Source of the DNA: Nemertoderma westbladi
Taxonomy: Eukaryota > Animalia > Xenacoelomorpha
DNA length: 64,000 nucleotides
Reading direction: 5' to 3'
Assembly (NCBI GenBank): GCA_032718475.1
Contig: JAUCBJ010001007.1
Span: 7,674-71,673, forward strand
Shown here: piece after piece, positions 1-64,000 of the stretch
Layout of the letters: each line of letters begins with the position of its first letter
Numbering within the stretch: the stretch's first letter is position 1
Notes under the pieces: generated by a model
What the model saw: the letters and a program-made list of their open reading frames with translations, nothing else
What the model was told of the DNA's origin: nothing
Databases searched by the model: none
Made by a program: the position numbers and the translations under genes

Positions 1-795
1 GCGCCAGGGTGCGTGGTGTTGATGCCAGTGGCATCTGGGTGTGCAGTGCCGATGCGGGTGGCATCAGGGAGTGCGGCATCGATGCGGGTGGCATCCGGGT
101 CCATTACGTTGATGGGGGGGGGCATCCGGGTGCGTGGCGTCAATGTGGGTTGCATCCGGGTGTGTGGAGTCGATGCATATGGCGTCTGGGTCTGCGACGT
201 CGAAGCGGGTGGCATCTAGGTGCGTGTTGCCGACACAGGTGGCATCTGGGTGCGCGGCATCGATGCAGGTGGCATCCAGGTGTGCGGCGTCGACGTTGGT
301 GGTGTCCGGGAATGGAGTTCCGATGCGGGTGGTGTCCGGGTGCACAGCATCGGTGCCAGTGGCATCAAGATGCGCGGCATCGATGTCAGTGGCGTCTAGG
401 GGCGCAGTGCCGACGCAGGTGGCGCCTAGTTGTGTGGCATCAACATGGGCTGCATCTGGGTGCACGGCTTCGATGCGGGTGGTGTCCGGGGCCGTTACGT
501 GGATGCGGGTGGCATCCGGGTGCGCTACGTCGATGCGAGTGGCGTCAGGGTGCGCTGCGTCGATGTGAGTGGCAACCCAATGTGCGGTGTCAAAGCGGGT
601 GGCGTCCGTGTGTGTGGCGTCGATGCAGGTGTCGTCTGGGTGCGCGGCGTTGATGTGGGTGGCATCCGGGTGCGCAGCATCGATGCGGGGGCATTGGGTG
701 CGCAGCGTCGATGCGGGTGGCATCCGGGTGTGTGGAATCGACGCTGGTGGCATCCGGGTGAGCAGTGTCGATGCGGGTGGCATCAATGTGGTGGG
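1..795. repeat. GC-rich ~30-bp tandem repeat (consensus ~CATCGATGCGGGTGGCATCCGGGTGCGCGG)
   Basis: Unit recurs ~25 times with 30-nt period; overlapping ORFs in several frames have 10-aa periodicity and are artefacts of the repeat. Confidence 0.9.
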
Positions 796-829
796 TGTCC
801 AAGAGCGCAGGAGACTCCTCCTGCAAAGG

Positions 830-1500
830 AGAATCTGATTCGCACAGTAGTTTATAATTTTTATTGATTCGATGTTTGTAGAGTCTAAGCCACCATAATC
901 AGCAGTTTGATCTTCATTAGTCATAGGTTATGAGATTAACAGATCACGCGATTCTGTTCAGGTGATTCTGTTCAGTTTCTTCCTTCTTGATTTCCCATGC
1001 AAGGGACGTAACATTAGTACCGATACCGGTGTTACTTGCCAAGTGTTGGTTATTTCTACATTTGCGATTTCCTTGTACTTGTACTTGTTGCCAAGCACAT
1101 TTGTCATTGTTGCAATCACTAACTGTTTGTCCAAGTTTGTCAAGATCTGTTTTCATATTATCGAGTTTTGGAGTAAAAACGTCTATACGGTCCTCCAGAG
1201 CAGCGCAGAGTGATCCTAATTCAATTTGAATTGCTTCATCCGATTTCTTAAACTTATCGAAGACTTCTGTACGGAGGAGTTTATTTCAGCCTGGAGGCTT
1301 TCTTCAACATTCTGTAAATTATCAGCTATACATTTGCCACAGTAGAATTGCACACGCCCGAAGTTGGAACCCTCACTGACGATGCATATCATAGCGATAA
1401 GAACTTCCAGAGCACTCGACCTCATACTCGCATAGTCCGTCACTTCGAGAAGCCTGCGTCTTGACAGTTGGCCGTGTTGATCCAGTTTTGCTACTCGCGG
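830..1500 (-). pseudogene. Possible decayed ORF1-like fragment of a CR1/L2-type LINE
   Basis: Broken minus-strand ORFs with a Cys motif (FYCGKC), a coiled-coil-like stretch and a WQQVQ..NRK motif resembling LINE ORF1 proteins; weak resemblance only. Confidence 0.25.
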
Positions 1501-2579
1501 TAGAGTTTCAGAGGGTTGTATTGGTAGTACTAATCCTTCCTCTGGGAAGAGACATTATTAATATTAAGTTAATTGATATTATAAAATTAAGTATTACAGT
1601 CAGAAGGCTCAGATGAATGTGTGTGAAGTATACTTTTCCGTAAATTTCCGTAGTGGTTAGGACAACCGTATAACACTATTCAGCTGAGTGATGGGATCAG
1701 AGAGAATTGACTATCACCAAGCAATTATCAATGATCATTTCGAACATAAATACTCCAAATGCCAAATGCTTTTGAGATGTCTATGAAGACACATTATACC
1801 TTGCCCATTGGCATATTTCCAATTGGGGTGTCGTTTCAGCCTATGGAAGTATTTATGGGCTTCTAATTGGCTGTTCCTCCAATAATCTCACCTCATTGTC
1901 TAACACTCTCCCATAGCCAAAAGGTGTGTCGGTTCGGCCCAATTGCCAGAAGGGGTGTCGCTTGGGGAAACTCACTTTTATTACATAATGGGAAATACTT
2001 GTCATTAGTTTTTGTCGCCTTTAAATTAATAAGTACTTCCTGTAGTTTGATTTAAATCTTAAAGTTTGTAATATTTAAACATTAAATACGATCAAGATTT
2101 GTGATTTTAACCACTGCTAGAGGGTGAAATTGCTAAACATTAAACAACCTCGATTTCTTACAGTACCGGTACAGTAGTTGTCAGTCGGTTCAAAACCTTG
2201 GGAATATAACAACAATTAACATTATTCATTTACAAAAGATTACAAATAATTTTTTAATGTTCCTTTTAAAATGTTACTAATTGTTCTAAATGTTACTGAT
2301 TGGTACATACAGTAATCAACTAGCTTATTCGGTTATTAGGCCTATACATACAGTATGTCAATGTCAGTGAGTACGGACAGTGTAGCAGTGACAACCAGAC
2401 GTAGTCTTAGGACGGTAGGACAGTAGGACTACCCTGCTAGTGCTACCTCTATCAGTCTTACAGTCTTAAGGTCAAAGGGTCTACAGTACCTTCAACAACT
2501 GACCACGCATTGAAGCTCACAAATACGCTTTCCCTAGGCGTACTGATTGAGTCAGGCGAACTTCGGATTGGTCAATATC

Positions 2580-3779
2580 TGTTCGCGCTTTCAGACCTTT
2601 AGCAGTTTAACCTGCCAAATTTGGATGTCTTCTAGATTGTAAATCGACTTTAGCCTATGACGAGTATTTGATACACTACATTAGCCGAAGCCAGTCTATG
2701 CGCGACCATTCACCCGCTGGATATACCCGGGAAACTGGATTCGGAAGCCTAACCGTATTGCGGGGTAGGCCTACTGTATTATTCGACTATATATTCTATA
2801 TCGGCAATATATATAATCTCTGACAAATATTATTCACTTTCGGGAAATATTAACAGTTCCTTTAGGACGTGGCGCTCTAAATATGTAAACAGAGTTATGA
2901 CTTAAACTAGACACAACTGGATGGCTATGGATTCACGTATATAGCGCATTCTTTAGGAGATGCTTTGTTATCAGTCACAATCATACACACTACTGCACAA
3001 TGCTGCACACCGATCTGCCGACCTTCACTAATTTTAGTCACATATAAAGAGAACAACAACCGACTCATGTAGTGCCTATGAAATAGCATTAGATTCACTC
3101 CAAAACCACTTTAATGTAAGTCGCAATTGTTATATGTAACCGGTCTCTCTAACCTCCAGTATATCAAGAAGATTGGGGTTTCTGATTATTGATCGATATT
3201 ATCCAAATATAATAATATTCCATCAACCGATATAATTAATGACCGACAGTAAATAGCAGTAAAAATGCGGTGTTTGTAGTTGACAATATGATTAGGTGAG
3301 TTATGTTATGATTGATTTGTTAAGATAACAGATATACGTTTCTATGATTAAGCCTACTAATGTTGGGCTAAAGCCTGAAAACACAGAGATTCCAAAGCCG
3401 GTCTTCTGGGCTCAGGAAAAAAGGTAAACATTGACCCATAATGCATTGCGCGATTTCCCTGAGGTTTCTGTACAAAAAGCAGGAGAATCGCTCTGATTGG
3501 TTGACCGAACAAAGAAACGACAGAGAACAAAGAAAAAGCTCCACGTGTACAGATCAGCTGTTAGCTGTCGTCATAGTAACTACACTGCTTCAAGAGGATT
3601 TAGCGTATTGCGACATAGAATTGCTAGTTATGTCCGCTAAATTACACATACAGAAGAAATGGCTTTTTATGTCCACTAAAACACCGTTACAGTAAGGAAA
3701 CGGCTTTTGATGTCCGTTAAAACACCTACAGAGTACTTTGCGGGAAAAATAACCAGCTAATTCCGCAAAAGCTTTTACA
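2580..3779 (-). mobile_element. Solo LTR of a Bel/Pao family related to element A
   Basis: Minus strand begins TGTAAAAGCTTTTGCGGA (identical to the element A LTR start) and ends ...GGCAGGTTAAACTGCTAAAGGTCTGAAAGCGCGAACA; flanked by 5-bp TSD ATATC (2575-2579, 3780-3784). Confidence 0.9.
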
Positions 3780-4454
3780 ATATCTGAATGAAAATATATA
3801 CCAAATATGAGGGAAAGTGTACTGTAGTTGTATTTGGCATTTCGCCGCTTACAGGGTGGACAATTTGGTACTAGCATTATTTATTTTACCCAGATTTCTA
3901 CCACACTGTCAGAAACTGTCAGCTAACGGCCCTACCTTTGTTGTCGGCCGATCTCGCTGGCGCCTCGGTAGTCCCCATATCCCCATCCCAACCAAAGTGT
4001 GGCTCTATAAACCTCACCCTTCCCCCTCAACCCCCACAAAGAATCATCTTAAGTTCACACCCCATGATGTCCTGGGTTGTCAGCGTGTTTTAGTGCGCAC
4101 TCTGGTGATGTAAGTGCGCAAATTGGCCCAGAAGACATCAATGATTACCAGTACGAACAGAAATAGGTGCTTACTCTTGACCTAATGGCATGGAAGAATG
4201 TGAATTGATACCAACAAAAATAACATTCGAAAAGAATAAGAGGAAATTAAGGACCTTTCAATACCCTATTGGCATTTTACCCCGACTGGGGTGTAGTTAA
4301 TAAATAAAAAAAAAATACCCTATTGGAACCAGAACACAGCAGTATTACATCCTAATCAACAAAAAGTGAAGAAACAGTCAGTTTGAGTGCCAGCAAACCC
4401 AGGACAAGCAAGCGAATCACCTATAATTAACTGGGAGAAATTCAAATCATCATA

Positions 4455-4795
4455 TATATCAATTGATTGTGTCACCCTGTTTCTTGCGTTATACGGGTTT
4501 GTGAGGGTTCTGAATTCAATAGGATAAGTAGAAATTGCATAAGAGTTTTCTAACTTGTATTTTTCGCCAGTGGGTGAAAATTGTTGTGCCAGCTACGAAT
4601 TTTTGAAAATATGCAAATTGATAAATAGATAGTATCATCTTGTTTCTTGCCTTATACGGGTTTATGAGGGTCTTGAATCCGATGGAGTCAATAAAAACAA
4701 CAAGGGACATCTCAAACTTGTACTTTTTAGTGATGGGTTCAAAATTTGGTGCTAGAACAAAAATTTGCCATTTTACGCCGAAAAATACGTGGAGC
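4455..4795 (+). repeat. Fragment of a non-autonomous DNA transposon with internal tandem units; same family as 48.4-49.5 kb
   Basis: Shares TTCTTGCGTTATACGGGTT..TGAGGGT..TGAAT and GGACATCTCAAACTTG..GATGGGTTC.AAATTTGGTGCTAG with ~49120-49260. Confidence 0.7.
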
Positions 4796-5479
4796 AACCT
4801 CCTGGTGTAGCTCGATTACTTCTTTCAAGATACGCCACGTTACAGCCTCACCAATACCATCCCCTATAACAGCGATGTTATCAGATGACTGGGATAAGCT
4901 GATATTAGAGTCCTCCTCCCTGTACAAGCTGATGAGTGACTTTAATTGAGCATTTGTCATATTGTTAACCTGTGGTCCCTATAGCCTCCTAGCGTCAGCG
5001 ATATTGGTGGGTTGATTTGCATCCAATTAAATAGACTTCAGGCCAATACTCTGCGATTAGCCTCGTATATGCAATCCCTCTAGCGAGCAAACTTTCAATT
5101 TGTCAAATTTGTTTTTTTAAAGGTGTTTAACAACTTTTAAATTAAAAAATATTTGCTGTATAATATAGTTAATTATTATTTATTTTACCAAAATGGTGTC
5201 AACAGTTCTCCCTGATCTTATCCAACTACTACTAGGATCGGCATGCTGCATTGCAGCTGCATTTTTAAGAATGCTGTGCCGGCTTGTCAACAAAATTGCA
5301 CCGCTACAACTCCCTATCACCCATGACATTTGCTAGATCATCCGCATCTTTAAGGCCAGTGTCCTTTAAGATGCGTCTCAGAAAGTCATGGGCTGTCCAC
5401 CATGCTTATTCACTCCATGAGGCTGCCAAAGTACAAGATTATGCACTGGCTGGTCCTCACGGCGAAAGCAATGTCCTGC

Positions 5480-6045
5480 AAATACCGACCATAGGGAAGC
5501 ACAATATAGACTGTAACAATAACATTTAAACAAATTGACTTTATAGAATTCGTACAGTTTGAAAAATATCTTGTAAGTTGATTGCCACGGCAATAATAAG
5601 ACAGAGAACATTTGTACGTTTCATATCGGCTTCATCAGAAAGGTTACATGAGAGCACATGACCTAGATATGTAAATTCTAGAACACATGGTAATATTTTT
5701 CCTCCCAAAAAAACATCACCGGCCCTACCTATTTGAAACGGTAAGAAATATAAACATTTGTATTTAGATGGGTTAAAGATAATATCATGTTCAATACAAT
5801 ATTTTTCACAAATTCTGATAAGTAGTCGCAATCCCTGAAAACTGGGAGATAATAAGCAAATGTCATCCGCATAAAATAAATGATTAATTATCAGATCATA
5901 AATTGAACAACCGACTGTAATCTTACTTAGTTATATACTTAAATCATTCATATATATATATTGAATAATAAAGGTGATAAGAGACTACCTTGCCTCACAC
6001 CATTTGTTACCCTAAAACTATCAGATTTTACAGCACCCCAACTTT
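5480..6045 (-). pseudogene. Non-LTR retrotransposon RT relic (L2/CR1/Daphne-like)
   Basis: Minus-strand translation gives NGVRQGSLLSP, HLFYADDICLLSPS, IIFNPSKYKC, FTYLGHVL and CYSLYCASLW, with frameshifts. Confidence 0.8.
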
Positions 6046-6508
6046 AATTAACTGATTAGTATACGAAAATTCTAATATGCGTACAATACAGTAATAAATA
6101 GCGATCTTCTTCTTTGGTAACTTTCTCTAAAGTTTCTTCGATTGGACGTTTTGACATAATAGATTACAGTACAGTACTTGACATACAGCAGCTAGTCCCG
6201 TCACTACAATCAGAATAATCAAGCAGAATGCTTAGTTATCTCCAGGTTATTGATTACCGGTACTTTGAAGCGTTCCGTCCTATAGGCCGCAAACGCTGCA
6301 AAGTGGTACCTTGCAGCGTTACGAGTAATTCACCCGAACGCTGATAAGTTGATATAATTTAACAAAATATAAATAGTAAAATAAATAATAAAATCCGTTC
6401 TCTTTATGTACAATTTTGATCTTTTGTGTATCCTGGTAATTGTGTTCCAGAATATTGACATTAAGCTATAGTATAAATGAAAACGATTAAATTAGAATTA
6501 GAGTTGAT

Positions 6509-8119
6509 ATGTATATATTTAATGTATTATTGGTAATAATATTATTTTATTTAACAAACTCATTGGCAACTTCCAAAATAAATAATATTACATTTACTAA
6601 TTTGACTAGTGTATTGGAGTCTCTCACTGCAAACTATGATAATCGTATTCGGCCTTATTTTAACCAAAAACCTCTGGAGATTTCTGTTACCTTAAGTATT
6701 GATTCTATAGGACCTATCAGTGAGACGGATATGAATTTTAGAGTAGACTTCGCTCTACGGCAGTATTGGACTGACCCTCGTCTTAATTTTACAGATAATA
6801 TTACTATCATAGACGGAAAACCATTACCAATATCTTCAACATTTCTTTCGCAACTGTGGCTGCCAGACACCTACTTCCCTAACTCGTTACGATCTAATAA
6901 ACATGATGTTATGACACCTAATGTGTTGCTACGTTTATACCAAACTGGGGAAATCCTCTACAGCGCAAGGGTCACGGTTATTACCAGATGTCCTATGTCA
7001 TTATCATATTTTCCAATGGATTATCAGAAATGTGATTTGCAAATTGGAAACTATGGATACACAACAGATCACGTTCGCTTGACGTGGAAAAAATATATAA
7101 ACAAGTCTGAAAGGGCAGTACAACTAGCTCCAAAAATCAAACTCTCTCAGTTTTCCTTCAAGGGTTACAGCATAAACGCAACATCTGATAAGTATTCAAC
7201 TGGGTTTTACTCGAACCTTAAAGTTACATTTGCATTCCACAGAGAAATCACGTATTATCTCCTCCGTCTATATCTACCGGCTGCCATAATTGTTGCATTA
7301 TCTTGGACTTCCTTTTGGGTAAGTGCAATTTCAGCATCGACACGGGCAACCATTTCAGTGACCACTATACTTGCACTAATTACACTGCTCGGATCAACTG
7401 CTACAATAATACCAAAAGTAAGTGAGGTTAAAGCGCTCGATATTTACTTTGCATTATGTTTTATGTATGTCTTTGCTACCCTGTTAATATTCACGGTTAT
7501 CCATTACTTCGCTAGTAGATTCAAACGCAAAGCAGCCAAAGCAGCACTTCAACGTCTAGAAACCATGGTGGAAAGCAATACCGATGACGCAGTGACAACT
7601 AGTTCGCATCTCTCAGAGCACAGGGTGCGGATAAATCTGGATGCTAATGGAAATACTATTACTACAAGTAATATAATTTTAGTAAAAGAGGAACATTATT
7701 CTGGAGATAAACAATATTCCGAAACATGCAGCAGTGATGTGCGTTGTATTCCATCAGTTAGCCAAACGTTTGGAGACATTAGCAAGAGATCCAGAGGCAA
7801 ATGTTTTATAATAATTGAATATTTCAGAAGAATTTTATATAATGCTAGGAATATTTGTACCAGAACTAATAATAGAGTAGAAACAAGTGAGCAACCACGT
7901 CCAAGTGATAAAGATTATCGCAGTCCCAGTATAGCGGCTGTGAGTGGTGATGTTAATCCAAACAATCCAGGAGAGCAATTGTTTCAATATATTGATTACT
8001 GCTGCCGAAGATTATTCCCTGTATCCTTTATTACTATTAATGGCTTATATTTTGCGTTATATCTTCAATTAGCTGATGGCGAATATGACCTACCTACTTA
8101 CCAGATGACATCATCATAA
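6509..8119 (+). CDS. Cys-loop pentameric ligand-gated ion channel subunit (GABA-A/GlyR/GluCl-like), single coding exon, copy 1
   Basis: 536 aa; signal peptide; YDNRIRP; loop D LRQYWTDPRL; loop A LWLPDTYF; Cys-loop CPMSLSYFPMDYQKC; M1 YLPAAIIVALSWTSFWV; M2 RATISVTTILALIT; M3 KALDIY; M4 IDYCCRRLFP. Confidence 0.95.
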   Translation: MYIFNVLLVIILFYLTNSLATSKINNITFTNLTSVLESLTANYDNRIRPYFNQKPLEISVTLSIDSIGPISETDMNFRVDFALRQYWTDPRLNFTDNITIIDGKPLPISSTFLSQLWLPDTYFPNSLRSNKHDVMTPNVLLRLYQTGEILYSARVTVITRCPMSLSYFPMDYQKCDLQIGNYGYTTDHVRLTWKKYINKSERAVQLAPKIKLSQFSFKGYSINATSDKYSTGFYSNLKVTFAFHREITYYLLRLYLPAAIIVALSWTSFWVSAISASTRATISVTTILALITLLGSTATIIPKVSEVKALDIYFALCFMYVFATLLIFTVIHYFASRFKRKAAKAALQRLETMVESNTDDAVTTSSHLSEHRVRINLDANGNTITTSNIILVKEEHYSGDKQYSETCSSDVRCIPSVSQTFGDISKRSRGKCFIIIEYFRRILYNARNICTRTNNRVETSEQPRPSDKDYRSPSIAAVSGDVNPNNPGEQLFQYIDYCCRRLFPVSFITINGLYFALYLQLADGEYDLPTYQMTSS

Positions 8120-9189
8120 AGCAAGTTCTACATGAACTGACTTTAAATAATTCTTGCCTTTTAAGCACATTATTGTTTCAAAAGCAAGTTTGTATTGTTG
8201 CTGAGAAAATGTAATAAATAAATTAAAATTAATTAATTAAACGCACTAATTAAGGTTTGTCAATACTTTGAATTGGCACGACTGTAGACCATGTCCTGGA
8301 ATATAGTGTATTTATTCAGGCAGCCTACATGCGCCCCCAACTTCCAAATTTTTATACTAATCTTATGAGATTCCATGAAATTTGAGCCATAATTTTTATT
8401 TCCACTTACATTATTAGCTACAATCGTTTGAAAAGATGACTCCTTCGAGATTATTGCACCAGTTACATTGCAGTTATTCTTCAACATTATGGCCGATTTC
8501 TTGCGTGTTGCGTTATAAGCAGATCCCTTCAGCTCTATATTTCCAACCTAAAATGGGAGGGAGCCAATTTAACAATATTGGACACAGAGAAATACCAAGC
8601 CATTAAGTGGGCCCTACAAGCCCACTTACAGCCACTGGGAAAGCCAAGGTATACCAAGCGAGGGATGATGCAATAGAGCCAGCTGGTGGGTGAGTAAGAC
8701 CCATTGGGAGGAGGGCGGCATGTCTCAGTGCTGTATCGACCAGAGGCCAATGAATGTGATAGCCTATTATAGGCAACGTATTTTTCCCTATATGTATTAC
8801 CAGTCATTCATTATACAACCAGTTGGCATTCTGTTCCATAGTGTAGAGGTGAATAGTTTCCACTGCTACGCAAGCTGTATTACCAGTATATTAATCATTC
8901 AGTCTATAGTCAATTAACAACAGTAAAGGCAAACTCTTCTTTTTCAATGGCCCATGGACAAGTCAGTCCATTTACCAGTCAGCCAGCTTGGGCGTAGGAA
9001 CAACCACCATCAAGTCAACTGATCGGGATCTCTCACCAACCAAGATCCCATCACAGTGGAAACTATAACCAAACAGTCAGTGGAAAACTAGAACTCAGTC
9101 AGACAGTCAGTCCAAACGATGATGCAACAGGGTTCCGAGAGGGGAACCACCCCACTGGGAATCCCCAGTGAATGAGATATAACCATTTG

Positions 9190-11290
9190 GGAGGCAGCAA
9201 CCCCTATACCAGAGAGGCCCGCTACACCAGATCCATCATAGGGAGGTGGATCGGTTGGAGATGAGGAACGTGGACGGGTATGGGGAAAGGAGCGCAGGTT
9301 GAGACAAGACGACGGTAAGACGACGATGACGAGGATGGACAGCCAGGAGGTTCAGGAAGAGTACATAACTGAGAGTCAGCGGCTAATGAGGGTCTATAAT
9401 GCCACCAGGAGAAGAGTGAAGAGGAGCAAACAGGTAGATCAAGCCAAGCTGAGAATGAAACTCAGTGAGTCAAACAGATATTTTCATTATTCTTCCCGAT
9501 TTGGGCAGGGAGAACTGTCGAATCAGAGGGTGCGGGAGGTCGCAGAACTGTTCACAGAGCAGAACTGTTCGAACTAAAGCTATCTGGGGTGGTAGTGGTA
9601 GATAAAGTGTACATAGGGCCATATCTGATCGATACACAGGGGATAGAATTAGTGGGAAGGGCGGGTTCGATCGACACCAACCCCGAGGTAAACCCAGAGG
9701 ATTCTGTATCATCTCTCAGTAGGGACAAAACAGCCACACAAATTAGTAAAATTAGTGGGGGATGGATGTCCGTCATTTCCAAAAAGTCCATATCCTCCAT
9801 AAAAGCAAGAAGGGTGTTGGAAATAGATGGTGTGTCAGCTAGACCTGCTTGTATTGGATCAAAAGGAGTTGGAATGGTGTTTAGAGGAGGATAGTGCTTC
9901 CTTAGAGAGAGAACGGAAATTGGCTAATGACTGTAGAGATAGGAAGCAGAGTGGGCCGAGAGAGAGACAAATGCGTGTAGAGAGTGGGCTGAGAGAGAGG
10001 CGAATGCGTGTAGAGAGTGGGCCGATAGAGAAGCATAGCAGGCTGAGAGAGAGGCGAATGAGCACAAATAGTGGGCTGTGAAGGCCGAAACAGGTGTTAC
10101 TACACAAAATAATATTTTAATAAATAACCAAAATAATACTGGTACTGGCACAATAAACAATACACAAAGGTGACGATGTACAAAAAAACAATTCAATGGA
10201 CAATATTATAGATAATAATATTATAATGAATAATGACGTAATAAATAATTTGCCTAGGCCACACTACGCACTCCGCACTTGCTGCCTGCAAGGCCACACA
10301 GAAATGCAGATGGGGATAAAGGTGGGTCATGCTAGGGGCAGTAGAATTGACATGTCAACCAGAAGAGTGTGTGAAAAAGGGGATAACTGAGATGTTAATG
10401 GAAATGGGCGGGGGGCGCATGCGGTGAAACAAAACTCGTAGTGCCAATGCTGGAAGAGAATAGACGGTCAGTGAATATCTACGAGGCCGTACAACCAGGT
10501 AGGGGACGAGGTGGTCATGTCATAATCGGCAAAATCAAGGAATGTCGAACCCATTCGGAAGATGGATGGAGAACAGTAGCATTCATCCAGGAGGTCGATA
10601 TGAGATATCATGAATGTTAGATATAATGCCTGGAGTGAACAATGTGAGGAGGACACGATAATTAATAGAGGAAACATTGCTACGAGCAACTGGAGAAGTT
10701 TAGATAGGATGGACAGTGAACCATCGATATTCGAGGTAGAGAAGACAAACCAGTGGGACTTAACTTCTGGAGATTGCTGTCTCCCCGAAGAAACGCAGCC
10801 CTTGGGGATTTACACTACGCACTGGAAGAGGGATATAGAATTTACCGAGAGGAAGAATGAAACGAGATGATGAGAGAGGATCGAAGAGAATCTTCCCATC
10901 GGATGTAGCCACTTATCGTGAGTTTGGTGGTGTCTGGGAGGTCTTCTTGGAATATTCGAGAAGAGTAAACTTCAGTCCGGAGAACCACATACAGACTGAA
11001 CATACTATATAAAATATATATAAAATTAAAATAACGACCCCCTCAGATGCAAATATTAATTGTGATACGCAGAAATGGAAGGGATCATTACCCCTGATGC
11101 TATATCCGATGCAAGGAAGATTGACTAGCTGAAAGAATACAGTGACATCAGCATATAAGGAACCAACATCTGTACCATCGACTGCGCTATAGATCTAAGC
11201 TATGGGGATGACAACAGTTATTCATACGCTAAAAACGAGAATAGAAAATGGACGCCTTGGGTCACCCCAAGGTCAATATAGATAGAATAT
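9190..11290 (+). pseudogene. Probable heavily decayed Bel/Pao internal relic
   Basis: Broken charged, coiled-coil gag-like ORFs (9299-10081) and an integrase-like FGGVWE peptide at ~10924-10941; boundaries uncertain. Confidence 0.3.
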
Positions 11291-13000
11291 ACACAATGTA
11301 AATAACATAATAATAGACCCACCCTACAGTACAAATTATTTAATCAGGCAGTTTGACTTACTTTATAGATAAAATTTTAACCCCCCAAATTACGTTTGAT
11401 ATCCGTATGCAGAGCCGGATCAAGCCCGGTGGGGGCCCCTGTGCACATGATTGGTGGGGGCCCCTGATCGATCAGAGATAGAGAGATATATTTAGATTTA
11501 AACGATTATTATAATAAAACAAAGAATAATAATACAAAAAGAATCTATCCAGTATACGTACAGTACTTTATTTAAAAAACAACTTTACGAGCCTTGCGAG
11601 ACGCAAAGTCGTGTATAATATGGACTAAAGCACAACCAGGTGCGCTTGAAAGACTTTGTGTTCTTTAGCTTGCGTTCAAACATGCTACACCACACTTCCG
11701 AGCTACTGAACGTCCTTCCTTCTGAACTGTCTGCACTGCGGACAGTTCAAGTAACTTTGGATCCGCATGCTGTAGCTTGGACACATCCAAGTTAATCACA
11801 GCATCAATTCGAACGTCAGTTCGAAGTTCGCCACAGGCCGACATTACATTCAACAAGCAGGACTTTAGGTTCCGTCTCTGGATCTTGCTTCATATCTATG
11901 TCTCCCTCTTGGATCTCACAGTCATAGTCCGTACCTGGTAAATAACTGGAGCCAGCATCACACCGTCGCCACTCTCTTCACGTATTGCTGCCCCTGCCAC
12001 TGGTCCAAAGAAAGCTGTAAGTGGCTGTGTTCCTGCAATAGCCGCAGATTCCTTGCGTCTCCTCTCTTTACGTTTTTCATGGCCAGACATTTGCTTTCGT
12101 TTCTTTTCGACGTGTCGTTCTGCTGATCGGTCTGCCATAGCTACAGTTAGCAAAACAGTACTGTATACATGTAGTGTACTTTAGACCTAATGCTGTAAGT
12201 TGTACTCACAGACTGAACATCAAACTGAAACTTTATAGCTTATACGTGTAGGCCTACTCCTAATAGTGAATAACTGAAACATTTATGTACTAAACCACTG
12301 TACTTTCCTGTAAGTTTTTCTGTTTATTTTTTTCATAATTTTTTGAGTGTTGAGTGGTGGAGGCCCCTCAGTGGTGAAGGCCCCCTAACACCATTTTCAG
12401 GCTCGTATCTAAACCAACCAGCGCACTGCTCAGTTTTGGCAGTCCTTTTCCCTTACCTTTGTGGCGCCTTGTGTCAGCGCACCCCAAGTCCTACACCTAC
12501 ACCAACCAGCAGTCATCACTCAGTATGTTCAGCTGTCCCTTTTCGGCTGTCCCTTTTAAGCTGTCCCTTTTCAGCTGTCCCTTACACGTGCAGCGCCTGG
12601 TGTCAGCATACCCCGGGTCCTTTTCAGAATCGTGATACACCAACTGGCGTCACTAGCAGTGTCTAGTGTCATTAGACCCCGAGTCCTTTTCAGGCTCGTG
12701 ATAAGCTGACCAGAGTACTGCTTGGGTTTTTGTCCCTTAGCACTAGGCAGGGCCTAGGCTTGGCAATCAGAAACTCTACCTAAAGCCAGTAGTACTTATT
12801 TCTTGGAACTTTGGGTCTCAACTTAAACAAGGGGATTTGACGGTTTATAGACAGTTGTCCGTCAAAACCATCAAAAATAGAGTAAGTTTAATTATATGAA
12901 TTTCTAGTTTTTTGTAGGTGTTACCCGGGATTTTTTGGAATATTCATTTTATTGAATTTATATATTTTATTAATTGCCCGTTATAAAATTGAAAAATACG
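11290..13000 (+). repeat. Dispersed repeat with GTCCTTTTCAGGCTCGT cores, interrupted by the hAT; paralog of 55.56-56.93 kb
   Basis: TTTTAACCCCCCAAATTACGTTTGATA (~11375) matches ~55651; CTAGGC..CTCTACCT..GCCA..GTACT (~12745-12800) matches ~56640-56700; core motif at ~12393, ~12617 and ~12681. Confidence 0.65.
11410..12390 (-). mobile_element. Internally deleted hAT (ZMYM1/Tip100-like) transposon
   Basis: Terminus CAGAGCCGG with GGGCCCC subterminal motifs; minus strand keeps the N-terminal MSGHEKRKERRRK..QPLTAFF and C-terminal IIHDFASRKARKV transposase motifs; the other TIR was not found. Confidence 0.65.
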
Positions 13001-13407
13001 CGAACACTGTATTTAAAATTGTCTGTATTCGGAGGGTTTATCGAACACTACTAAAATATTACAATTACAATCTTTTGACTTTCTAATTTGATTTCGCAAT
13101 AATCGTTAGGTAAATTTAAAATAAAAATGTCAAACAACCACCAATGGGAATCAGTGATATATCAGATGATAGCTTAGAAGTATGTGCTTCATTTTGCACT
13201 ATTAATTCAAAATTGCAAAATTTGGAGTTTCGTGCCTTTGCATTTGGAGGGCAGTACTGTAGGAATAGGACTGTATACATACAATGAATATTGGTGTGAT
13301 ATTGTCAAAAGGCTAGTTAGAAAATATATTACTAATTAGATTTTTTTTTTTAATTGGTACAAGAAACTATACAAATATTTATTAACCCTTTGCAGCTGCA
13401 CATTTAA

Positions 13408-14542
13408 GGGGGGGGGGGGGGGGGGTAGCGCATTTTCTGACCAAATAGTCGAATTTTTGAAACATATCCTATCTGATGCAGAATTTCATGCTGAATCCAA
13501 ATATGGAAACCGTTTTCCTATATCTTGCTTACTTTCCGAGATATCTGGGATAGAAGAGACTGGCTCCGATATATCGCGATATCGGTAAGGCGATAAAGTT
13601 TGGGGTTTGCATTCAATTTCTGAAAATTTCTGTGCTCAGTGGTGCTAATTGGATGTCTCCACGAGAAAGAGCACAAAATTTTAATTGAGAAGGTATTTTT
13701 TTATGATTATTTGACCTACTGATCAGTTTATAAGACAACTTCATGTCTACGGAATGAAGACGGGACTCGAATAAGCGATCTTTGCGGGATTACACGGAAT
13801 AGACTTATCGGTCATCGGAGATCTTCAAAATGTATAATCTCCAGTTCTAGTGGTCGTACGGAGTTCGTTTAGGGCTCATTCGAAAGTTCTTTTCTCAGAG
13901 ACCAAAGTTACCATTTGGTTTGGCAAACTCTTGAAAGCTGCCTGAGCACTCATAACTTGAACAAAATTTGCAAGGCATATTTTACCAAAATTCATGTTAT
14001 GTTGCTTTAGAACCATTTTGTCTTAAATCAAATGGTAACTTTGTTCTCTAAGAAAAGAGCTTTCGAATGAGCCTAAAACGAACTTCGTACGACCACTAGA
14101 ACTGGAGATTATACATTTTGAAGATCTCCGATGACCGATAAGTCTATTCTGTGTAATCCCGCAAAGACCGCAGAGTCGCTTATTCGAGTCCCGTCTTCAT
14201 TCCGGAGACTTGAAGTTGTCTTATAAACTGATCAGTAGGTCCAATAATCATAAAAAAATACTTTCTCAATTAAAATTTTGTGCTCTTTCTCGTGGAGACA
14301 TCCAATTGGCACCAATGGGCACAGAAATTTGCAGAAATTGAATGCAAACCCCAAACTTCATCGCCTTACCGATATCGCGATATATGGGAGCCAGTATCTT
14401 CTATGCCAGATATCTCGAAAACTAAGCAAGATATGGGAAAACGGTTTCCATATTTGGATTCAGCATGAAATTCTGCATCAGATAGGATATGTTTCAAAAA
14501 TTCGTCTTTTTCGTCAGAAAATGCGCTACCTCCCCCCCCCCC
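13408..14542. mobile_element. Fold-back non-autonomous DNA transposon (Kolobok-like)
   Basis: ~510-bp near-perfect inverted arms (13408 to ~13920; ~14025 to 14542), ~100-bp loop, poly-G/poly-C termini, TTAA on both sides (13404-13407, 14543-14546). The Kolobok label rests on TTAA plus purine 5' termini. Confidence 0.8.
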
Positions 14543-14714
14543 TTAAACACCACACACAGTGAAATATTAATAAGAACCACCAGCTGAGATAGTATGTCGT
14601 CCGGCAACCTTTAAAAATATCAACAAACATTGTCCAGATACAGATACGGCAGCCTACCGCAGTACCGGTACAGATTACAGCGGTGAGGGCATTCCTGCAC
14701 CGTCTTCGAACCCT

Positions 14715-15196
14715 AGACCGCTTCACCATTTAGTGCGGGATCCACGCAAGCAGTGGGAGGTCCCGCAGACAACCGCGAACTGCACCCTAGAGTGAACCCA
14801 ACCCATAACAAAGGAGTAAGGCTTGCCCCACGAGTGGTGCAGTCTGTCCGCGATTATTCGCAGGAGTCTGTATGCCTGCGGGGCCAACACACCGTCGCAG
14901 GAAACCAAGAAAGGTGAGAAATCACCTTGTCGAGCTGTTACTGCAGCGGAATATAACCGCTTCTTCTCATCTTCTGCAGCTTCGAGTAGGGACATGGTGG
15001 GGTGATTTACATACGACTCGGCATCAAGGTTGGTTTAACGGATATAGAACAACGCCTGAGTCCGTACGTTAATCGCACCTCTTATTCCCACGTCGCACCA
15101 CAACGGTGAAACCCGGCTACATTTCCCCCCTCCAGCTGTTCGCGCACCACGGGTTCGAGGGTAATGTTGCGCGGCCCAATTGCGAGCGCGTCGATC
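14715..15196 (-). pseudogene. CRE-clade non-LTR retrotransposon 3' fragment (restriction-like endonuclease)
   Basis: EKKRLY..FSPFLVSCDGVL..WVHSRVQFAVV..CLRGSR, homologous to the C-terminus of 47323-48207. Confidence 0.8.
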
Positions 15197-15240
15197 ACTA
15201 ATTAGATTGTTTATCTTGCATTATACGGAATTTGTCACAC

Positions 15241-16859
15241 ACACTTCCTCCTCCAACAGTACCCCTCTTATAACCACTTCCACGTCCAACAGTCCCCCTT
15301 ATACCACTTCCACCTCCAACAATACCCCTTAAACTACTTCCTCCTCCAACAGTACCCCTTATACCACTTCTTTGTCCAACAGTCCCCATTATACCACTTC
15401 AACCCCCAACAGTCCCCCTTATACCACTTCCACCCCCAACAGTCCCTTTAAACCACTTCCGTCTCCAACAGTTCCCTTTATACCACTTACACTTCCAACA
15501 GTCCCCCTTATACCACTTCCACCTCCAAAAGTCCCCATTATACCACTTCAACCCCCAACAGTCCCCCTTATACCACTTCCACCCCCAACAGTCCCCTTAT
15601 ACCATTTCCTCCTCCAACAGTACCCCTTATACCACTTCCACTTCCAACAGTCCTCCTTATACCACTTCCACTTACAACAGTCCCTCTTATACCACTTCTT
15701 CATCCAACATTACCCCTTATACCACTTCCTCCTCCAACAGTACCCCTTATACCACTTCCACTTTCAACAGTCCTCCTTATACCACTTCCACCTCCAACAA
15801 TACCCATTATACCACTTCCTCCTCCAACAGTACCCCTTATACCACTTTTACTTCCAACAGTCCCCATTATACCACTTCAACCTCCAACAGTCCCCTTTAT
15901 ACCACTTCCTCCCCCAACAGTCCCCCTTATACCACTTACACTTCCAACAGTCCCCCTTATACCACTTACACTTCCTACAGTCCCCCTTATACCACTTCTT
16001 CATCCAACAGTCCCCATTATACCACTTCAACCCCAACAGTCCCCTATATACTACTTCCTCCTCCAGCAGTCCCCCTTACACCACTTGCACTTCCAACAGT
16101 CCCCCTTATACCACTTCCACTTCCAACAGTCCTCCTTATACCACTTTCACTTCCAACAGTCCCCCTTATACCACCTCCTCCTCCAACAGTACCCCTTATA
16201 CCACTTTCATTTCCAACAGTCCCCATTATACCACTTCAACCTCCAACAGTCCTCTTGATACCACTTCCTCCTCTAACAGTCCCCCTTATACCACTTACAC
16301 TTCCAACAGTCCCCTTTATACCACTTACACTTCCAACAGTCCCCCTTATACCACTTCTTCGTCCAACAGTCCCCTTTATACCACTTCCTCCTCCAACAGT
16401 TCCCCTTATACCACTTACACTTCCAACAGTCCCCCTTATACCACTTACACTTCCAACAGTCCCCCTTATACCACTTCTTCGTCCAACAGTCCCCTTTATA
16501 CCACTTCCTCCTCCAACAGTCCCCCTTATACCACTTACACTTCCAACAGTCCCCCTTATACCACTTACACTTCCAACAGTCCCCCTTATACCACTTCTTC
16601 GTCCAACAGTCCCCATTATACCACCTCAACCTCCAACAGTCCCCTTTATACTACTTCCTCCTCCAACAGTCCCCCTTATACCACTTACACTTCCAACAGT
16701 CCCCCTTATACCACTTGCACTTCCAACAGTCCCCAATATACCACTTCATCCTCCAATAGTCCCCCTTATACCACTTCTACATCCAACAGTCCCACTTATA
16801 CCACATCCACCTCCAACAGTCCCTCTTATACCACTCCACATACAACAGTCACCCTTATA
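15241..16859. repeat. 30-bp satellite (CCCCCTTATACCACTTCCACCTCCAACAGT)n
   Basis: ~54 units with 30-nt period; same family as 51990-53415. Confidence 0.95.
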
Positions 16860-17494
16860 TGTGACGGGACCTTGGAGTTGGCAGTATAGATCCCGACCGG
16901 TGCGGTGTGTGTTATACGCGTCGCCGCGTCCATAGGCTGCTAAAGCTATAGTCTGGATGTGTATAGTAGGCCGAAAGGCCATTCAAATAACTGAGTTTTA
17001 CTGCCAGTGTTTATAATCGCAGAACGTAATAATAGCACAGTCTGAATATAATAGCACAGTAGTGACGACGATGGTTAAAACTGTTCCGGTCTCACAACTG
17101 TATAGGAACCAACTGAACCAGTAATCAATAACTGCAACGGTTATATTATTATTAACACATACTAAATCAGATCTACACTACTGAGTGGCCTGAGTGTCCA
17201 ATAGATGCGCTCTAATCACTCCCAATGTGCTCTACCACCCACCATTGGCTTAACATGATTAATTGTCACCTCACCACTCCCTGTTGCCACTATCCCACGT
17301 GCTAACCTTACTAGCCTGTTTGTCCCTCTGACGTGGTTTGACCTCTAAACTCTCCCTGTGACTTGTGGCGTGTATCGCATTAGTTGGTTGTGAGGTGACA
17401 TTATTATTGGTAATGTCACCTCGCCAACTATAATTGGTAAAATGCCACTAATCCCATTTTTGGTGGGTAGTGCAGGGAATTGAATCCGCTTACA
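16860..17494 (-). repeat. 3' LTR of element B
   Basis: Minus strand starts TGTAAGCGG right after the PPT and ends ...CCCGTCACA at the satellite edge; the second LTR is absent, so the limits are inferred. Confidence 0.7.
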
Positions 17495-18489
17495 CTCCCC
17501 CCCATGCTATCTTCCCGGTGAGAAGATAGCATCAACCTTAATTGCGCTTCAATTCCGCTGGAATCCAATCTAATATTGGATGTGGGTTGGAATTATCTTC
17601 TCGGGGTCGGCTTTCCAGGCTGGCCCTCATGGGTTTGTTATCACTGCCCATCCTTGGCACACCTGAGAGCTAGGATGTACCAAGGCATCTGGCATCTCTG
17701 CTTTAGACGATCGCCCTCACTCCTCACACAATTTTACCTCTCAGTCTTTGTTGTCCCTTCCTCTCTCGCCAGTCCCTTGGGACTCATCCCCCTCTATGCT
17801 CGCTCCCCACACTTGAATCTCGCACCTCTTTTACTTCCTCATACCCTAACACCTCCTCCCCATACTCCTCCCATACTCGACCCGTTTTTGCTGTCACTCT
17901 CCTCACACTCTTATCGAGTCCCACGCATGTGTACAGCATGTCAGTGAGATCCGTCTTTGTCCTGTCCTCCTGTTTCAGTCAATTAGTCCCCAGTCCCAGT
18001 AGCTAATTGGAAAAGGTTATATTCGACTATGATAGATCTATACTGATTATATATTGGGTATGTATATTGATTATTTTACGTATGTACATACTAATTGCAC
18101 TTAATTAAATTGCACTTAGGAGTTTGTACCGCTGCGTCCATGTGGTGCCTTCCAGGCACGTTGATATCCCCTGTCTTGGAGTTCTACATTGCTCCTCCCG
18201 CACCCTCCGGGAACCACCTAAGTTCCTTGACCCTGTCTTCATCCTGTCTGGGCCGCTACCTCCCTTCCTGTTTACCCTTGAGGCTACTCATCCTCGCTGA
18301 TACCGTCTTACCAAGCCCCTTTGTTGGTTCTTTGGGCGCGGGTGTTATTAACTCCTGGTATCGCTTCGCAGGTGGTCCCACTGAGTGTCCCTCCTGTCTC
18401 CCTCTGGTAGCGTCCCACAAGATCATCTTCATCGCACGCGGCACGTGTTCCCCCAGAAAGTCCCTGAATTCGACCCTATTTTCTGGTGA

Positions 18490-19341
18490 CTATCTGTCCA
18501 GATGTCTTTGGGTATTGATGACCCCTCCGTACGATGCCGCTGTCGCTACCTCCTGATATGTGAATGGTAGTCTCCTCTTGGTGATCTGCTGGTGAGCTTC
18601 TATATTAATGTTGAAGAAGCCCCACCGGAACTCCTGGGCCTTCATCCTTTGTCGTGTCATGACTCCGACGTCGGCCCACTCCTCGAAAATCCGGAATTTC
18701 TCCTCATAGTCCATCCAGTCGCACCGGCGATCAAAGTGCCCTCTAAACTTGCACTTCAAATATCTGTTGTGCAACCTCGGACAGGCACCCATCTTGAGAG
18801 TAGACTCGCGGCAGAAAAGACACGCCGTCCCCTTCTGGAAACGGTATAGACAGTTCTTTTGCTGATGGGTTAATCTCCCACAGTAATCGCAACTGTGCAT
18901 CATTGTCTCCCGCCCCAAGTCATCCTTGGCTCTGTGTGGCCTCCTGGGTCTATGGAGCCACTGGTAGGGAAACATCTGGACGTTGTCTTCCCTACCCATG
19001 TTGATGTCCTCCTCCACCCTCGGCATCGTTTCTCCAAACACTACCCATGGTGCCGTCCCTGGTTGCTCGCCCAGCCGGATCGTACTCGCCGCAAAATCCA
19101 TTGCCGGCTCCCCATGCTCCCAGGTCCGCTTACCGGGTTTGTCCCAGAAGGCTCTCGCCCTGCTGACCGTCACCACTCTCCCATCCACCCAGTCCGTGTT
19201 TGAGTGGCTGATCCTTGCTATCAGTGGCATCGCCCCAAACTCATCCTCTTCCTCTTCCCCTGGTGGGGGCGCAATCCCCTCTATCGGTGGCATCGCCAAG
19301 AACTCGTCCTCTTCTTCTACCCCTGCCGGGAGCTGATCCAA
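18490..19341 (-). CDS. Element B accessory protein C-terminal part: triple CCHC-like zinc knuckle (probably a frameshifted continuation of 19610-20650)
   Basis: CDYCGRLTHQQKNC, CLFC..GACP, CKFRGHFDRRC, then FEEWADVGVMTRQR; aligns by eye with 39197-40894. Confidence 0.7.
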   Translation of the reverse strand: MDQLPAGVEEEDEFLAMPPIEGIAPPPGEEEEDEFGAMPLIARISHSNTDWVDGRVVTVSRARAFWDKPGKRTWEHGEPAMDFAASTIRLGEQPGTAPWVVFGETMPRVEEDINMGREDNVQMFPYQWLHRPRRPHRAKDDLGRETMMHSCDYCGRLTHQQKNCLYRFQKGTACLFCRESTLKMGACPRLHNRYLKCKFRGHFDRRCDWMDYEEKFRIFEEWADVGVMTRQRMKAQEFRWGFFNINIEAHQQITKRRLPFTYQEVATAASYGGVINTQRHLDR

Positions 19342-19609
19342 ACCCGGGAGCCCAGTTAATCAACTGTGTCCCTTTCCACCCTGGTATCCGCCCATAGCCT
19401 TCCACCATACTACCTCCCTCGGTCTCTTCCTTCCGATGTCACCCTCAGAGCCTGCTGTGGCATGGGCATTCTTTGCAACCCCGATGTTGACTGTGTCGGT
19501 GTCTCTTCCATCCAACCCAGTTTGTCCCCCAGCCGAAACTCGTCCGAGGTCTCCGATCCCCACCTCAGCCCGTCTAAGTCCTGGGCTTCGAACTCATACT
19601 CCTCTCCTC

Positions 19610-20650
19610 TTATATCCGCTTCTCTGCCCACTGCCTCCTTTCTCTGGCGACTTCCTCTAGTCTCCTCTCCTCGACCCTATCAGCCTTCAATTTCCTCCAT
19701 CGCTTGTACGGTGTGTCTACCTCTCTGTCCACTAGGTGTCGGGTATTGTAATATACCGACTTGCCCTTCAGCCCCGGTTGATCTACAAGACATTTTAGGG
19801 CCACCTTAAAGGCTCTCCTGTGATTCAGAGGTGCTCCTGATAGTAGAAACGCCACCGGCTCCCTCCCCATAGTCACCGTAATGAATAGGTTTAATAAACC
19901 TATCATTATCCAATCCTCCTGTAGGATATATCTCTTCTGATATATCTTTATCACTCCCTTCCAGAAGTGATATAGTTCTTCCTTTCTTGGTCTCACTCCC
20001 CACTTGAGCGAGTTAGCAAGTTCCGCTCCGTATTCTTCCCGGAACTTGTTCCAGTCCATCGGCTTGTTGCAGACGAGTTCCATCAGTTGGCCCATCGCCA
20101 CGGCTCCGCCACGTCCCATGTTATCCACCAATCCCAATCCCTCTGGTTTCGTCATAGCCATGTAGACTACCTGCATGTCCAGGTCCACCTGCGTGCCCGG
20201 TCCAAAAATTCTATCTGCATCGTCGCGTATTGCCGATCCCACCTTGATCGTAGTTTTCTGTCTCACTAGTTCCTGCACCGCCTTCGGCAACCGGTTTAAC
20301 TTCGGCCCGCTTTTCTTTCCATATGTCCCTAGGTCGAATAGAAAAATATCTCCGTTCGGCGCTGCTAAGTGCAGCAATATAGTTCTAGCCAATCCTCCCG
20401 ACCCCATTTTCGAGCCCTCATCATCCTCCACAGTCCCTTCGTCGTCTAGGATCATGTATCCGCCCCTCTCCATGGAATCTACAAATCTCCTCCACTCCTT
20501 CCTCGGTGGTTCCCTCGGGTACTTTGGTATCCCGAACTTTGCCTCATCCCCCTTTACAACATAGCGAAGATGCTCGTCAATCGCGTTGTCCAACGATGGT
20601 CCTGACCAGTCGCCGATTGAGCATCTCCCTAAACTGATCCTGTAGCGCAT
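19610..20650 (-). CDS. Element B accessory DEDDy 3'-5' exonuclease (RNase D/WRN/EXD-like)
   Basis: ExoI ILDDEG; LHLAAPNGDIFLFDL; LPKAVQELV..TIKVGSAIRDD (ExoII); DLDMQ; Q.RYILQED (ExoIII-like). A likely original start near 20784 is frameshifted. Confidence 0.75.
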   Translation of the reverse strand: MRYRISLGRCSIGDWSGPSLDNAIDEHLRYVVKGDEAKFGIPKYPREPPRKEWRRFVDSMERGGYMILDDEGTVEDDEGSKMGSGGLARTILLHLAAPNGDIFLFDLGTYGKKSGPKLNRLPKAVQELVRQKTTIKVGSAIRDDADRIFGPGTQVDLDMQVVYMAMTKPEGLGLVDNMGRGGAVAMGQLMELVCNKPMDWNKFREEYGAELANSLKWGVRPRKEELYHFWKGVIKIYQKRYILQEDWIMIGLLNLFITVTMGREPVAFLLSGAPLNHRRAFKVALKCLVDQPGLKGKSVYYNTRHLVDREVDTPYKRWRKLKADRVEERRLEEVARERRQWAEKRI

Positions 20651-21224
20651 GCTCTTTGTGACCCTTTGGGAGATGGATTGTAGTATCCCTTTGCCTTGTT
20701 CTCCGGATGCCTCTGCGTGAAATCCATTAGCAACTCCTTCCTACTCTTCTCCGATTTCCTCTTCTTCACTAGTTTCTCCGCCATCACGAATCTGCACACT
20801 CTCACCTAACTGGTGGGGCCTTAGAAAGGCTCAGTTTTAGTAAGTGGGTCGTCAAACAGAATGTTATTAGTTCCGATCAGTGATGGCCTACCTCCTTTGC
20901 TGTGTTTTCCTGTAATTTCATACAAATATCCCCCCTATGTAACAATTTTTCATAAATTTACAATTTTGTCTGTTGCTTTTTATTAATGATTCTAGAGTTT
21001 CTCCCCCAGTTGCCATAATTTGTAAATTTTTACTATTATTTATATCCCCCCTTACATGTGCTATTATACTATCTGCCATCTGATTACTTACTTAAGTAAC
21101 CCGTCCCTACTTGTATACAGAGAAGACTAGCTACAGTTTTCTTATTACCGTACTAGCTTCCTACCAGACAGTTTCCTGGCTCTGTAACAATACGCTAGGT
21201 CTGCACTACAGGCTGTGCGCTACA

Positions 21225-21900
21225 GTAGTCCCTCCCTCAACTCCTCACATGGCACCCTCAGTGCCCACAAATTTACGGTACTATGTACCCTTTCACCACG
21301 GTATGCGTGCATACCCTCCCTCAACTCCTCACGTGGCGCCCTCAGTGCCCATAATTGTGCATATGTAAATTAAGTACGTTGGTACATTTTGTACCCATCC
21401 GACGTACGTATTTAACTACCTGCACCTATGTATCATGCACGCCGGCATGCCCGTACCCGTCTATTACGGTATGCTTACATACCCTCCCTCAACTCCTCAC
21501 GTGGCGCCCTCAGTGCCCATAATTGTGCATATGTAAATTAAGTACATTGGTACATTTTGTACCCATCTGACGTACGTAATTAACTACCTACACCTATGTA
21601 TCATGCACGCCGGCATGCCCGTACTCTTCTATTACGGTATGCATACATACCCCCCCTCAACTTCTCATGTGGCGCCCTCAGTGCACACAAGTTTACGGTA
21701 CTGTGTATGTGTACATACCCCCCTTCAACTCCTCACGTGGCGCCCTCATTGCCCACAAATAGTGGATATGTAAATTAGGTACGTTGATACATTTTTGTAC
21801 CAGTCCATCGTATGTAATTGCAACTACCTACACTTATAAATTATGTACGTTGGTACATCTGTACCCATCAGACGTACATAATGCCTACCTACAGCGTACC
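21225..21900. repeat. Internal tandem repeats (~175-bp and shorter units) of element B
   Basis: CCCTCCCTCAACTCCTCACGTGGCGCCCTCAGTGCCCA recurs five times, with GTACGTTGGTACATTTTGTACCCATC blocks. Confidence 0.85.
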
Positions 21901-22238
21901 TTGGTACTAGTGTTTTATTTATTTTATTTTTATTTTTGTGGGAAGGGTGTATCGCCCTCATTCCCACCCCCCTCAGTCCAACTTATTGGACGACTCAGGA
22001 ACCTAAGGGTGATTCTTCCAGCAGGCAACTCTCCCACTGCCCCCCTGTAGGTCATCTTATTCTTCGCCCCACTCTCCTTGTCAATTCCAACTCTCTTGGA
22101 TTTGACCTTCCCTTCTCCTCCACCCTAAAATCGGGTCTTTCCGTCACCTCACTGATCTCCTCATGGTCCCCTGGCAGCAAAATGCCACTCTTCATCTTGT
22201 CGTCATTTGGCTGTAGAATGCCGCCCTTCATGTCATCC

Positions 22239-23231
22239 TCACTGGTACATGCCACCTCTGCTGCCCCCCCCCCTCAATATGTGCGCCGGCGTTAAAGCCC
22301 CCGATGACCATTGGTCATCCTTTGGTACGCATAATGGCTTACCATTTAATGCCCCCTCGCACTCTGCCAGTCCCGTGTCCAACACATCTCCTCTAACTTT
22401 CCTACCTCCATTATCCTTCATGATCAGCTCCTCTCCCTTTGGATTAACCTAATTACATCCTCTCCCTTTCAACCTTGTCATCTTATTCGACATCCTCTCT
22501 ATCGGTATGCTTCTTAATTTGACCGGCGTCTCTTCCGGACATCTCTCCAGATATCTCGCCTTCCACTCTTCTCCATCCTCATACCAATACTCGCCAGGAA
22601 CATTTATGTTCCATCCCATCGCCTCTAGGTCCTGTGCGTCGAACCCATTCTCCTCCGCCCACTCCCTTGCTGTTACTTGTCGTCCTGTCTCCTCTACCAA
22701 CGGTACTTCTCCGGATTCGTCTTCCACGCTTTCCATTATATGTGGATCCAGATCCATACCCATCCCCGACTCCTGGTGTCCTTCCCCGGGCTGCTTCTCA
22801 TCTGGGACTTCCCCATCACCCGTCTTTGACTTCTGCTCGGGCCGCTTCCCATATGGGACCTCCCCATCACCCGTCTTTGGTTTCTCCTCTATGTCCTCAA
22901 CAGTAGCGGACAGCATGGAGCACCCTGGCATTATCGCTGCAATCTCGCATCGTCCCCTCCTCATCTTCATGACCTCGTCTTCGCTTGAGATCGTGGTCAC
23001 CGCCATTTTACTTGGCCTGGTTCGTAATCCTATCTTCACAGCCACCCAACTCTCCATTAGCGTGAATGCTGCTCCACTATCGACCAACATTAGTGTCGTA
23101 ACCGATAGCCCGTCCTCTCCTATTATTGTCACTGGTACTACTCCGAGTAGTACTGTCCTCTTCCTCCTTGCTCCCATGGTGCTCGTTGCCATGGTTTGGC
23201 CTCCAGTCCCATCAGTCTCGTCATATTTCAT
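22239..23231 (-). pseudogene. pol: Element B pol remnant: aspartic protease joined by deletion to the integrase C-terminus
   Basis: VLLGVVPVTIIG..LVDSGAAFTLM (Bel/Pao protease) and ECEGALNGKPL..ALTPAHIL (compare EIAAYLNERPL..ALTPAHFL in element A); no RT or RNase H between them. Confidence 0.75.
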
Positions 23232-23575
23232 CGGTGGTTCCTGGCACTCATCCTTCCAGTGTCATCCTACCGCGCATCGATGACATAGTCCATTCTTACA
23301 TATATAATACCTAATATACAGCTATTAGAATAATAAGATACAGCTATACAAAGGCAGAATTATATAGAGACACGGGTTAGTTACACTAGTACCCCCCCCC
23401 CCCCCCCCCCCCCCCAGTAAAATTTAATGGAATTTATATGATGGCAAAAAAACGAAAAGATCTTAGTTTTTTTATGCCGTTAATATATGCGTTTTTATGC
23501 GTTTTAATGATGCTTGCATGGCTTTTGGTGAGGTCAGTTTGTAACAAGAGTTATCATTCTTACGAATACTGGAGT

Positions 23576-24746
23576 TGTAAAAGCTTTTGCGGATATACTC
23601 AGTCCCCCTCGCCCGCAAGGTACCGTTATAGGTGTTTTAACGGACATAAAAGTCATTCTTCTATATACGTGCTTTGGCGGACATGGTAAGGCAAAAAACC
23701 CGCAATGCACCAAATACCTTTACACAGCTTAGCCTTGATGATTCAGATTACGACATCTAACAGCTGGTTGCTGACATGGAAACGGCCATTGGACACATGG
23801 TTCTTTGTTTAGCTTAAGCCAATCAGAGCGATTTTTTCTGTCGATGTGGAGATATTCGGCCGATCATACTAGGAGTGTTCAGTCTTACTGTTTTTTCTTG
23901 ATACTGTTGTGTTGTTTCTATCTAGGCCAGGAACACCGGCTCTAGAGTCAACTCGTTTTCATACTTTAGAAGAAACATTAGTAGGCTTAAATTATAGAGC
24001 GTATAACTGTTATCATATCATACTTATCGCAATTCAGTCTTACATTATCGGTTCAATATACATTATTATACTGCTATTTACTATTGTTTGGTTGAATATT
24101 ATTTGGAGAATATTTATAAAGAACCCAAATTTCCCAATTTTCTTGATACACTACAGGTTAGAGAGACGGGTTATATATAGCGATTGCGACTTATATTATT
24201 GTGGTTTGTAGTGAATTTAATGCTATTTGATAAGCACTACATGAGTCCGTTGCTGTTCTCTTTATATATGATAAAATTCATTGACGGTCGGCAAATTAGT
24301 GAGCAGTATTGTGTGTTACCGGTAGTGTGCCTGATTGTGACTGATAACTAAGCATTTCCTAAAGAATGCGCCTCATACGTGAATCATAAGCCTTACCGAC
24401 TTACCGTTGTGATTAGTATAAGTCATATCTCTGTTTACCTAGATAGAGCGCCACGTCCTAAAGGAACTGTTAATATTTCCCGAAAGTGAATAATATTAGT
24501 CAGAAATTATTTATTAACGATCAATCGAATAATACAGTAAGCTTACACTGCAATAATAATCTAAGCCCTCAGAATCCAGTCTCCCGGGTATATCCAGCGG
24601 GTGAATGGACGCGCACTAGGCTGGCTTCTGCTAATGTTGTGTTTATTGGTATTAAATATTTGTCAACTTCTAAAGTCTATTTATAAACCAAAAGACATAT
24701 AAATTTTGGCAGGTTAAACTGCTAAAGGTCTTCAAAAGCGCGTACA
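23576..24746 (+). repeat. 5' LTR of element A
   Basis: TGTAAAAGCTTTTGCGG...AAAAGCGCGTACA; roughly 98% identical by eye to 40973-42135; CCAAT box near 23819. Confidence 0.95.
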
Positions 24747-26980
24747 ATAACAGTTATTGTCTTTATTGCAGTAAGCAATAAAGTTGAAAGTACCGGTCGA
24801 CCGGTAAACCTGAACCGGTACTTCTGTAGGTCAGTAGGCCCAACTGCCAGAACCGGTACTGCTGTAGGTCCGTAGGTCCAACTGCCAGAACCGGTACTTC
24901 TGTAGGTCCGTAGGCCCAACTGTCCTAACCGGTACTTCCAGTATAAGTACATTAGTATTATTCGATTTTGATTATTGTATACTGGTAGGTCTTAGTATTT
25001 AATCAGGGACGGCCGCCCTGGTTTTTTATTGAGATTTTACTTATTTCTGTCGGTTTTATTTACATGTAAGTTAATATTGAGCTGAAGACGTGTAAGTCTG
25101 CTCAGATTGTTCAGATAATTGTAGGCCGGACTGTTGTCGGATTGTTGTTGGGTTTGGAGAGATTACTGCGTGTGTAGAGTTTGTCCGATAGAGTGCCAGT
25201 TAGTAAGTTGGGGCAGCCATAGCTGTAAGGTCAATCCCCTCTTAAAGAATAAGTCGTACTACCGTGTTAGAACGCATACTAACTAACCATTTTGGAATCT
25301 GCACATACTGTAGTTTATTTAGGCTTGACAGTATTCTGCCAACGTTTTGGCCTGTGTTTGTTTGTGTGGTCTGTTCAGGTACCGTAATAGTTATTACTCA
25401 GATATTTTGTAGGCTGGATTGTTGTCTAGCTATTATTAGGTCTGAAGAGATTGCTGCGTGTGTAGAGTTTGTCTGATAAAGTGCCAGTTAGTAAGTTGGG
25501 GCAGCCATAGCTGTAAGGTCAATCCCCTCTTAAAGAATAAGTCGTACTACCGTGTTAGAACGCATACTAACTAACCATTTCGGAATCTGCACATACGGTA
25601 GTTTATTTAGGCTTGGTGGTAGTCTGCCAGCGTTTGGTTTGTATTTTGTTTGAGTATTCTGTACGGGTAGCGTAATATTTATTATTCAGAGTTTATGCGA
25701 TTATTCGCAACATTCATGTCCCCAAGTTTATTCCTACAGTAATTGTGTTTGTTACACATACCGTTATAGTTAAATTAACCCCGGTACTACACGGGCTGCT
25801 TGGCGTAGGAAAAGACTGGTGACTTTGTGCTTCGGTCACTCCAGCAGATGCCGTGGTTCTTTTAACTGTTCAAGTATATTTAACTACTGATTATTTGTTG
25901 TACCAGTACTTGTACCTAATTTAGGGTTTAGTGTACAGTGCTTTCCGAAGTAATTAGTGTGTAGGCAGTATATTTGTGTTGTAAAGTGGTTAATAGGCAC
26001 GCTGGATCTGGTAGTCCGCGGTAATTAACTTCCAGGTAGGAACACTCCGTGATACATAACGTAGTACCTATAGCGATACGGCTATAGGTCGTCAGGCGGT
26101 GGTATTTTCCTATCTGGACAGTGCAATATATTTACTACTACTTATTATTTTCAAATACCGTAGTACCCTGTCCGTTGTAATAACCAGAATTCTAACCCTT
26201 TGTTAGGCTGGTTTGTAGACTTCCTGTAAAATTACCCTAAAATTTCGTACGTAATATTTTGTTGTGTTTAATTAGAGATTTAATCTCACCCGTATCGTAA
26301 GTAATTTGTAGTATTAAGTAACTTAGGTAAATTAGAATTATCTGTTTTAGTGTCCCATAGGTAGCACTTCACTGAGAGCGCACAGCTTCTGTGTAGTGAC
26401 TCCCCCAGAAATAATAACATTTATTTCAAATATTGACAAAACCCCTTTTAAACGGGTATATATCTATTATAAATCAACTCAAACGATTTATAAATAGTAG
26501 GCCTGCCATACAACAACTAGGTCTCAAAATCAGTTGGACTACTGCTTAAATAACGGTAACAAAGTAAGTTAAAGTAACCAAGTAACCCTAAAATATTCAG
26601 AAATTCAATTATTCTAAAATAATTGACATACCGGTATTTACCATAGGCTTATTATATTTATTTCTATAAATTTGGGCTGAAATCATACCGGTATTCTGTA
26701 ATTAATTCTAGTTCATAATTATACTTATATATACTATAAGTGTAAGCTGTATACCGGTATTCACGATAGGCCTATTATATATTTATATATATTTGTGCTA
26801 AAATTATATACCGGTACTCTGTGACAAACCTAGTTTACCATACTTATATATACTATAAGTGTATACCGGTATTCTAATATACTGTAATAAATTACCGGTA
26901 CTAGGCCAACGGTCATACTGAATTACTAGACTTGCTTTAACTGTAACTATAGCAGTAGGCATTCAACCGTATAGCTAAAC
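24747..26980 (+). promoter_or_regulatory. 2.2-kb 5' leader of element A with hairpins and internal repeats
   Basis: Three hairpins at 24744-24806; ~38-bp tandem units at 24812-24940; ~290-bp direct duplication (~25130-25420 and ~25420-25690); repeated ATACCGGTA motifs at 26625-26900. Confidence 0.7.
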
Positions 26981-29900
26981 ATGTCTGACACTCAGCAAAA
27001 CCTGTCAGACAGTCTAATCGATACAACCATCTGTGACACAGATAGGAGTGTGGAGCGATTAAGAAAGGAGTTCAGCTCACCTCCTACTGAAAGAAAGGTC
27101 ATCCCTCCAGTAGTAGTATCAGACCCTAAGCTAATCCAACACCATAGGTCTATCATCGGCACTCGGGCCCAAGTCAAACGGAACCAGGAAGCAGCTGTCC
27201 AACAGCAGCAACATCCTAGTCAAGAAACTTGTTCCCAGCGATCCGATAGCTCCAGTAGTGCGGATACTGCAGAGCTGACCCCCGAATGCGGAGTGCAGAT
27301 GGCGGCTACAGCCTACTCGGATCCCCTTCTCACCCTTCCTGCCGCAGTGCTAACTACTATATTGATTGCGGTGGAAGAACATCAAGCCGATTGGGCGAGA
27401 AGTATGAGAGCGACCCAAGATAGTTATGCGGGATACGCCAGGGAAGAATTGATGTCTATTGTCGAGTCACAATGGAACTTTCCCGGACCCGGACTCCCGT
27501 TTGATTTGTCCGAAGCTACTTGGGAAGATATACACAGGATGGGAGTGACTAAAGATACAATGGATCCAGCTGTTTGGAAGAGGTCGGCAGCAGGATATGT
27601 GCAGGGATTCTTCGGCTCCTTAGAGCGATTGGAAGAACAACTGTTTCGACAACCCCAAGGACCTCAAGAGCAGGAAGAGCTGCTTTATCAAGTACGTGAA
27701 AGAACCCTACGCATTAGACTAATCTTATCAGCCTTTGAGGAAACTTCCAAAAGAAGACAGGACACGTCGCTGCAGGTTGCTGTCAAAACTTGGTTCCAGC
27801 GGGTAGGTCTCAAAGTACAAGAAACGGCCCAGTGGAAATCCCAGCTGGCTGAGAGACTAACTTATGAAGAACCAACCGATGCCACCCTTTCTCAAGTGGA
27901 AAGCGAAGTGACCGCAGAGAGACCACGAACGAGAGACGCCATCGACATTTATCTGTCCGACTATCAGCGATTCCTAGGAGACGAAGAGTTGAGGAGATGG
28001 CTGTCTGGACTTTCCCCTAATAGTGAAGGAACCCAGCGTGTGTTGGACTCAATCGATGCTGAAATGTTAGCTGCAAACCAAGCTGAATTTGATGAAAAAC
28101 TTCGCCTCGCTAGAGTCCAGGAAGAAGAAGTAAAGAAAAGGCGGATAGAGGACCGAAAAGCAGCGGCAATCGCAGAAGCAGAAGCGGAAAGAAAGGAGGC
28201 AGCGGCAAAAGCAGAAGCAGAAGCACAAAGAAAGGCGGAAAAGGCAGTGGCAGAAGCAGAACGTAGAGCGTCGGAGCAGACTACCCAACTGGAGTTGGAA
28301 AATCTGCAAGAGACGCAAGACAACATAAATAAACAGTTAACTGCTAGTCGAATGCAGATGATGAGACGATCTACTCCAAAACGCCAGGGATACACATCAT
28401 CGGAGGAAAGCGAAACCACCGATCCTGAAGGCGGAGGAAATAGATCTCGTCTAAGCAGGCGTAGAAAAACATCTCACCGCCACAAATTGCCTAATTTGCC
28501 CCCGGCGGTTAGAAGACAACTAACTAGCGCAGACTTAGGCAATACAGAACCCACAGAACAAATTATTCAGGTCAAAAGACTCCCTACAATAGTTGATGAG
28601 CCTGAAATAATTAGGCCTGTCGTTCCCAAAGTCACTTCTGTGCTAGAGACCCCTGTACTTCCAGAGCTTAACTCTAAATTCCCTTTACACAGTACTACAC
28701 TGCCTGTACCCGGTAGAACAGTCCATGAGAATATCCCTGTCCTGGAAGCAGAGAGAGAAATCAAAGATTTGTCTCCCGTCGTCCAGCGTCGGCCCGCTAC
28801 AATGTTGGCGACTCCCGCTTCGGCGGTCGAGTGGGTAGAGGAGGGACGGCGGGGGATGAACCTCCTGCTCGGACAGATGCAGGAGACTGTCCACCAACTT
28901 AAGGGAACAGTAAGGGAAGGTAGGGCAGAATTGCAGGAAGTGCAGCAAAGTATCGCACTGGAACGCGACAAATTAGTCAATATACAAAAAGGCATACCAA
29001 TACCCCCTGTAACATTGTGTCAACCTGTTAGGTCTGAAGTATTACATGCGCAAGGTGTGGAGCCTACACGCATCTATACTGCTAGTGAAGTAGAAACTCC
29101 TATAGCAAACCCTATTAAGGGTGATTATAGACCTGTTATTAATGATATTCCCTATAGACATGATAATGATCCGAGAAATTTATATACCGATAATTCGATA
29201 TTAAATAACACGATGGCCCAAGAAAGCTTTACGCGTCAGATGGCTAGAACAGAAGCCCGCCAAGCGGTCAAAGTGGGAGAGATCGTCAAATTCAATGGAG
29301 ATGAGATGAAATGGTTACCTTTCAACGAATATTACAAAGACAGCATACAGAACTCTGTACTATCTAACGGAGAGAAACTTAGGTTCCTCATCAAGTGCTT
29401 GGAAGGACCTCCCAAGTTAATGGCGTTAAAGTTTATTGGACATCCAGAAGGATTAAGACAAGTTTGGGATACATTAAACATCAGGTATGGTAACCAGGAT
29501 AACATAGCTAAGTATTTGTATGCAAAATTAGTAGCCCCCCGAAACTTCCTTAGTAGCGGGATTATAGAGTTTTCCGATGAGATTCAGGAGATCTGTAGAC
29601 AATTGGACTGGTTAGGTAAGTCTCATGAATACCAGAGTTCCATGGTTATTGGAGCAGTAGTCTCTACTTTACCAAAGGGTGGAGTATGTACACGCTGGGA
29701 CAAGAAAGTGTTGTATATGAATGAGCAACAACGACGAAGCCCTACCATGGCTGATCTCATGTCCTTCTTAGATGGTGAGGTAAAACTACAACTCATCAAG
29801 CAGTCCAGAGAGAAAACATCGGAAAATAAGGTAAGTGAGAAACCCGCTTCTAGGAGAAGAGTAACACCGGTGTGTTACACTGACGACGGCGAAAGCCAAG

Positions 29901-30637
29901 CTTCTCAAGAAGAGGACAGCAGAAAAGACACCGATCGATCTTACTATGTTGACAAAACCTCAAAAGACGTAAGTAAATACAAGGCTCGAAACAACGATAG
30001 GAGAGAACAGGTTGCCAAGACCCCTCCTCAGTCTCCTAACAGAATGCACCGTAGAAAACCCGAAGAAAGAACGAGAGTGCATCAAGTTACCCAAGGTAAA
30101 GTGAGTAACATAAAACCTAACTGTGCGCTGTGCGACGGGACCCACCGTTTGAGTGCGTGTGCTGAATTTCTAAAGAAATCCCTTGTAGACAGACGTGCAG
30201 TCGTGTGGGACAAGCGGTTATGCTATAATTGCCTCAGACCAGGACACCAACGGCGAACCTGTTACTCTGACATAAAGTGTGCAAAGTGTGGCGCAAAACA
30301 TCACATCTTGTTACACAGTGAGTTCGAACGAGACAAACAGAGTCAGGTAAGTGAGCCCGAACTACATGTCCAATTCAGTGATGTAAATGACACTGATCAG
30401 GAGTCTGAGATGGAAGGATTCTATACTGACGAATTCTCCGACGCCAACGAATCCTGTTATCTAATCAATACCGCAGTGTATCGAGCACTTACTTATGAAA
30501 AGGACACCAACAATGAGTTTCCCCCAACTACTTTTGCCAGACAACCATCTTGGAAAGCTCCAACTTCCAACGTAGGAATCAGAGAATTTCCTGTAGTGCA
30601 GGTAAAAGAGTTCACGGTCCTAACAAAAGTTACATAG
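26981..30637 (+). CDS. gag: Gag of element A (long N-terminal extension)
   Basis: 1218 aa; KFNGDEMKW..KLRFLIKCLEG capsid-like region (DUF1759 type); three Bel/Pao knuckles CALCDGTHRLSAC, CYNCLRPGHQRRTC, CAKCGAKHHILLH. Confidence 0.92.
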   Translation: MSDTQQNLSDSLIDTTICDTDRSVERLRKEFSSPPTERKVIPPVVVSDPKLIQHHRSIIGTRAQVKRNQEAAVQQQQHPSQETCSQRSDSSSSADTAELTPECGVQMAATAYSDPLLTLPAAVLTTILIAVEEHQADWARSMRATQDSYAGYAREELMSIVESQWNFPGPGLPFDLSEATWEDIHRMGVTKDTMDPAVWKRSAAGYVQGFFGSLERLEEQLFRQPQGPQEQEELLYQVRERTLRIRLILSAFEETSKRRQDTSLQVAVKTWFQRVGLKVQETAQWKSQLAERLTYEEPTDATLSQVESEVTAERPRTRDAIDIYLSDYQRFLGDEELRRWLSGLSPNSEGTQRVLDSIDAEMLAANQAEFDEKLRLARVQEEEVKKRRIEDRKAAAIAEAEAERKEAAAKAEAEAQRKAEKAVAEAERRASEQTTQLELENLQETQDNINKQLTASRMQMMRRSTPKRQGYTSSEESETTDPEGGGNRSRLSRRRKTSHRHKLPNLPPAVRRQLTSADLGNTEPTEQIIQVKRLPTIVDEPEIIRPVVPKVTSVLETPVLPELNSKFPLHSTTLPVPGRTVHENIPVLEAEREIKDLSPVVQRRPATMLATPASAVEWVEEGRRGMNLLLGQMQETVHQLKGTVREGRAELQEVQQSIALERDKLVNIQKGIPIPPVTLCQPVRSEVLHAQGVEPTRIYTASEVETPIANPIKGDYRPVINDIPYRHDNDPRNLYTDNSILNNTMAQESFTRQMARTEARQAVKVGEIVKFNGDEMKWLPFNEYYKDSIQNSVLSNGEKLRFLIKCLEGPPKLMALKFIGHPEGLRQVWDTLNIRYGNQDNIAKYLYAKLVAPRNFLSSGIIEFSDEIQEICRQLDWLGKSHEYQSSMVIGAVVSTLPKGGVCTRWDKKVLYMNEQQRRSPTMADLMSFLDGEVKLQLIKQSREKTSENKVSEKPASRRRVTPVCYTDDGESQASQEEDSRKDTDRSYYVDKTSKDVSKYKARNNDRREQVAKTPPQSPNRMHRRKPEERTRVHQVTQGKVSNIKPNCALCDGTHRLSACAEFLKKSLVDRRAVVWDKRLCYNCLRPGHQRRTCYSDIKCAKCGAKHHILLHSEFERDKQSQVSEPELHVQFSDVNDTDQESEMEGFYTDEFSDANESCYLINTAVYRALTYEKDTNNEFPPTTFARQPSWKAPTSNVGIREFPVVQVKEFTVLTKVT

Positions 30638-33600
30638 TGAACGCCCTTCTTGACTCCAGCAGCACAGGAACATTCATCGATCAAGAACTAGCCGAAGATA
30701 TCTTTGCTGGACAACCCAAATTTCGGACTAAATTGAATATGTCAGGAATTATGCAGGTTTGGAAATCTACCCTAACGGCAGATTACTATGTAGGTGTGTT
30801 GTCCACCCCCCAGGATAAGTTAGGAGCACAAGGTATAAGGTCGGTAAAAATGGTAGCTATAAAGAACTTCGCTACTACTCAAGCAGACCTTTATAATTGG
30901 GACGAGGATGAGAGCATCCAACATCTTAAGATACCTCGATTCCAGACAGATTATCCTGGAGTGCAAATACTCATCGGCCAAAACGCGCATGAGGCGCTCG
31001 AAACATTAGAGAAACGGCCTGCTCAACCACAGCCACTGCAAACCTATGCGGTAAGAACTAGAGTAGGTTGGTACTTTACTGGCCCTTCCCACAGGACTCT
31101 CGAAGAGAGAATGCCACAAGAACGAATATACCAAGTAAACGATTGGGAAGTGGAGAGCAGTGAGGTGGACGAACTAACTGAGGAAACACCATACTCCTCA
31201 GATAATGACGACATCTACCAACTCTTCGATGAAGAGAACACAATCGACCTACTTACAGAAAACCAAACTTGGAAAAATCAGGTGAACCTATGTCAACTGA
31301 TTCGCCCATCGGAACCCATCGCTTACAATGACGAACTAAACGATGAGATAGAGCGCTACAACGCTAGAACTCGGGACGAACTAGCCATACGATTCTTTAC
31401 TCAAGAACTGGTAGAGCCCAATTCATATGATAAGGCCCTATCGATAGAAGAAGAAAGAGCCAAGCAAATCCAGGAAACAACTACACGTTTTTTAAAGGAC
31501 CAAGGTAGATATGAAATCGGCCTACCATTTCGAAAACGAGAACCTAGATTTATAAATAACAGACCCTTGGCAGAGAAAAGAATCGCTCAATTACATCGAC
31601 GCCTTACGGCTAATGCTTCAGCTAAAGAAATGTACCAAACTCAGCTGAAGAAATTTATAACAAAGGGATACGCGGAGCGAGTACCGGAAGGAACACCAGT
31701 GACCGAGAGAATGTATTACTTAACACATCATTACGTTCCCAAACCCGGTAAACCCCACGAAGTACGAGTCGTATCCGATGGCTCCGCCCTATATATGGGC
31801 CAATCCCTCAATTCCGAGTTGTTACCAGGACCCAACTTACTCCAATCTTTGTTGGGAATACTTTTAAGATTAAGACAATATTCCATCGCGTTCGCCTCCA
31901 ATATAGAAGGAATGTTCTTACAAGTCAAGGCGCTGGATAGAGATAGAGACAGCCTGAGATTTCTGTGGTGGCCGGAAGGAGACCTCAATCAGAAACCGGT
32001 AGAGTACTGGATGATCATCCAGGCTTTTGGAATCATATCAAGCCCTTCCAATGCCTGCTCCGTGGTGCGAACCACTGCGAATGACAAACGAGACTCCTTC
32101 TCAAAAGAGGTGATAGACAACATCAAACGGAATATATACATGGATGACAATTTAAGGTCCCTTCCATCAGTAGAAGAAGCCATAGATGTCGCAAAAGGAA
32201 CGGTAGAGTGTTTGAAAAGAGGTGGATTTCGACTGACGAAATTCACCAGCAACTCCCGTGAGTTTCTGGAAGCGATACTGGTAGCAGACCGAGGAGCGAA
32301 AGACCTAGACTTAATAAAGGACGATCTTCCTGAAACCAAGACGCTTAGCTTGAAGTGGGACACTGAAAGAGACATCCTGTTTTTTCAGTTAAAACAGCGA
32401 GATAATCCAGTTCGGACCAAACGGATTTGTTTAAGTATCCTGAGCACTTATTTCGACCCATTGGGATTTATTAGCCCAGTTATATTGATTGCTCGGAGTT
32501 TAGTACAACAAATGTGGCTTGAAAACCACTCATGGGACGATCCGCTTAAGGGAGAATTGTTAAAGAAATGGATGAAATGGGAAGATTCTCTACCTGCCAT
32601 CGAGAACTTTATAATTTCCCGTGCATATTTTGGCCATGTTCTTCCTACGTATTCTTATCAACTCCATGTGTTTGGAGACGCCAGCGACATGGGAATAGGT
32701 ATAGTATCATATCTGCGAGTCGAAACTCCGGATGGAATCAAAGTCGCCTTGGTTACCTCTAAGGCATTGATTAACAACAAGTTAAAGGTTCCTCGAGCGG
32801 AGTTAAAGGCGGCTTTATACGCTACAGCCATCGGCCGGAATGTAACGAAACAAATCGACTATCCACTGGAGAAAACGGTTTATTGGACCGACGCTTTACT
32901 CGTGTTGGAGTATCTAACCAATGAAGTCTGTCAGTTCAGCGTTTTTGTTACTAACAGGGTAGCTATTATTCTTAGTCGCACGAAGATAGATCAATGGAGA
33001 CATTGCCCTGGTACGATTAATCCAGCCGATATCGCCTCCAGGGGAGCAACTCCACAGGAACTGATAGATACTCCAGACTGGTTGGGTGGACCCGACTTCC
33101 TGAGCAAGGAAGAGGATAAATGGCCTCCTCACCTTACTACGGCGGAGATTAGACAAGCCAAGGGAGCGGAGACAGTCAAACCTAAAACCCGGGCGAGTAA
33201 ATCGAAGTTATTTAAACCGACTATCGATCTATCTGTATTACATGCTTCCGGAAACGATGCTTCGGATCCACAATCCCTCGCCACAAATAAGTCTGTTGTG
33301 GAAATTAGAGATAGAGATTGGACATCTGGAATACCAGACATCTCGCAAGGAATCTCACCCATGCTGCAGAGAGCAATGCATCACTACAGTTCCTGGAATC
33401 GGCTCTGTAAAGCCGTCACATATTTAAGGAGATGTTTTCATCATCACTACTCCAGGACGAAGACCATTAGTGATACCGCTCCATTGACATCTGCGCAAGT
33501 TCATGTTATTAAAAACTTACCCAAATATAAGACATCTGACCGTTTTCTAAAGGAGAAAATTAGCCACCAGGAGCATGAAGAAACAAATAAGCAGATACTG

Positions 33601-34995
33601 AGACTCCTGCAATGCTATGAGGATTCCGATAAGTATTTCCTGTTGTTGAGAAATCCGCAGATGCGCTTAAGGGATCGATTCTCTAGCACAATGATAGATG
33701 GGTTAATACGTGTTGGAGGAAGACTCACCAATGCGCCATTATCCTTTGACACTAAATTCCCCATACTCATTACAAATCTTGAAGTACAAATCAAGATGAT
33801 TGTAGATGTCCACAGCAAACTTTATCATGCTGGTAGAGAACGAGTTCTTAGCGAAATTCGAACTCGCTATTATTTTGATAAACCCCGTAGAGCTCTGAAC
33901 CAAGTTCTTAGGAACTGCATACCCTGTAGGAAAGCATTCAGTAGGCCTTTAACACAGCGAGAGGCAGAATTACCTAGGGAACGAGTAAGCTTCTATGAAC
34001 CACCTTTTACTAATACTGGTGTAGATTTATTTGGCCCTATCGAAGTATATCGTGCGAGGACTATAGTCAAGAGATGGTGTGTCATCTTCGTATGCATGAC
34101 TTGTAGAGCCATCCATCTCGATATGGTGAACGATCTATCTACCAACAGCTTCGTCTTAAGTTTACGCCGACAGATCGCTCGCTTCGGGACGAGTAATACC
34201 ATGAGATCGGACAAGGGAACGAACTTCATTGGTGCCAACAACGAAATACAGGCTTACGTGAAGGACTGGAACCAAAGACAGGTGGACGATCAGCTAAGGA
34301 TAACAGCGTCTAGCTGGACCTTCAACGCCGCCGACGCCCCTTGGTGGGGAGGAAGTTGGGAGAGATTAATTAGAAGTGTCAAAACCGCATTTCACTTTAT
34401 AGTGCCATGCCGCGCGTATCTCACCGACGAACTTTTGCGGACGTTAATGGAGGAAATAGCTGCCTATCTCAACGAGAGACCGCTTATGCCAGTTTCATCG
34501 AGTCCCGATTCCCTGGAAGCTCTAACACCCGCGCACTTCCTACTGAAGAAACCTGTAGCCATGCTCCCACGATCGGAGATTGCCGACGGAGACGAATACT
34601 GCCGTCAAACTTGGCAACTTATGCAGTTGCTATCCCGTCGTTTCGCTGACCATTTCGAGAAACATTATCTGCCCACGCTACAACTTCGAACTAAGTGGTT
34701 TGCGCAGCAAGAAAACGTCAGCGCCGGAGATATGGTGCTTATTGTAGATCCAGACCTCCCACGTAAACGGTGGCAGACAGGTCGTATCATCGAGACCCAC
34801 ATCTCGGATGATGGTTTAGTACGCTCGGTAGAACTCATCGTCAACTTCAAGAAGCCAGGCATAATCTTTGACGCAACAACTCAATCGCCCAGTTGGTCGT
34901 TTATGTTTACTGAAAAGAGACAGAGAACTCTCCGGAAACTACGGAAGGCAAGACACTCTTCCCACGACCACCTCCCTAATTCCTCAAACATCTAG
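30601..34995 (+). CDS. pol: Pol of element A (protease, RT, RNase H, integrase), -1 frame relative to gag
   Basis: ALLDSSS; YLTHHYV..VRVVSDGS; LRFLW; YMDD; VFGDAS, RAELKAA, WTDA, NPADIASRG; HSKLYHAG..CIPC; GVDLFGP, SDKGTNF, GSWERL. Confidence 0.95.
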   Translation, partial: GKRVHGPNKSYIVNALLDSSSTGTFIDQELAEDIFAGQPKFRTKLNMSGIMQVWKSTLTADYYVGVLSTPQDKLGAQGIRSVKMVAIKNFATTQADLYNWDEDESIQHLKIPRFQTDYPGVQILIGQNAHEALETLEKRPAQPQPLQTYAVRTRVGWYFTGPSHRTLEERMPQERIYQVNDWEVESSEVDELTEETPYSSDNDDIYQLFDEENTIDLLTENQTWKNQVNLCQLIRPSEPIAYNDELNDEIERYNARTRDELAIRFFTQELVEPNSYDKALSIEEERAKQIQETTTRFLKDQGRYEIGLPFRKREPRFINNRPLAEKRIAQLHRRLTANASAKEMYQTQLKKFITKGYAERVPEGTPVTERMYYLTHHYVPKPGKPHEVRVVSDGSALYMGQSLNSELLPGPNLLQSLLGILLRLRQYSIAFASNIEGMFLQVKALDRDRDSLRFLWWPEGDLNQKPVEYWMIIQAFGIISSPSNACSVVRTTANDKRDSFSKEVIDNIKRNIYMDDNLRSLPSVEEAIDVAKGTVECLKRGGFRLTKFTSNSREFLEAILVADRGAKDLDLIKDDLPETKTLSLKWDTERDILFFQLKQRDNPVRTKRICLSILSTYFDPLGFISPVILIARSLVQQMWLENHSWDDPLKGELLKKWMKWEDSLPAIENFIISRAYFGHVLPTYSYQLHVFGDASDMGIGIVSYLRVETPDGIKVALVTSKALINNKLKVPRAELKAALYATAIGRNVTKQIDYPLEKTVYWTDALLVLEYLTNEVCQFSVFVTNRVAIILSRTKIDQWRHCPGTINPADIASRGATPQELIDTPDWLGGPDFLSKEEDKWPPHLTTAEIRQAKGAETVKPKTRASKSKLFKPTIDLSVLHASGNDASDPQSLATNKSVVEIRDRDWTSGIPDISQGISPMLQRAMHHYSSWNRLCKAVTYLRRCFHHHYSRTKTISDTAPLTSAQVHVIKNLPKYKTSDRFLKEKISHQEHEETNKQILRLLQCYEDSDKYFLLLRNPQMRLRDRFSSTMIDGLIRVGGRLTNAPLSFDTKFPILITNLEVQIKMIVDVHSKLYHAGRERVLSEIRTRYYFDKPRRALNQVLRNCIPCRKAFSRPLTQREAELPRERVSFYEPPFTNTGVDLFGPIEVYRARTIVKRWCVIFVCMTCRAIHLDMVNDLSTNSFVLSLRRQIARFGTSNTMRSDKGTNFIGANNEIQAYVKDWNQRQVDDQLRITASSWTFNAADAPWWGGSWERLIRSVKTAFHFIVPCRAYLTDELLRTLMEEIAAYLNERPLMPVSSSPDSLEALTPAHFLLKKPVAMLPRSEIADGDEYCRQTWQLMQLLSRRFADHFEKHYLPTLQLRTKWFAQQENVSAGDMVLIVDPDLPRKRWQTGRIIETHISDDGLVRSVELIVNFKKPGIIFDATTQSPSWSFMFTEKRQRTLRKLRKARHSSHDHLPNSSNI

Positions 34996-36640
34996 GGACT
35001 CCCCAACGTGATACGTCTGGAGTGGGTGTATGACTACATTGTTTTATCTATTTTATTATATTTTTATATGCGAACTTTATTATGTACTTTATTATAATCG
35101 TTTTTATTCAATTTTATTTAGTAGAATGTTATTTTAGTGATTATTTAGTAGATTAGTGCAATGTATTAGTGTTTATTATGTACGTAATTACTTATAATAT
35201 ATATTTAGTGCGACGGCGAGAAAATAATTATTTTTCTCTTTCCTTACTGTCCGTATCATATTGTAAATACGTGACTACAGTAAGATGAAATGTCCGTACT
35301 TAGTAAAGTACAATAAAGCCACTACTATATTCAAGTATTATTGGTAGGCAGAGTATTAGGAATGCAAAGTTCAGATCCTCGTGTCTCGGCTAAACCAAGC
35401 TCTGGGTAGACCTTGGAAACGACTTGCCTCTTCACACTGACATTGCTTCGTGCGATATTGCTCTTCTACCTTATATTAAATAATACATATAGTAGCGTGA
35501 TGTCCCTCTAACAGTAGCGTAAAACGCAAATAAATCTGTTAAACCTTTTGACCATCTGTAATTCTAGTCGATTAAGATATCGCGGCACCCACCGATATAC
35601 TTGAAAGACAAATTCTAGAATCAGTGGTTAACGTCCCCAGACAAGTTCTGGAATAAATCGGTGCCCATCTTAAATATTAATTTAATATTTAGTAAAAATC
35701 TGTAAAATTCAGGTCCTTTGAAATTTCTAGTCAATTAAGATATCGCAGCACTTACCGATACTCTTAAAAGACAATTTTATAGAATTAAGGATCCTATGTC
35801 CCCAGACCTGCTCTGGAATCAAATTGTGTCAATTTTAACATCAAATAATAAAATTCACGGGAATAAATTCAAATTCATATTTTAAATGAATTTCATAAAT
35901 TGTCATTTTGTACAATTTATAACATTCCCAAAATTCCATTAATTAATAGATCATGGGAGCGGAGATTCATCCTATTGAGTGTATTAGAGTGCGAGAATCT
36001 CCAACATATAGTCAATAGCCGATAAAATTAATAAAATCATGCATAAAGAGGATATTGACAATTAAAGAATTATTATTAAATAGCATCCCAGATCTGTATG
36101 CATGAGAATTACCCTAATTCTACCGCTAGCATTCCATAATGTCACCATAGCAACACCCACGCTAGAATTAGAAGCAAGTTAAGAGAACAATAGAAAGCTT
36201 GTCACATTGCATAGCATAGAGAATACATAGCACACTGTTAGTATCCAAGGATACACAGTAATAACGTGACATTCTGGAAGGCACTGACTAACGGACAAAT
36301 GGCCTGTATGTGTATAATTGGTGACAGTTGTGTGGAATTTGTGCGTTTATAGGTGAATGTTACTGCTAAAGTATGTTTACAGTAGCTAGTCGCAATTGTA
36401 AAAGTAGCCCAACTCCCCTATAGAAAGAACCTAAGTGGATCCAAGCCTTTGGGACGGACAGTGGAGTGACTTGTGCCGGTTATCGTTGTCGTGCTGTTGC
36501 TACATGTTGGCGTAAACACCGCGACGACGGTACATCGGCGCTGAGAATCCCACTGTCCGGGGGCAAAGAGAAGTAGGCAGCGACGCCCGCTCGCCTAAAA
36601 TATAAACTTATTTTGATATTAATAAACTCAGATAGCAGAT

Positions 36641-39600
36641 ATGACGGAGTTGATAGAAGATGATCTTGGTATTAGGGAGCGATATACTCTACCTTTACAA
36701 GCATTTGTGGATAGCTTAATACGCGGTGAAGCCGATCCAACCATTACGGAGGACGATGGTCGTTATATCGAACCGCCGATGTCCCAAGAGCAACTTGCGC
36801 GTGAATTGGACTATCGAAAATTCACCACTCGCTATACGAATCGTAATGGTACGTATATGGACTTCTTAACTACCGGCCACCCTATCGATTTACATGATAC
36901 GGACGATGTAGATACAGAGAGGGAAATGGTTCTATTTAAATATCATACCCAGCGGAGTCGTAACGATAAACCGAGAATAGATCACGAAAATTCTATTCGT
37001 AATAGACTGGAAAGAGAAAACGTTGAAGAACCGGATAAACGCATCGACTTCAACGAATACCTAGAATTTTTGAGAGAAACCTATCTCAACATCGCTAGTC
37101 AGCAGAACTTAGAGACTCGATATCCTCAAGGTATACATCACGACCCTGTGGTAGAACTCAAACGGCTCTATTTCACTATGATGTATCTTACCGCCGATCG
37201 TCCACTACCTGTTATCCCGGATAGTTTTGAACAAATGGAAGAATATTGCAAAACTGGAGAACGTTCACCCGCGTTTCCTCTACAGGACGTACGTCTTTGG
37301 TATTATTGTGACGAATGCCCTAGACCCAACCAACAAACTGAAAGACACAAACATCCGCGGAGACGTTGCGCTAAACACAGTTTTACGCGTTACACTTACG
37401 GGAGTTTCGAGCGAAACCTGTTCGACGTACCACCTACGATCGCTCGTCTTAAACGATCACTGAATAAACCCATGATCAGAGTTCCGGAATACTCGGTCAG
37501 GCCTCCTCATTCCCTAGTGAGACCTCAAACTCTTGATCCTAACAGTATCACTGATCCTCCCGAACTATATTCCCTGTTCAAAGACTTAGTGTTACCCGAA
37601 CAATTAATCGGTGGTGCTCCGGTAGTGGGTTCGTTAGACATTCGCCCATCCTACTTAGCCGGATTGGGACGCGGGCAGCTAATATCGCCCTTTGATCCTT
37701 ACAATCGTCCAGGATTAAACCCGATGCAACCCGCCACGGAAGTCGAGGAGAGCGTTATAAGAAACGCTTTAGACGCCATTCGACAGAAAATCGGAAAGGG
37801 AACACAAGATTGTTTAGAGAAACGTAAACTACAGCAACAAGTACAATCGGTGAAGGAGTTAGCCTTGCCACAGTTCGATAGAGAAATCCAAAACCTCGAG
37901 GAAGACATCGAGCTTGGACGCACGTATTCTCTACAAGAATTTTTAGGTGAACGCTTACAGAGACAAGCGGAAGAAAATCTACTCGAGGAGAAACACACGC
38001 AACTGGAAGAGAGAGAAGAAGTCGCTTTAGCCCAACATGAAGCTCAAATCCTCATGACAGACCTCTACTCTAAAACCGTTCGTCATCCCTCGATGATTCC
38101 ACATTTCGGAGACAAGCTCTTCGCGACGATACAACCTCAACCGGTTGACATCAGTACAGGATCGCAAAATCTTATCGCTGACGCCCCTATGTTACAGCGT
38201 CCGCCGATCGAGGCCGCTCGTGTTGACGGTATACTCGTTGAACCTCCGGACAATCGAGCGGATCTTGTCCGTCGTATGGTACACAATGTCAACATACGCG
38301 CTAGACCTTTACAGAACTCGTTTTATGGCATTAAAGACCACCCTTATTACGTTAATCTGACTCAATATTATATGGTAAAACCAGAAGACCCGACACATAA
38401 TTTAAAGTTTCTACCACTAATAAATCCTCTAGACATTGTCGAACTCGAACAATTGCAGAAACATCTGGATCAGTTAGTAAAGGTAAACTCATTTAGAAAA
38501 CCATATAACATTTCTCGAATTGAGAAAGATATAGAACCTCCTTATAATCTCGATGGATTTATTAAAACTCGATTAGTCCATTGGAATCTAGATGTATTAT
38601 TTGAAGAAGAGAAAATACAAAGATATGGAAATGTGGAGACGTATACCACTCGGCACATGAAGTATAGTGATCTCCCTGACGCTAACCAATGCGCCACCTT
38701 GTGGCATCCAGTAGGGATGACCCTAGAGAACGCCACCAAGGAGTGGAATGAAACTCTTAATGTTATTGAGATGTATGGAGTTGTCACCTACGATAATGAA
38801 GGTAGCGTTCCGGTCGGAGAACTAGGAACTACGCGCATGATCCACATACGCGGATTAGCTGGTTCTACCCACGTGTTTACTCGAGCGTGTTCCGACGTGA
38901 TTGATTATTCTTTTGAAACTCTCACCGAAACACAAAAGAATCTCCGACATGGACAATTCGAACTCGCGCAGCGTTACGTCATTGACACCGAACGCAAACC
39001 GGCCATGGGCATCGATGGATCGATGTTACCCCAGCCCGTACTCGAGATGTTATTCAACGAAAGAATCCTTAAAATCGGCTCAGCTGTTTATGGAGATCTC
39101 CAAAACGACTTTCGGAATATGTAGAACATTCCATACCCTTTCGTTGATACTCAGCTGATTGCTCCCTGGGCAGAAGGTCGAGGTTTCTTCCGCACCATGT
39201 ATGCTAATACGTCTAGCAACATAACAAAGGTGCAACGAACTTCCATCGGACATCTTGCCTTTCAGGAATACGGATGGAATTTCAAAGTCGGAAATCCCAT
39301 TAACTATCAACAAGTATACGGAGACCATTATTCTCGATTATACTTTGATGGACCATTGACCGCACCTGGCGCCGTGTATAGCTTCATGAGTGTTCCACTC
39401 CGTCCCTCCTTAGCTATATCCACGATCTTTGAAAACACCGCACTTGCCGGTTGGCTAGCCGATGTGTGCAGTCGTACCATACGCGCCCATCCATTAATAC
39501 TTGGGACCAAACTCGCTAAGCTAGATGAACATAATAAAATCATCCGTTTCGAATGTTTCCGGCGATTTTTAACCCCGTTCCGCAACGTGGATAGCCAATT

Positions 39601-40894
39601 TAAAGACCGCGCTTTGACCAAGCTCAGCCTAAGAAACTCAGCTGCAGAGAAGTTGGATAGCGCTGGATTCGCCGTTTTCCAAGAGATTTGTATATCGAAC
39701 TTGCACTCCTCTGTTATACAAAGACCTCGAATCCCCACAGGTTATTCTGTCGTGGAAATTCAGACAATAGGTCCACCTGAAGAGACAGACGCGCCCACTT
39801 CAGCTATGCACTTGGAAGACGAACCAATATGTCTAGAATCTGAAGAGATTCAGCCTATCGCGCCCCGGAACAGCGACAACGATTACATCATAGAATGGTA
39901 TCAAGGTCCACAGTGTCTCACTGCGTACGATTATCGACATGCCAACTATGTTTCTAGGCAACGTTGTCGGTTATGCGCATCGAGAGACCACGATACGCCC
40001 ATGGACACCAACGTCCGCTGTTCCTATTTCCAAGAACAACCGACTATGGAAATTTATTGCGCATATTGCAGACTCAATAACTTGCATATCTTTGCGGTTT
40101 GCCCTCAATTTATGACTCAATGTCACCATTGTCAACTAAAGGGACATGCCAGTTTCGATTGCCCTTTTAATCACGATTTGGAAAGCGTAGATGAAATGAT
40201 CACACTACGTTACATCAGAGCTTGGGAAGCGAACGCTGATTTACATTGTGATTCGCGCCATCGCTATTATCCCGGACGCGCTTACGAAGGAGTTTATGCG
40301 TTCCATCCTTATCTATTCGCTACGGTCGAACAGAAATCACGCATATCGAGTTACGAGCTACTGAATCGCGTCGGAGAATGTATTTCAACCAAATTCGTAC
40401 GCAAATTTCTCAGGAGTGTTAATCCTAGCGACCTTCATTCCTATAACTTAATCAATTATATCCGTCAGGATCCGGACTATGGAGACTTGTTTGTTAACTC
40501 ACACCCCGAGTTACAGGAAGTATATCGACGGCCTTACGAATACCGAGCCCGCGAACGCGAGTTGGAAAGAACCATTAAACCCCGGAGGTTTCTAACTGCC
40601 TATGGTCCACCCACGGCCCTCGTTCAGACCACTCGTAAAGGACCCGTAAGAGCGGCTGTCTTGAAACGAGCTCTCAAAGCCGTTAGACCCCTCTCCCCTG
40701 ACGTTGATGTCAATCAACCCGGTACTTCGACTGGCGGATACACCGAACATAATCCTACACCCTCTGATGCAATCATATTGCACCCTTCACCCAGAAGTTA
40801 TAGCCCTCCTTGTAAAGTGGCTCGCCCCAAAGAGAAAAGGACTCTGGCTAGCTTTAAAAAACTGCGTAAACGCCGTCCGCGCAAGAAAGACTAA
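36641..40894 (+). CDS. Element A ORF3: ~1,417-codon accessory protein (novel N-terminus, coiled coil, DEDDy-like exonuclease, triple zinc knuckle, basic tail), split by one in-frame TAG at 39122-39124
   Basis: 36641-39124 and 39197-40894 are in the same frame, and the gap reads NIPYPFVDTQLIAPWAEGRGFFRT. Motifs: TYDNEG, LPQPVLEML..ILKIGSAVYGD, FVDTQ, SIGHLA, GPLT..VYSFMS, then CRLC..H, CAYC..H..CP, CHHCQLKGHASFDC. Confidence 0.8.
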
Positions 40895-40972
40895 CTGTTT
40901 AGAGTATTTACATATATTAGAAACTGTGATTTTTGTATATTTATAAACTTGAATCCCATTTTCTGGGAGCGG

Positions 40973-42135
40973 TGTAAAAGCTTTTGCGGATATACTCAGT
41001 CCCCCTCTCCCGCAAGGTACCGTTATAGGTGTTTTAACGGACATAAAAGTCATTCTTCTATATACGTGCTTTGGCGGACATGGTAAGGCAAAAAACCCGC
41101 AATGCACCAAATACCCTTACACAGCTTAGCCTTGATGATTCAGATTACGACATCTAACAGCTGGTTGCTGACATGGAAACGGCCATTGGACACATGATTC
41201 TTTGTTTAGCTTAAGCCAATCAGAGCGATTTTTTCTGTCGATGTGGAGATATTCGGCCGATCATACTAGGAGTGTTGAGTCTTACTGTTTTTTCTGGATA
41301 CTTGTTGTTTCTATCTAGGCCAGGAACACCGGCTCTAGAGTCAATTCGTTTTCATACTTTAGAAGAAACATTAGTAGGCTTAAATTATAGAGCGTATAAC
41401 TGTTATCTTATCTTATCTCAATTCAGTCTTACATTATCGGTTCAACATACATTATTATACTGCTATTTACTGTTGTTTGGTTGAATATTATTTGGAGAAT
41501 ATTTATAAAGAACCCAAATTTCCCAATTTTCTTGATACGCTACAGGTTAGAGAGACGGGTTATATATAGCGATTGCGACTTATATTATTGTGGTTTGTAG
41601 TGAATTTAATGCTATTTGATAAGCACTACATGAGTCCGTTGCTGTTCTCTTTATATATGATAAAATTCATTGACGGTCGGCAAATTAGTGAGCAGTATTG
41701 TGTGTTACCGGTAGTGTGCCTGATTGTGACTGATAACTAAGCATTTCCTAAAGAATGCGCCTCATACGTGAATCATAAGCCTTACCGACTTACCGTTGTG
41801 ATTAGTATAAGTCATATCTCTGTTTACCTAGATAGAGCGCCACGTCCTAAAGGAACTGTTAATATTTCCCGAAAGTGAATAATATTAGTCAGAAATTATT
41901 TATTAACGATCAATCGAATAATACAGTAAGCTTACACTGCAATAATAATCTAAGCCCTCAGAATCCAGTCTCCCGGGTATATCCAGCGGGTGAATGGACG
42001 CGCACTAGGCTGGCTTCTGCTAATGTTGTGTTTATTGGTATTAAATATTTGTCAACTTCTAGAGTCTATTTATAAACCAAAACACCTATAAATTTTGGCA
42101 GGTTAAACTGCTAAAGGTCTTCAAAAGCGCGTACA
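40973..42135 (+). repeat. 3' LTR of element A
   Basis: Direct repeat of 23576-24746, preceded by the PPT and followed by TSD GGAGT. Confidence 0.95.
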
Positions 42136-43706
42136 GGAGTAGAACTTAAAGTGCCAATCTGTCAATCGTATTGAGATGGTAATTTTGCTTAATGTGAAAT
42201 ATTTAGCTATATAGTACATGTGAAAGAAACAGTAGCAAGTTTGGTATATTGCTGAACCATAGGATATAACATAAAATTATATGAATATACTGCTACATAT
42301 ATTTTCTAGAATCCCGTATCAGAGCAATTTCTAAGAAAAGAGAATAATTTTAGGACAAAATGGTATCATACAACATTTATAGAACATTTTTTTTAAATTA
42401 TACGATTATAATTTACCTAGTTTCCGTAGCAATATGCGAAAAATAACAATAAACGGAAATAATACCTGAAGCAAATTAATCTGAGTTATACATGATTTAT
42501 TTGCTGAAGGTTGGCCTTCAGCAAAATTGCTTCAGATGGCCTTGTATATCGTATGTATATAGTACGCCTTGTGCCCAAGTCACTGAATTAAGACACAATA
42601 TTCCAGGAGATGGCCTAGGTACGCACCAACGAAGTGGAACTGGCATATTTACCAATAATATACAAAAATAGCTATTAAAATAAGTTGTTTCAAAATTATA
42701 ATAATTACTATTGAAATGAATCATAAAAAAATGTTCTAGAAGACTTTTATTATAAAATTTTTCAAATATATGAAAAATTATTTTAAAAACGTGTGCCTAC
42801 TAAATTTAGTAGGTAGAATGCAGCTTTCATGGTCGTATAATTAGTATGTGATGACTGAACATGTTTTTATCAATATTTTGTCCACATTCCAAATGTTATC
42901 GGTTACCATGGCAACAGAGGCAAACTTGAATGGTCGGAAAGTAATTGTCTGGACTTGGCAACATGCAAGACACTAGATCCAACGGTTCCCCTTAAAAAAT
43001 TACAGGTATGGTAAGTATCTACTCCTGTGCCAATTATGGGAAGTTTGTCCAGAACGTCCACATTAACTTGCTAAGCGACCTGACTATAAGTCTTGATACA
43101 ATAAATAAATAGTTCTGTACCTTTATAGCTATTTATTTTATATTATTTGTTATTTTTTAAGCACCAAGTGTCCAGTCGTGTGAGGAGTGCAACAAGGTAA
43201 TAATAATATCCTAATATAATAGCAGCAATGTGAAATGTTTAAATTACTAGACTATTGTCGATATCATTGTATATTTATTGTCTTCACTACTTTTATGGAA
43301 GTTAATAAAGGTTAACAACGTACCTAGAATTGGGTTTATTTTTACAAACTATTTGAAGGTGATCTACATTACTACATTTTCATATATATTCCGTTTTTGG
43401 AGGTTAGTATACTTTTACTCTTGCTTTCATCGTTTCCATTTATTATGTTCAAATAAAAAGGAGGAAGAGAGAATAGAAAGAATAATGGCAAACAATCAGT
43501 TCACATTGCTCCTCATGTTTAACTTCATGAATTCTAATGTACTAATGTATGTAGCTTCACTCTTTCGAAATTCCTAAATACGCACTGCCTCAGGTTCCCT
43601 TTGTGTAAATTTGTGATCTTTTGTGTAGGTATCCCGGAAATTGTGTTCCAGAATATTGAGATAAACTATAGTAAAAATGAAAACGATTAAATTAATTAGA
43701 TTTGAT

Positions 43707-45368
43707 ATGTATATATTTAATGTATTATTAGTAGAAATATTTTGTCTAACTAACTCATTGGCAACTTCCAAGTGTAATGATAATGATAACTTGACTATTT
43801 TGTCTAATTTATTGAATTGTCTCACCCAAGACTATGACAATCGTTTTCGTCCAGTAATAAACGAAGAAGATCCTCTGGAGATTTCAGTTACCTTAAGTAT
43901 TGATTCTGTGGGACCTATCAGTGAGTCGGATATGAACTTCAGAATAGACTTCTCTTTACGACAGTACTGGACTGACCCGCGCCTTGAATTCGATCAAAAT
44001 ATAACTAAGGGGAAAGAATTGTCACTAGCTTCATTATTTCTTAAAAAACTGTGGCAATCAGACATCTATTTTCCAGAATCGTTGAAATCTCTCAAGCATG
44101 ACGTCATGACGCCGAATGTGTTGGTACGTATTTCCCCATATGGAGAAGTTCTCACCAGCACAAGAGTTACGGTTATAGCCAAATGTGCCATGTCCTTATC
44201 ATATTTTCCTTTGGATAGACAGAATTGCACTTTAACACTGGAAACATTTGGATACATTACGAAAGACCTTATCTTGAAGTGGAAAGATTTGGACAATTTT
44301 GGAATCGCGGTTGTACCAGTTCCAAATCTCAAACTCTCTCAATTTTCCTTGATGGGCTTCAATTTCACCACAGAACCATTGACAGTGGAATATTCCACTG
44401 GAAACTACTCTAGAATTGAAGTTGTGTTTGTATTCCAAAGAGAAATCACCTATTATTTACTCCGCATATATACTCCTGCGGGCCTCATTGTCGCACTTTC
44501 ATGGGCGTCATTTTGGGTTAATGCATTCTCAGTCTCAACACGCGCAGCAATTTCAGTGACCACTGTTCTTTCACTAATAACTCTGGTTGGATCAACGTCT
44601 AGCTCAATACCCCCAGTAAGTGAAGTTAAAGCCATTGATGTTTACATTGCCGTGTGCTTTGCGTACGTTTTCGGAGGACTATTAATATTCAGCGTTGTCC
44701 ATTATTTCTCGGATAAATCAAAAAAACAGCGGGTTTCGGAAACACAACTGGAGATGGAACCTCAGCAGTCAGGAACCATGATGACATCCTATTTTGATAA
44801 AAGGTATAAAACAAAAATAAATGGGTCTTCGCATCGTGTAGAGCACATGATACGGCGGCATGGTAGTCCAAATGAAGATGTAAAGAGTGTTTGCACTAAA
44901 ACAATTTTAGTAAAAGAGCAACAACAATCCGGTGATCAAGACCGCAGAGAAACATGCAACAGTCGTAGTTTGCACGATGTGAGCAGTAGAACATCAACAG
45001 CCATGTCACCAGTTGGCCAATCGAGTGCACAAAGTAGTACAAAATCCGCAGACAATATAATCAAGGAATATTTCAGAAAAGTTGTATTTAATGCAAGGAA
45101 TATTTTAAAAAGTGTTACAGTAACAAGAAAGCAACTACATTCCAATGAAGCAGAAAATTTGGGAAATGTTGGAGTCGAAAGGCGTGGACAAATTAAGAAG
45201 AAATTAAAACTCAAAATTTTTCATAAGATCGATTACTGCAGCCGAATGTTATTTCCTCTATCCTTTTTTATTTTTAATATCTTATATTTTGTGGTATATT
45301 GCAAACTGGCTAGTCTCGCCACGTTCGAGTATACGCATTCTTACCCCTTGTCGGATGAAAATAAATAA
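43707..45368 (+). CDS. Cys-loop ligand-gated ion channel subunit, single coding exon, copy 2
   Basis: Cys-loop CAMSLSYFPLDRQNC, LRQYWTDPRL, four TM helices. Start placed at the second Met (MYIFN) by comparison with copy 1; an in-frame upstream ATG lies at 43677. Confidence 0.93.
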   Translation: MYIFNVLLVEIFCLTNSLATSKCNDNDNLTILSNLLNCLTQDYDNRFRPVINEEDPLEISVTLSIDSVGPISESDMNFRIDFSLRQYWTDPRLEFDQNITKGKELSLASLFLKKLWQSDIYFPESLKSLKHDVMTPNVLVRISPYGEVLTSTRVTVIAKCAMSLSYFPLDRQNCTLTLETFGYITKDLILKWKDLDNFGIAVVPVPNLKLSQFSLMGFNFTTEPLTVEYSTGNYSRIEVVFVFQREITYYLLRIYTPAGLIVALSWASFWVNAFSVSTRAAISVTTVLSLITLVGSTSSSIPPVSEVKAIDVYIAVCFAYVFGGLLIFSVVHYFSDKSKKQRVSETQLEMEPQQSGTMMTSYFDKRYKTKINGSSHRVEHMIRRHGSPNEDVKSVCTKTILVKEQQQSGDQDRRETCNSRSLHDVSSRTSTAMSPVGQSSAQSSTKSADNIIKEYFRKVVFNARNILKSVTVTRKQLHSNEAENLGNVGVERRGQIKKKLKLKIFHKIDYCSRMLFPLSFFIFNILYFVVYCKLASLATFEYTHSYPLSDENK

Positions 45369-45850
45369 GTTCTATGTTTTAGAGATTTGACTATTCTAGT
45401 CATAATAATTAATTTAGATACTAATATTTTAATAAACCAAATTCATTGCATATCGTTTCCATTATTGAATATTATTGTAAATGAACACATTCATTTGATC
45501 GAAATAGTTTTGGCTTTGATTGCAATAATAATTTTATCAATTAAATTAATTTGTTTCAACAAGTGATGGTGGCGGTTTCGTCAAATGAAATGCAAAGTAA
45601 CCATGTATGTATGTACACAATGTAAAATAAAACCCATTTAGGGTCAAACACCTTAACATATTGTTAAGTTCAGACAATAAGTCCAGATCAATTAGGTCTG
45701 TCTGTTGCCATGGCAACTGAAACAATTGGTAATCTCAATCTGTAATAAAAGTAGAAAAAATCAGATGGCCGAAAACACAAAAAAGTGGCCAACAAAGGTG
45801 TGTAATTTGACTTAATTTGACTTTCTCAAACTATATAAAAATATATATTC

Positions 45851-48361
45851 TATTATATACTCGTCTTGAAGGTCTCTCGTTTCCTGAGTGGTAGCGCCAG
45901 GCCCATTGGTGGTGACGCTGAACTGTGGAGTGCGCTCCTCACCCGCTACGAGGCGCACAGCTCCCGCCTCTGCGAGGCCGTCACCGGCTTGGCTCGACGC
46001 CTCGCCAACTTGGTGGTCCTGTGGGGGGAGATCCGGGCGCTCCGAGCGTGCCGCCTCGTCGCTTTAGACAAGGAACCCAGCATCCGGCCGATTGGGATTG
46101 GGGAAGTCCTCTACTGGCTCACCACTAACTGCCTCACCTCGGCCACTAAAATTGACTTTATAACAGAGTGTGTGGCAGACCAACTCTGTGCGGGAGTAAA
46201 GGCTGGTATTGAAGGCGCAGTCCACGCGATGTCGGCGATGTTCGAGCAGAACTCAACAGAATGTATGCTCCTCGTCGACGCTGCCAACGCCTTCAACAGC
46301 CTGAGTCGCCCTGTCGCCCCGTGGAAACCGCGTTCACTGGCACTGGTGCTCCCGGTACCTGTACAACGCGCATAACGGCCATGCAGCCCTCTACCTACAG
46401 GGGTCTAGCAAACCACTGTGGAGTAGGGAGGGATATACACAGGGCGACCCGGCGGCCATGCTGGGCTACGGCTGTTGGAATCTCCCCATGATCCGCTCAC
46501 TTAGGGAAGTCGGCAATACCCCTCCGACGCACCTTAGCGATCTGCCACCCTGCAACCCGCCACCCGCGGTTCCGACCACCCGGCATCCCGCCACCCGGCG
46601 TTCTGACACAAGGCGTCCTGCCACCCGGCAACCCCACCCCACCACCCGGCGACCCGTCACTCAGGGACCCGCCACCCTGCGACCCACCACCCTGCGACCC
46701 GCCACCCAGAAACCCGTCACCCAGAGACCCGCCACCCCAAGACCCGCCACCCAGCGATCCGGCACCCGGAAGTACCACCTGCTGGCAAAAGCAGTGCTGG
46801 TACGCGGATGACGCCTCATCAGCAGGGTCCGTCGCCGGAGTGTGGGAATGGAGGGAGGAGCTGTGCCACCGTGGACCCCGAGTTGGCTACAAACCCGAGT
46901 CCACGAAGAGCTACCTGGTTGTGAAACCAGAGTTTGAGAGGAGGGCGACGGAGGTGTTCGGGGATTACGGAGTCCGGATCGTATCCAGCCACCGTTTCCT
47001 CGGTGGTTACATGGGGGACTCCCGGGGACTGCGGGAGTTCATAGCGGAGAAGGTGGTGGGGTGGGTTACAAGTATCGCTCAGCTCTCCGAGGTGGCTGCG
47101 GAGTACCGACAGACTGCCCATACCGGTATGTCCCACTGCGTCCAGCGGAGTGGGACTACGTGCTTCGGGTGGTGGAGACTAGGGATGATGATCTGGCGCC
47201 GATCCGCACTGAACTGTTGCGTCGCTTCATCCCGGCCCTCTTTGGGACTTCCCCCGGAACTGTGAACGAGGAGCTGGTCCTCCTCCCTGGTTGCTGACCA
47301 CTCCGCCTGTCTCGCCTCCGCATTGGCTACTAGTCGCGTCGCCCAGGACGCTGCCTATAAGGCAGCGATGGAGTCCGCCGTCCAATCCGTCCCCTCCGAA
47401 AGGCGCCGTACTGTGGACCGTACGGTGTCCCACAAGGTGGGTGGGTGGCTGTCGGCGCAGCCCTCCGTGGTGGATAACACCGACCTGGCCCCGGAGGTGT
47501 TCCGCGACAACCTCGCACTGAGGTACGGCCTCACGCCGCCTGGCCTCCCGGTGAAGTGTGAGGGGTGTGGGGAGCCGTTTTCGATAACCCACGCCCTGAA
47601 CTGTAAGTCGGGTGGCCTGATCATAAAGTGGCACGATGAGGTCCGTGAGGTCTTTGGGGACCTCATCGCTTCTGCCTTTGGTGGTTCATGTGTACAGCCT
47701 GAAGTCACGCTGTGCACCGGCTACCTGGACAGAAGGGGCCGCGAGGTGGGGGGAGTTAGGGCTGATCTCCTGGCGAGGGGAGTCTGGACTGAGCAGAGGG
47801 TGGCGTCGTTCGATATCGCGATTGTAAACGCTGACGCCCCCTCATATGCTCACCGGTCCTTAGACTCTGTCCTCGAGCAGAGAGTCCGAGCCAAGAACGT
47901 GCACTACAGCGCAGTGTGCAAAGACAGAAGGTTCTCCTTCGCTCCCCTTGTCGGAACCACCGACGGGGTCTGGTGCAAGGAGACTGATATCTTCATCAGC
48001 CACCTCGCTGAGACCCTTGTGGCTCGGCAGCAGGGGATGCGGGAACGTGGCCTAGCCTGCGTTCTCGGGGGAGTTCGGAGGCGGCTTCAGTTCGCGCTCC
48101 TCCGCTCTAACTCCCTCTGTCTGCGTGGTGGCCGGCGTCCCTGGAGGGTGCTGGGCTTTGGAGATGGTGCGGGTCTGCGGGGGAATGACCCCGTAGACCG
48201 GTATTAATCCACGGTGCACCATTTTTAATTGTATGTTTAATTGGTTTGTCTTAATTGTATTGTTCTGATTGGTGGTGGGATGTTGGGTTGGTGCAGCTAT
48301 ATATTTAATTGTATATACAATTTTAATCTCTTAATTAATAAATAATAATGAATCCATTAAC
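45851..48361 (+). mobile_element. 5'-truncated, frameshifted CRE-clade non-LTR retrotransposon
   Basis: LVALDK..IRPIGIGE, QLCAGVKAGIEGAVH, VDAANAFN, QGDP, WYADD, RFLGG, C..CG..HALNC, RADL..FDI, K..HY. AT-rich tail; candidate 17-bp TSD TATAAAAATATATATTC (45834-45850, 48362-48378). Confidence 0.88.
46520..46770. repeat. ~15-bp minisatellite (CGACCCGCCACCCAG) inside the CRE RT
   Basis: About 15 degenerate units between the QGDP and WYADD motifs. Confidence 0.75.
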
Positions 48362-48441
48362 TATAAAAATATATATTCAGTAGAAAGATCTTAATTTGCA
48401 GTATGCAATGGTGATAAATTCCAAGCATGAGGACCCTTTAA

Positions 48442-49500
48442 CCCTATTATACCCGGGGGGGGGGGGGGGGGGAGTGAATATGACACGCCGTGGTTTTTTA
48501 GATATAACACTGAAGCAAACACAATGGGGAATCTGAAATTTTATGACTTTTCTTAAAAATCTATTGTCTTCTTAATAGTGGAAACGGTTTTCAAAAATAT
48601 TGGGAAGTTTTCAAGTTATAGCACCATTTTTTAACCCTACTTTTGGCACTTTTTTGAAGCGTTTTTGAAAATTACATTTTATGAAATATGATTTGTAACA
48701 TCTCTATTAATGATTTACACCGATTTCTTGGTGTTTACAATTAGATGGAGTTCATCTAAATGATTTTAGATAAAAGATATTTCAAACTTGTTTTTTCGGC
48801 GGGTGCCAATTTTGGTGCCAGCACCAAATTTTGAAATATGTCAATTTTGTAAATTGATTGTTTGAACATGTTTTTGAGCAATAGTAGTTTTTGAGGTTCT
48901 GGTTCCTATGGAAATTTGAATATCCATTCAATTGTTCAATTGCTTGTGGCAACTTATTTCTCTCGTTTTAGCGGTTTATGGCGGTTCTGAATTCAATAGA
49001 ATAAATAATTATCTAACAAGACATCTTAAGCTTGTATTTTTTTTCGGGGAGTGGGTGCAAAATTTGGTGCATCCATCAAATATATAAATTGATTGCGTCA
49101 CCGTGATTGCACATCGATTGGTTTCTTGCGTTATACGGGTTTATGAGGGTCCTGAATCCGATAGAATCAATAAAAACAGCACAGGACATCTCAAACTTGC
49201 AGCTTTTGTTGATGGGTTCGAAATTTGGTGCTAGCACTAAAATTTGCCAAATTTCGCCGACAAATACGAGTAGCAATGATCTGGCATATTAGAAATGTAT
49301 TCCATTAGAATCAGCGCCCCAGACAACCAAAAAATGTGAATTTACAGCATCGTATAAGTGAATAAATAATTTTCTTTTCAAACCGAAAAGAGCTGGTTAC
49401 TTGTTTTTTTCATTTTTTGCCTATTTAGAGGACTAAAACAGCCATTTTTTACTAATCAGATTATTTTTAAATCGGGGGATCGGTGAGATTTACACATTTC
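48442..49500 (+). mobile_element. piggyBac-like non-autonomous element fragment
   Basis: TTAA followed by CCCTATTATACCC at the left end; internal degenerate tandem units shared with 4455-4795; right end not found. Confidence 0.5.
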
Positions 49501-49649
49501 TGAAATGTACAAATGGAATTATTATAATATTAACATAATATTTAACAAGTAATCACTTGTCACTATTATCTATTATCTGTATCTATATCTATATGTATAT
49601 ATATCTATATCTATATGTATATATATCTATATCTAACTATTATCTGAAT

Positions 49650-51900
49650 TGTCACATGCTGCTTCTAATAAGCAGAGTTTATGAATAGGTCTTAGATATA
49701 TCCCGGTTGAGGTCTTGATATTCACAGATCTGACGATGATTCTGTATCAGGGAATGTTTCGATGACGACTCCCGTTTGCCATTTATGGTGAGGGTGGTCG
49801 TCATCGTGAACGAGGATCACATACCATACGACGTAAATTTCTTGCTAATTTCGTCCATTTAGAACGAACTGGTAACGATGTCAGATACAGAATCTATTAG
49901 ATAGTACCTGCACCGGCTTCCAGGTCTTACGACTATATATATCAGAATCATTTATGTCACCAATTGGGACATCAATTGCCCGATCCTGAAGCATAAGGCA
50001 ACGTGGTGTTATCACCATCTCCCCAGAGGCATCATCGGAGACAACACAGATTGGTCTACCATTGATGATTGATTCAACCTCAGTCAAAGTGGTGACAAGA
50101 ACGTCATCTCAAACTAAAGCTAGGCTTAAAATATTAAAGAGAACAGATTTACAGGACTGAACAAGGCGTTCATACACGCCCCCTTGTGAGGAGCAGCCAG
50201 CAGGGGTATTGAATTTCCATTCAACCCCTCTGGTTTTAAGGTCATTTTTTATTTGGTCGTGATTGTCTTCAATACTTTGTTGGAGTTCATTATTAGCTCC
50301 AACAAAGTTAGAGCCATTATCAGACAATATTTGTAATGGCGTGCCTCTACGTGAGATGATCCAACCATAAGCTCCACTTGTTTGAGATTGTCTCTGGTAC
50401 AGGATCATCCCACGCTAGCTTGGCTTGCCACATTTCACTGATGACGAGGCGACCCTGGAGAATGATAAGTGATATCCAACCAAGCGGGTGATAAATGGTT
50501 GCAATATTGGAAACTGCAATACGCTTTGTAAAAAATTAGACATCTTTATGATTGAATTTGAACATGAAGGAATCAGAAGTGGTATCCCAATGAATACCAA
50601 GAACTCTTGAGACATCAAGGTTGTCAAAATCTAAGTCGACCTTGGTTGGTTCGCGTTCGGATTCAGGAAAATTATTAATGAACTCACGTGAATTTGATGC
50701 GAATTTGATTAAATGAAATCCACCCTTGGACAAGCATTCTATAAGTCCATTAGCTGTTCCAAGAGCCTCTTTAACGTTGAATGAATAATGGAGGCAATCA
50801 TCGACATAGAAGCTAAAGGTAATGGCAAGGTGAATAAGTTGACTAAACATATGTTTATGATCCTCCCCGCACCTGCATAAGGTATTTGAAGCAACCGTAC
50901 TAGTACCAACGGCTCCAAAGATATGTGACAACATGGAGTATACTTGAATGGTATCTGAATTGTTGGGCTTCCAAAGAAATCGTAAGCTATCGGAATCAGA
51001 AGGTGGAACTTTGACTGTGTGATACATATATACTCTCAATATCAGATGTAAATGCAACAGAGCCAAAACGGAATCGTAACAGTACACCTATTAATGGTTT
51101 GATTAGATTTGGTCCTTCAGTTAGATTGTCTTTGAGACACATGCCTTTATAAGAAGCAGCACAATTATTGACAATTCTAATATTGTTAGGTTTGTTTACA
51201 TTTTGAACAAAATGATGTGGTAAGTAATATGTCTGAGCACTTTCAGATGCTGCTTCTTCAGGGGATAAAAGACGCACGTAACCCCATTTGATATATGTGA
51301 CTATGTTTTCCTGATATAAAGCGTAGATATCTGAACGATCTTTTAGACGATGAAGAAAGTACTAAAGATGTTTCATTGCCAAAGGCTTGTTGTTTATTAA
51401 AGTAGGTGGTGGATTTTTCCACATCATTCCTGCTTCATATCGACCCTCTATCTATTTTGTTGTTTTTTGTAGCATTTCGAATGCGGCGCTGCTATCATGA
51501 GATGGAACATTCTCCTCATCTCCCGGATGTGAATGCAAGCAATTTTTAATATCTGAAAGCCCGATGGAGAGCTCTAAGTTTAGTAATTGCTGAAAACATT
51601 GATTTATTTCGGAAGTTTCGAGAATATCTATGCGATTAACAGATTCTACATAGGAAGATTCCTGATAAATCGACAGCTTGCAAATCTATAGGGCCAATAA
51701 GGGATCAACCAAATGGTGTCCTTACGGCAGACGGTTGGTTGCTTGGATCTGGAGCCATAATGTACTGCATATTGTGCTTGCGGGTGGTTTATTCCTAGTA
51801 ATGCTGAGACCATGGGGATGTCAACAATTGGAGTGGTGAGAAGGTCACTAGATATGTTCCAAAGATGACTATATTCCTTAATTGCTACTTGTTTAATATC
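49650..51900 (-). pseudogene. pol: Decayed Bel/Pao pol relic (third family) with internal deletion
   Basis: YYLPHHFV..IRIV..GPNL, FTSDIE, LRFLW, FYVDDCL, VLGIHWD, then SDNGSNFVGA, GGVYERLV, ESIINGRP; many stops and frameshifts. Confidence 0.85.
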
Positions 51901-51989
51901 TTGTGTATAAGCCTGTTGGAATTCAGAAATGCCGATTGATTCCGATTCGGATCCGGATCCGGATTGAAATGCCGATTCGGTTATATCCG

Positions 51990-53415
51990 GTTATACCACT
52001 TCCACCTCTAACAGTCCCCTTATACCACTTCCACGTCCAATAGTCCCCCTTATACCACTTCCACCTCTAACAGTCCCCTTATATCACTTCCACGTCCAAT
52101 AGTCCCCCTTATACCACTCCCACCTCTAACAGTCCCCTTATACCACTTCCACGTCCAATAGTCCCCCTTATACCACTCCCACCTCTAACAGTCCCCTTAT
52201 ACCACTTCCACGTCCAATAGTACCCCTTATACCACTTCCACGTCCAATAGTCCCCCTTATACCACTTCCACCTCTAACAGTCCCCATATACCACTTCCAC
52301 GTCCAATAGTCCCCCTTATACCACTTCCATGTCCAATAGTCCCCCTTATACCACTTCCACCTCTAACAGTCCCCTTATACCACTTCCACGTCCAATAGTC
52401 CCCCTTATACCACTTCCACGTCCAATAGTCCCCCTTATACCACTTCCACCTTTAACAGTCCCCTTATACCACTTCCACATCCAATAGTCCCCCCTTATAC
52501 CACTTCAAACAGTCCCCCTTATGCCACTTCCACGTCCAATAGTCCCCCCTATACCACTTCTAAAAGTCCCCTTATACCACTTCCACGTCCAATAGTCCCA
52601 CTTTATACCACTTCCACATCCAACATTCCCTATTATAGCACTTAAACCTCCAATAATCCCCCTAATACCACTTGCACCTCCAACAGTCCCCCTTATACCA
52701 CTTCCACGTCCAACAGTCCACCTTATAGCACTTCAACCACCAATAGCCCCCCCCCCCCCCCCCCTTATTCCACTTCCTTGTCTAACAGTCCCCCTTATAC
52801 CACTTCCACGTCCAATAGTCCCCCTTTATACCACTTCCACATCCAACATTCCCTATTATAGCACTTAAACCTCCAATAATCCCCCTAATACCACTTGCAC
52901 CTCCAACAGTCCCCCTTATACCACTTCCACGTCCAACAGTCCACCTTATAGCACTTCAACCACCAATAGCCCCCCCCCCCCCTTATTCCACTTCCTTGTC
53001 TAACAGTCCCCCTTATACCACTTCCACGTCCAATAGTCCCCCTTTATACCACTTCCACATCCAACATTCCCTATTATAGCACTTAAACCTCCAATAATCC
53101 CCCTAATACCACTTGCACCTCCAACAGTCCCCCTTATACCACTTCCACGTCCAACAGTCCACCTTATAGCACTTCAACCACCAATAGCCCCCCCCCCCCC
53201 CCCCCTTATTCCACTTCCTTGTCTAACAGTCCCCCTTATACCACTTCCACCTCGAACAGTCCCCCTTATACCCCTTCCACGTCCAACAATGCCCCTCATA
53301 CCACTTTCACGTCCAACAGTACCCCTTATACCACTTCCACGTCCACCGATGGCCCTTATACCACTTCCACCTCCAACATTTCACCTTATACCACTTCCTC
53401 CTCCAACAGTTACTT
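51990..53415. repeat. 30-bp satellite (same family as 15241-16859) with higher-order repeats
   Basis: 29/30-bp alternating dimers at 52.0-52.5 kb; a ~235-bp higher-order unit ending in poly-C repeated three times (52.56-53.23 kb). Confidence 0.95.
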
Positions 53416-53444
53416 TACGTCTACACATAGCAGCTACAATTTTT

Positions 53445-54410
53445 AGAATTAGAATCGGTAATAAATAACTCCGCAAGAAATTCGTTCCGGCGAGCCATCA
53501 ACAACAGCAACACAAGCGAGGGCTACACACGGAGTATCCAGAAAATCAAGGACGTCTTACTACAGAACGAGTTTCCAGCGAGAGTCATTAAAAAACTGTT
53601 AGTATCAGTTGAGAAACCACGGCGCAAATCACAACGACCTAAAGCTACACAAGTTCAGAAGCTCCCAATCAGGCTTCCATACATTAACGAAACGATAACT
53701 CGAGAAATTAGCAAAGTCATCAATGGAAGCACATTGAAAGAAATCACCCACGCAGCTTACACACCAGGCACAAAACTCAAACAGAAATTAATAAGATCAG
53801 CCCTTCACCCACCCAAATGCCCAGCACCGCCACATGCCCCCTGTTACACGTGCAGCATCAACATACCAAACTGTACAATCCGAAACGTCGTCTATGAGTT
53901 AGAGTGTCCCCTTTGCCAATCCAGATACGTGGGCGAGACGTACCACCAACTAAGAATAAGACTCCGGCAACACTACAACAGCTTCAGGAGGGAAGTCGAT
54001 GATAGCATAATTCTAGAACACTACCGCATGTTCCACCCAGAAATCGACCACAAGAACGTAAAACAACCACTATTAGGCAAAGTGCTTCGAAAGTGCAGAG
54101 ATTGGGCAAACCGCAAAATAACTGAAAAACTAATAATAAAAACAACAACACCCAGCATCAACACACATCACATCAACAACTTTGACACTGGATGGTAGAC
54201 TCAATGTTCCTTTATCATATCCAATTTAGTCCGATATTTACATATATTTATATTTAAATTTATGGTTCAAAATTCCCGCCAGTTTCTCGTAATACTGTTT
54301 ATACTGTTTATCCCTTATACCGGTAATAGACAGTAATCACACCGTTTATATTTATTTATTTTGTGCTCGTAAAAGACCTGTTGGTTCAAAATTTGCACAC
54401 AGCTTAATTT
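53445..54410 (+). mobile_element. Penelope-like element 3' fragment (RT thumb + GIY-YIG endonuclease)
   Basis: Upstream in-frame DVLLQNEFPARVIKK and RLPYINE; C..C..C linker; NVVYELECPLCQSRYVGET..LRIRLRQH; RKITEKLII..PSIN. Confidence 0.85.
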
Positions 54411-55559
54411 GTTATTAATTTGTCACCGCGAGTTTGGTCGTTCCTACATCTCTTCTTAACAATCAATGTAATCGAGAGAAAGTTAATTTAAAATTACTAT
54501 TTTCAAGTGGACACATTTGTTTAAAAATCCGTGACCAAAGTTTGTGTTTCATTATAGCAGTCGTTAATATTAATCAGTCAACGTCACTAGTTCAACCCAT
54601 TGCATTCACCAGTTACTAAGCTTTTGAACGCGCTATTACATATTTATAGCAGTATTCATAGAACTTGAGTCACACTCAGGAACATGAAGTCAACTCTCGT
54701 TTTGGACACGCTAAAATTGTGATATTTTTGGGGATTAACTGTCACAATATTTTCATAACTTAACGTAATAATATATTTTTACTATCACTAGAATCACCTT
54801 GAAAGCAGCTTTAAAACTGATATATACATTTAATATGTTACAACTAGGCTTACAAATGTGGGCTACATTCTGGACGGTGGTCTTGGCCACTTTTTTATGT
54901 TTTGGGCCTTAACATACTCGACATACTTCAACTGCATCCATGTGTGAATATCCCGGTTGGTTAGTATATTAACTGTCACAATAATTTCATAACTTAAAGT
55001 AATACAGTAATATATTTTTATTGTAACATTGTAACATTACTCAACGCCGTTAGTAATAACAGCGAGTTGTTATTTAGCACTTTACAACTTTAGAGGACAT
55101 TACAGCAATTTATTGGCCTGTACATTTAGTATTGTATTCGGTGTTGTAATGTCCCTTGTTTACTATGTGGTAACCAATGACAGCGAGCTGTAAAGTTACG
55201 GCCTCATTGGTTACCACGTAAACAATAGGTGGTATTTTATTATTATTGCCTGACAGCCAGATAGGCCTACTGCATTACCTACCGTAGCTATTAATAACCA
55301 GTAGCTATAAACTATTAACATGGCTCCAAACGCCACCATAAATATAAGCTATCTTTTTTATAACGTAATTTATGTTGTTGCCGTCAGTTCCTGAACAGGG
55401 AATGGACGCCGATGTAAGATTCCGGGGGTTGCGCTAGATCCCGAAATACTATTCACCGGAATTATTGGTGTTGGGGAAACTCAGGATTTGTAATGCACTA
55501 ACTGATTCCTTATAGACGAACTGATTCTAAATAATTTTGGGCTCCCATACACCAAATAA

Positions 55560-56930
55560 TTAGAATAAACACATACATCAGTAATAAACCTACAGTACAA
55601 ACAATTTATTTAGTATTTACTTTATAAGATGACAGACTTACTTTATATGATTTTAACCACCCCAACTACGTTTGATACCCATGTCTAGTCGGTGTCTGTA
55701 ATGTCTGGTGAGGGGCTGCAGCTTCCGTTACATTCCGAGTCCTTTTCAGGCTCGTAATAGCTCTGTCGACTGCAGTCCACTCTGTCCATCAGTGTCGGGT
55801 GAGGATAGACAGCTTCCGTTACGTTCCGAGTCCTTTTCAGGCTTGTAATAGCTCCATCAGCGACCTGTCGCTCCATCCATTAATATCCGTAGTGTCTGGT
55901 GAGAGGATGCAGTTTTCCGTTACGTTCCGAGTCCTTTTCAGACTCGTAATAGCTCCGTAGACTGCAAACCACTCCATCCGTCGATGTCTGGCGGTCAAGC
56001 GAGGAAGTATGGTTTTCCGTCACGTTCCAAGTCCTTTTCAGGCTCGTAATAGCTCCGTAGACCATAATCCTCTCTGTAAGTCACAGGACGTCAGCGCGAG
56101 CAGAGAAGAGCGATTTCCGTTGCGTTCCGAGTCCTTTTCAGGCTCGTAATAACTCAGCAGAAAACAAACTTCACTCCATCAGTGTCGGTCCTTTGCGGAG
56201 CACTATACCGATTGGTTCCGATTCCTTTTCAGGCTCATACTACGCACAGCGAACTAGCGCACCACACAGGCGGTCCTAAGTCCGGTTCCCTTCCCGCTGT
56301 GTGGCCTCCTGGTCTGTTTGTTTCCCAGTCCTTTTCAGGCTCGTACAACGCACAGTAAAAGAACCCACTGGGGAAATAATAAGGCTCGTAATAACTCCAT
56401 AGATTACAAACCCCGCTCTATCAGTGTCGGTCCTTTGTGGAGCACTCTGCCAATTGGTTCCAAGTCATACTATGCACAGCGAACTAGCATACCACGCAGG
56501 CGGTCCAAAGTCCAGTTCCATTCCCACTGTGTGGCCTCCTGGTCTGTTTGTTTCCAAGTCCTTTTCAGGCTCGTACAACGCACAGTAAAAGAACACTGGG
56601 GAAATCCGAGAAGTTCAGACCAAATTCCTGCTGCGCTCTAGGCTCAGGCTAGGCTAGGCTGTCAGGATCTCTACCTGATGCCAAGTACTCTTGATTCCTT
56701 GAACATCAGGGCCACCTTTTAACTTTGGAAAGCCGATAATTTAGTAGTCAGCCTTCCCGGAAAACAGCCTGTAATCGAATAATTTTGGGTTTTATGACTT
56801 CTAGTTTTTTGCCCACCATGCCCGGGTATATTTGGAATTTTCGTTTGGGATGAGTTTGTAATTTCGGTGGGTACCCGGGGACAGAATGAAAATAACGCAA
56901 ACATATGTCATTTTTAAATTTAATTATACA
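55560..56930 (+). repeat. Array of a conserved ~40-bp core with more variable spacers, within a dispersed repeat
   Basis: Core TTCCGTTACGTTCCGAGTCCTTTTCAGGCTCGTAATAGCTC at roughly 90-110-bp spacing, about eight copies from 55723 to 56580. Confidence 0.8.
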
Positions 56931-59218
56931 CCAACTAATTTAATTTGTGCAGTTTTTCTATCACTTATAATATATATACAATCATTCCGTAATGTTGCAA
57001 TTTTAGAGTAAAACTACATACATACTTGTTGCATGCAAAGTACTTCACAGTGTTCTGATCCACGTGGCTTTATTGTCACTCACTCACTCAAAGCATTCGG
57101 ATCCTCACACTGTAAAGTGCTATTTTACACACAAGTATGTAAATAGTTATTACTACCACTAGAATAACCTTGAAAGAAGCTTTAAACTGATATATACATT
57201 TCATATATTACAACTAGGCTTACAAATGTGGGCTACATTCTCTGGCTCTGGGCGGTGGTCTTGGCCACTTTTTTATGTTTTGGGCCATACTCGACATACT
57301 TCAACTGTCTCGTGCTGATATCTAACAACAATTATATGCCGGTTAGACCGGATGTGCGCCTTTGTGCGCCTATCAATCAATCAATCAACTGCGTCCATGT
57401 GTCAATATCCCGTGTACATATCTAAGTCATTATTGTTACCATAGCAACGGGCATATTAGCTTAATTAGGTAGTAGCTTTTACTATTTGTCTTATATTTAT
57501 ATTAGAAGTAAATCATTTAAGAATTGCTTTAATTATGTGTGGGTTCCACTATACCTATTAATATTTTTTAACTTTATTATTGGTGTTATGGGTGAATGAG
57601 TGGTTTCATCTTTGTGGCCGTGATGGTTCATGGTTAATATACATTCACTACCCTTTCATTATAGCGAGTGGTCAAAGACGGCCAAGTACTGTAGGGTTGA
57701 GCACTGTGGCAGCATATGATGGTATTGACAGATGGGAGGCCATGAGGTCATTGCCCACTTTGCAAAAAGCTGTGCCCAACAAAAAGTTCTAATAATATTT
57801 TTAACACAGTCATGATTTATGACCATAGCAAAGGGAGTTTTCTTTCTCTAGCTTCAGAAGACTATTCAACTGTCCAAGTTTTCGTTCAAGTTACACTCAA
57901 AATAATGTATATACATCAATAATGTATATCACATGAATGACCTTTATTATGTTCCCTAAGAGTTAATGAACAGAAGGCGGTACATAATTATTGACCTTTC
58001 AATAAGTTCACTATATTATTAGAAGACCGTTAGGACTTCACTATCTATCTATGTATGTATGTATATCGGGTGAACTCCTCCGAAGCTATATAACTCGTCT
58101 GTCAATGAAAGTTATATCAATCGACGCAGCTCAACCCCAGGATGTGGAAAAAAAGTTTCGAAAGAATTATTCAAGTGTCTTATTTTATTTCGAAAAATAG
58201 CCCCATAACACGAAAATAACCATAGACTCAATGATAGAAACACCAGGTGCTGGTGCTCATGAGGGCCTAGTAAGCTACTACTATTGAATGAATGGATAGG
58301 CCCAAACTGCAGAAAAGTATAATAATTGCCAAATTTATTACTCTCTCACTCTATCCCAGACAAGTAATCAAATATTAACTGTTAGATTGTAATGTATTGT
58401 ATTATCCCGCCAGCTGAATAGTTCTTCCCAGTGTGCCAACTAATATTATATTATTGTAGAATACTACTAGGCCTACACAAGTTTGTAATGTAGTATCCCG
58501 CCAGCTGAATAGCTCTTCCCAGTGTGCCAGCTAATAGTATTATTATTGTATTATTATAGTAGGCTATACATGATATTATAGCTCTAGCCAATCCGAGAGC
58601 TAAATGCCACAACACTTTTTTTCTTTATCATCACCATCACCATGTTGTCAAAAAATCTGCGGAAAAATGGAGACAGGAGTCCAATTGTGTGAGGAGTGCA
58701 ACAAGGTAATAAATAATATCCTAATATAATAGCAGCAATGTGAAATGTTTAAATTACTAGACTATTGTTGCTATCATTGTATATTTATTGTCTTTACTAC
58801 TTTTATGGAAGTTAATAAAGGTAACAAAGTACCTAGAATTTGGTATATTTTTACAAACTATTTGAAGGTGATCTACATTACTACATTTTCATATATATTC
58901 CGTTCTTGGAGGTTAGTATACTTTTACTCTTGCATTCATCGTTTCCATTTATTATGTTCAAATAAAAAGGAGGAAGAGAGAATAGAAAGAATAACGACAA
59001 CAATCAGTTCACATTGCTTCTCATGTTTAACTTCATGAATTTTAATGTACTAATGTATGTAGCTTCACTCTTTCGAAATTCCTAAATACGCACTGCCTCA
59101 CGTTCCCTTTCTTAGGGTCAATTTGTGATCTTTTGTGTAGGTATCCCGGAAATTGTGTTCCAGAATATTGACATAAATAATAGTAAAAATGAAAACGATT
59201 AAATTAATTAGATTTGAT

Positions 59219-60904
59219 ATGTATATATTTAATGTATTATTAGTAGAAATATTTTGTCTAACTAACTCATTGGCAACTTCCAAGATAAATAATAATGGTA
59301 CCGGTAACTTGAACCCTTTGTCTGATTTATTGGATAATCTCACCAACCCGGCTAACTATGACAAACGTTTTCGTCCATATTTAAACAAAAAAGAACCTCT
59401 GAAGATTTCAGTTACCTTAAGTATTGATTCTGTGGGACCTATCAGTGAGACGGATATGAAGTTCAGAATAGACTTCTCTTTACGACAGTACTGGACTGAC
59501 CCGCGCCTTGAATTCGATCAAAATATAACTAAGGGAGAAGACTTGACACTAGCTGCATTATTTCTTAAAGATCTGTGGCAATCAGACATATATTTTCCAG
59601 AATCGTTGTCATCTAACAAGCATGTTGTCATGACGCAGAATGAGTTGGTACGTATTTCCCCAAACGGAAAAGTTCTCACCAGCACAAGAGTTACGGTTAT
59701 AGCCAAATGTGCCATGTCCTTATCATATTTTCCTATGGATAGACAGAATTGCACTTTAACACTGGAAAGCTTTGGATACACTACGAAAGATCTTCTCTTG
59801 ATGTGGAAAGTTTTGAACAATTTTGGAATCGCGGTTGTACCAGTTCCAAATCTCAAACTCTCTCAATTTTCCTTGATGGGCTTCAATTTCACCACAAAAC
59901 CATTGACAGTGGAATATTCAACTGGAATTTACTCTAGAATTGAAGTTGTGTTTGTATTTCAAAGAGAAATCACCTATTATATAATTCGCATATATATACC
60001 TGCGGGCCTCATTGTCGCACTTTCCTGGGCGTCATTTTGGGTTAATGCATTCTCAGTCTCAACACGCGCAGCAATTTCAGTGACCACTGTTCTTTCACTA
60101 ATAACTCTGGTTGGATCAACATCTAGCTCAATACCCACAGTAAGTGAAATTAAAGCCATTGATGTTTATATTGCCGCGTGCTTTGTGTACGTTTTCGGTG
60201 GACTATTGATATTCAGCGTTGTCCATTATTTCTCGGATAAATCTAAAAAACAGCTGGTTTCAAAGACAAGTCTGGAGAAGGAACCACAGCCGGCAGAAAC
60301 CATGATGACTGCAAATTTTGATAAAAGGTATGAAACAAACATAACTGGGTCACTGGGTTCTAATCACGTAGATCACATGGTCCGATGGCGTGGTAGTCCA
60401 GATGAAGATATAAAGAGTGTTTGCACTAAAACAATTTTAGTAAAAGAGCAACAGCAATCTGGCGATCAAGACTACAGCGAAACATGCAGCAGTCAAAGTT
60501 TGCACGATGTGAGCAGTAGAACATCAACAGCCATGTCACCAGTTGGCCACTCGAGTGCACAAAGTAGTACAAAATCCGCAGACAATATAATCATGGAATA
60601 TTTCAGAAAAGTTGTATTTAATGCAAGGAATATTTTAAAAAGTGTTACAGTAACAAGAAAGCAACTACAATCCAATGAAGCAGAATATTTGGGAAATGTT
60701 GGTGTCGAAAAGCGTGGACAAATTAAGAAGAAATTAAAACCCAAATTTTTTCAAAAGATCGATTACTGCAGCCGAAGAATATTTCCTCTGTCCTTTTTTG
60801 TTTTTAACATCATATATTTTGTGGTATATTGCCAACTGGCTAGTCTCGCAACGTTCGACTATACGCATTCTTACCCCATGGAAATATCGGGTGATAATTT
60901 ATAA
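59219..60904 (+). CDS. Cys-loop ligand-gated ion channel subunit, single coding exon, copy 3 (recent paralog of copy 2)
   Basis: Cys-loop CAMSLSYFPMDRQNC, ESFGYT, four TM helices; flanks ~58679-59188 and 60905-61066 match those of copy 2. An in-frame upstream ATG lies at 59189. Confidence 0.93.
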   Translation: MYIFNVLLVEIFCLTNSLATSKINNNGTGNLNPLSDLLDNLTNPANYDKRFRPYLNKKEPLKISVTLSIDSVGPISETDMKFRIDFSLRQYWTDPRLEFDQNITKGEDLTLAALFLKDLWQSDIYFPESLSSNKHVVMTQNELVRISPNGKVLTSTRVTVIAKCAMSLSYFPMDRQNCTLTLESFGYTTKDLLLMWKVLNNFGIAVVPVPNLKLSQFSLMGFNFTTKPLTVEYSTGIYSRIEVVFVFQREITYYIIRIYIPAGLIVALSWASFWVNAFSVSTRAAISVTTVLSLITLVGSTSSSIPTVSEIKAIDVYIAACFVYVFGGLLIFSVVHYFSDKSKKQLVSKTSLEKEPQPAETMMTANFDKRYETNITGSLGSNHVDHMVRWRGSPDEDIKSVCTKTILVKEQQQSGDQDYSETCSSQSLHDVSSRTSTAMSPVGHSSAQSSTKSADNIIMEYFRKVVFNARNILKSVTVTRKQLQSNEAEYLGNVGVEKRGQIKKKLKPKFFQKIDYCSRRIFPLSFFVFNIIYFVVYCQLASLATFDYTHSYPMEISGDNL

Positions 60905-61715
60905 GTTCTATTTTTTTGAGATTAATTGACTATTCTAGTCATATTCTTATAATTATTTTAGATAGTAATATTTTAATAAACTAAATTCATTGCATATCGT
61001 AACACATTCATATGATCGAAATAATCAATTTAATTAATTTGTTTCAACAAGTGTTGGTGGCGGTTCAGATTTACCAGTAAACCAACATCTTCCATAATTA
61101 ATTAATAAAACACAATAAACATTTTTTTCAAGGCGGACCACCCCCCCCCCCCCACCCCCACCCCTATTTTTTCAATTTTCAATCAAGTGTTACATAATTT
61201 GTTTTGACGATAGTTAGACAAGCAGGAGTTAGACAAGTTGACAGAGCCGGATTTTTAATAATTACTAAAACTACATGTAGATACAACAAGTCGTTAATAA
61301 TTGTATCTTTGGCAATATTTAGACACCTCCGTCGGCTTTATTTTAGTCATTAGAGTGTAATCTAGATATCATAATAACCGCATTCATCTGCAGATTCAGA
61401 ATCTGAAAACCAATTTAAATTTCACAAAAAATTGCACGTACTGTGCCTGGTCTGCAGCCTGAAACCCTGCAGGTGGGTCTAGTTAGGTCTGTAAGACCTA
61501 TATATATATATATACCTATATATATACCTGTAGGCTGCAAGATTCCTTACTTAACCTACTGTAGTACTGCAGTGAGGCGTTTCTCCAGTTCCTTCCACTT
61601 AAATGTTAAAAAGATGGATCTAAATATATCGTTTAAACACGTTCGCCCATTCCCATTTTTAATACAGACATTGAAACGTTTTAATAGCCTAGTAACCGAT
61701 CTTCTAAGATCTTCT

Positions 61716-61797
61716 AAAATTTGGCTGTTCTGGGGCTTGAACACCCGACCATCTTCTAAGATGGTCGGGTGTTCAAGCCCCAGAACAGCCAAATTTT
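61716..61797. repeat. Perfect palindrome, 40-bp arms, 2-nt loop
   Basis: AAAATTTGGCTGTTCTGGGGCTTGAACACCCGACCATCTT-CT-exact reverse complement. Confidence 0.95.
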
Positions 61798-62134
61798 TGC
61801 TAGCTTCCACAATTTTGGGAACCTGTCATGAGTTGGGGAGTAAAGAATAAGGTTAGATAACCAGAGTACTTAACCTTGGGAGTAATGTGGTGCCCTCCCT
61901 GCGTTACAGATAATAGCCAAGATAATGGAGCTTTTGGGTTCTTGCCTCAGGTGTTTCTTCTTACACGTTCAATGATAACTTTACTTTACTTTTATAAAGT
62001 TCTTAGCCAACACTACATTATCTAGACCATACTTTGATATAGAGGGGTTATGTGTTGGTCACATGACTCTGGGTGAAAGTGCCTTGTAATGAAGGCATAT
62101 TTTTGAAAAGGGTGAGGGTATAAGGACCCTACAA

Positions 62135-62300
62135 TATACAGAGAATATCACCTGTTCTAGGAGTGCCCTCCTAGAACAAGAGTCAAGAGGAACCTAGAGG
62201 AGGAACCTCGGCCTTCGGCCTCGGTAGTTATACAAAGTTTATTTGCTGAAGGTTGATATATCGTATATCACTCCTAGGACAGGTGATATTCTGTTTATCA
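62135..62300. mobile_element. Small MITE-like inverted-repeat element
   Basis: AGAATATCACCTGTTCTAGGAGTG ... CACTCCTAGGACAGGTGATATTCT, with an internal CTCGGCCTTCGGCCTCGG hairpin. Confidence 0.6.
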
Positions 62301-62569
62301 CATGTGTTCGAACTTAATGAACACGAAGAGAGCCATCCTGCAAAATAAGGTAAAGCAAACCCCACTCCACAATTTAGTATTTTCCTCTCGAATTTTTTTA
62401 TTATAGCTAGTACTTGTTGCTTTTTGTATAGAAATCGTTCTAGAATATGTTAGCTACTTATTTTGAAAAAATGAACCCTCAGTTACAAATATTTTTTATT
62501 CCAGAACATATTTTGGAAAAATATCTTGATTATATTTTAAACACGTGGGATTAATTATACACCACCTAA

Positions 62570-63369
62570 AGCCGCGTTCACACTAACAAGTCAAAGTCAA
62601 AAGAAAATAAATGTAGCTATAGCAATAATAAATAATTACTTAATTAATATTAACGTTGCTTTTAAATCATTACAATCAGAGATTAAAAATAATACAATTA
62701 AAATGTAATTAGTAGTTACCCAAATCAGCGCCACGCAAACCCGCGCCGTTGCCAAATCCCAAGCCCCGCCACGGACGCCGACCTCACGGAGGCAGAAGGA
62801 GCTAGACCGGAGGAGCGCGAACTGCAGCCGCCGGCGAACACCCCCCAGCACGCACGCGAGGCCCCTCTCACGCATACCATCCCGCGGAGCCACAAGTGAC
62901 TCCGCTAGAGGGGGAATTAGTATTTCAGCCTCGGTGCACAAGACACCATCGGTGGTGCCAACCAGGAGGTTGAAGGCCATCCTCCGGTTGTTGCAGACGG
63001 TCTGGTAGTGTCGCTTGTTCAGCCGACACCTCTCCTCCAGGAGAGACGCAGTTGAACGGTTGGTCTGGACATACGAGGTGGCGTCAGCGTTGATTAACGC
63101 AATGTCGAACGATTGATTTGCCGTTGATTGGCCCAGACCCCCCGAGCAAACAGGTCTGCCCGTACACTCCCCACCTCACGGCCCTCCCGATCCAAATACC
63201 CCCTGGAAAGTGTCACTTCCCGCTCAACGCTGGAAGGACCAACCACAGAGGCTAAATAATAAATAATAATACATTATATAATATAATACATAAGCAGATA
63301 AGTGCATTCTATAAAAAAAGTATATTGTGTTTTACATTTTGTCTTTGACTCGGTTGTATGAACGTGGCC
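62570..63369. mobile_element. PIF/Harbinger-type MITE interrupted by a CRE fragment
   Basis: TAA|AGCCGCGTTCACAC..AGTCAAAG ... CTTTGACT..GTATGAACGTGGCC|TAA. Confidence 0.65.
62640..63255 (-). pseudogene. CRE-clade 3' fragment, close relative of 45851-48361
   Basis: GREVGSVRADL, FDIALINADA, LVGTTDGV..GMRERGLACVLGGVRRRLQFALLRS, nearly identical to the 47323-48207 protein. Confidence 0.85.
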
Positions 63370-64000
63370 TAAGAATGTTTGGAATTGCTTCTTTTTTTTT
63401 TATTTAAGAACAAGTTCGCTACCGGTATTATATAAAAAAATATTCTATAAAATTGTTCCAGAACTTTTTTTATATTTAATAACGAACATTGTGTAGGGCC
63501 TACACAAAATATTAAAAATAGCAAATCTAGCTAAATATATCATTTTTGTAATTAAAAAAACGCAATTAATTAGTAATACAATTTTCAAAAAAATTTTGAA
63601 TATAGCTAACTGTATATCACACGGTGTGATATACACCCGACCACTGACTCGGTGAGCCAGAATTTTTATTTTTGCTTACAATCTTTAGCTACAAGCGTTT
63701 AAAAAAAGTGTTTCCAGCAATATTTCACCAGTTACACCGCAGTTATTCTTCTACCTTATAACTGTTTGTTGGTACCAATGGAAAGCTGGTCATGCAAGGA
63801 TTACAAATATGTAACACAATTTGAATTTCGTTGAAAAATAGCTGAGATATGAGCGTTCAAATGTTGCATGGTTTTGCACCGGCGCGAGGTTATTTTATTC
63901 TATTTAATAAATAAACCATATTCTGGAACACTTTTTAAATGTATGATGTATGAATAGCTACGTAATAGTAAGATTAAAGATGTAATGCATTGTTGCCCAG

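Follow-up and report, generated by a model that had tools for sequence, protein, structure and literature searches.

Do two neighbouring retroelements of dissimilar DNA carry the same third gene? The question arises from the 64-kb stretch of DNA analysed here (the window), in which element B (16860-23575, minus strand) lies beside element A (23576..42135, plus strand). The original prediction proposed that both carry an exonuclease joined to zinc knuckles, without evident DNA similarity between the elements, and regarded this as an old, selected accessory gene. The DNA indeed shows no similarity, the best blastn match between B and A being 20 nt (E 0.37), and we consider it probable that the third genes of A and B are homologous, selected accessory genes of an RNA-binding, exonuclease type.

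Organization of the two elements

Element A is a full-length Bel/Pao element, with paired TG...CA LTRs (23576-24746 and 40973-42135, plus strand; 14 mismatches in 1163 aligned bases), a polypurine tract (PPT) and a 5-bp target duplication. Its gag (26975-30637) and pol (30517-34995), both on the plus strand, match the Pfam domains DUF1759, Peptidase_A17, Integrase_H2C2 and DUF5641 in the Bel/Pao arrangement: DUF1759 in gag, an A17 region, DUF5641 after the integrase, and the order PR-RT-RH-IN. The third gene, ORF3 (36626..40894, plus strand; about 1,420 codons), begins with a long N-terminal part, followed on the same strand by the exonuclease domain (about 38700-39500) and three knuckles (39965-40162) with a weak post-knuckle motif behind them; a Pfam search found no envelope-like family match in this slot. 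Other copies of both elements were seen through contigs aligned to the window, and an in-frame stop in the ORF3 of A (39122-39124, plus strand) is private to this copy. Programmed readthrough of the stop was rejected because the stop occurs in none of the contigs: at full depth, 61, 35, 53 and 4 of them differ from the window copy.

Element B, described here in minus-strand order, is truncated upstream of what remains of a gag zinc knuckle, which contains a stop (23244..23285, read from the sequence). An aspartic protease ORF (22449..23261), matching the generic Pfam family Asp_protease_2 (E 4.4e-06), continues through a short repeat linker into a degenerate relic of the C-terminal half of an integrase (22000..22680), recognized by alignment to Bel/Pao integrases. 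The relic matches Bel/Pao tails weakly (2/300 shuffles), as it does the integrase of the metagenomic locus L171 (tblastn, E 0.026), and its core part alone gave no significant match (33/200 shuffles). RT and RNase H are absent, nothing related was found past the right flank of element A, and none of the contigs listed runs from the protease to the relic in one piece. A spacer with 168-bp tandem repeats follows (21201..21893), then ORF3, and the element ends in a PPT (17495..17503) immediately before an LTR-like TGT...ACA sequence (16860..17494) that adjoins a 30-bp tandem array. Of the LTR that had been proposed, the TG...CA end and the PPT are thus present, but the end is single and unpaired, and neither a partner nor a target duplication occurs in the 64-kb window; contigs from other copies cover this end.

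The ORF3 region of B (18490-20790) had been read as one unit and is in fact two ORFs in different frames, both on the minus strand. The 5' part (19610..20740) holds a DEDDy-type 3'-5' exonuclease domain, recognized by motifs and profile, and the 3' part (18490..19359) an acidic linker, three CCHC-type knuckles (about 18721-18891) and a conserved post-knuckle motif (about 18600-18700). Between them lies a broken linker (19360..19612) with stops and a frame change, which is decay of this copy; every covering contig differs from the window copy at position 19362 (23, 29 and 19 contigs in X1, X2 and X3), and 19273-19563 is gapped in three of the pieces listed across it. Intact copies would encode ORF3 as one protein, as in the metagenomic loci L200, L143 and L171. 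The 13 listed differences in the two ORFs are evenly spread over codon positions. Element B is a decayed copy of a multi-copy family that probably lacks pol and probably derives from Bel/Pao. As predicted, both modules sit after the integrase (a relic in B) and a repeat-bearing spacer, and before the PPT.

Alignment of the A and B proteins

All of the peptides cited for the comparison are present in the sequence, but not all pair as proposed. The blocks ILDDEG/TYDNEG and LP..KVGS/LP..KIGS align in order, with a score reached by 9/1000 shuffles (4/1000 in a second test of the same exonuclease blocks), as do the knuckle regions (2-3/1000). The first pair (SMRY/HMKY with LDNAIDE/LENATKE) is about 26 residues out of register, and optimal alignments instead place ENATKEW of A on EPPRKEW of B, and HMKY of A on HLRY of B. 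For A against B alone, neither the FEEWAD/WEANAD pair (2034/3000 shuffles reach its score) nor the C-terminal half of the exonuclease (2376/3000) is significant, and an ungapped ExoIII match suggested by visual inspection was discarded with a score of 1. The three knuckles of B carry two mismatches: the first is complete, but the His of the second and the first Cys of the third are missing. Taken alone, the comparison of A with B is of modest significance (combined p 3e-4 to 3e-5), and pairwise BLASTP yields just 25-28 bits.

Relatives in metagenomes and the post-knuckle motif

A metagenome scan used a pattern designed from the knuckle spacing of A and B, so the knuckle similarity of the loci recovered is partly built in. 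Knuckles together with the post-knuckle motif were found at 15 of 121 loci. Two of the 15, L200 and L171, reach a pol, which in both is of Bel/Pao type and has ORF3 behind it, with A17, DUF5641 and integrase domains upstream and a PPT downstream; A17 was seen in L200 only, because the L171 contig begins inside pol. A spacer with repeats does not define the group, as pol and ORF3 of L200 are only about 60 bases apart. In L200, L143, L171 and the family of A, the exonuclease is followed by tandem CCHC knuckles in one chain. Judged by sequence, a third gene joining a predicted exonuclease-type domain to knuckles is present in four distant families, of which A, L200 and L171 are Bel/Pao and B is probably so.

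The post-knuckle motif had been suggested to be an unnamed domain, and in B and four relatives it is conserved and belongs to no Pfam family, but it is weak in A. When the 60 residues that follow the last Cys were made into a profile with no sequence from the window included, B scored 18.5 bits, a value that none of 500 shuffles and none of 51 other knuckle loci reach, and the 3' part of B ORF3 matches a profile made solely from the metagenome relatives at E 2.8e-15. Among 1153 window ORFs, a profile search placed only two below E 0.5, the knuckle ORFs of B and A. The motif of A is not significant (35/500 shuffles; 179/300 with leave-one-out; pairwise p 0.11-0.51), and its knuckles and motif together, at 36.5 bits, barely exceed the best of 99 unrelated knuckle loci (33.4). 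The ESM Atlas returned CCHC clusters for the knuckle part of B (best score 0.88), which we treat as a lead only. Among solved structures, the knuckle profile best matched Air2 (E 2.6e-06), a match in the knuckles only that may reflect generic CCHC spacing. Air2 belongs to the TRAMP RNA-surveillance complex and, unlike ORF3, lacks an exonuclease.

The exonuclease domain

The first named ESM Atlas match of the B exonuclease is PF01612 (score 0.93, 170 shared features), which is found on 50% of the members of the matched cluster. Against a profile made from a thinned set of bacterial DEDDy enzymes (86 of 248), B, L200, L171 and L143 each outscore 300/300 shuffles and the upstream ORF of A 299/300; hhalign gives E 4e-4 across 163 columns. 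Shared with EXD2, WRN, Egalitarian and RNase D (PF01612) are, in order, the ExoI D-x-E, the K[VI]G...D of ExoII, and DTQ-like and W..P blocks, although ORF3 has diverged beyond Pfam detection: Pfam finds no exonuclease in A, B or the relatives tested. In B, the motifs are D99/E101 (ExoI), D174 (ExoII) and Y271...E275/D276 (ExoIII region). The ExoI D-x-E is kept in A, B and the L171 family, with L200 lacking the Glu, and the ExoII Asp is present in all five aligned lineages. L200 and the L171 family show the ExoIII Y-x3-D pattern; in B the Tyr is present, but the Asp column holds Glu, with Asp next to it, and no clear match was located for A in the alignment.

The exonuclease of B does not significantly match those of L200, L171 or L143 (308, 118 and 408 of 500 shuffles), family profiles of the C-terminal half detect neither B nor A, and the A-B exonuclease score of 57 is close to that of the best of the 86 bacterial enzymes against B (55). 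The L200 exonuclease does match the downstream ORF of A (1/500 shuffles, p 5.6e-5). Exonuclease models are too low in confidence for a fold call (pLDDT 37 and 43; best VIA Z 4.4), and the top Foldseek rows for a low-confidence model are DEDDy domains (phage Pol I, EXD2 and ExnV1; E 0.014-0.04).

Searches further afield returned little. The exonuclease ORF of B has no relatives among 1.84 billion representatives; neither it nor residues 560-832 of the upstream ORF of A has homologues among proteins of near length; and PDB sequence searches with B and the exonuclease alignments gave nothing relevant. Phage and plasmid tblastn gave nothing or chance matches only (L001 and L002 have no Pfam match), 301 bacterial genomes gave five weak matches to element B (E 0.009-0.045), and the viral contigs scanned hold no relative, one gypsy-like element from them (labelled by our own reading) serving as outgroup. 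One of 10 proteins looked up in a protein collection was present, as a nameless singleton.

Purifying selection on ORF3

The suggestion that the accessory gene is selected is borne out in two families. Among copies of element A, 33 of the 40 listed differences in ORF3 fall at third codon positions (p 2e-10), and there are no indels; in the L171 family, dN/dS is 0.047-0.122 in five within-family comparisons.

Origin and descent

The genes of A and B appear to be connected by common descent through a chain of similarities, from A to L200 by the C-terminal half of the exonuclease and from L200 to B by the knuckles and motif. The proposal was of an old, vertically inherited gene of one sub-clade rather than a one-off capture. 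That it is no one-off capture is supported, as the same exonuclease, knuckle and motif gene lies behind Bel/Pao pol in two further, distant lineages, L200 and L171. The trees lack the resolution to support either vertical inheritance or a single clade; in the integrase tree, a clade of ORF3 bearers is neither supported nor rejected (p-AU 0.156).

ORF3 might instead be a mobile module swapped among retroelements, or a combination captured repeatedly, and so mark no single Bel/Pao clade, a minority possibility in our estimate. In addition to the unresolved trees, the parts group differently, with the A exonuclease nearest L200, the A knuckles with L144/L214 (82/83, unstarred), and the L200 pol with that of L171 (98/97). 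Element C, a Bel/Pao remnant in the window, is as near to the pol of A as the ORF3 bearers are and shows no ORF3, and rotifer DEDDy ORF3s, common to Athena elements, were gained at least twice according to PMC5408684. Against this, the domains keep one order and the family-specific post-knuckle motif recurs across four Bel/Pao contexts, the pol is of Bel/Pao type at both loci where one is reached, and the integrase tree does not reject a clade of ORF3 bearers. That the A-B resemblance is chance and generic motifs, as the low BLASTP bits and the missing Pfam match might suggest, is very improbable and largely refuted already by the profile results and by independent relatives in which the gene is laid out alike downstream of a Bel/Pao pol.

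Possible functions of the ORF3 protein

A functional parallel is the RNase D of Trypanosoma brucei, TbRND (PMC7797062; PDB 7c42), in which, as in L200, L143, L171 and the family of A, a DEDD 3'-5' exonuclease is followed by tandem CCHC fingers, a combination that its authors deem very unusual; its CCHC domain is described there as required both to bind RNA and to trim it efficiently. TbRND differs in that it is a host enzyme of the mitochondrion whose four fingers are regular, and it had no sequence match to the ORF3 profiles in PDB searches (Foldseek gave a single weak row, for 7c4c, at E 0.15), so the likeness is one of working and not of membership. By this analogy, the knuckles would grip single-stranded RNA and the exonuclease would probably trim or cap its 3' end. 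Tentatively, and at somewhat less than even odds, we favour RNA of the element itself as the substrate, because the B family, apparently without RT, RNase H and most of the integrase, kept gag, protease and ORF3, as expected if the function benefits the RNA encoding it.

Possibly, though on the unlikely side, the protein works mainly as an RNA-binding adaptor in the manner of Egalitarian or EXD1, localizing or packaging element RNA while its active site is dead or not needed. L200 has altered catalytic residues, and those of A and B lack clear assignment; Egalitarian is described as retaining DEDDy residues that neither RNA binding nor function needs, and EXD1 as inactive (bioRxiv 10.1101/2025.08.03.668247). 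However, D-E, D and Y-x3-D are all retained in the L171/L143/L193 family, where dN/dS is 0.05-0.11, and A and B keep the ExoI and ExoII acids.

A role in trans against the small-RNA silencing of the host, in which the protein would degrade or sequester piRNA or siRNA guides or their precursors, seems unlikely. The position of ORF3 in the env slot without an envelope-like match would fit such a role, as might the many copies reached by both families, and host DEDD relatives work in piRNA pathways (PMC5408684, Discussion). A pol-less passenger family should, however, easily lose a trans suppressor, and B appears to keep ORF3. We would give rather little credence to the boldest reading, of an ancient, widespread Bel/Pao lineage whose env slot was replaced by its own RNA-surveillance enzyme, an exonuclease fused to a new domain and to knuckles like those of Air2, which would disarm small-RNA silencing or mature element RNA and be valuable enough in cis for an RT-less parasite family to keep it.

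Exonuclease cargo in mobile elements

Exonuclease cargo is known from other mobile elements, and our literature search found no Bel/Pao element with an exonuclease ORF. Older papers on the Cer elements of C. elegans reportedly list extra domains. The Juno and Vesta LTR retrotransposons of bdelloid rotifers carry a DEDDy (RNase D-like) ORF3 that is common to Athena/Terminons (PMC5408684) and, compared here by their description, resemble A and B in having a non-envelope ORF3 behind pol with a DEDDy-type exonuclease of putative function. They differ in that the elements here are Bel/Pao, whose exonuclease is joined to CCHC knuckles in tandem and to an unnamed motif, and in the rotifer signature DEED, whereas A, B, L200 and L171 have Asp as the third acidic residue (ExoII). 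Dada DNA transposons also bear a DEDDy exonuclease, but inserted within the transposase (PMC3706591).

What such cargo does in retroelements has been a question since the rotifer report, which describes no departure from neutrality (PMC5408684); here, a different superfamily carries it with knuckles predicted to grip RNA and under clear purifying selection. The ORF3 genes are invisible to Pfam and therefore probably unannotated or mistaken for host genes; the post-knuckle motif allows a census of the gene in animal genomes, and L171, L143 and L200 are naturally intact genes that are open to assay.

Organization and state of elements A and B

Element A is a complete Bel/Pao insertion (23576-42135, + strand), with 14 mismatches over 1163 bases between its LTRs and a flanking target duplication of 5 bp; Pfam identifies DUF1759 in its gag, and Peptidase_A17, Integrase_H2C2, and DUF5641 in its pol. 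Its third gene, ORF3 (36626-40894, + strand), is preceded by a spacer with a short repeat and is split by one in-frame stop into an upstream and a downstream ORF. None of the Logan contigs covering the stop carries it, no indels were seen among the A copies in these contigs across 38880-39360, and third codon positions hold 33 of the 40 differences listed, from a total of 89 (p 2e-10). The pol of this copy (30517-34995) has apparent protein-level damage and drifts from the family alignment at its end, and this copy of A is therefore probably inactive. The region 2580-3780 contains inverted pieces of A's LTR (73-78% identity), which probably represent a solo LTR that is older and belongs to a related family.

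Element B (− strand) adjoins A's left LTR, and consists, 5′ to 3′, of a gag knuckle remnant, a protease ORF (Asp_protease_2 in Pfam, E 4.4e-06), an integrase relic, 168-bp repeats, and two ORFs, followed by ~1 kb, a PPT, and one TG...CA end; its 5′ part is absent from the window. The two ORFs are pieces of ORF3 in different frames (19610-20740 and 18490-19359, both − strand). In each of three runs from two samples, all 30 bins of B are covered by Logan contigs of the source organism, with 6,377-9,309 matching pieces per run at 85-99% identity. The split of ORF3 in B is decay, as every covering contig differs from the window copy at position 19362, and the listed contig pieces have gaps across the linker between the ORFs. 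Pieces that continue from B into dissimilar sequence make up only 1%, the interval 22269-22664 is spanned at unchanged spacing by one contig, and 22660-22855 is spanned by another; the protease-to-integrase-relic layout is thus likely common to the B family, with no listed piece covering that stretch whole. The 13 copy differences listed in the two ORFs are even over codon positions, and are uninformative on selection.

Elsewhere in the window, a 30-bp satellite-like unit forms two arrays (15242-16859, abutting B's LTR end, and 51991-53410); the 30-bp array at 7-785 is unrelated. A long inverted repeat at 13412-14542, 92-95% complementary with a short loop, is MITE- or foldback-like. Three genes for Cys-loop ligand-gated ion channels, each a single ORF, lie on the + strand, at 6491-8119 (Neur_chan_LBD/memb in Pfam), 43665-45368, and 59177-60904, the latter two within a 2.3-kb duplicate (91% identity). 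ORF remnants at 46492-48207 (+ strand) and 62731-63242, which have no Pfam match and include an inverted copy at 68% identity, resemble the terminal part of a non-LTR retrotransposon.

Partial similarity between the ORF3 proteins of A and B

The original prediction was that A and B lack DNA similarity, which our DNA comparison bears out, and that their proteins nonetheless align in order. BLASTP yields only 25 and 28 bits, and we ran shuffle tests on whole natural ORFs. The score of A's upstream ORF against B's exonuclease ORF is reached by 4 of 1000 shuffles, and that of A's downstream ORF by 3 of 1000 against B's knuckle ORF and 552 of 1000 against its exonuclease ORF; the combined p for A and B is 3e-4 (BLOSUM62) or 3e-5 (BLOSUM45). 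ExoI-ExoII and the knuckles account for the signal, and there the predicted order holds; the post-knuckle motif alone is below significance, and the first motif pair proposed is out of register. The exonuclease C-half alone is also below significance in the shuffles, and the A-B exonuclease score is 57, versus 55 for the best bacterial enzyme against B.

Assignment of the probable exonuclease domain

Pfam has no exonuclease match for the A or B ORFs, and the ESM Atlas places B beside a PF01612 cluster (0.93). Using a mixed DEDDy profile of bacterial RNase D, NrnC, and EXD2-like proteins (86 of 248 sequences after thinning), B scores above 300 of 300 shuffles and A's upstream ORF above 299 of 300; A's downstream ORF has no score with this profile, and an RNase D profile reaches it at 4 of 300 shuffles. 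With hhalign, all motifs are colinear (E 4e-4, probability 35%). AlphaFold gave low-confidence models in two runs (pLDDT 37 and 43); a Foldseek search with the latter returned mostly DEDDy domains in its top rows (E 0.014-0.04), and the best Z in a VIA structure search was 4.4. We conclude that the exonuclease assignment is likely, but not proven.

Metagenome relatives and the post-knuckle motif

Protein searches for relatives, including one of 1.84 billion representatives with B's exonuclease ORF, returned no match. A degenerate pattern spanning knuckles 2-3 had matches at 121 metagenome loci, spread over 47 of the collection's 64 parts, although knuckle likeness among them is partly circular, the pattern having been designed from A and B. 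All 121 were scored and 15 chosen by score and by eye, namely L200, L147, L144, L214, and 11 loci of one family. In L200, a 786-codon ORF (exonuclease, knuckles, motif) lies ~60 bases past a Bel/Pao gag-pol and has a PPT behind it; in L171, the end of a Bel/Pao pol precedes a 1552-codon ORF with the same arrangement. Beyond these two, none of the 121 loci matches A's pol, and most of the 15 are too short to reach a pol. Scored with the DEDDy profile, the exonucleases of L200, L171, and L143 each exceed all 300 shuffles. Five comparisons within the L171 family, which keeps the full D-E-D-D + Tyr set, give dN/dS of 0.047-0.122 at nearly saturated dS. It is the exonuclease C-half of L200 that connects A with the group (p 5.6e-5), and B's exonuclease has no significant match in shuffles to that of any relative.

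Other features of these loci include a second Bel/Pao gag-protease piece downstream in L171 (L171:40-792), and an ~850-residue, low-complexity N-terminal part of the family ORF3 at L143:40-4815, overlapped by a long ORF in a different frame. L142, L165, L173, L176, and similar loci form a recurring group among the pattern hits, with the knuckle pair C-x2-C-G-x5-H-x4-C-P-x-L-[YF]-x-R-C and without the post-knuckle motif.

Because the scan pattern is circular, we built a post-knuckle profile (60 residues past the last Cys) from seven relatives, excluding A and B. B scores 18.5 bits, reached by none of 500 shuffles and none of 51 other knuckle loci, and A scores 0.7 bits, reached by 35 of 500. 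In leave-one-out tests B, L200, L147, L144, and L214 pass (0/300 each), L171 is marginal (15/300), and A fails (179/300). The motif is roughly F-E-x-[WYF]-A-D-x-G-x-x-T-x-x-R, then G-[WA]-x-F-F, and the suggestion that it may be an unnamed domain is supported by its conservation in B and relatives and its lack of a Pfam family, although it is weak in A. The knuckle profile has Air2 as its best solved-structure match (E 2.6e-06).

Descent

Element C (about 49645-51664, − strand), the third Bel/Pao element of the window, is a decayed remnant whose RT/RNase H region runs into an integrase C-half, with no ORF3 seen beyond the integrase. Pol trees excluded B's integrase relic. On the integrase C-half tree L200 and L171 group together (98/97), and A and C have no supported placement; neither a clade of ORF3 bearers (p-AU 0.156) nor A with C (p-AU 0.175) is rejected. 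No branch is starred in either the RT tree or the knuckle tree.

ORF3 as an accessory gene

Earlier work describes DEDDy ORF3s in the LTR elements of rotifers and in Athena elements (PMC5408684; PMC6431247; PMC5718144), and Dada transposases have a DEDDy domain inside (PMC3706591); no mention of DEDDy ORF3 was found in PMC11662393. We found no Bel/Pao element with an exonuclease ORF3 in the literature searched, in which older subscription papers are thinly covered. ORF3 is a real, Pfam-invisible accessory gene with an unnamed conserved motif, present in at least four Bel/Pao contexts and under selection in the A and L171 families.

The nearest worked example of an exonuclease combined with CCHC knuckles is TbRND, whose tandem CCHC fingers are reported to bind RNA and make 3′-trimming efficient (PMC7797062). 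Egalitarian and EXD1 reportedly bind rather than cut (bioRxiv 10.1101/2025.08.03.668247), and by analogy some ORF3 lineages may bind instead of cutting, given that B has Glu in the last catalytic column, L200 is without the ExoI Glu, and ExoIII of A was not located in the alignment of lineages. As the seemingly pol-less B family kept the gene, we tentatively favor a role in which the ORF3 protein would act on the element's own RNA.

Follow-up and report, generated by a model that had tools for sequence, protein, structure and literature searches.

Bel/Pao elements are mostly described with gag and pol, sometimes env, and nothing further. Nematode Cer elements are said to have once been noted with an additional exonuclease-like ORF. 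The family is listed with a length of 4.2-10 kb and, following the 5' LTR, a primer site for tRNA-Arg/Gly (ICTV). Where Belpaoviridae have a third gene, as in Tas, Cer7, Cer13 and Atlas (PMC8742986, PMC9094657, PMC554778), it is env-like and codes for a fusion glycoprotein. Enzymatic accessory genes of LTR retrotransposons have been published mainly for rotifer elements, without demonstrated selection or activity. DEDDy-type ORF3s are known from the bdelloid rotifer Juno/Vesta LTR retrotransposons and from Athena/Terminon elements, and that report presents DEDDy exonucleases as previously unreported in retrotransposons (Rodriguez et al. 2017, PMC5408684). The initial annotation of the locus described here had rightly cited this precedent.

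We analysed a 64,000-nucleotide stretch of Nemertoderma westbladi DNA (contig JAUCBJ010001007.1, positions 7,674 to 71,673, forward strand; the window), which contains an 18,560-bp Bel/Pao element with a third gene, ORF3 (Table 1). The element is bounded by direct LTRs (98% identical) that begin with TG and end with CA, and it is flanked by a 5-bp target duplication, GGAGT. Its Gag triple Cys-His box ends in CX2-4CX3HX4H (pattern from PMC554778). Its pol follows the order PR-RT-RH-IN, with a DAS RNase H, a D-D(49)E integrase (D1170, D1232 and E1282) and Pao-specific Pfam domains, the matches being Peptidase_A17 (1.5e-35), DUF5641 (2.5e-18) and Integrase_H2C2 (2.9e-07). These features support the Bel/Pao identity first proposed. 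The element shares the order LTR-gag-pol-third gene-LTR, the triple Cys-His gag and the D-D(49)E integrase with Tas, Cer7, Cer13 and Atlas; it differs from that group of 4.2-10 kb in its length of 18.6 kb, and from its env-like third gene in a soluble product with nuclease and knuckle motifs. The term "giant" is apt against the ICTV range, outside which the element falls, but only in relative terms: a de novo Bel/Pao set has a median of 7.4 kb, of which the element is about 2.5 times, and a maximum of 22.8 kb. Because de novo sets reach this size, the length of 4.2-10 kb was not treated as defining. No related loci were found in the metagenome contigs or viral contigs searched, and the exact window proteins were absent from the collection searched. 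The spacer between pol and ORF3 was rejected as an LTR remnant by blastn; its 3' end carries TATAAA (36601) and possible splice acceptors immediately 5' of the ORF3 ATG.

Table 1. Features of the Bel/Pao element, in positions of the window.
Feature	Position	Strand	Remarks
5' target-site duplication GGAGT	23571..23575	.	identical 5 bases found 3' of the 3' LTR
5' LTR, 1,171 bp, TG...CA	23576..24746	+	98.2% identity to 3' LTR, 13 mismatches, 5 gap openings
2.2-kb leader containing tandem duplications	24747..26980	+	
gag, DUF1759 and Bel/Pao triple Cys-His box	26981..30637	+	
pol (protease, RT YMDD, RNase H, integrase D-D(49)E)	30517..34995	+	-1 frame relative to gag
Non-coding spacer, 64% AT	34996..36640	+	indels among copies tolerated
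ORF3, 1,417 codons, interrupted by a single TAG in window copy	36641..40894	+	between pol and 3' LTR
ORF3 N-terminal ~700 aa	36641..38737	+	matches no known family
RNase D-like DEDDy exonuclease domain (putative)	38738..39475	+	ExoI D718/E720, ExoII D819, DTQ D836, ExoIII 918-933 with E931
TAG	39122..39124	+	private to window copy, or sequence error
Codon 927, second site where window copy stands alone	39419..39421	+	aligns with P0005 ExoIII tyrosine
Three Cys/His zinc knuckles	39965..40162	+	CX2CX4HX9C, CX2CX5HX4C, CX2CX4HX4C
Pro- and Lys/Arg-rich tail	40628..40891	+	possible nuclear or RNA-binding signal
Short purine-rich tract GGGAGCGG	40965..40972	+	adjoins 3' LTR
3' LTR, 1,163 bp	40973..42135	+	
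3' target-site duplication GGAGT	42136..42140	.	matches 5' duplication

ORF3 had been read as two ORFs of the same frame split by a single TAG. The two frames (36626-39124, 832 aa; 39125-40894, 589 aa) do abut in register with this TAG as the sole stop, the joined frame runs from the ATG at 36641, and the FVDTQ motif assigned to the gap lies at 39140-39154, downstream of the stop and upstream of the next Met. At the base composition found here, the chance of at most one stop over 1,417 codons is about 5e-32. Copies of ORF3 were compared via contigs from four public sequencing runs, contig depth not being taken as copy number. At place 39122, all placed depth differed from the window in 4/4 runs (59, 37, 4 and 2 contigs), and in the family the two frames form a single gene. 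Since the other copies lack the TAG, programmed read-through was rejected. Place 39420 likewise differed from the window in essentially all placed depth in every run (44, 22, 3 and 1 contigs). The window copy carries two private lesions, the TAG and a change in the putative ExoIII, and is itself broken.

The family is very large and high in copy number, with widely diverged copies. Among the variable places listed for ORF3, 54 of 70 were third codon positions (p ~8e-14), and ORF3 is therefore under purifying selection among copies. The bias held on both sides of the stop, with 36 of the 48 listed places before it and 18 of 21 after it. The 12 indels listed, of 104, all fell within the spacer; between 38770 and 39420 no indel reached 35%. 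Codons 718, 720, 819 and 836 were hit by none of the listed variable places. A contig-supported deletion, 37009-39814, which takes out the exonuclease domain, was present in three of the four runs, with one contig each. The third-position bias and the lack of common indels largely refute neutrality of ORF3.

Our analysis gave no signal peptide or transmembrane segment for ORF3, the best 19-residue hydropathy window reaching 1.21, and env identity was rejected on this ground, as the initial annotation had concluded. According to Rodriguez et al. (PMC5408684), the rotifer ORF3s are likewise RNase D-like DEDDy proteins in the env position downstream of pol, without a transmembrane segment and with an altered acidic set, DEED there and apparently D-E-D-E here. 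ORF3 differs from them in its Bel/Pao host, its three CCHC-type knuckles and its N-terminus of ~700 aa; in the rotifer elements, knuckles are named in gag and pol, and two Vesta ORF3s are credited with a Cys-His-Cys motif (PMC5408684). Neutral variation was reported for the sampled rotifer ORF3s (PMC5408684), in contrast to the purifying selection on ORF3. The accessory gene described here sits in an element of another superfamily, and purifying selection maintains it throughout a very large family.

Weak but convergent evidence suggests that the exonuclease domain of ORF3 is of RNase D/DEDDy ancestry. The motifs on which this claim was first based, ExoI YDNEG (38789-38803), LP..V..L..ILKIG...D, DTQ and SIGHLA, were all located, with the ExoI D-x-E following a hydrophobic strand and the ExoII Asp coming next in order. 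NCBIfam gave two matches only, each to RNase D (E 0.0045 and 0.035), and the sole match at E<=10 in the plasmid search was an annotated RNase D (E 7). In an ordered-motif test with seven blocks from ten bacterial DEDDy domains, ORF3 contained the blocks in order with a score of 61.5, which was reached by 0/300 shuffles (35.2+/-4.8), while gag scored 26 and pol 36. A plain HMM test was marginal: the best ORF3 domain scored 5.5 bits, and the top score from 500 shuffles was 5.3. PHROGs gave weak matches only, one of them a named exonuclease at E 0.26; Pfam gave no exonuclease match for the ORF3 protein and the PDB sequence search no nuclease match. No library match reached the curated family cut-off. 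Two attempts at structure modelling gave models too poor for use (mean pLDDT 30.2 and 35.9), and a fold search with the second of these unusable models returned nothing at E<=0.001. Since both models were unusable and no library match reached cut-off, the DEDD fold is not established. The proposed match to DEDDy RNase D-type nucleases is supported as regards ancestry but not as regards a family cut-off or a canonical ExoIII.

The only homolog came from one of the broad searches. P0005, a 648-aa protein on one 9,449-bp contig in ENA, was the one match among 1.84 billion representatives (E 2.5e-06). In a 5.8-billion set, searches that need shared words and are limited in length gave no homolog of ORF3 among 3,095 and 4,134 candidates, and P0005 as query, under the same constraints, found only itself among 809. 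Compared at the protein level, P0005 has the layout of ORF3 at ~30% identity (exonuclease, low-complexity linker, three knuckles, conserved post-knuckle segment and basic end), without the long N-terminus and the insertion. It scored z 10.3 in the ordered-motif test, with D-x-E, D and Y-x3-E, and only E 0.2 against PF01612. A profile of the ORF3 and P0005 pair matched the bacterial alignment with 88% probability (E 3e-06) over a span from ExoI to DTQ. Every homology score is weak, which would suit a host gene captured and carried neutrally, or a chance likeness to an exonuclease. We consider this very improbable, given the third-position bias and the exclusion of common indels from ORF3, an independent homolog of the same layout, and the finding of no close cellular relative of ORF3 in these searches.

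ORF3 shares the ordered ExoI, ExoII, DTQ and ExoIII blocks with RNase D, Rrp6, WRN, Mut-7/Nibbler, EXD1 and Exuperantia. Unlike these cellular proteins, it lies under every curated cut-off and has a long insertion before ExoII, a Glu in ExoIII and knuckles on the same chain. The initial annotation named no ExoIII. Our first reading, which placed it at residues 904-918 and took the nuclease for dead, was displaced by the alignment to P0005, the closest homolog, which puts ExoIII at residues 918-933. On this register Glu931 is the acid, and the window copy has Ser at the Tyr position (S927-x3-E931). The acidic set is apparently D-E-D-E, not D-E-D-D, with a predicted metal site of D718-E720-D819-E931. 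Glu instead of Asp in ExoIII is non-canonical. As Y-x3-D is lacking on either register, and P0005 has Y-x3-E, the domain is filed as DEDDy-derived and not as a canonical DEDDy member.

The displaced reading survives as a rival, in which the DEDD fold is retained as an RNA-binding scaffold that localises or shields element RNA, as in Exuperantia or EXD1. The bacterial blocks favour the register 904-918 (3.5 versus -11.5), where Ser replaces the acid (Y913-x3-S917); if this register is right, the domain is without its fourth acid. The ~45-50-residue insertion that separates ExoII from the N-terminal strands fits such a scaffold, and there are precedents: Exuperantia uses an inactive Exo domain, catalytic residues are dispensable in Egalitarian (PMC5785220), and EXD1 and Maelstrom are presented as DEDD derivatives without activity (PMC5408684). 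However, ORF3 and P0005, at ~30% identity, both have D-x-E, D and the ExoIII Glu; because these acids were kept, a dead site is less likely, and we regard this rival as unlikely.

Of the triple zinc knuckles first reported, three Cys/His knuckles are present, but only the third has the canonical form CX2CX4HX4C. Their zf-CCHC_3 match (E 0.03) lay under cut-off, and the Atlas search gave leads of 0.86-0.88, the top two with zf-CCHC. They are not clearly copied from the knuckles of gag (22% over 49 aa, E 0.018). In P0005 the knuckles match retroviral nucleocapsid and, weakly, Air2 (E 0.064). The fusion to predicted RNA-binding knuckles is common to ORF3 and this distant homolog. Rrp6 cooperates in trans with the knuckle proteins Air1/2. 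The literature searches yielded no Bel/Pao exonuclease ORF and no knuckle fusion; the initial annotation likewise knew of no such fusion in Bel/Pao.

The resemblance of the ORF3 knuckles to nucleocapsid also raises the possibility of a factor in the replication cycle, recruited by its knuckles to the element RNP or particle, whose exonuclease would trim either the element RNA or a non-standard primer at the 3' end. Rodriguez et al. suggest processing of element-RNA 3' ends (PMC5408684). The first 154 bases after the 5' LTR hold no TGG-starting primer site, though ICTV lists one for the family; this absence was observed in the window copy only. Gag, however, already bears its own triple knuckle, and most Bel/Pao elements are described without a third gene of this kind. 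We hold such a role possible, though on the unlikely side.

The reading that we tentatively prefer, at a little under an even chance, is that ORF3 encodes a 3'-5' exonuclease of the RNase D type whose knuckles tether it to RNA and which probably trims or destroys host silencing RNAs. DEDDy relatives, mut-7 among them, process structured RNA ends (PMC5408684), and the piRNA trimmer Nibbler is a DEDDy relative (PMC13269885). Judging from the anatomy of the locus, ORF3 would be expressed separately, either from a TATA promoter inside the element or by splicing, and its product would act in trans; with single-stranded RNA gripped by the knuckles, the nuclease would shorten 3' ends, and loss of host silencing RNAs would help the element. 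The evidence gathered contains nothing linking the ORF3 protein to small RNAs. A stronger form, in which ORF3 would be the first known member of a distinct counter-defence family, an active D-E-D-E exonuclease-knuckle fusion that degrades piRNAs or siRNAs, enabled the very high copy number and is represented in other hosts by P0005, seems to us rather doubtful. Should ORF3 act on silencing RNAs, the element would itself encode an enzyme that suppresses the piRNA/siRNA defence of an animal, and retrotransposon resistance to small-RNA silencing would become testable with one small domain.

The weakest of the three roles proposed earlier is fidelity, that is, proofreading of reverse transcription of a ~17-kb genome in the manner of nidovirus ExoN. 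The element is long for Bel/Pao, and the DEDDy group takes in the proofreading domains of DNA polymerases (PMC5408684). Yet ORF3 is a gene separate from pol, it matches RNase D best and not polymerase domains, much of the extra length is ORF3 itself and two spacers, and the family copies are widely diverged. Reverse transcriptases err at rates of 1e-5 to 1e-4, from which no more than 0.2-1.7 errors are computed for each copy. We therefore give this role very little credence.

The Lys/Arg-rich tail noted at the outset is borne out by 22 K/R and 6 D/E within the final 88 aa. The N-terminus of ORF3 is acidic. For the N-terminal ~700 aa the Atlas search gave nothing useful (0.75); this part has a weak coiled-coil stretch near residues 447-481 and is third-position biased too (15 of 23 places).

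The window contains one complete LTR element (see the table), whose LTRs (1,171 and 1,163 bp, 98.2% mutual identity) end in TG...CA, with a GGAGT duplication flanking it on either side. Gag carries DUF1759 and a triple Cys-His box. The domains found in pol are Peptidase_A17, DUF5641 and an integrase zinc domain, and it also has YMDD, FGDAS and a D-D(49)E integrase. The box and these three motifs match the Bel/Pao hallmarks (excerpts of PMC554778), and so agree with the identity given in the initial annotation, an assignment made from domains and motifs rather than from an RT tree. The element had also been called giant. It is large against the Bel/Pao median of 7.4 kb in a de novo survey, but no record, since the maximum there was 22.8 kb (excerpts of PMC3118150); the ICTV length range for the family is 4.2-10 kb (PMC8742986). 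Its leader is 2.2 kb long, with tandem duplications of 290 bp, 123 bp and 76 bp.

Positions of the features discussed (window coordinates)
Feature	Position	Size or strand
Complete LTR element	23576-42135	18,560 bp
ORF3, third frame of the element	36641-40894	plus strand
TAG within ORF3	39122-39124	
Purine tract then TGT, 3' of pol	35019-35030	
TATAAA, initiator-like site and AG acceptors	36601-36640	
Deletion in other copies	37009-39814	2,804 bp
Stretch after the 5' LTR	24747-24900	
Related LTR	2580-3779	minus strand
Cys-loop receptor genes	6491-8119; 43665-45368; 59177-60904	
Long inverted repeat	13412-14542	1.1 kb
Minisatellite arrays	1-790; ~15100-18000; 51991-53410	
GC-rich frames	46492-48207	257, 313 aa
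Inverted partial copy of GC-rich frames	~62731-63112	

Behind pol, an AT-rich spacer of 1.65 kb, in which no LTR similarity was found, leads to two abutting frames in the same register. As first described, they are split by a single TAG and join into 1,417 codons counted from the ATG; the probability of such a joined frame by chance is ~5e-32, which excludes a chance origin. No signal or membrane segment was found in ORF3, and env was therefore ruled out, as had been claimed. In contrast to this soluble product, the Bel/Pao third genes known so far are env-like (PMC8742986, PMC9094657 and PMC554778). Just 3' of pol, a purine tract followed by TGT resembles the usual junction of pol end and LTR start; it looks as if ORF3 and its spacer had been inserted behind an older 3' end.

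In order to survey other copies, we used contigs from four of seven listed public runs, six of the seven containing all or part of the stretch. The richest run, possibly the window's own sample, gave 26,071 contigs on 35000-41000, ranging from >99% to <90% alike; the family is thus large and diverse, depth not being equal to copy number. At place 39122 all contig depth differed from the window in all four runs (59, 37, 4 and 2 contigs). The TAG is accordingly confined to this copy, unless it is an error in the sequence, and at that site the gene runs on unbroken in the family. At codon 927, too, this copy differs from essentially all contig depth, again in all four runs.

Variable places were taken from the best 40 of 1,675 rows (32 within ORF3, the other 8 in the spacer) and the best 40 of 90, with 2 common to both. 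Among the 70 listed ORF3 places, third codon positions accounted for 54, first for 11 and second for 5 (p ~8e-14), a count over best-supported rows from related, non-independent copies that is not equivalent to dN/dS. The third-position share of listed places was 36/48 before the stop and 18/21 after it, and 15/23 in the N-terminal part, which has no known family. All of the best 12 of 104 indels lay in the spacer, and none reached 35% in 38770-39420. Against selection stands a deletion that takes out the exonuclease domain, seen in three of the four runs by one contig each; its joint likely marks an internally deleted subfamily. ORF3, shared by other copies of the family, is a real gene under selection, and a neutral passenger is a poor and highly improbable fit.

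For the exonuclease domain, no library match rose above cut-off. The weak matches below it agree on RNase D: both NCBIfam matches (E 0.0045, 0.035) and the sole plasmid-protein match at E<=10 (E 7). Ten bacterial DEDDy domains, two of them from E. coli (RNase D and PolA) and eight from plasmid-record loci, were combined into an HMM, whose outcome was marginal: ORF3 scored 5.5 bits, and the highest score among 500 shuffles was 5.3. An ordered-block test, with seven blocks defined from these references alone and long insertions permitted, gave z 5.5, a value equalled by 0/300 shuffles. It put ExoI, ExoII, DTQ and the SIGHLA helix at the positions first proposed. In the joined frame itself, every proposed motif is present. 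Two predicted structures had mean pLDDT of 30.2 and 35.9, too low to be of use.

When 1.84 billion representatives were searched in full with HMMER, the one match was P0005, a singleton protein of 648 aa from a 9,449-bp ENA contig (E 2.5e-06, 30% identity). Its domain order is that of ORF3: exonuclease, low-complexity linker, three knuckles and basic end. In the block test P0005 reached z 10.3, and the motifs placed were D-x-E, D and Y-x3-E; its PF01612 match over ExoII was weak (E 0.2). Its knuckles matched nucleocapsid proteins (E 1e-4), with a weak match to Air2 as well. When ORF3 and P0005 were joined in one profile, this matched the bacterial DEDDy alignment at 88% probability. Although the homology is weak, the domain is very probably of DEDDy ancestry, as the RNase D matches and block test suggest, but we would not class it as a canonical member.

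Two ExoIII registers fit ORF3. The bacterial blocks preferred 904-918, with Tyr913 but Ser917 at the acid position; BLAST, phmmer and MAFFT agree in pairing ExoIII of P0005 with residues 918-933, where Glu931 would be the acid and Ser927 stands in place of the tyrosine. We favour 918-933, which would make the acidic set D718, E720, D819 and E931. Codons 718, 720, 819 and 836 held no variable place among those in the partial lists.

Our results show ORF3 to be an accessory gene that lies where env would, is under selection and encodes a soluble product. The precedent invoked for it in bdelloid rotifers was confirmed: Juno, Vesta and Athena/Terminon elements have been reported to carry DEDDy ORF3s (excerpts of PMC5408684; repeated in those of PMC5718144 and PMC6338049). 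The literature searched, with subscription papers, preprint and rotifer-paper supplements, Repbase, GyDB and Dfam outside its scope, yielded no exonuclease ORF in Bel/Pao and no knuckle fusion; excerpts of PMC13269885 and PMC11662393 mention no such ORF.

ORF3 may be expressed separately from gag-pol, either with the TATA box at 36601 as promoter or through splicing immediately 5' of the ATG. The initiator-like sequence TCAGA follows 30 bases after TATAAA, and the ATG comes immediately after two AG acceptors; internal promoter and spliced message both fit. Rotifer ORF3s are said to come from spliced messages (excerpts of PMC5408684). The knuckles would grip single-stranded RNA, and the nuclease would cut back 3' ends. 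We tentatively rank counter-defence against small RNAs first, because mut-7 (excerpts of PMC5408684) and Nibbler (excerpts of PMC13269885), relatives in the nuclease class, act in silencing, because packaging can already rely on the knuckles of Gag, and because the family has become very large. A role in processing RNA or primer of the element itself draws some support from the lack of a primer site in this copy but seems rather unlikely; no primer-binding site starting with TGG follows the 5' LTR here, in 24747-24900. A dead RNA-binding scaffold, with Exuperantia as precedent (excerpts of PMC5785220), appears slightly less probable still, and a proofreading enzyme fits poorly and is very improbable.

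Elsewhere, the related LTR, ~72-80% identical to that of the element in pieces, is probably a solo LTR from a sister family. The three Cys-loop receptor genes are intronless and closest to GABA-A and glycine receptors; two are 84% identical, within a 15.5-kb duplication, and the third is at ~50%. The long inverted repeat, with arms 92-95% complementary, is MITE- or foldback-like, and the large minisatellite arrays have mostly ~30-bp units and strong GC skew. The GC-rich frames have no Pfam match and contain a 15-bp repeat; together with their diverged partial copy, they are possibly another mobile element.
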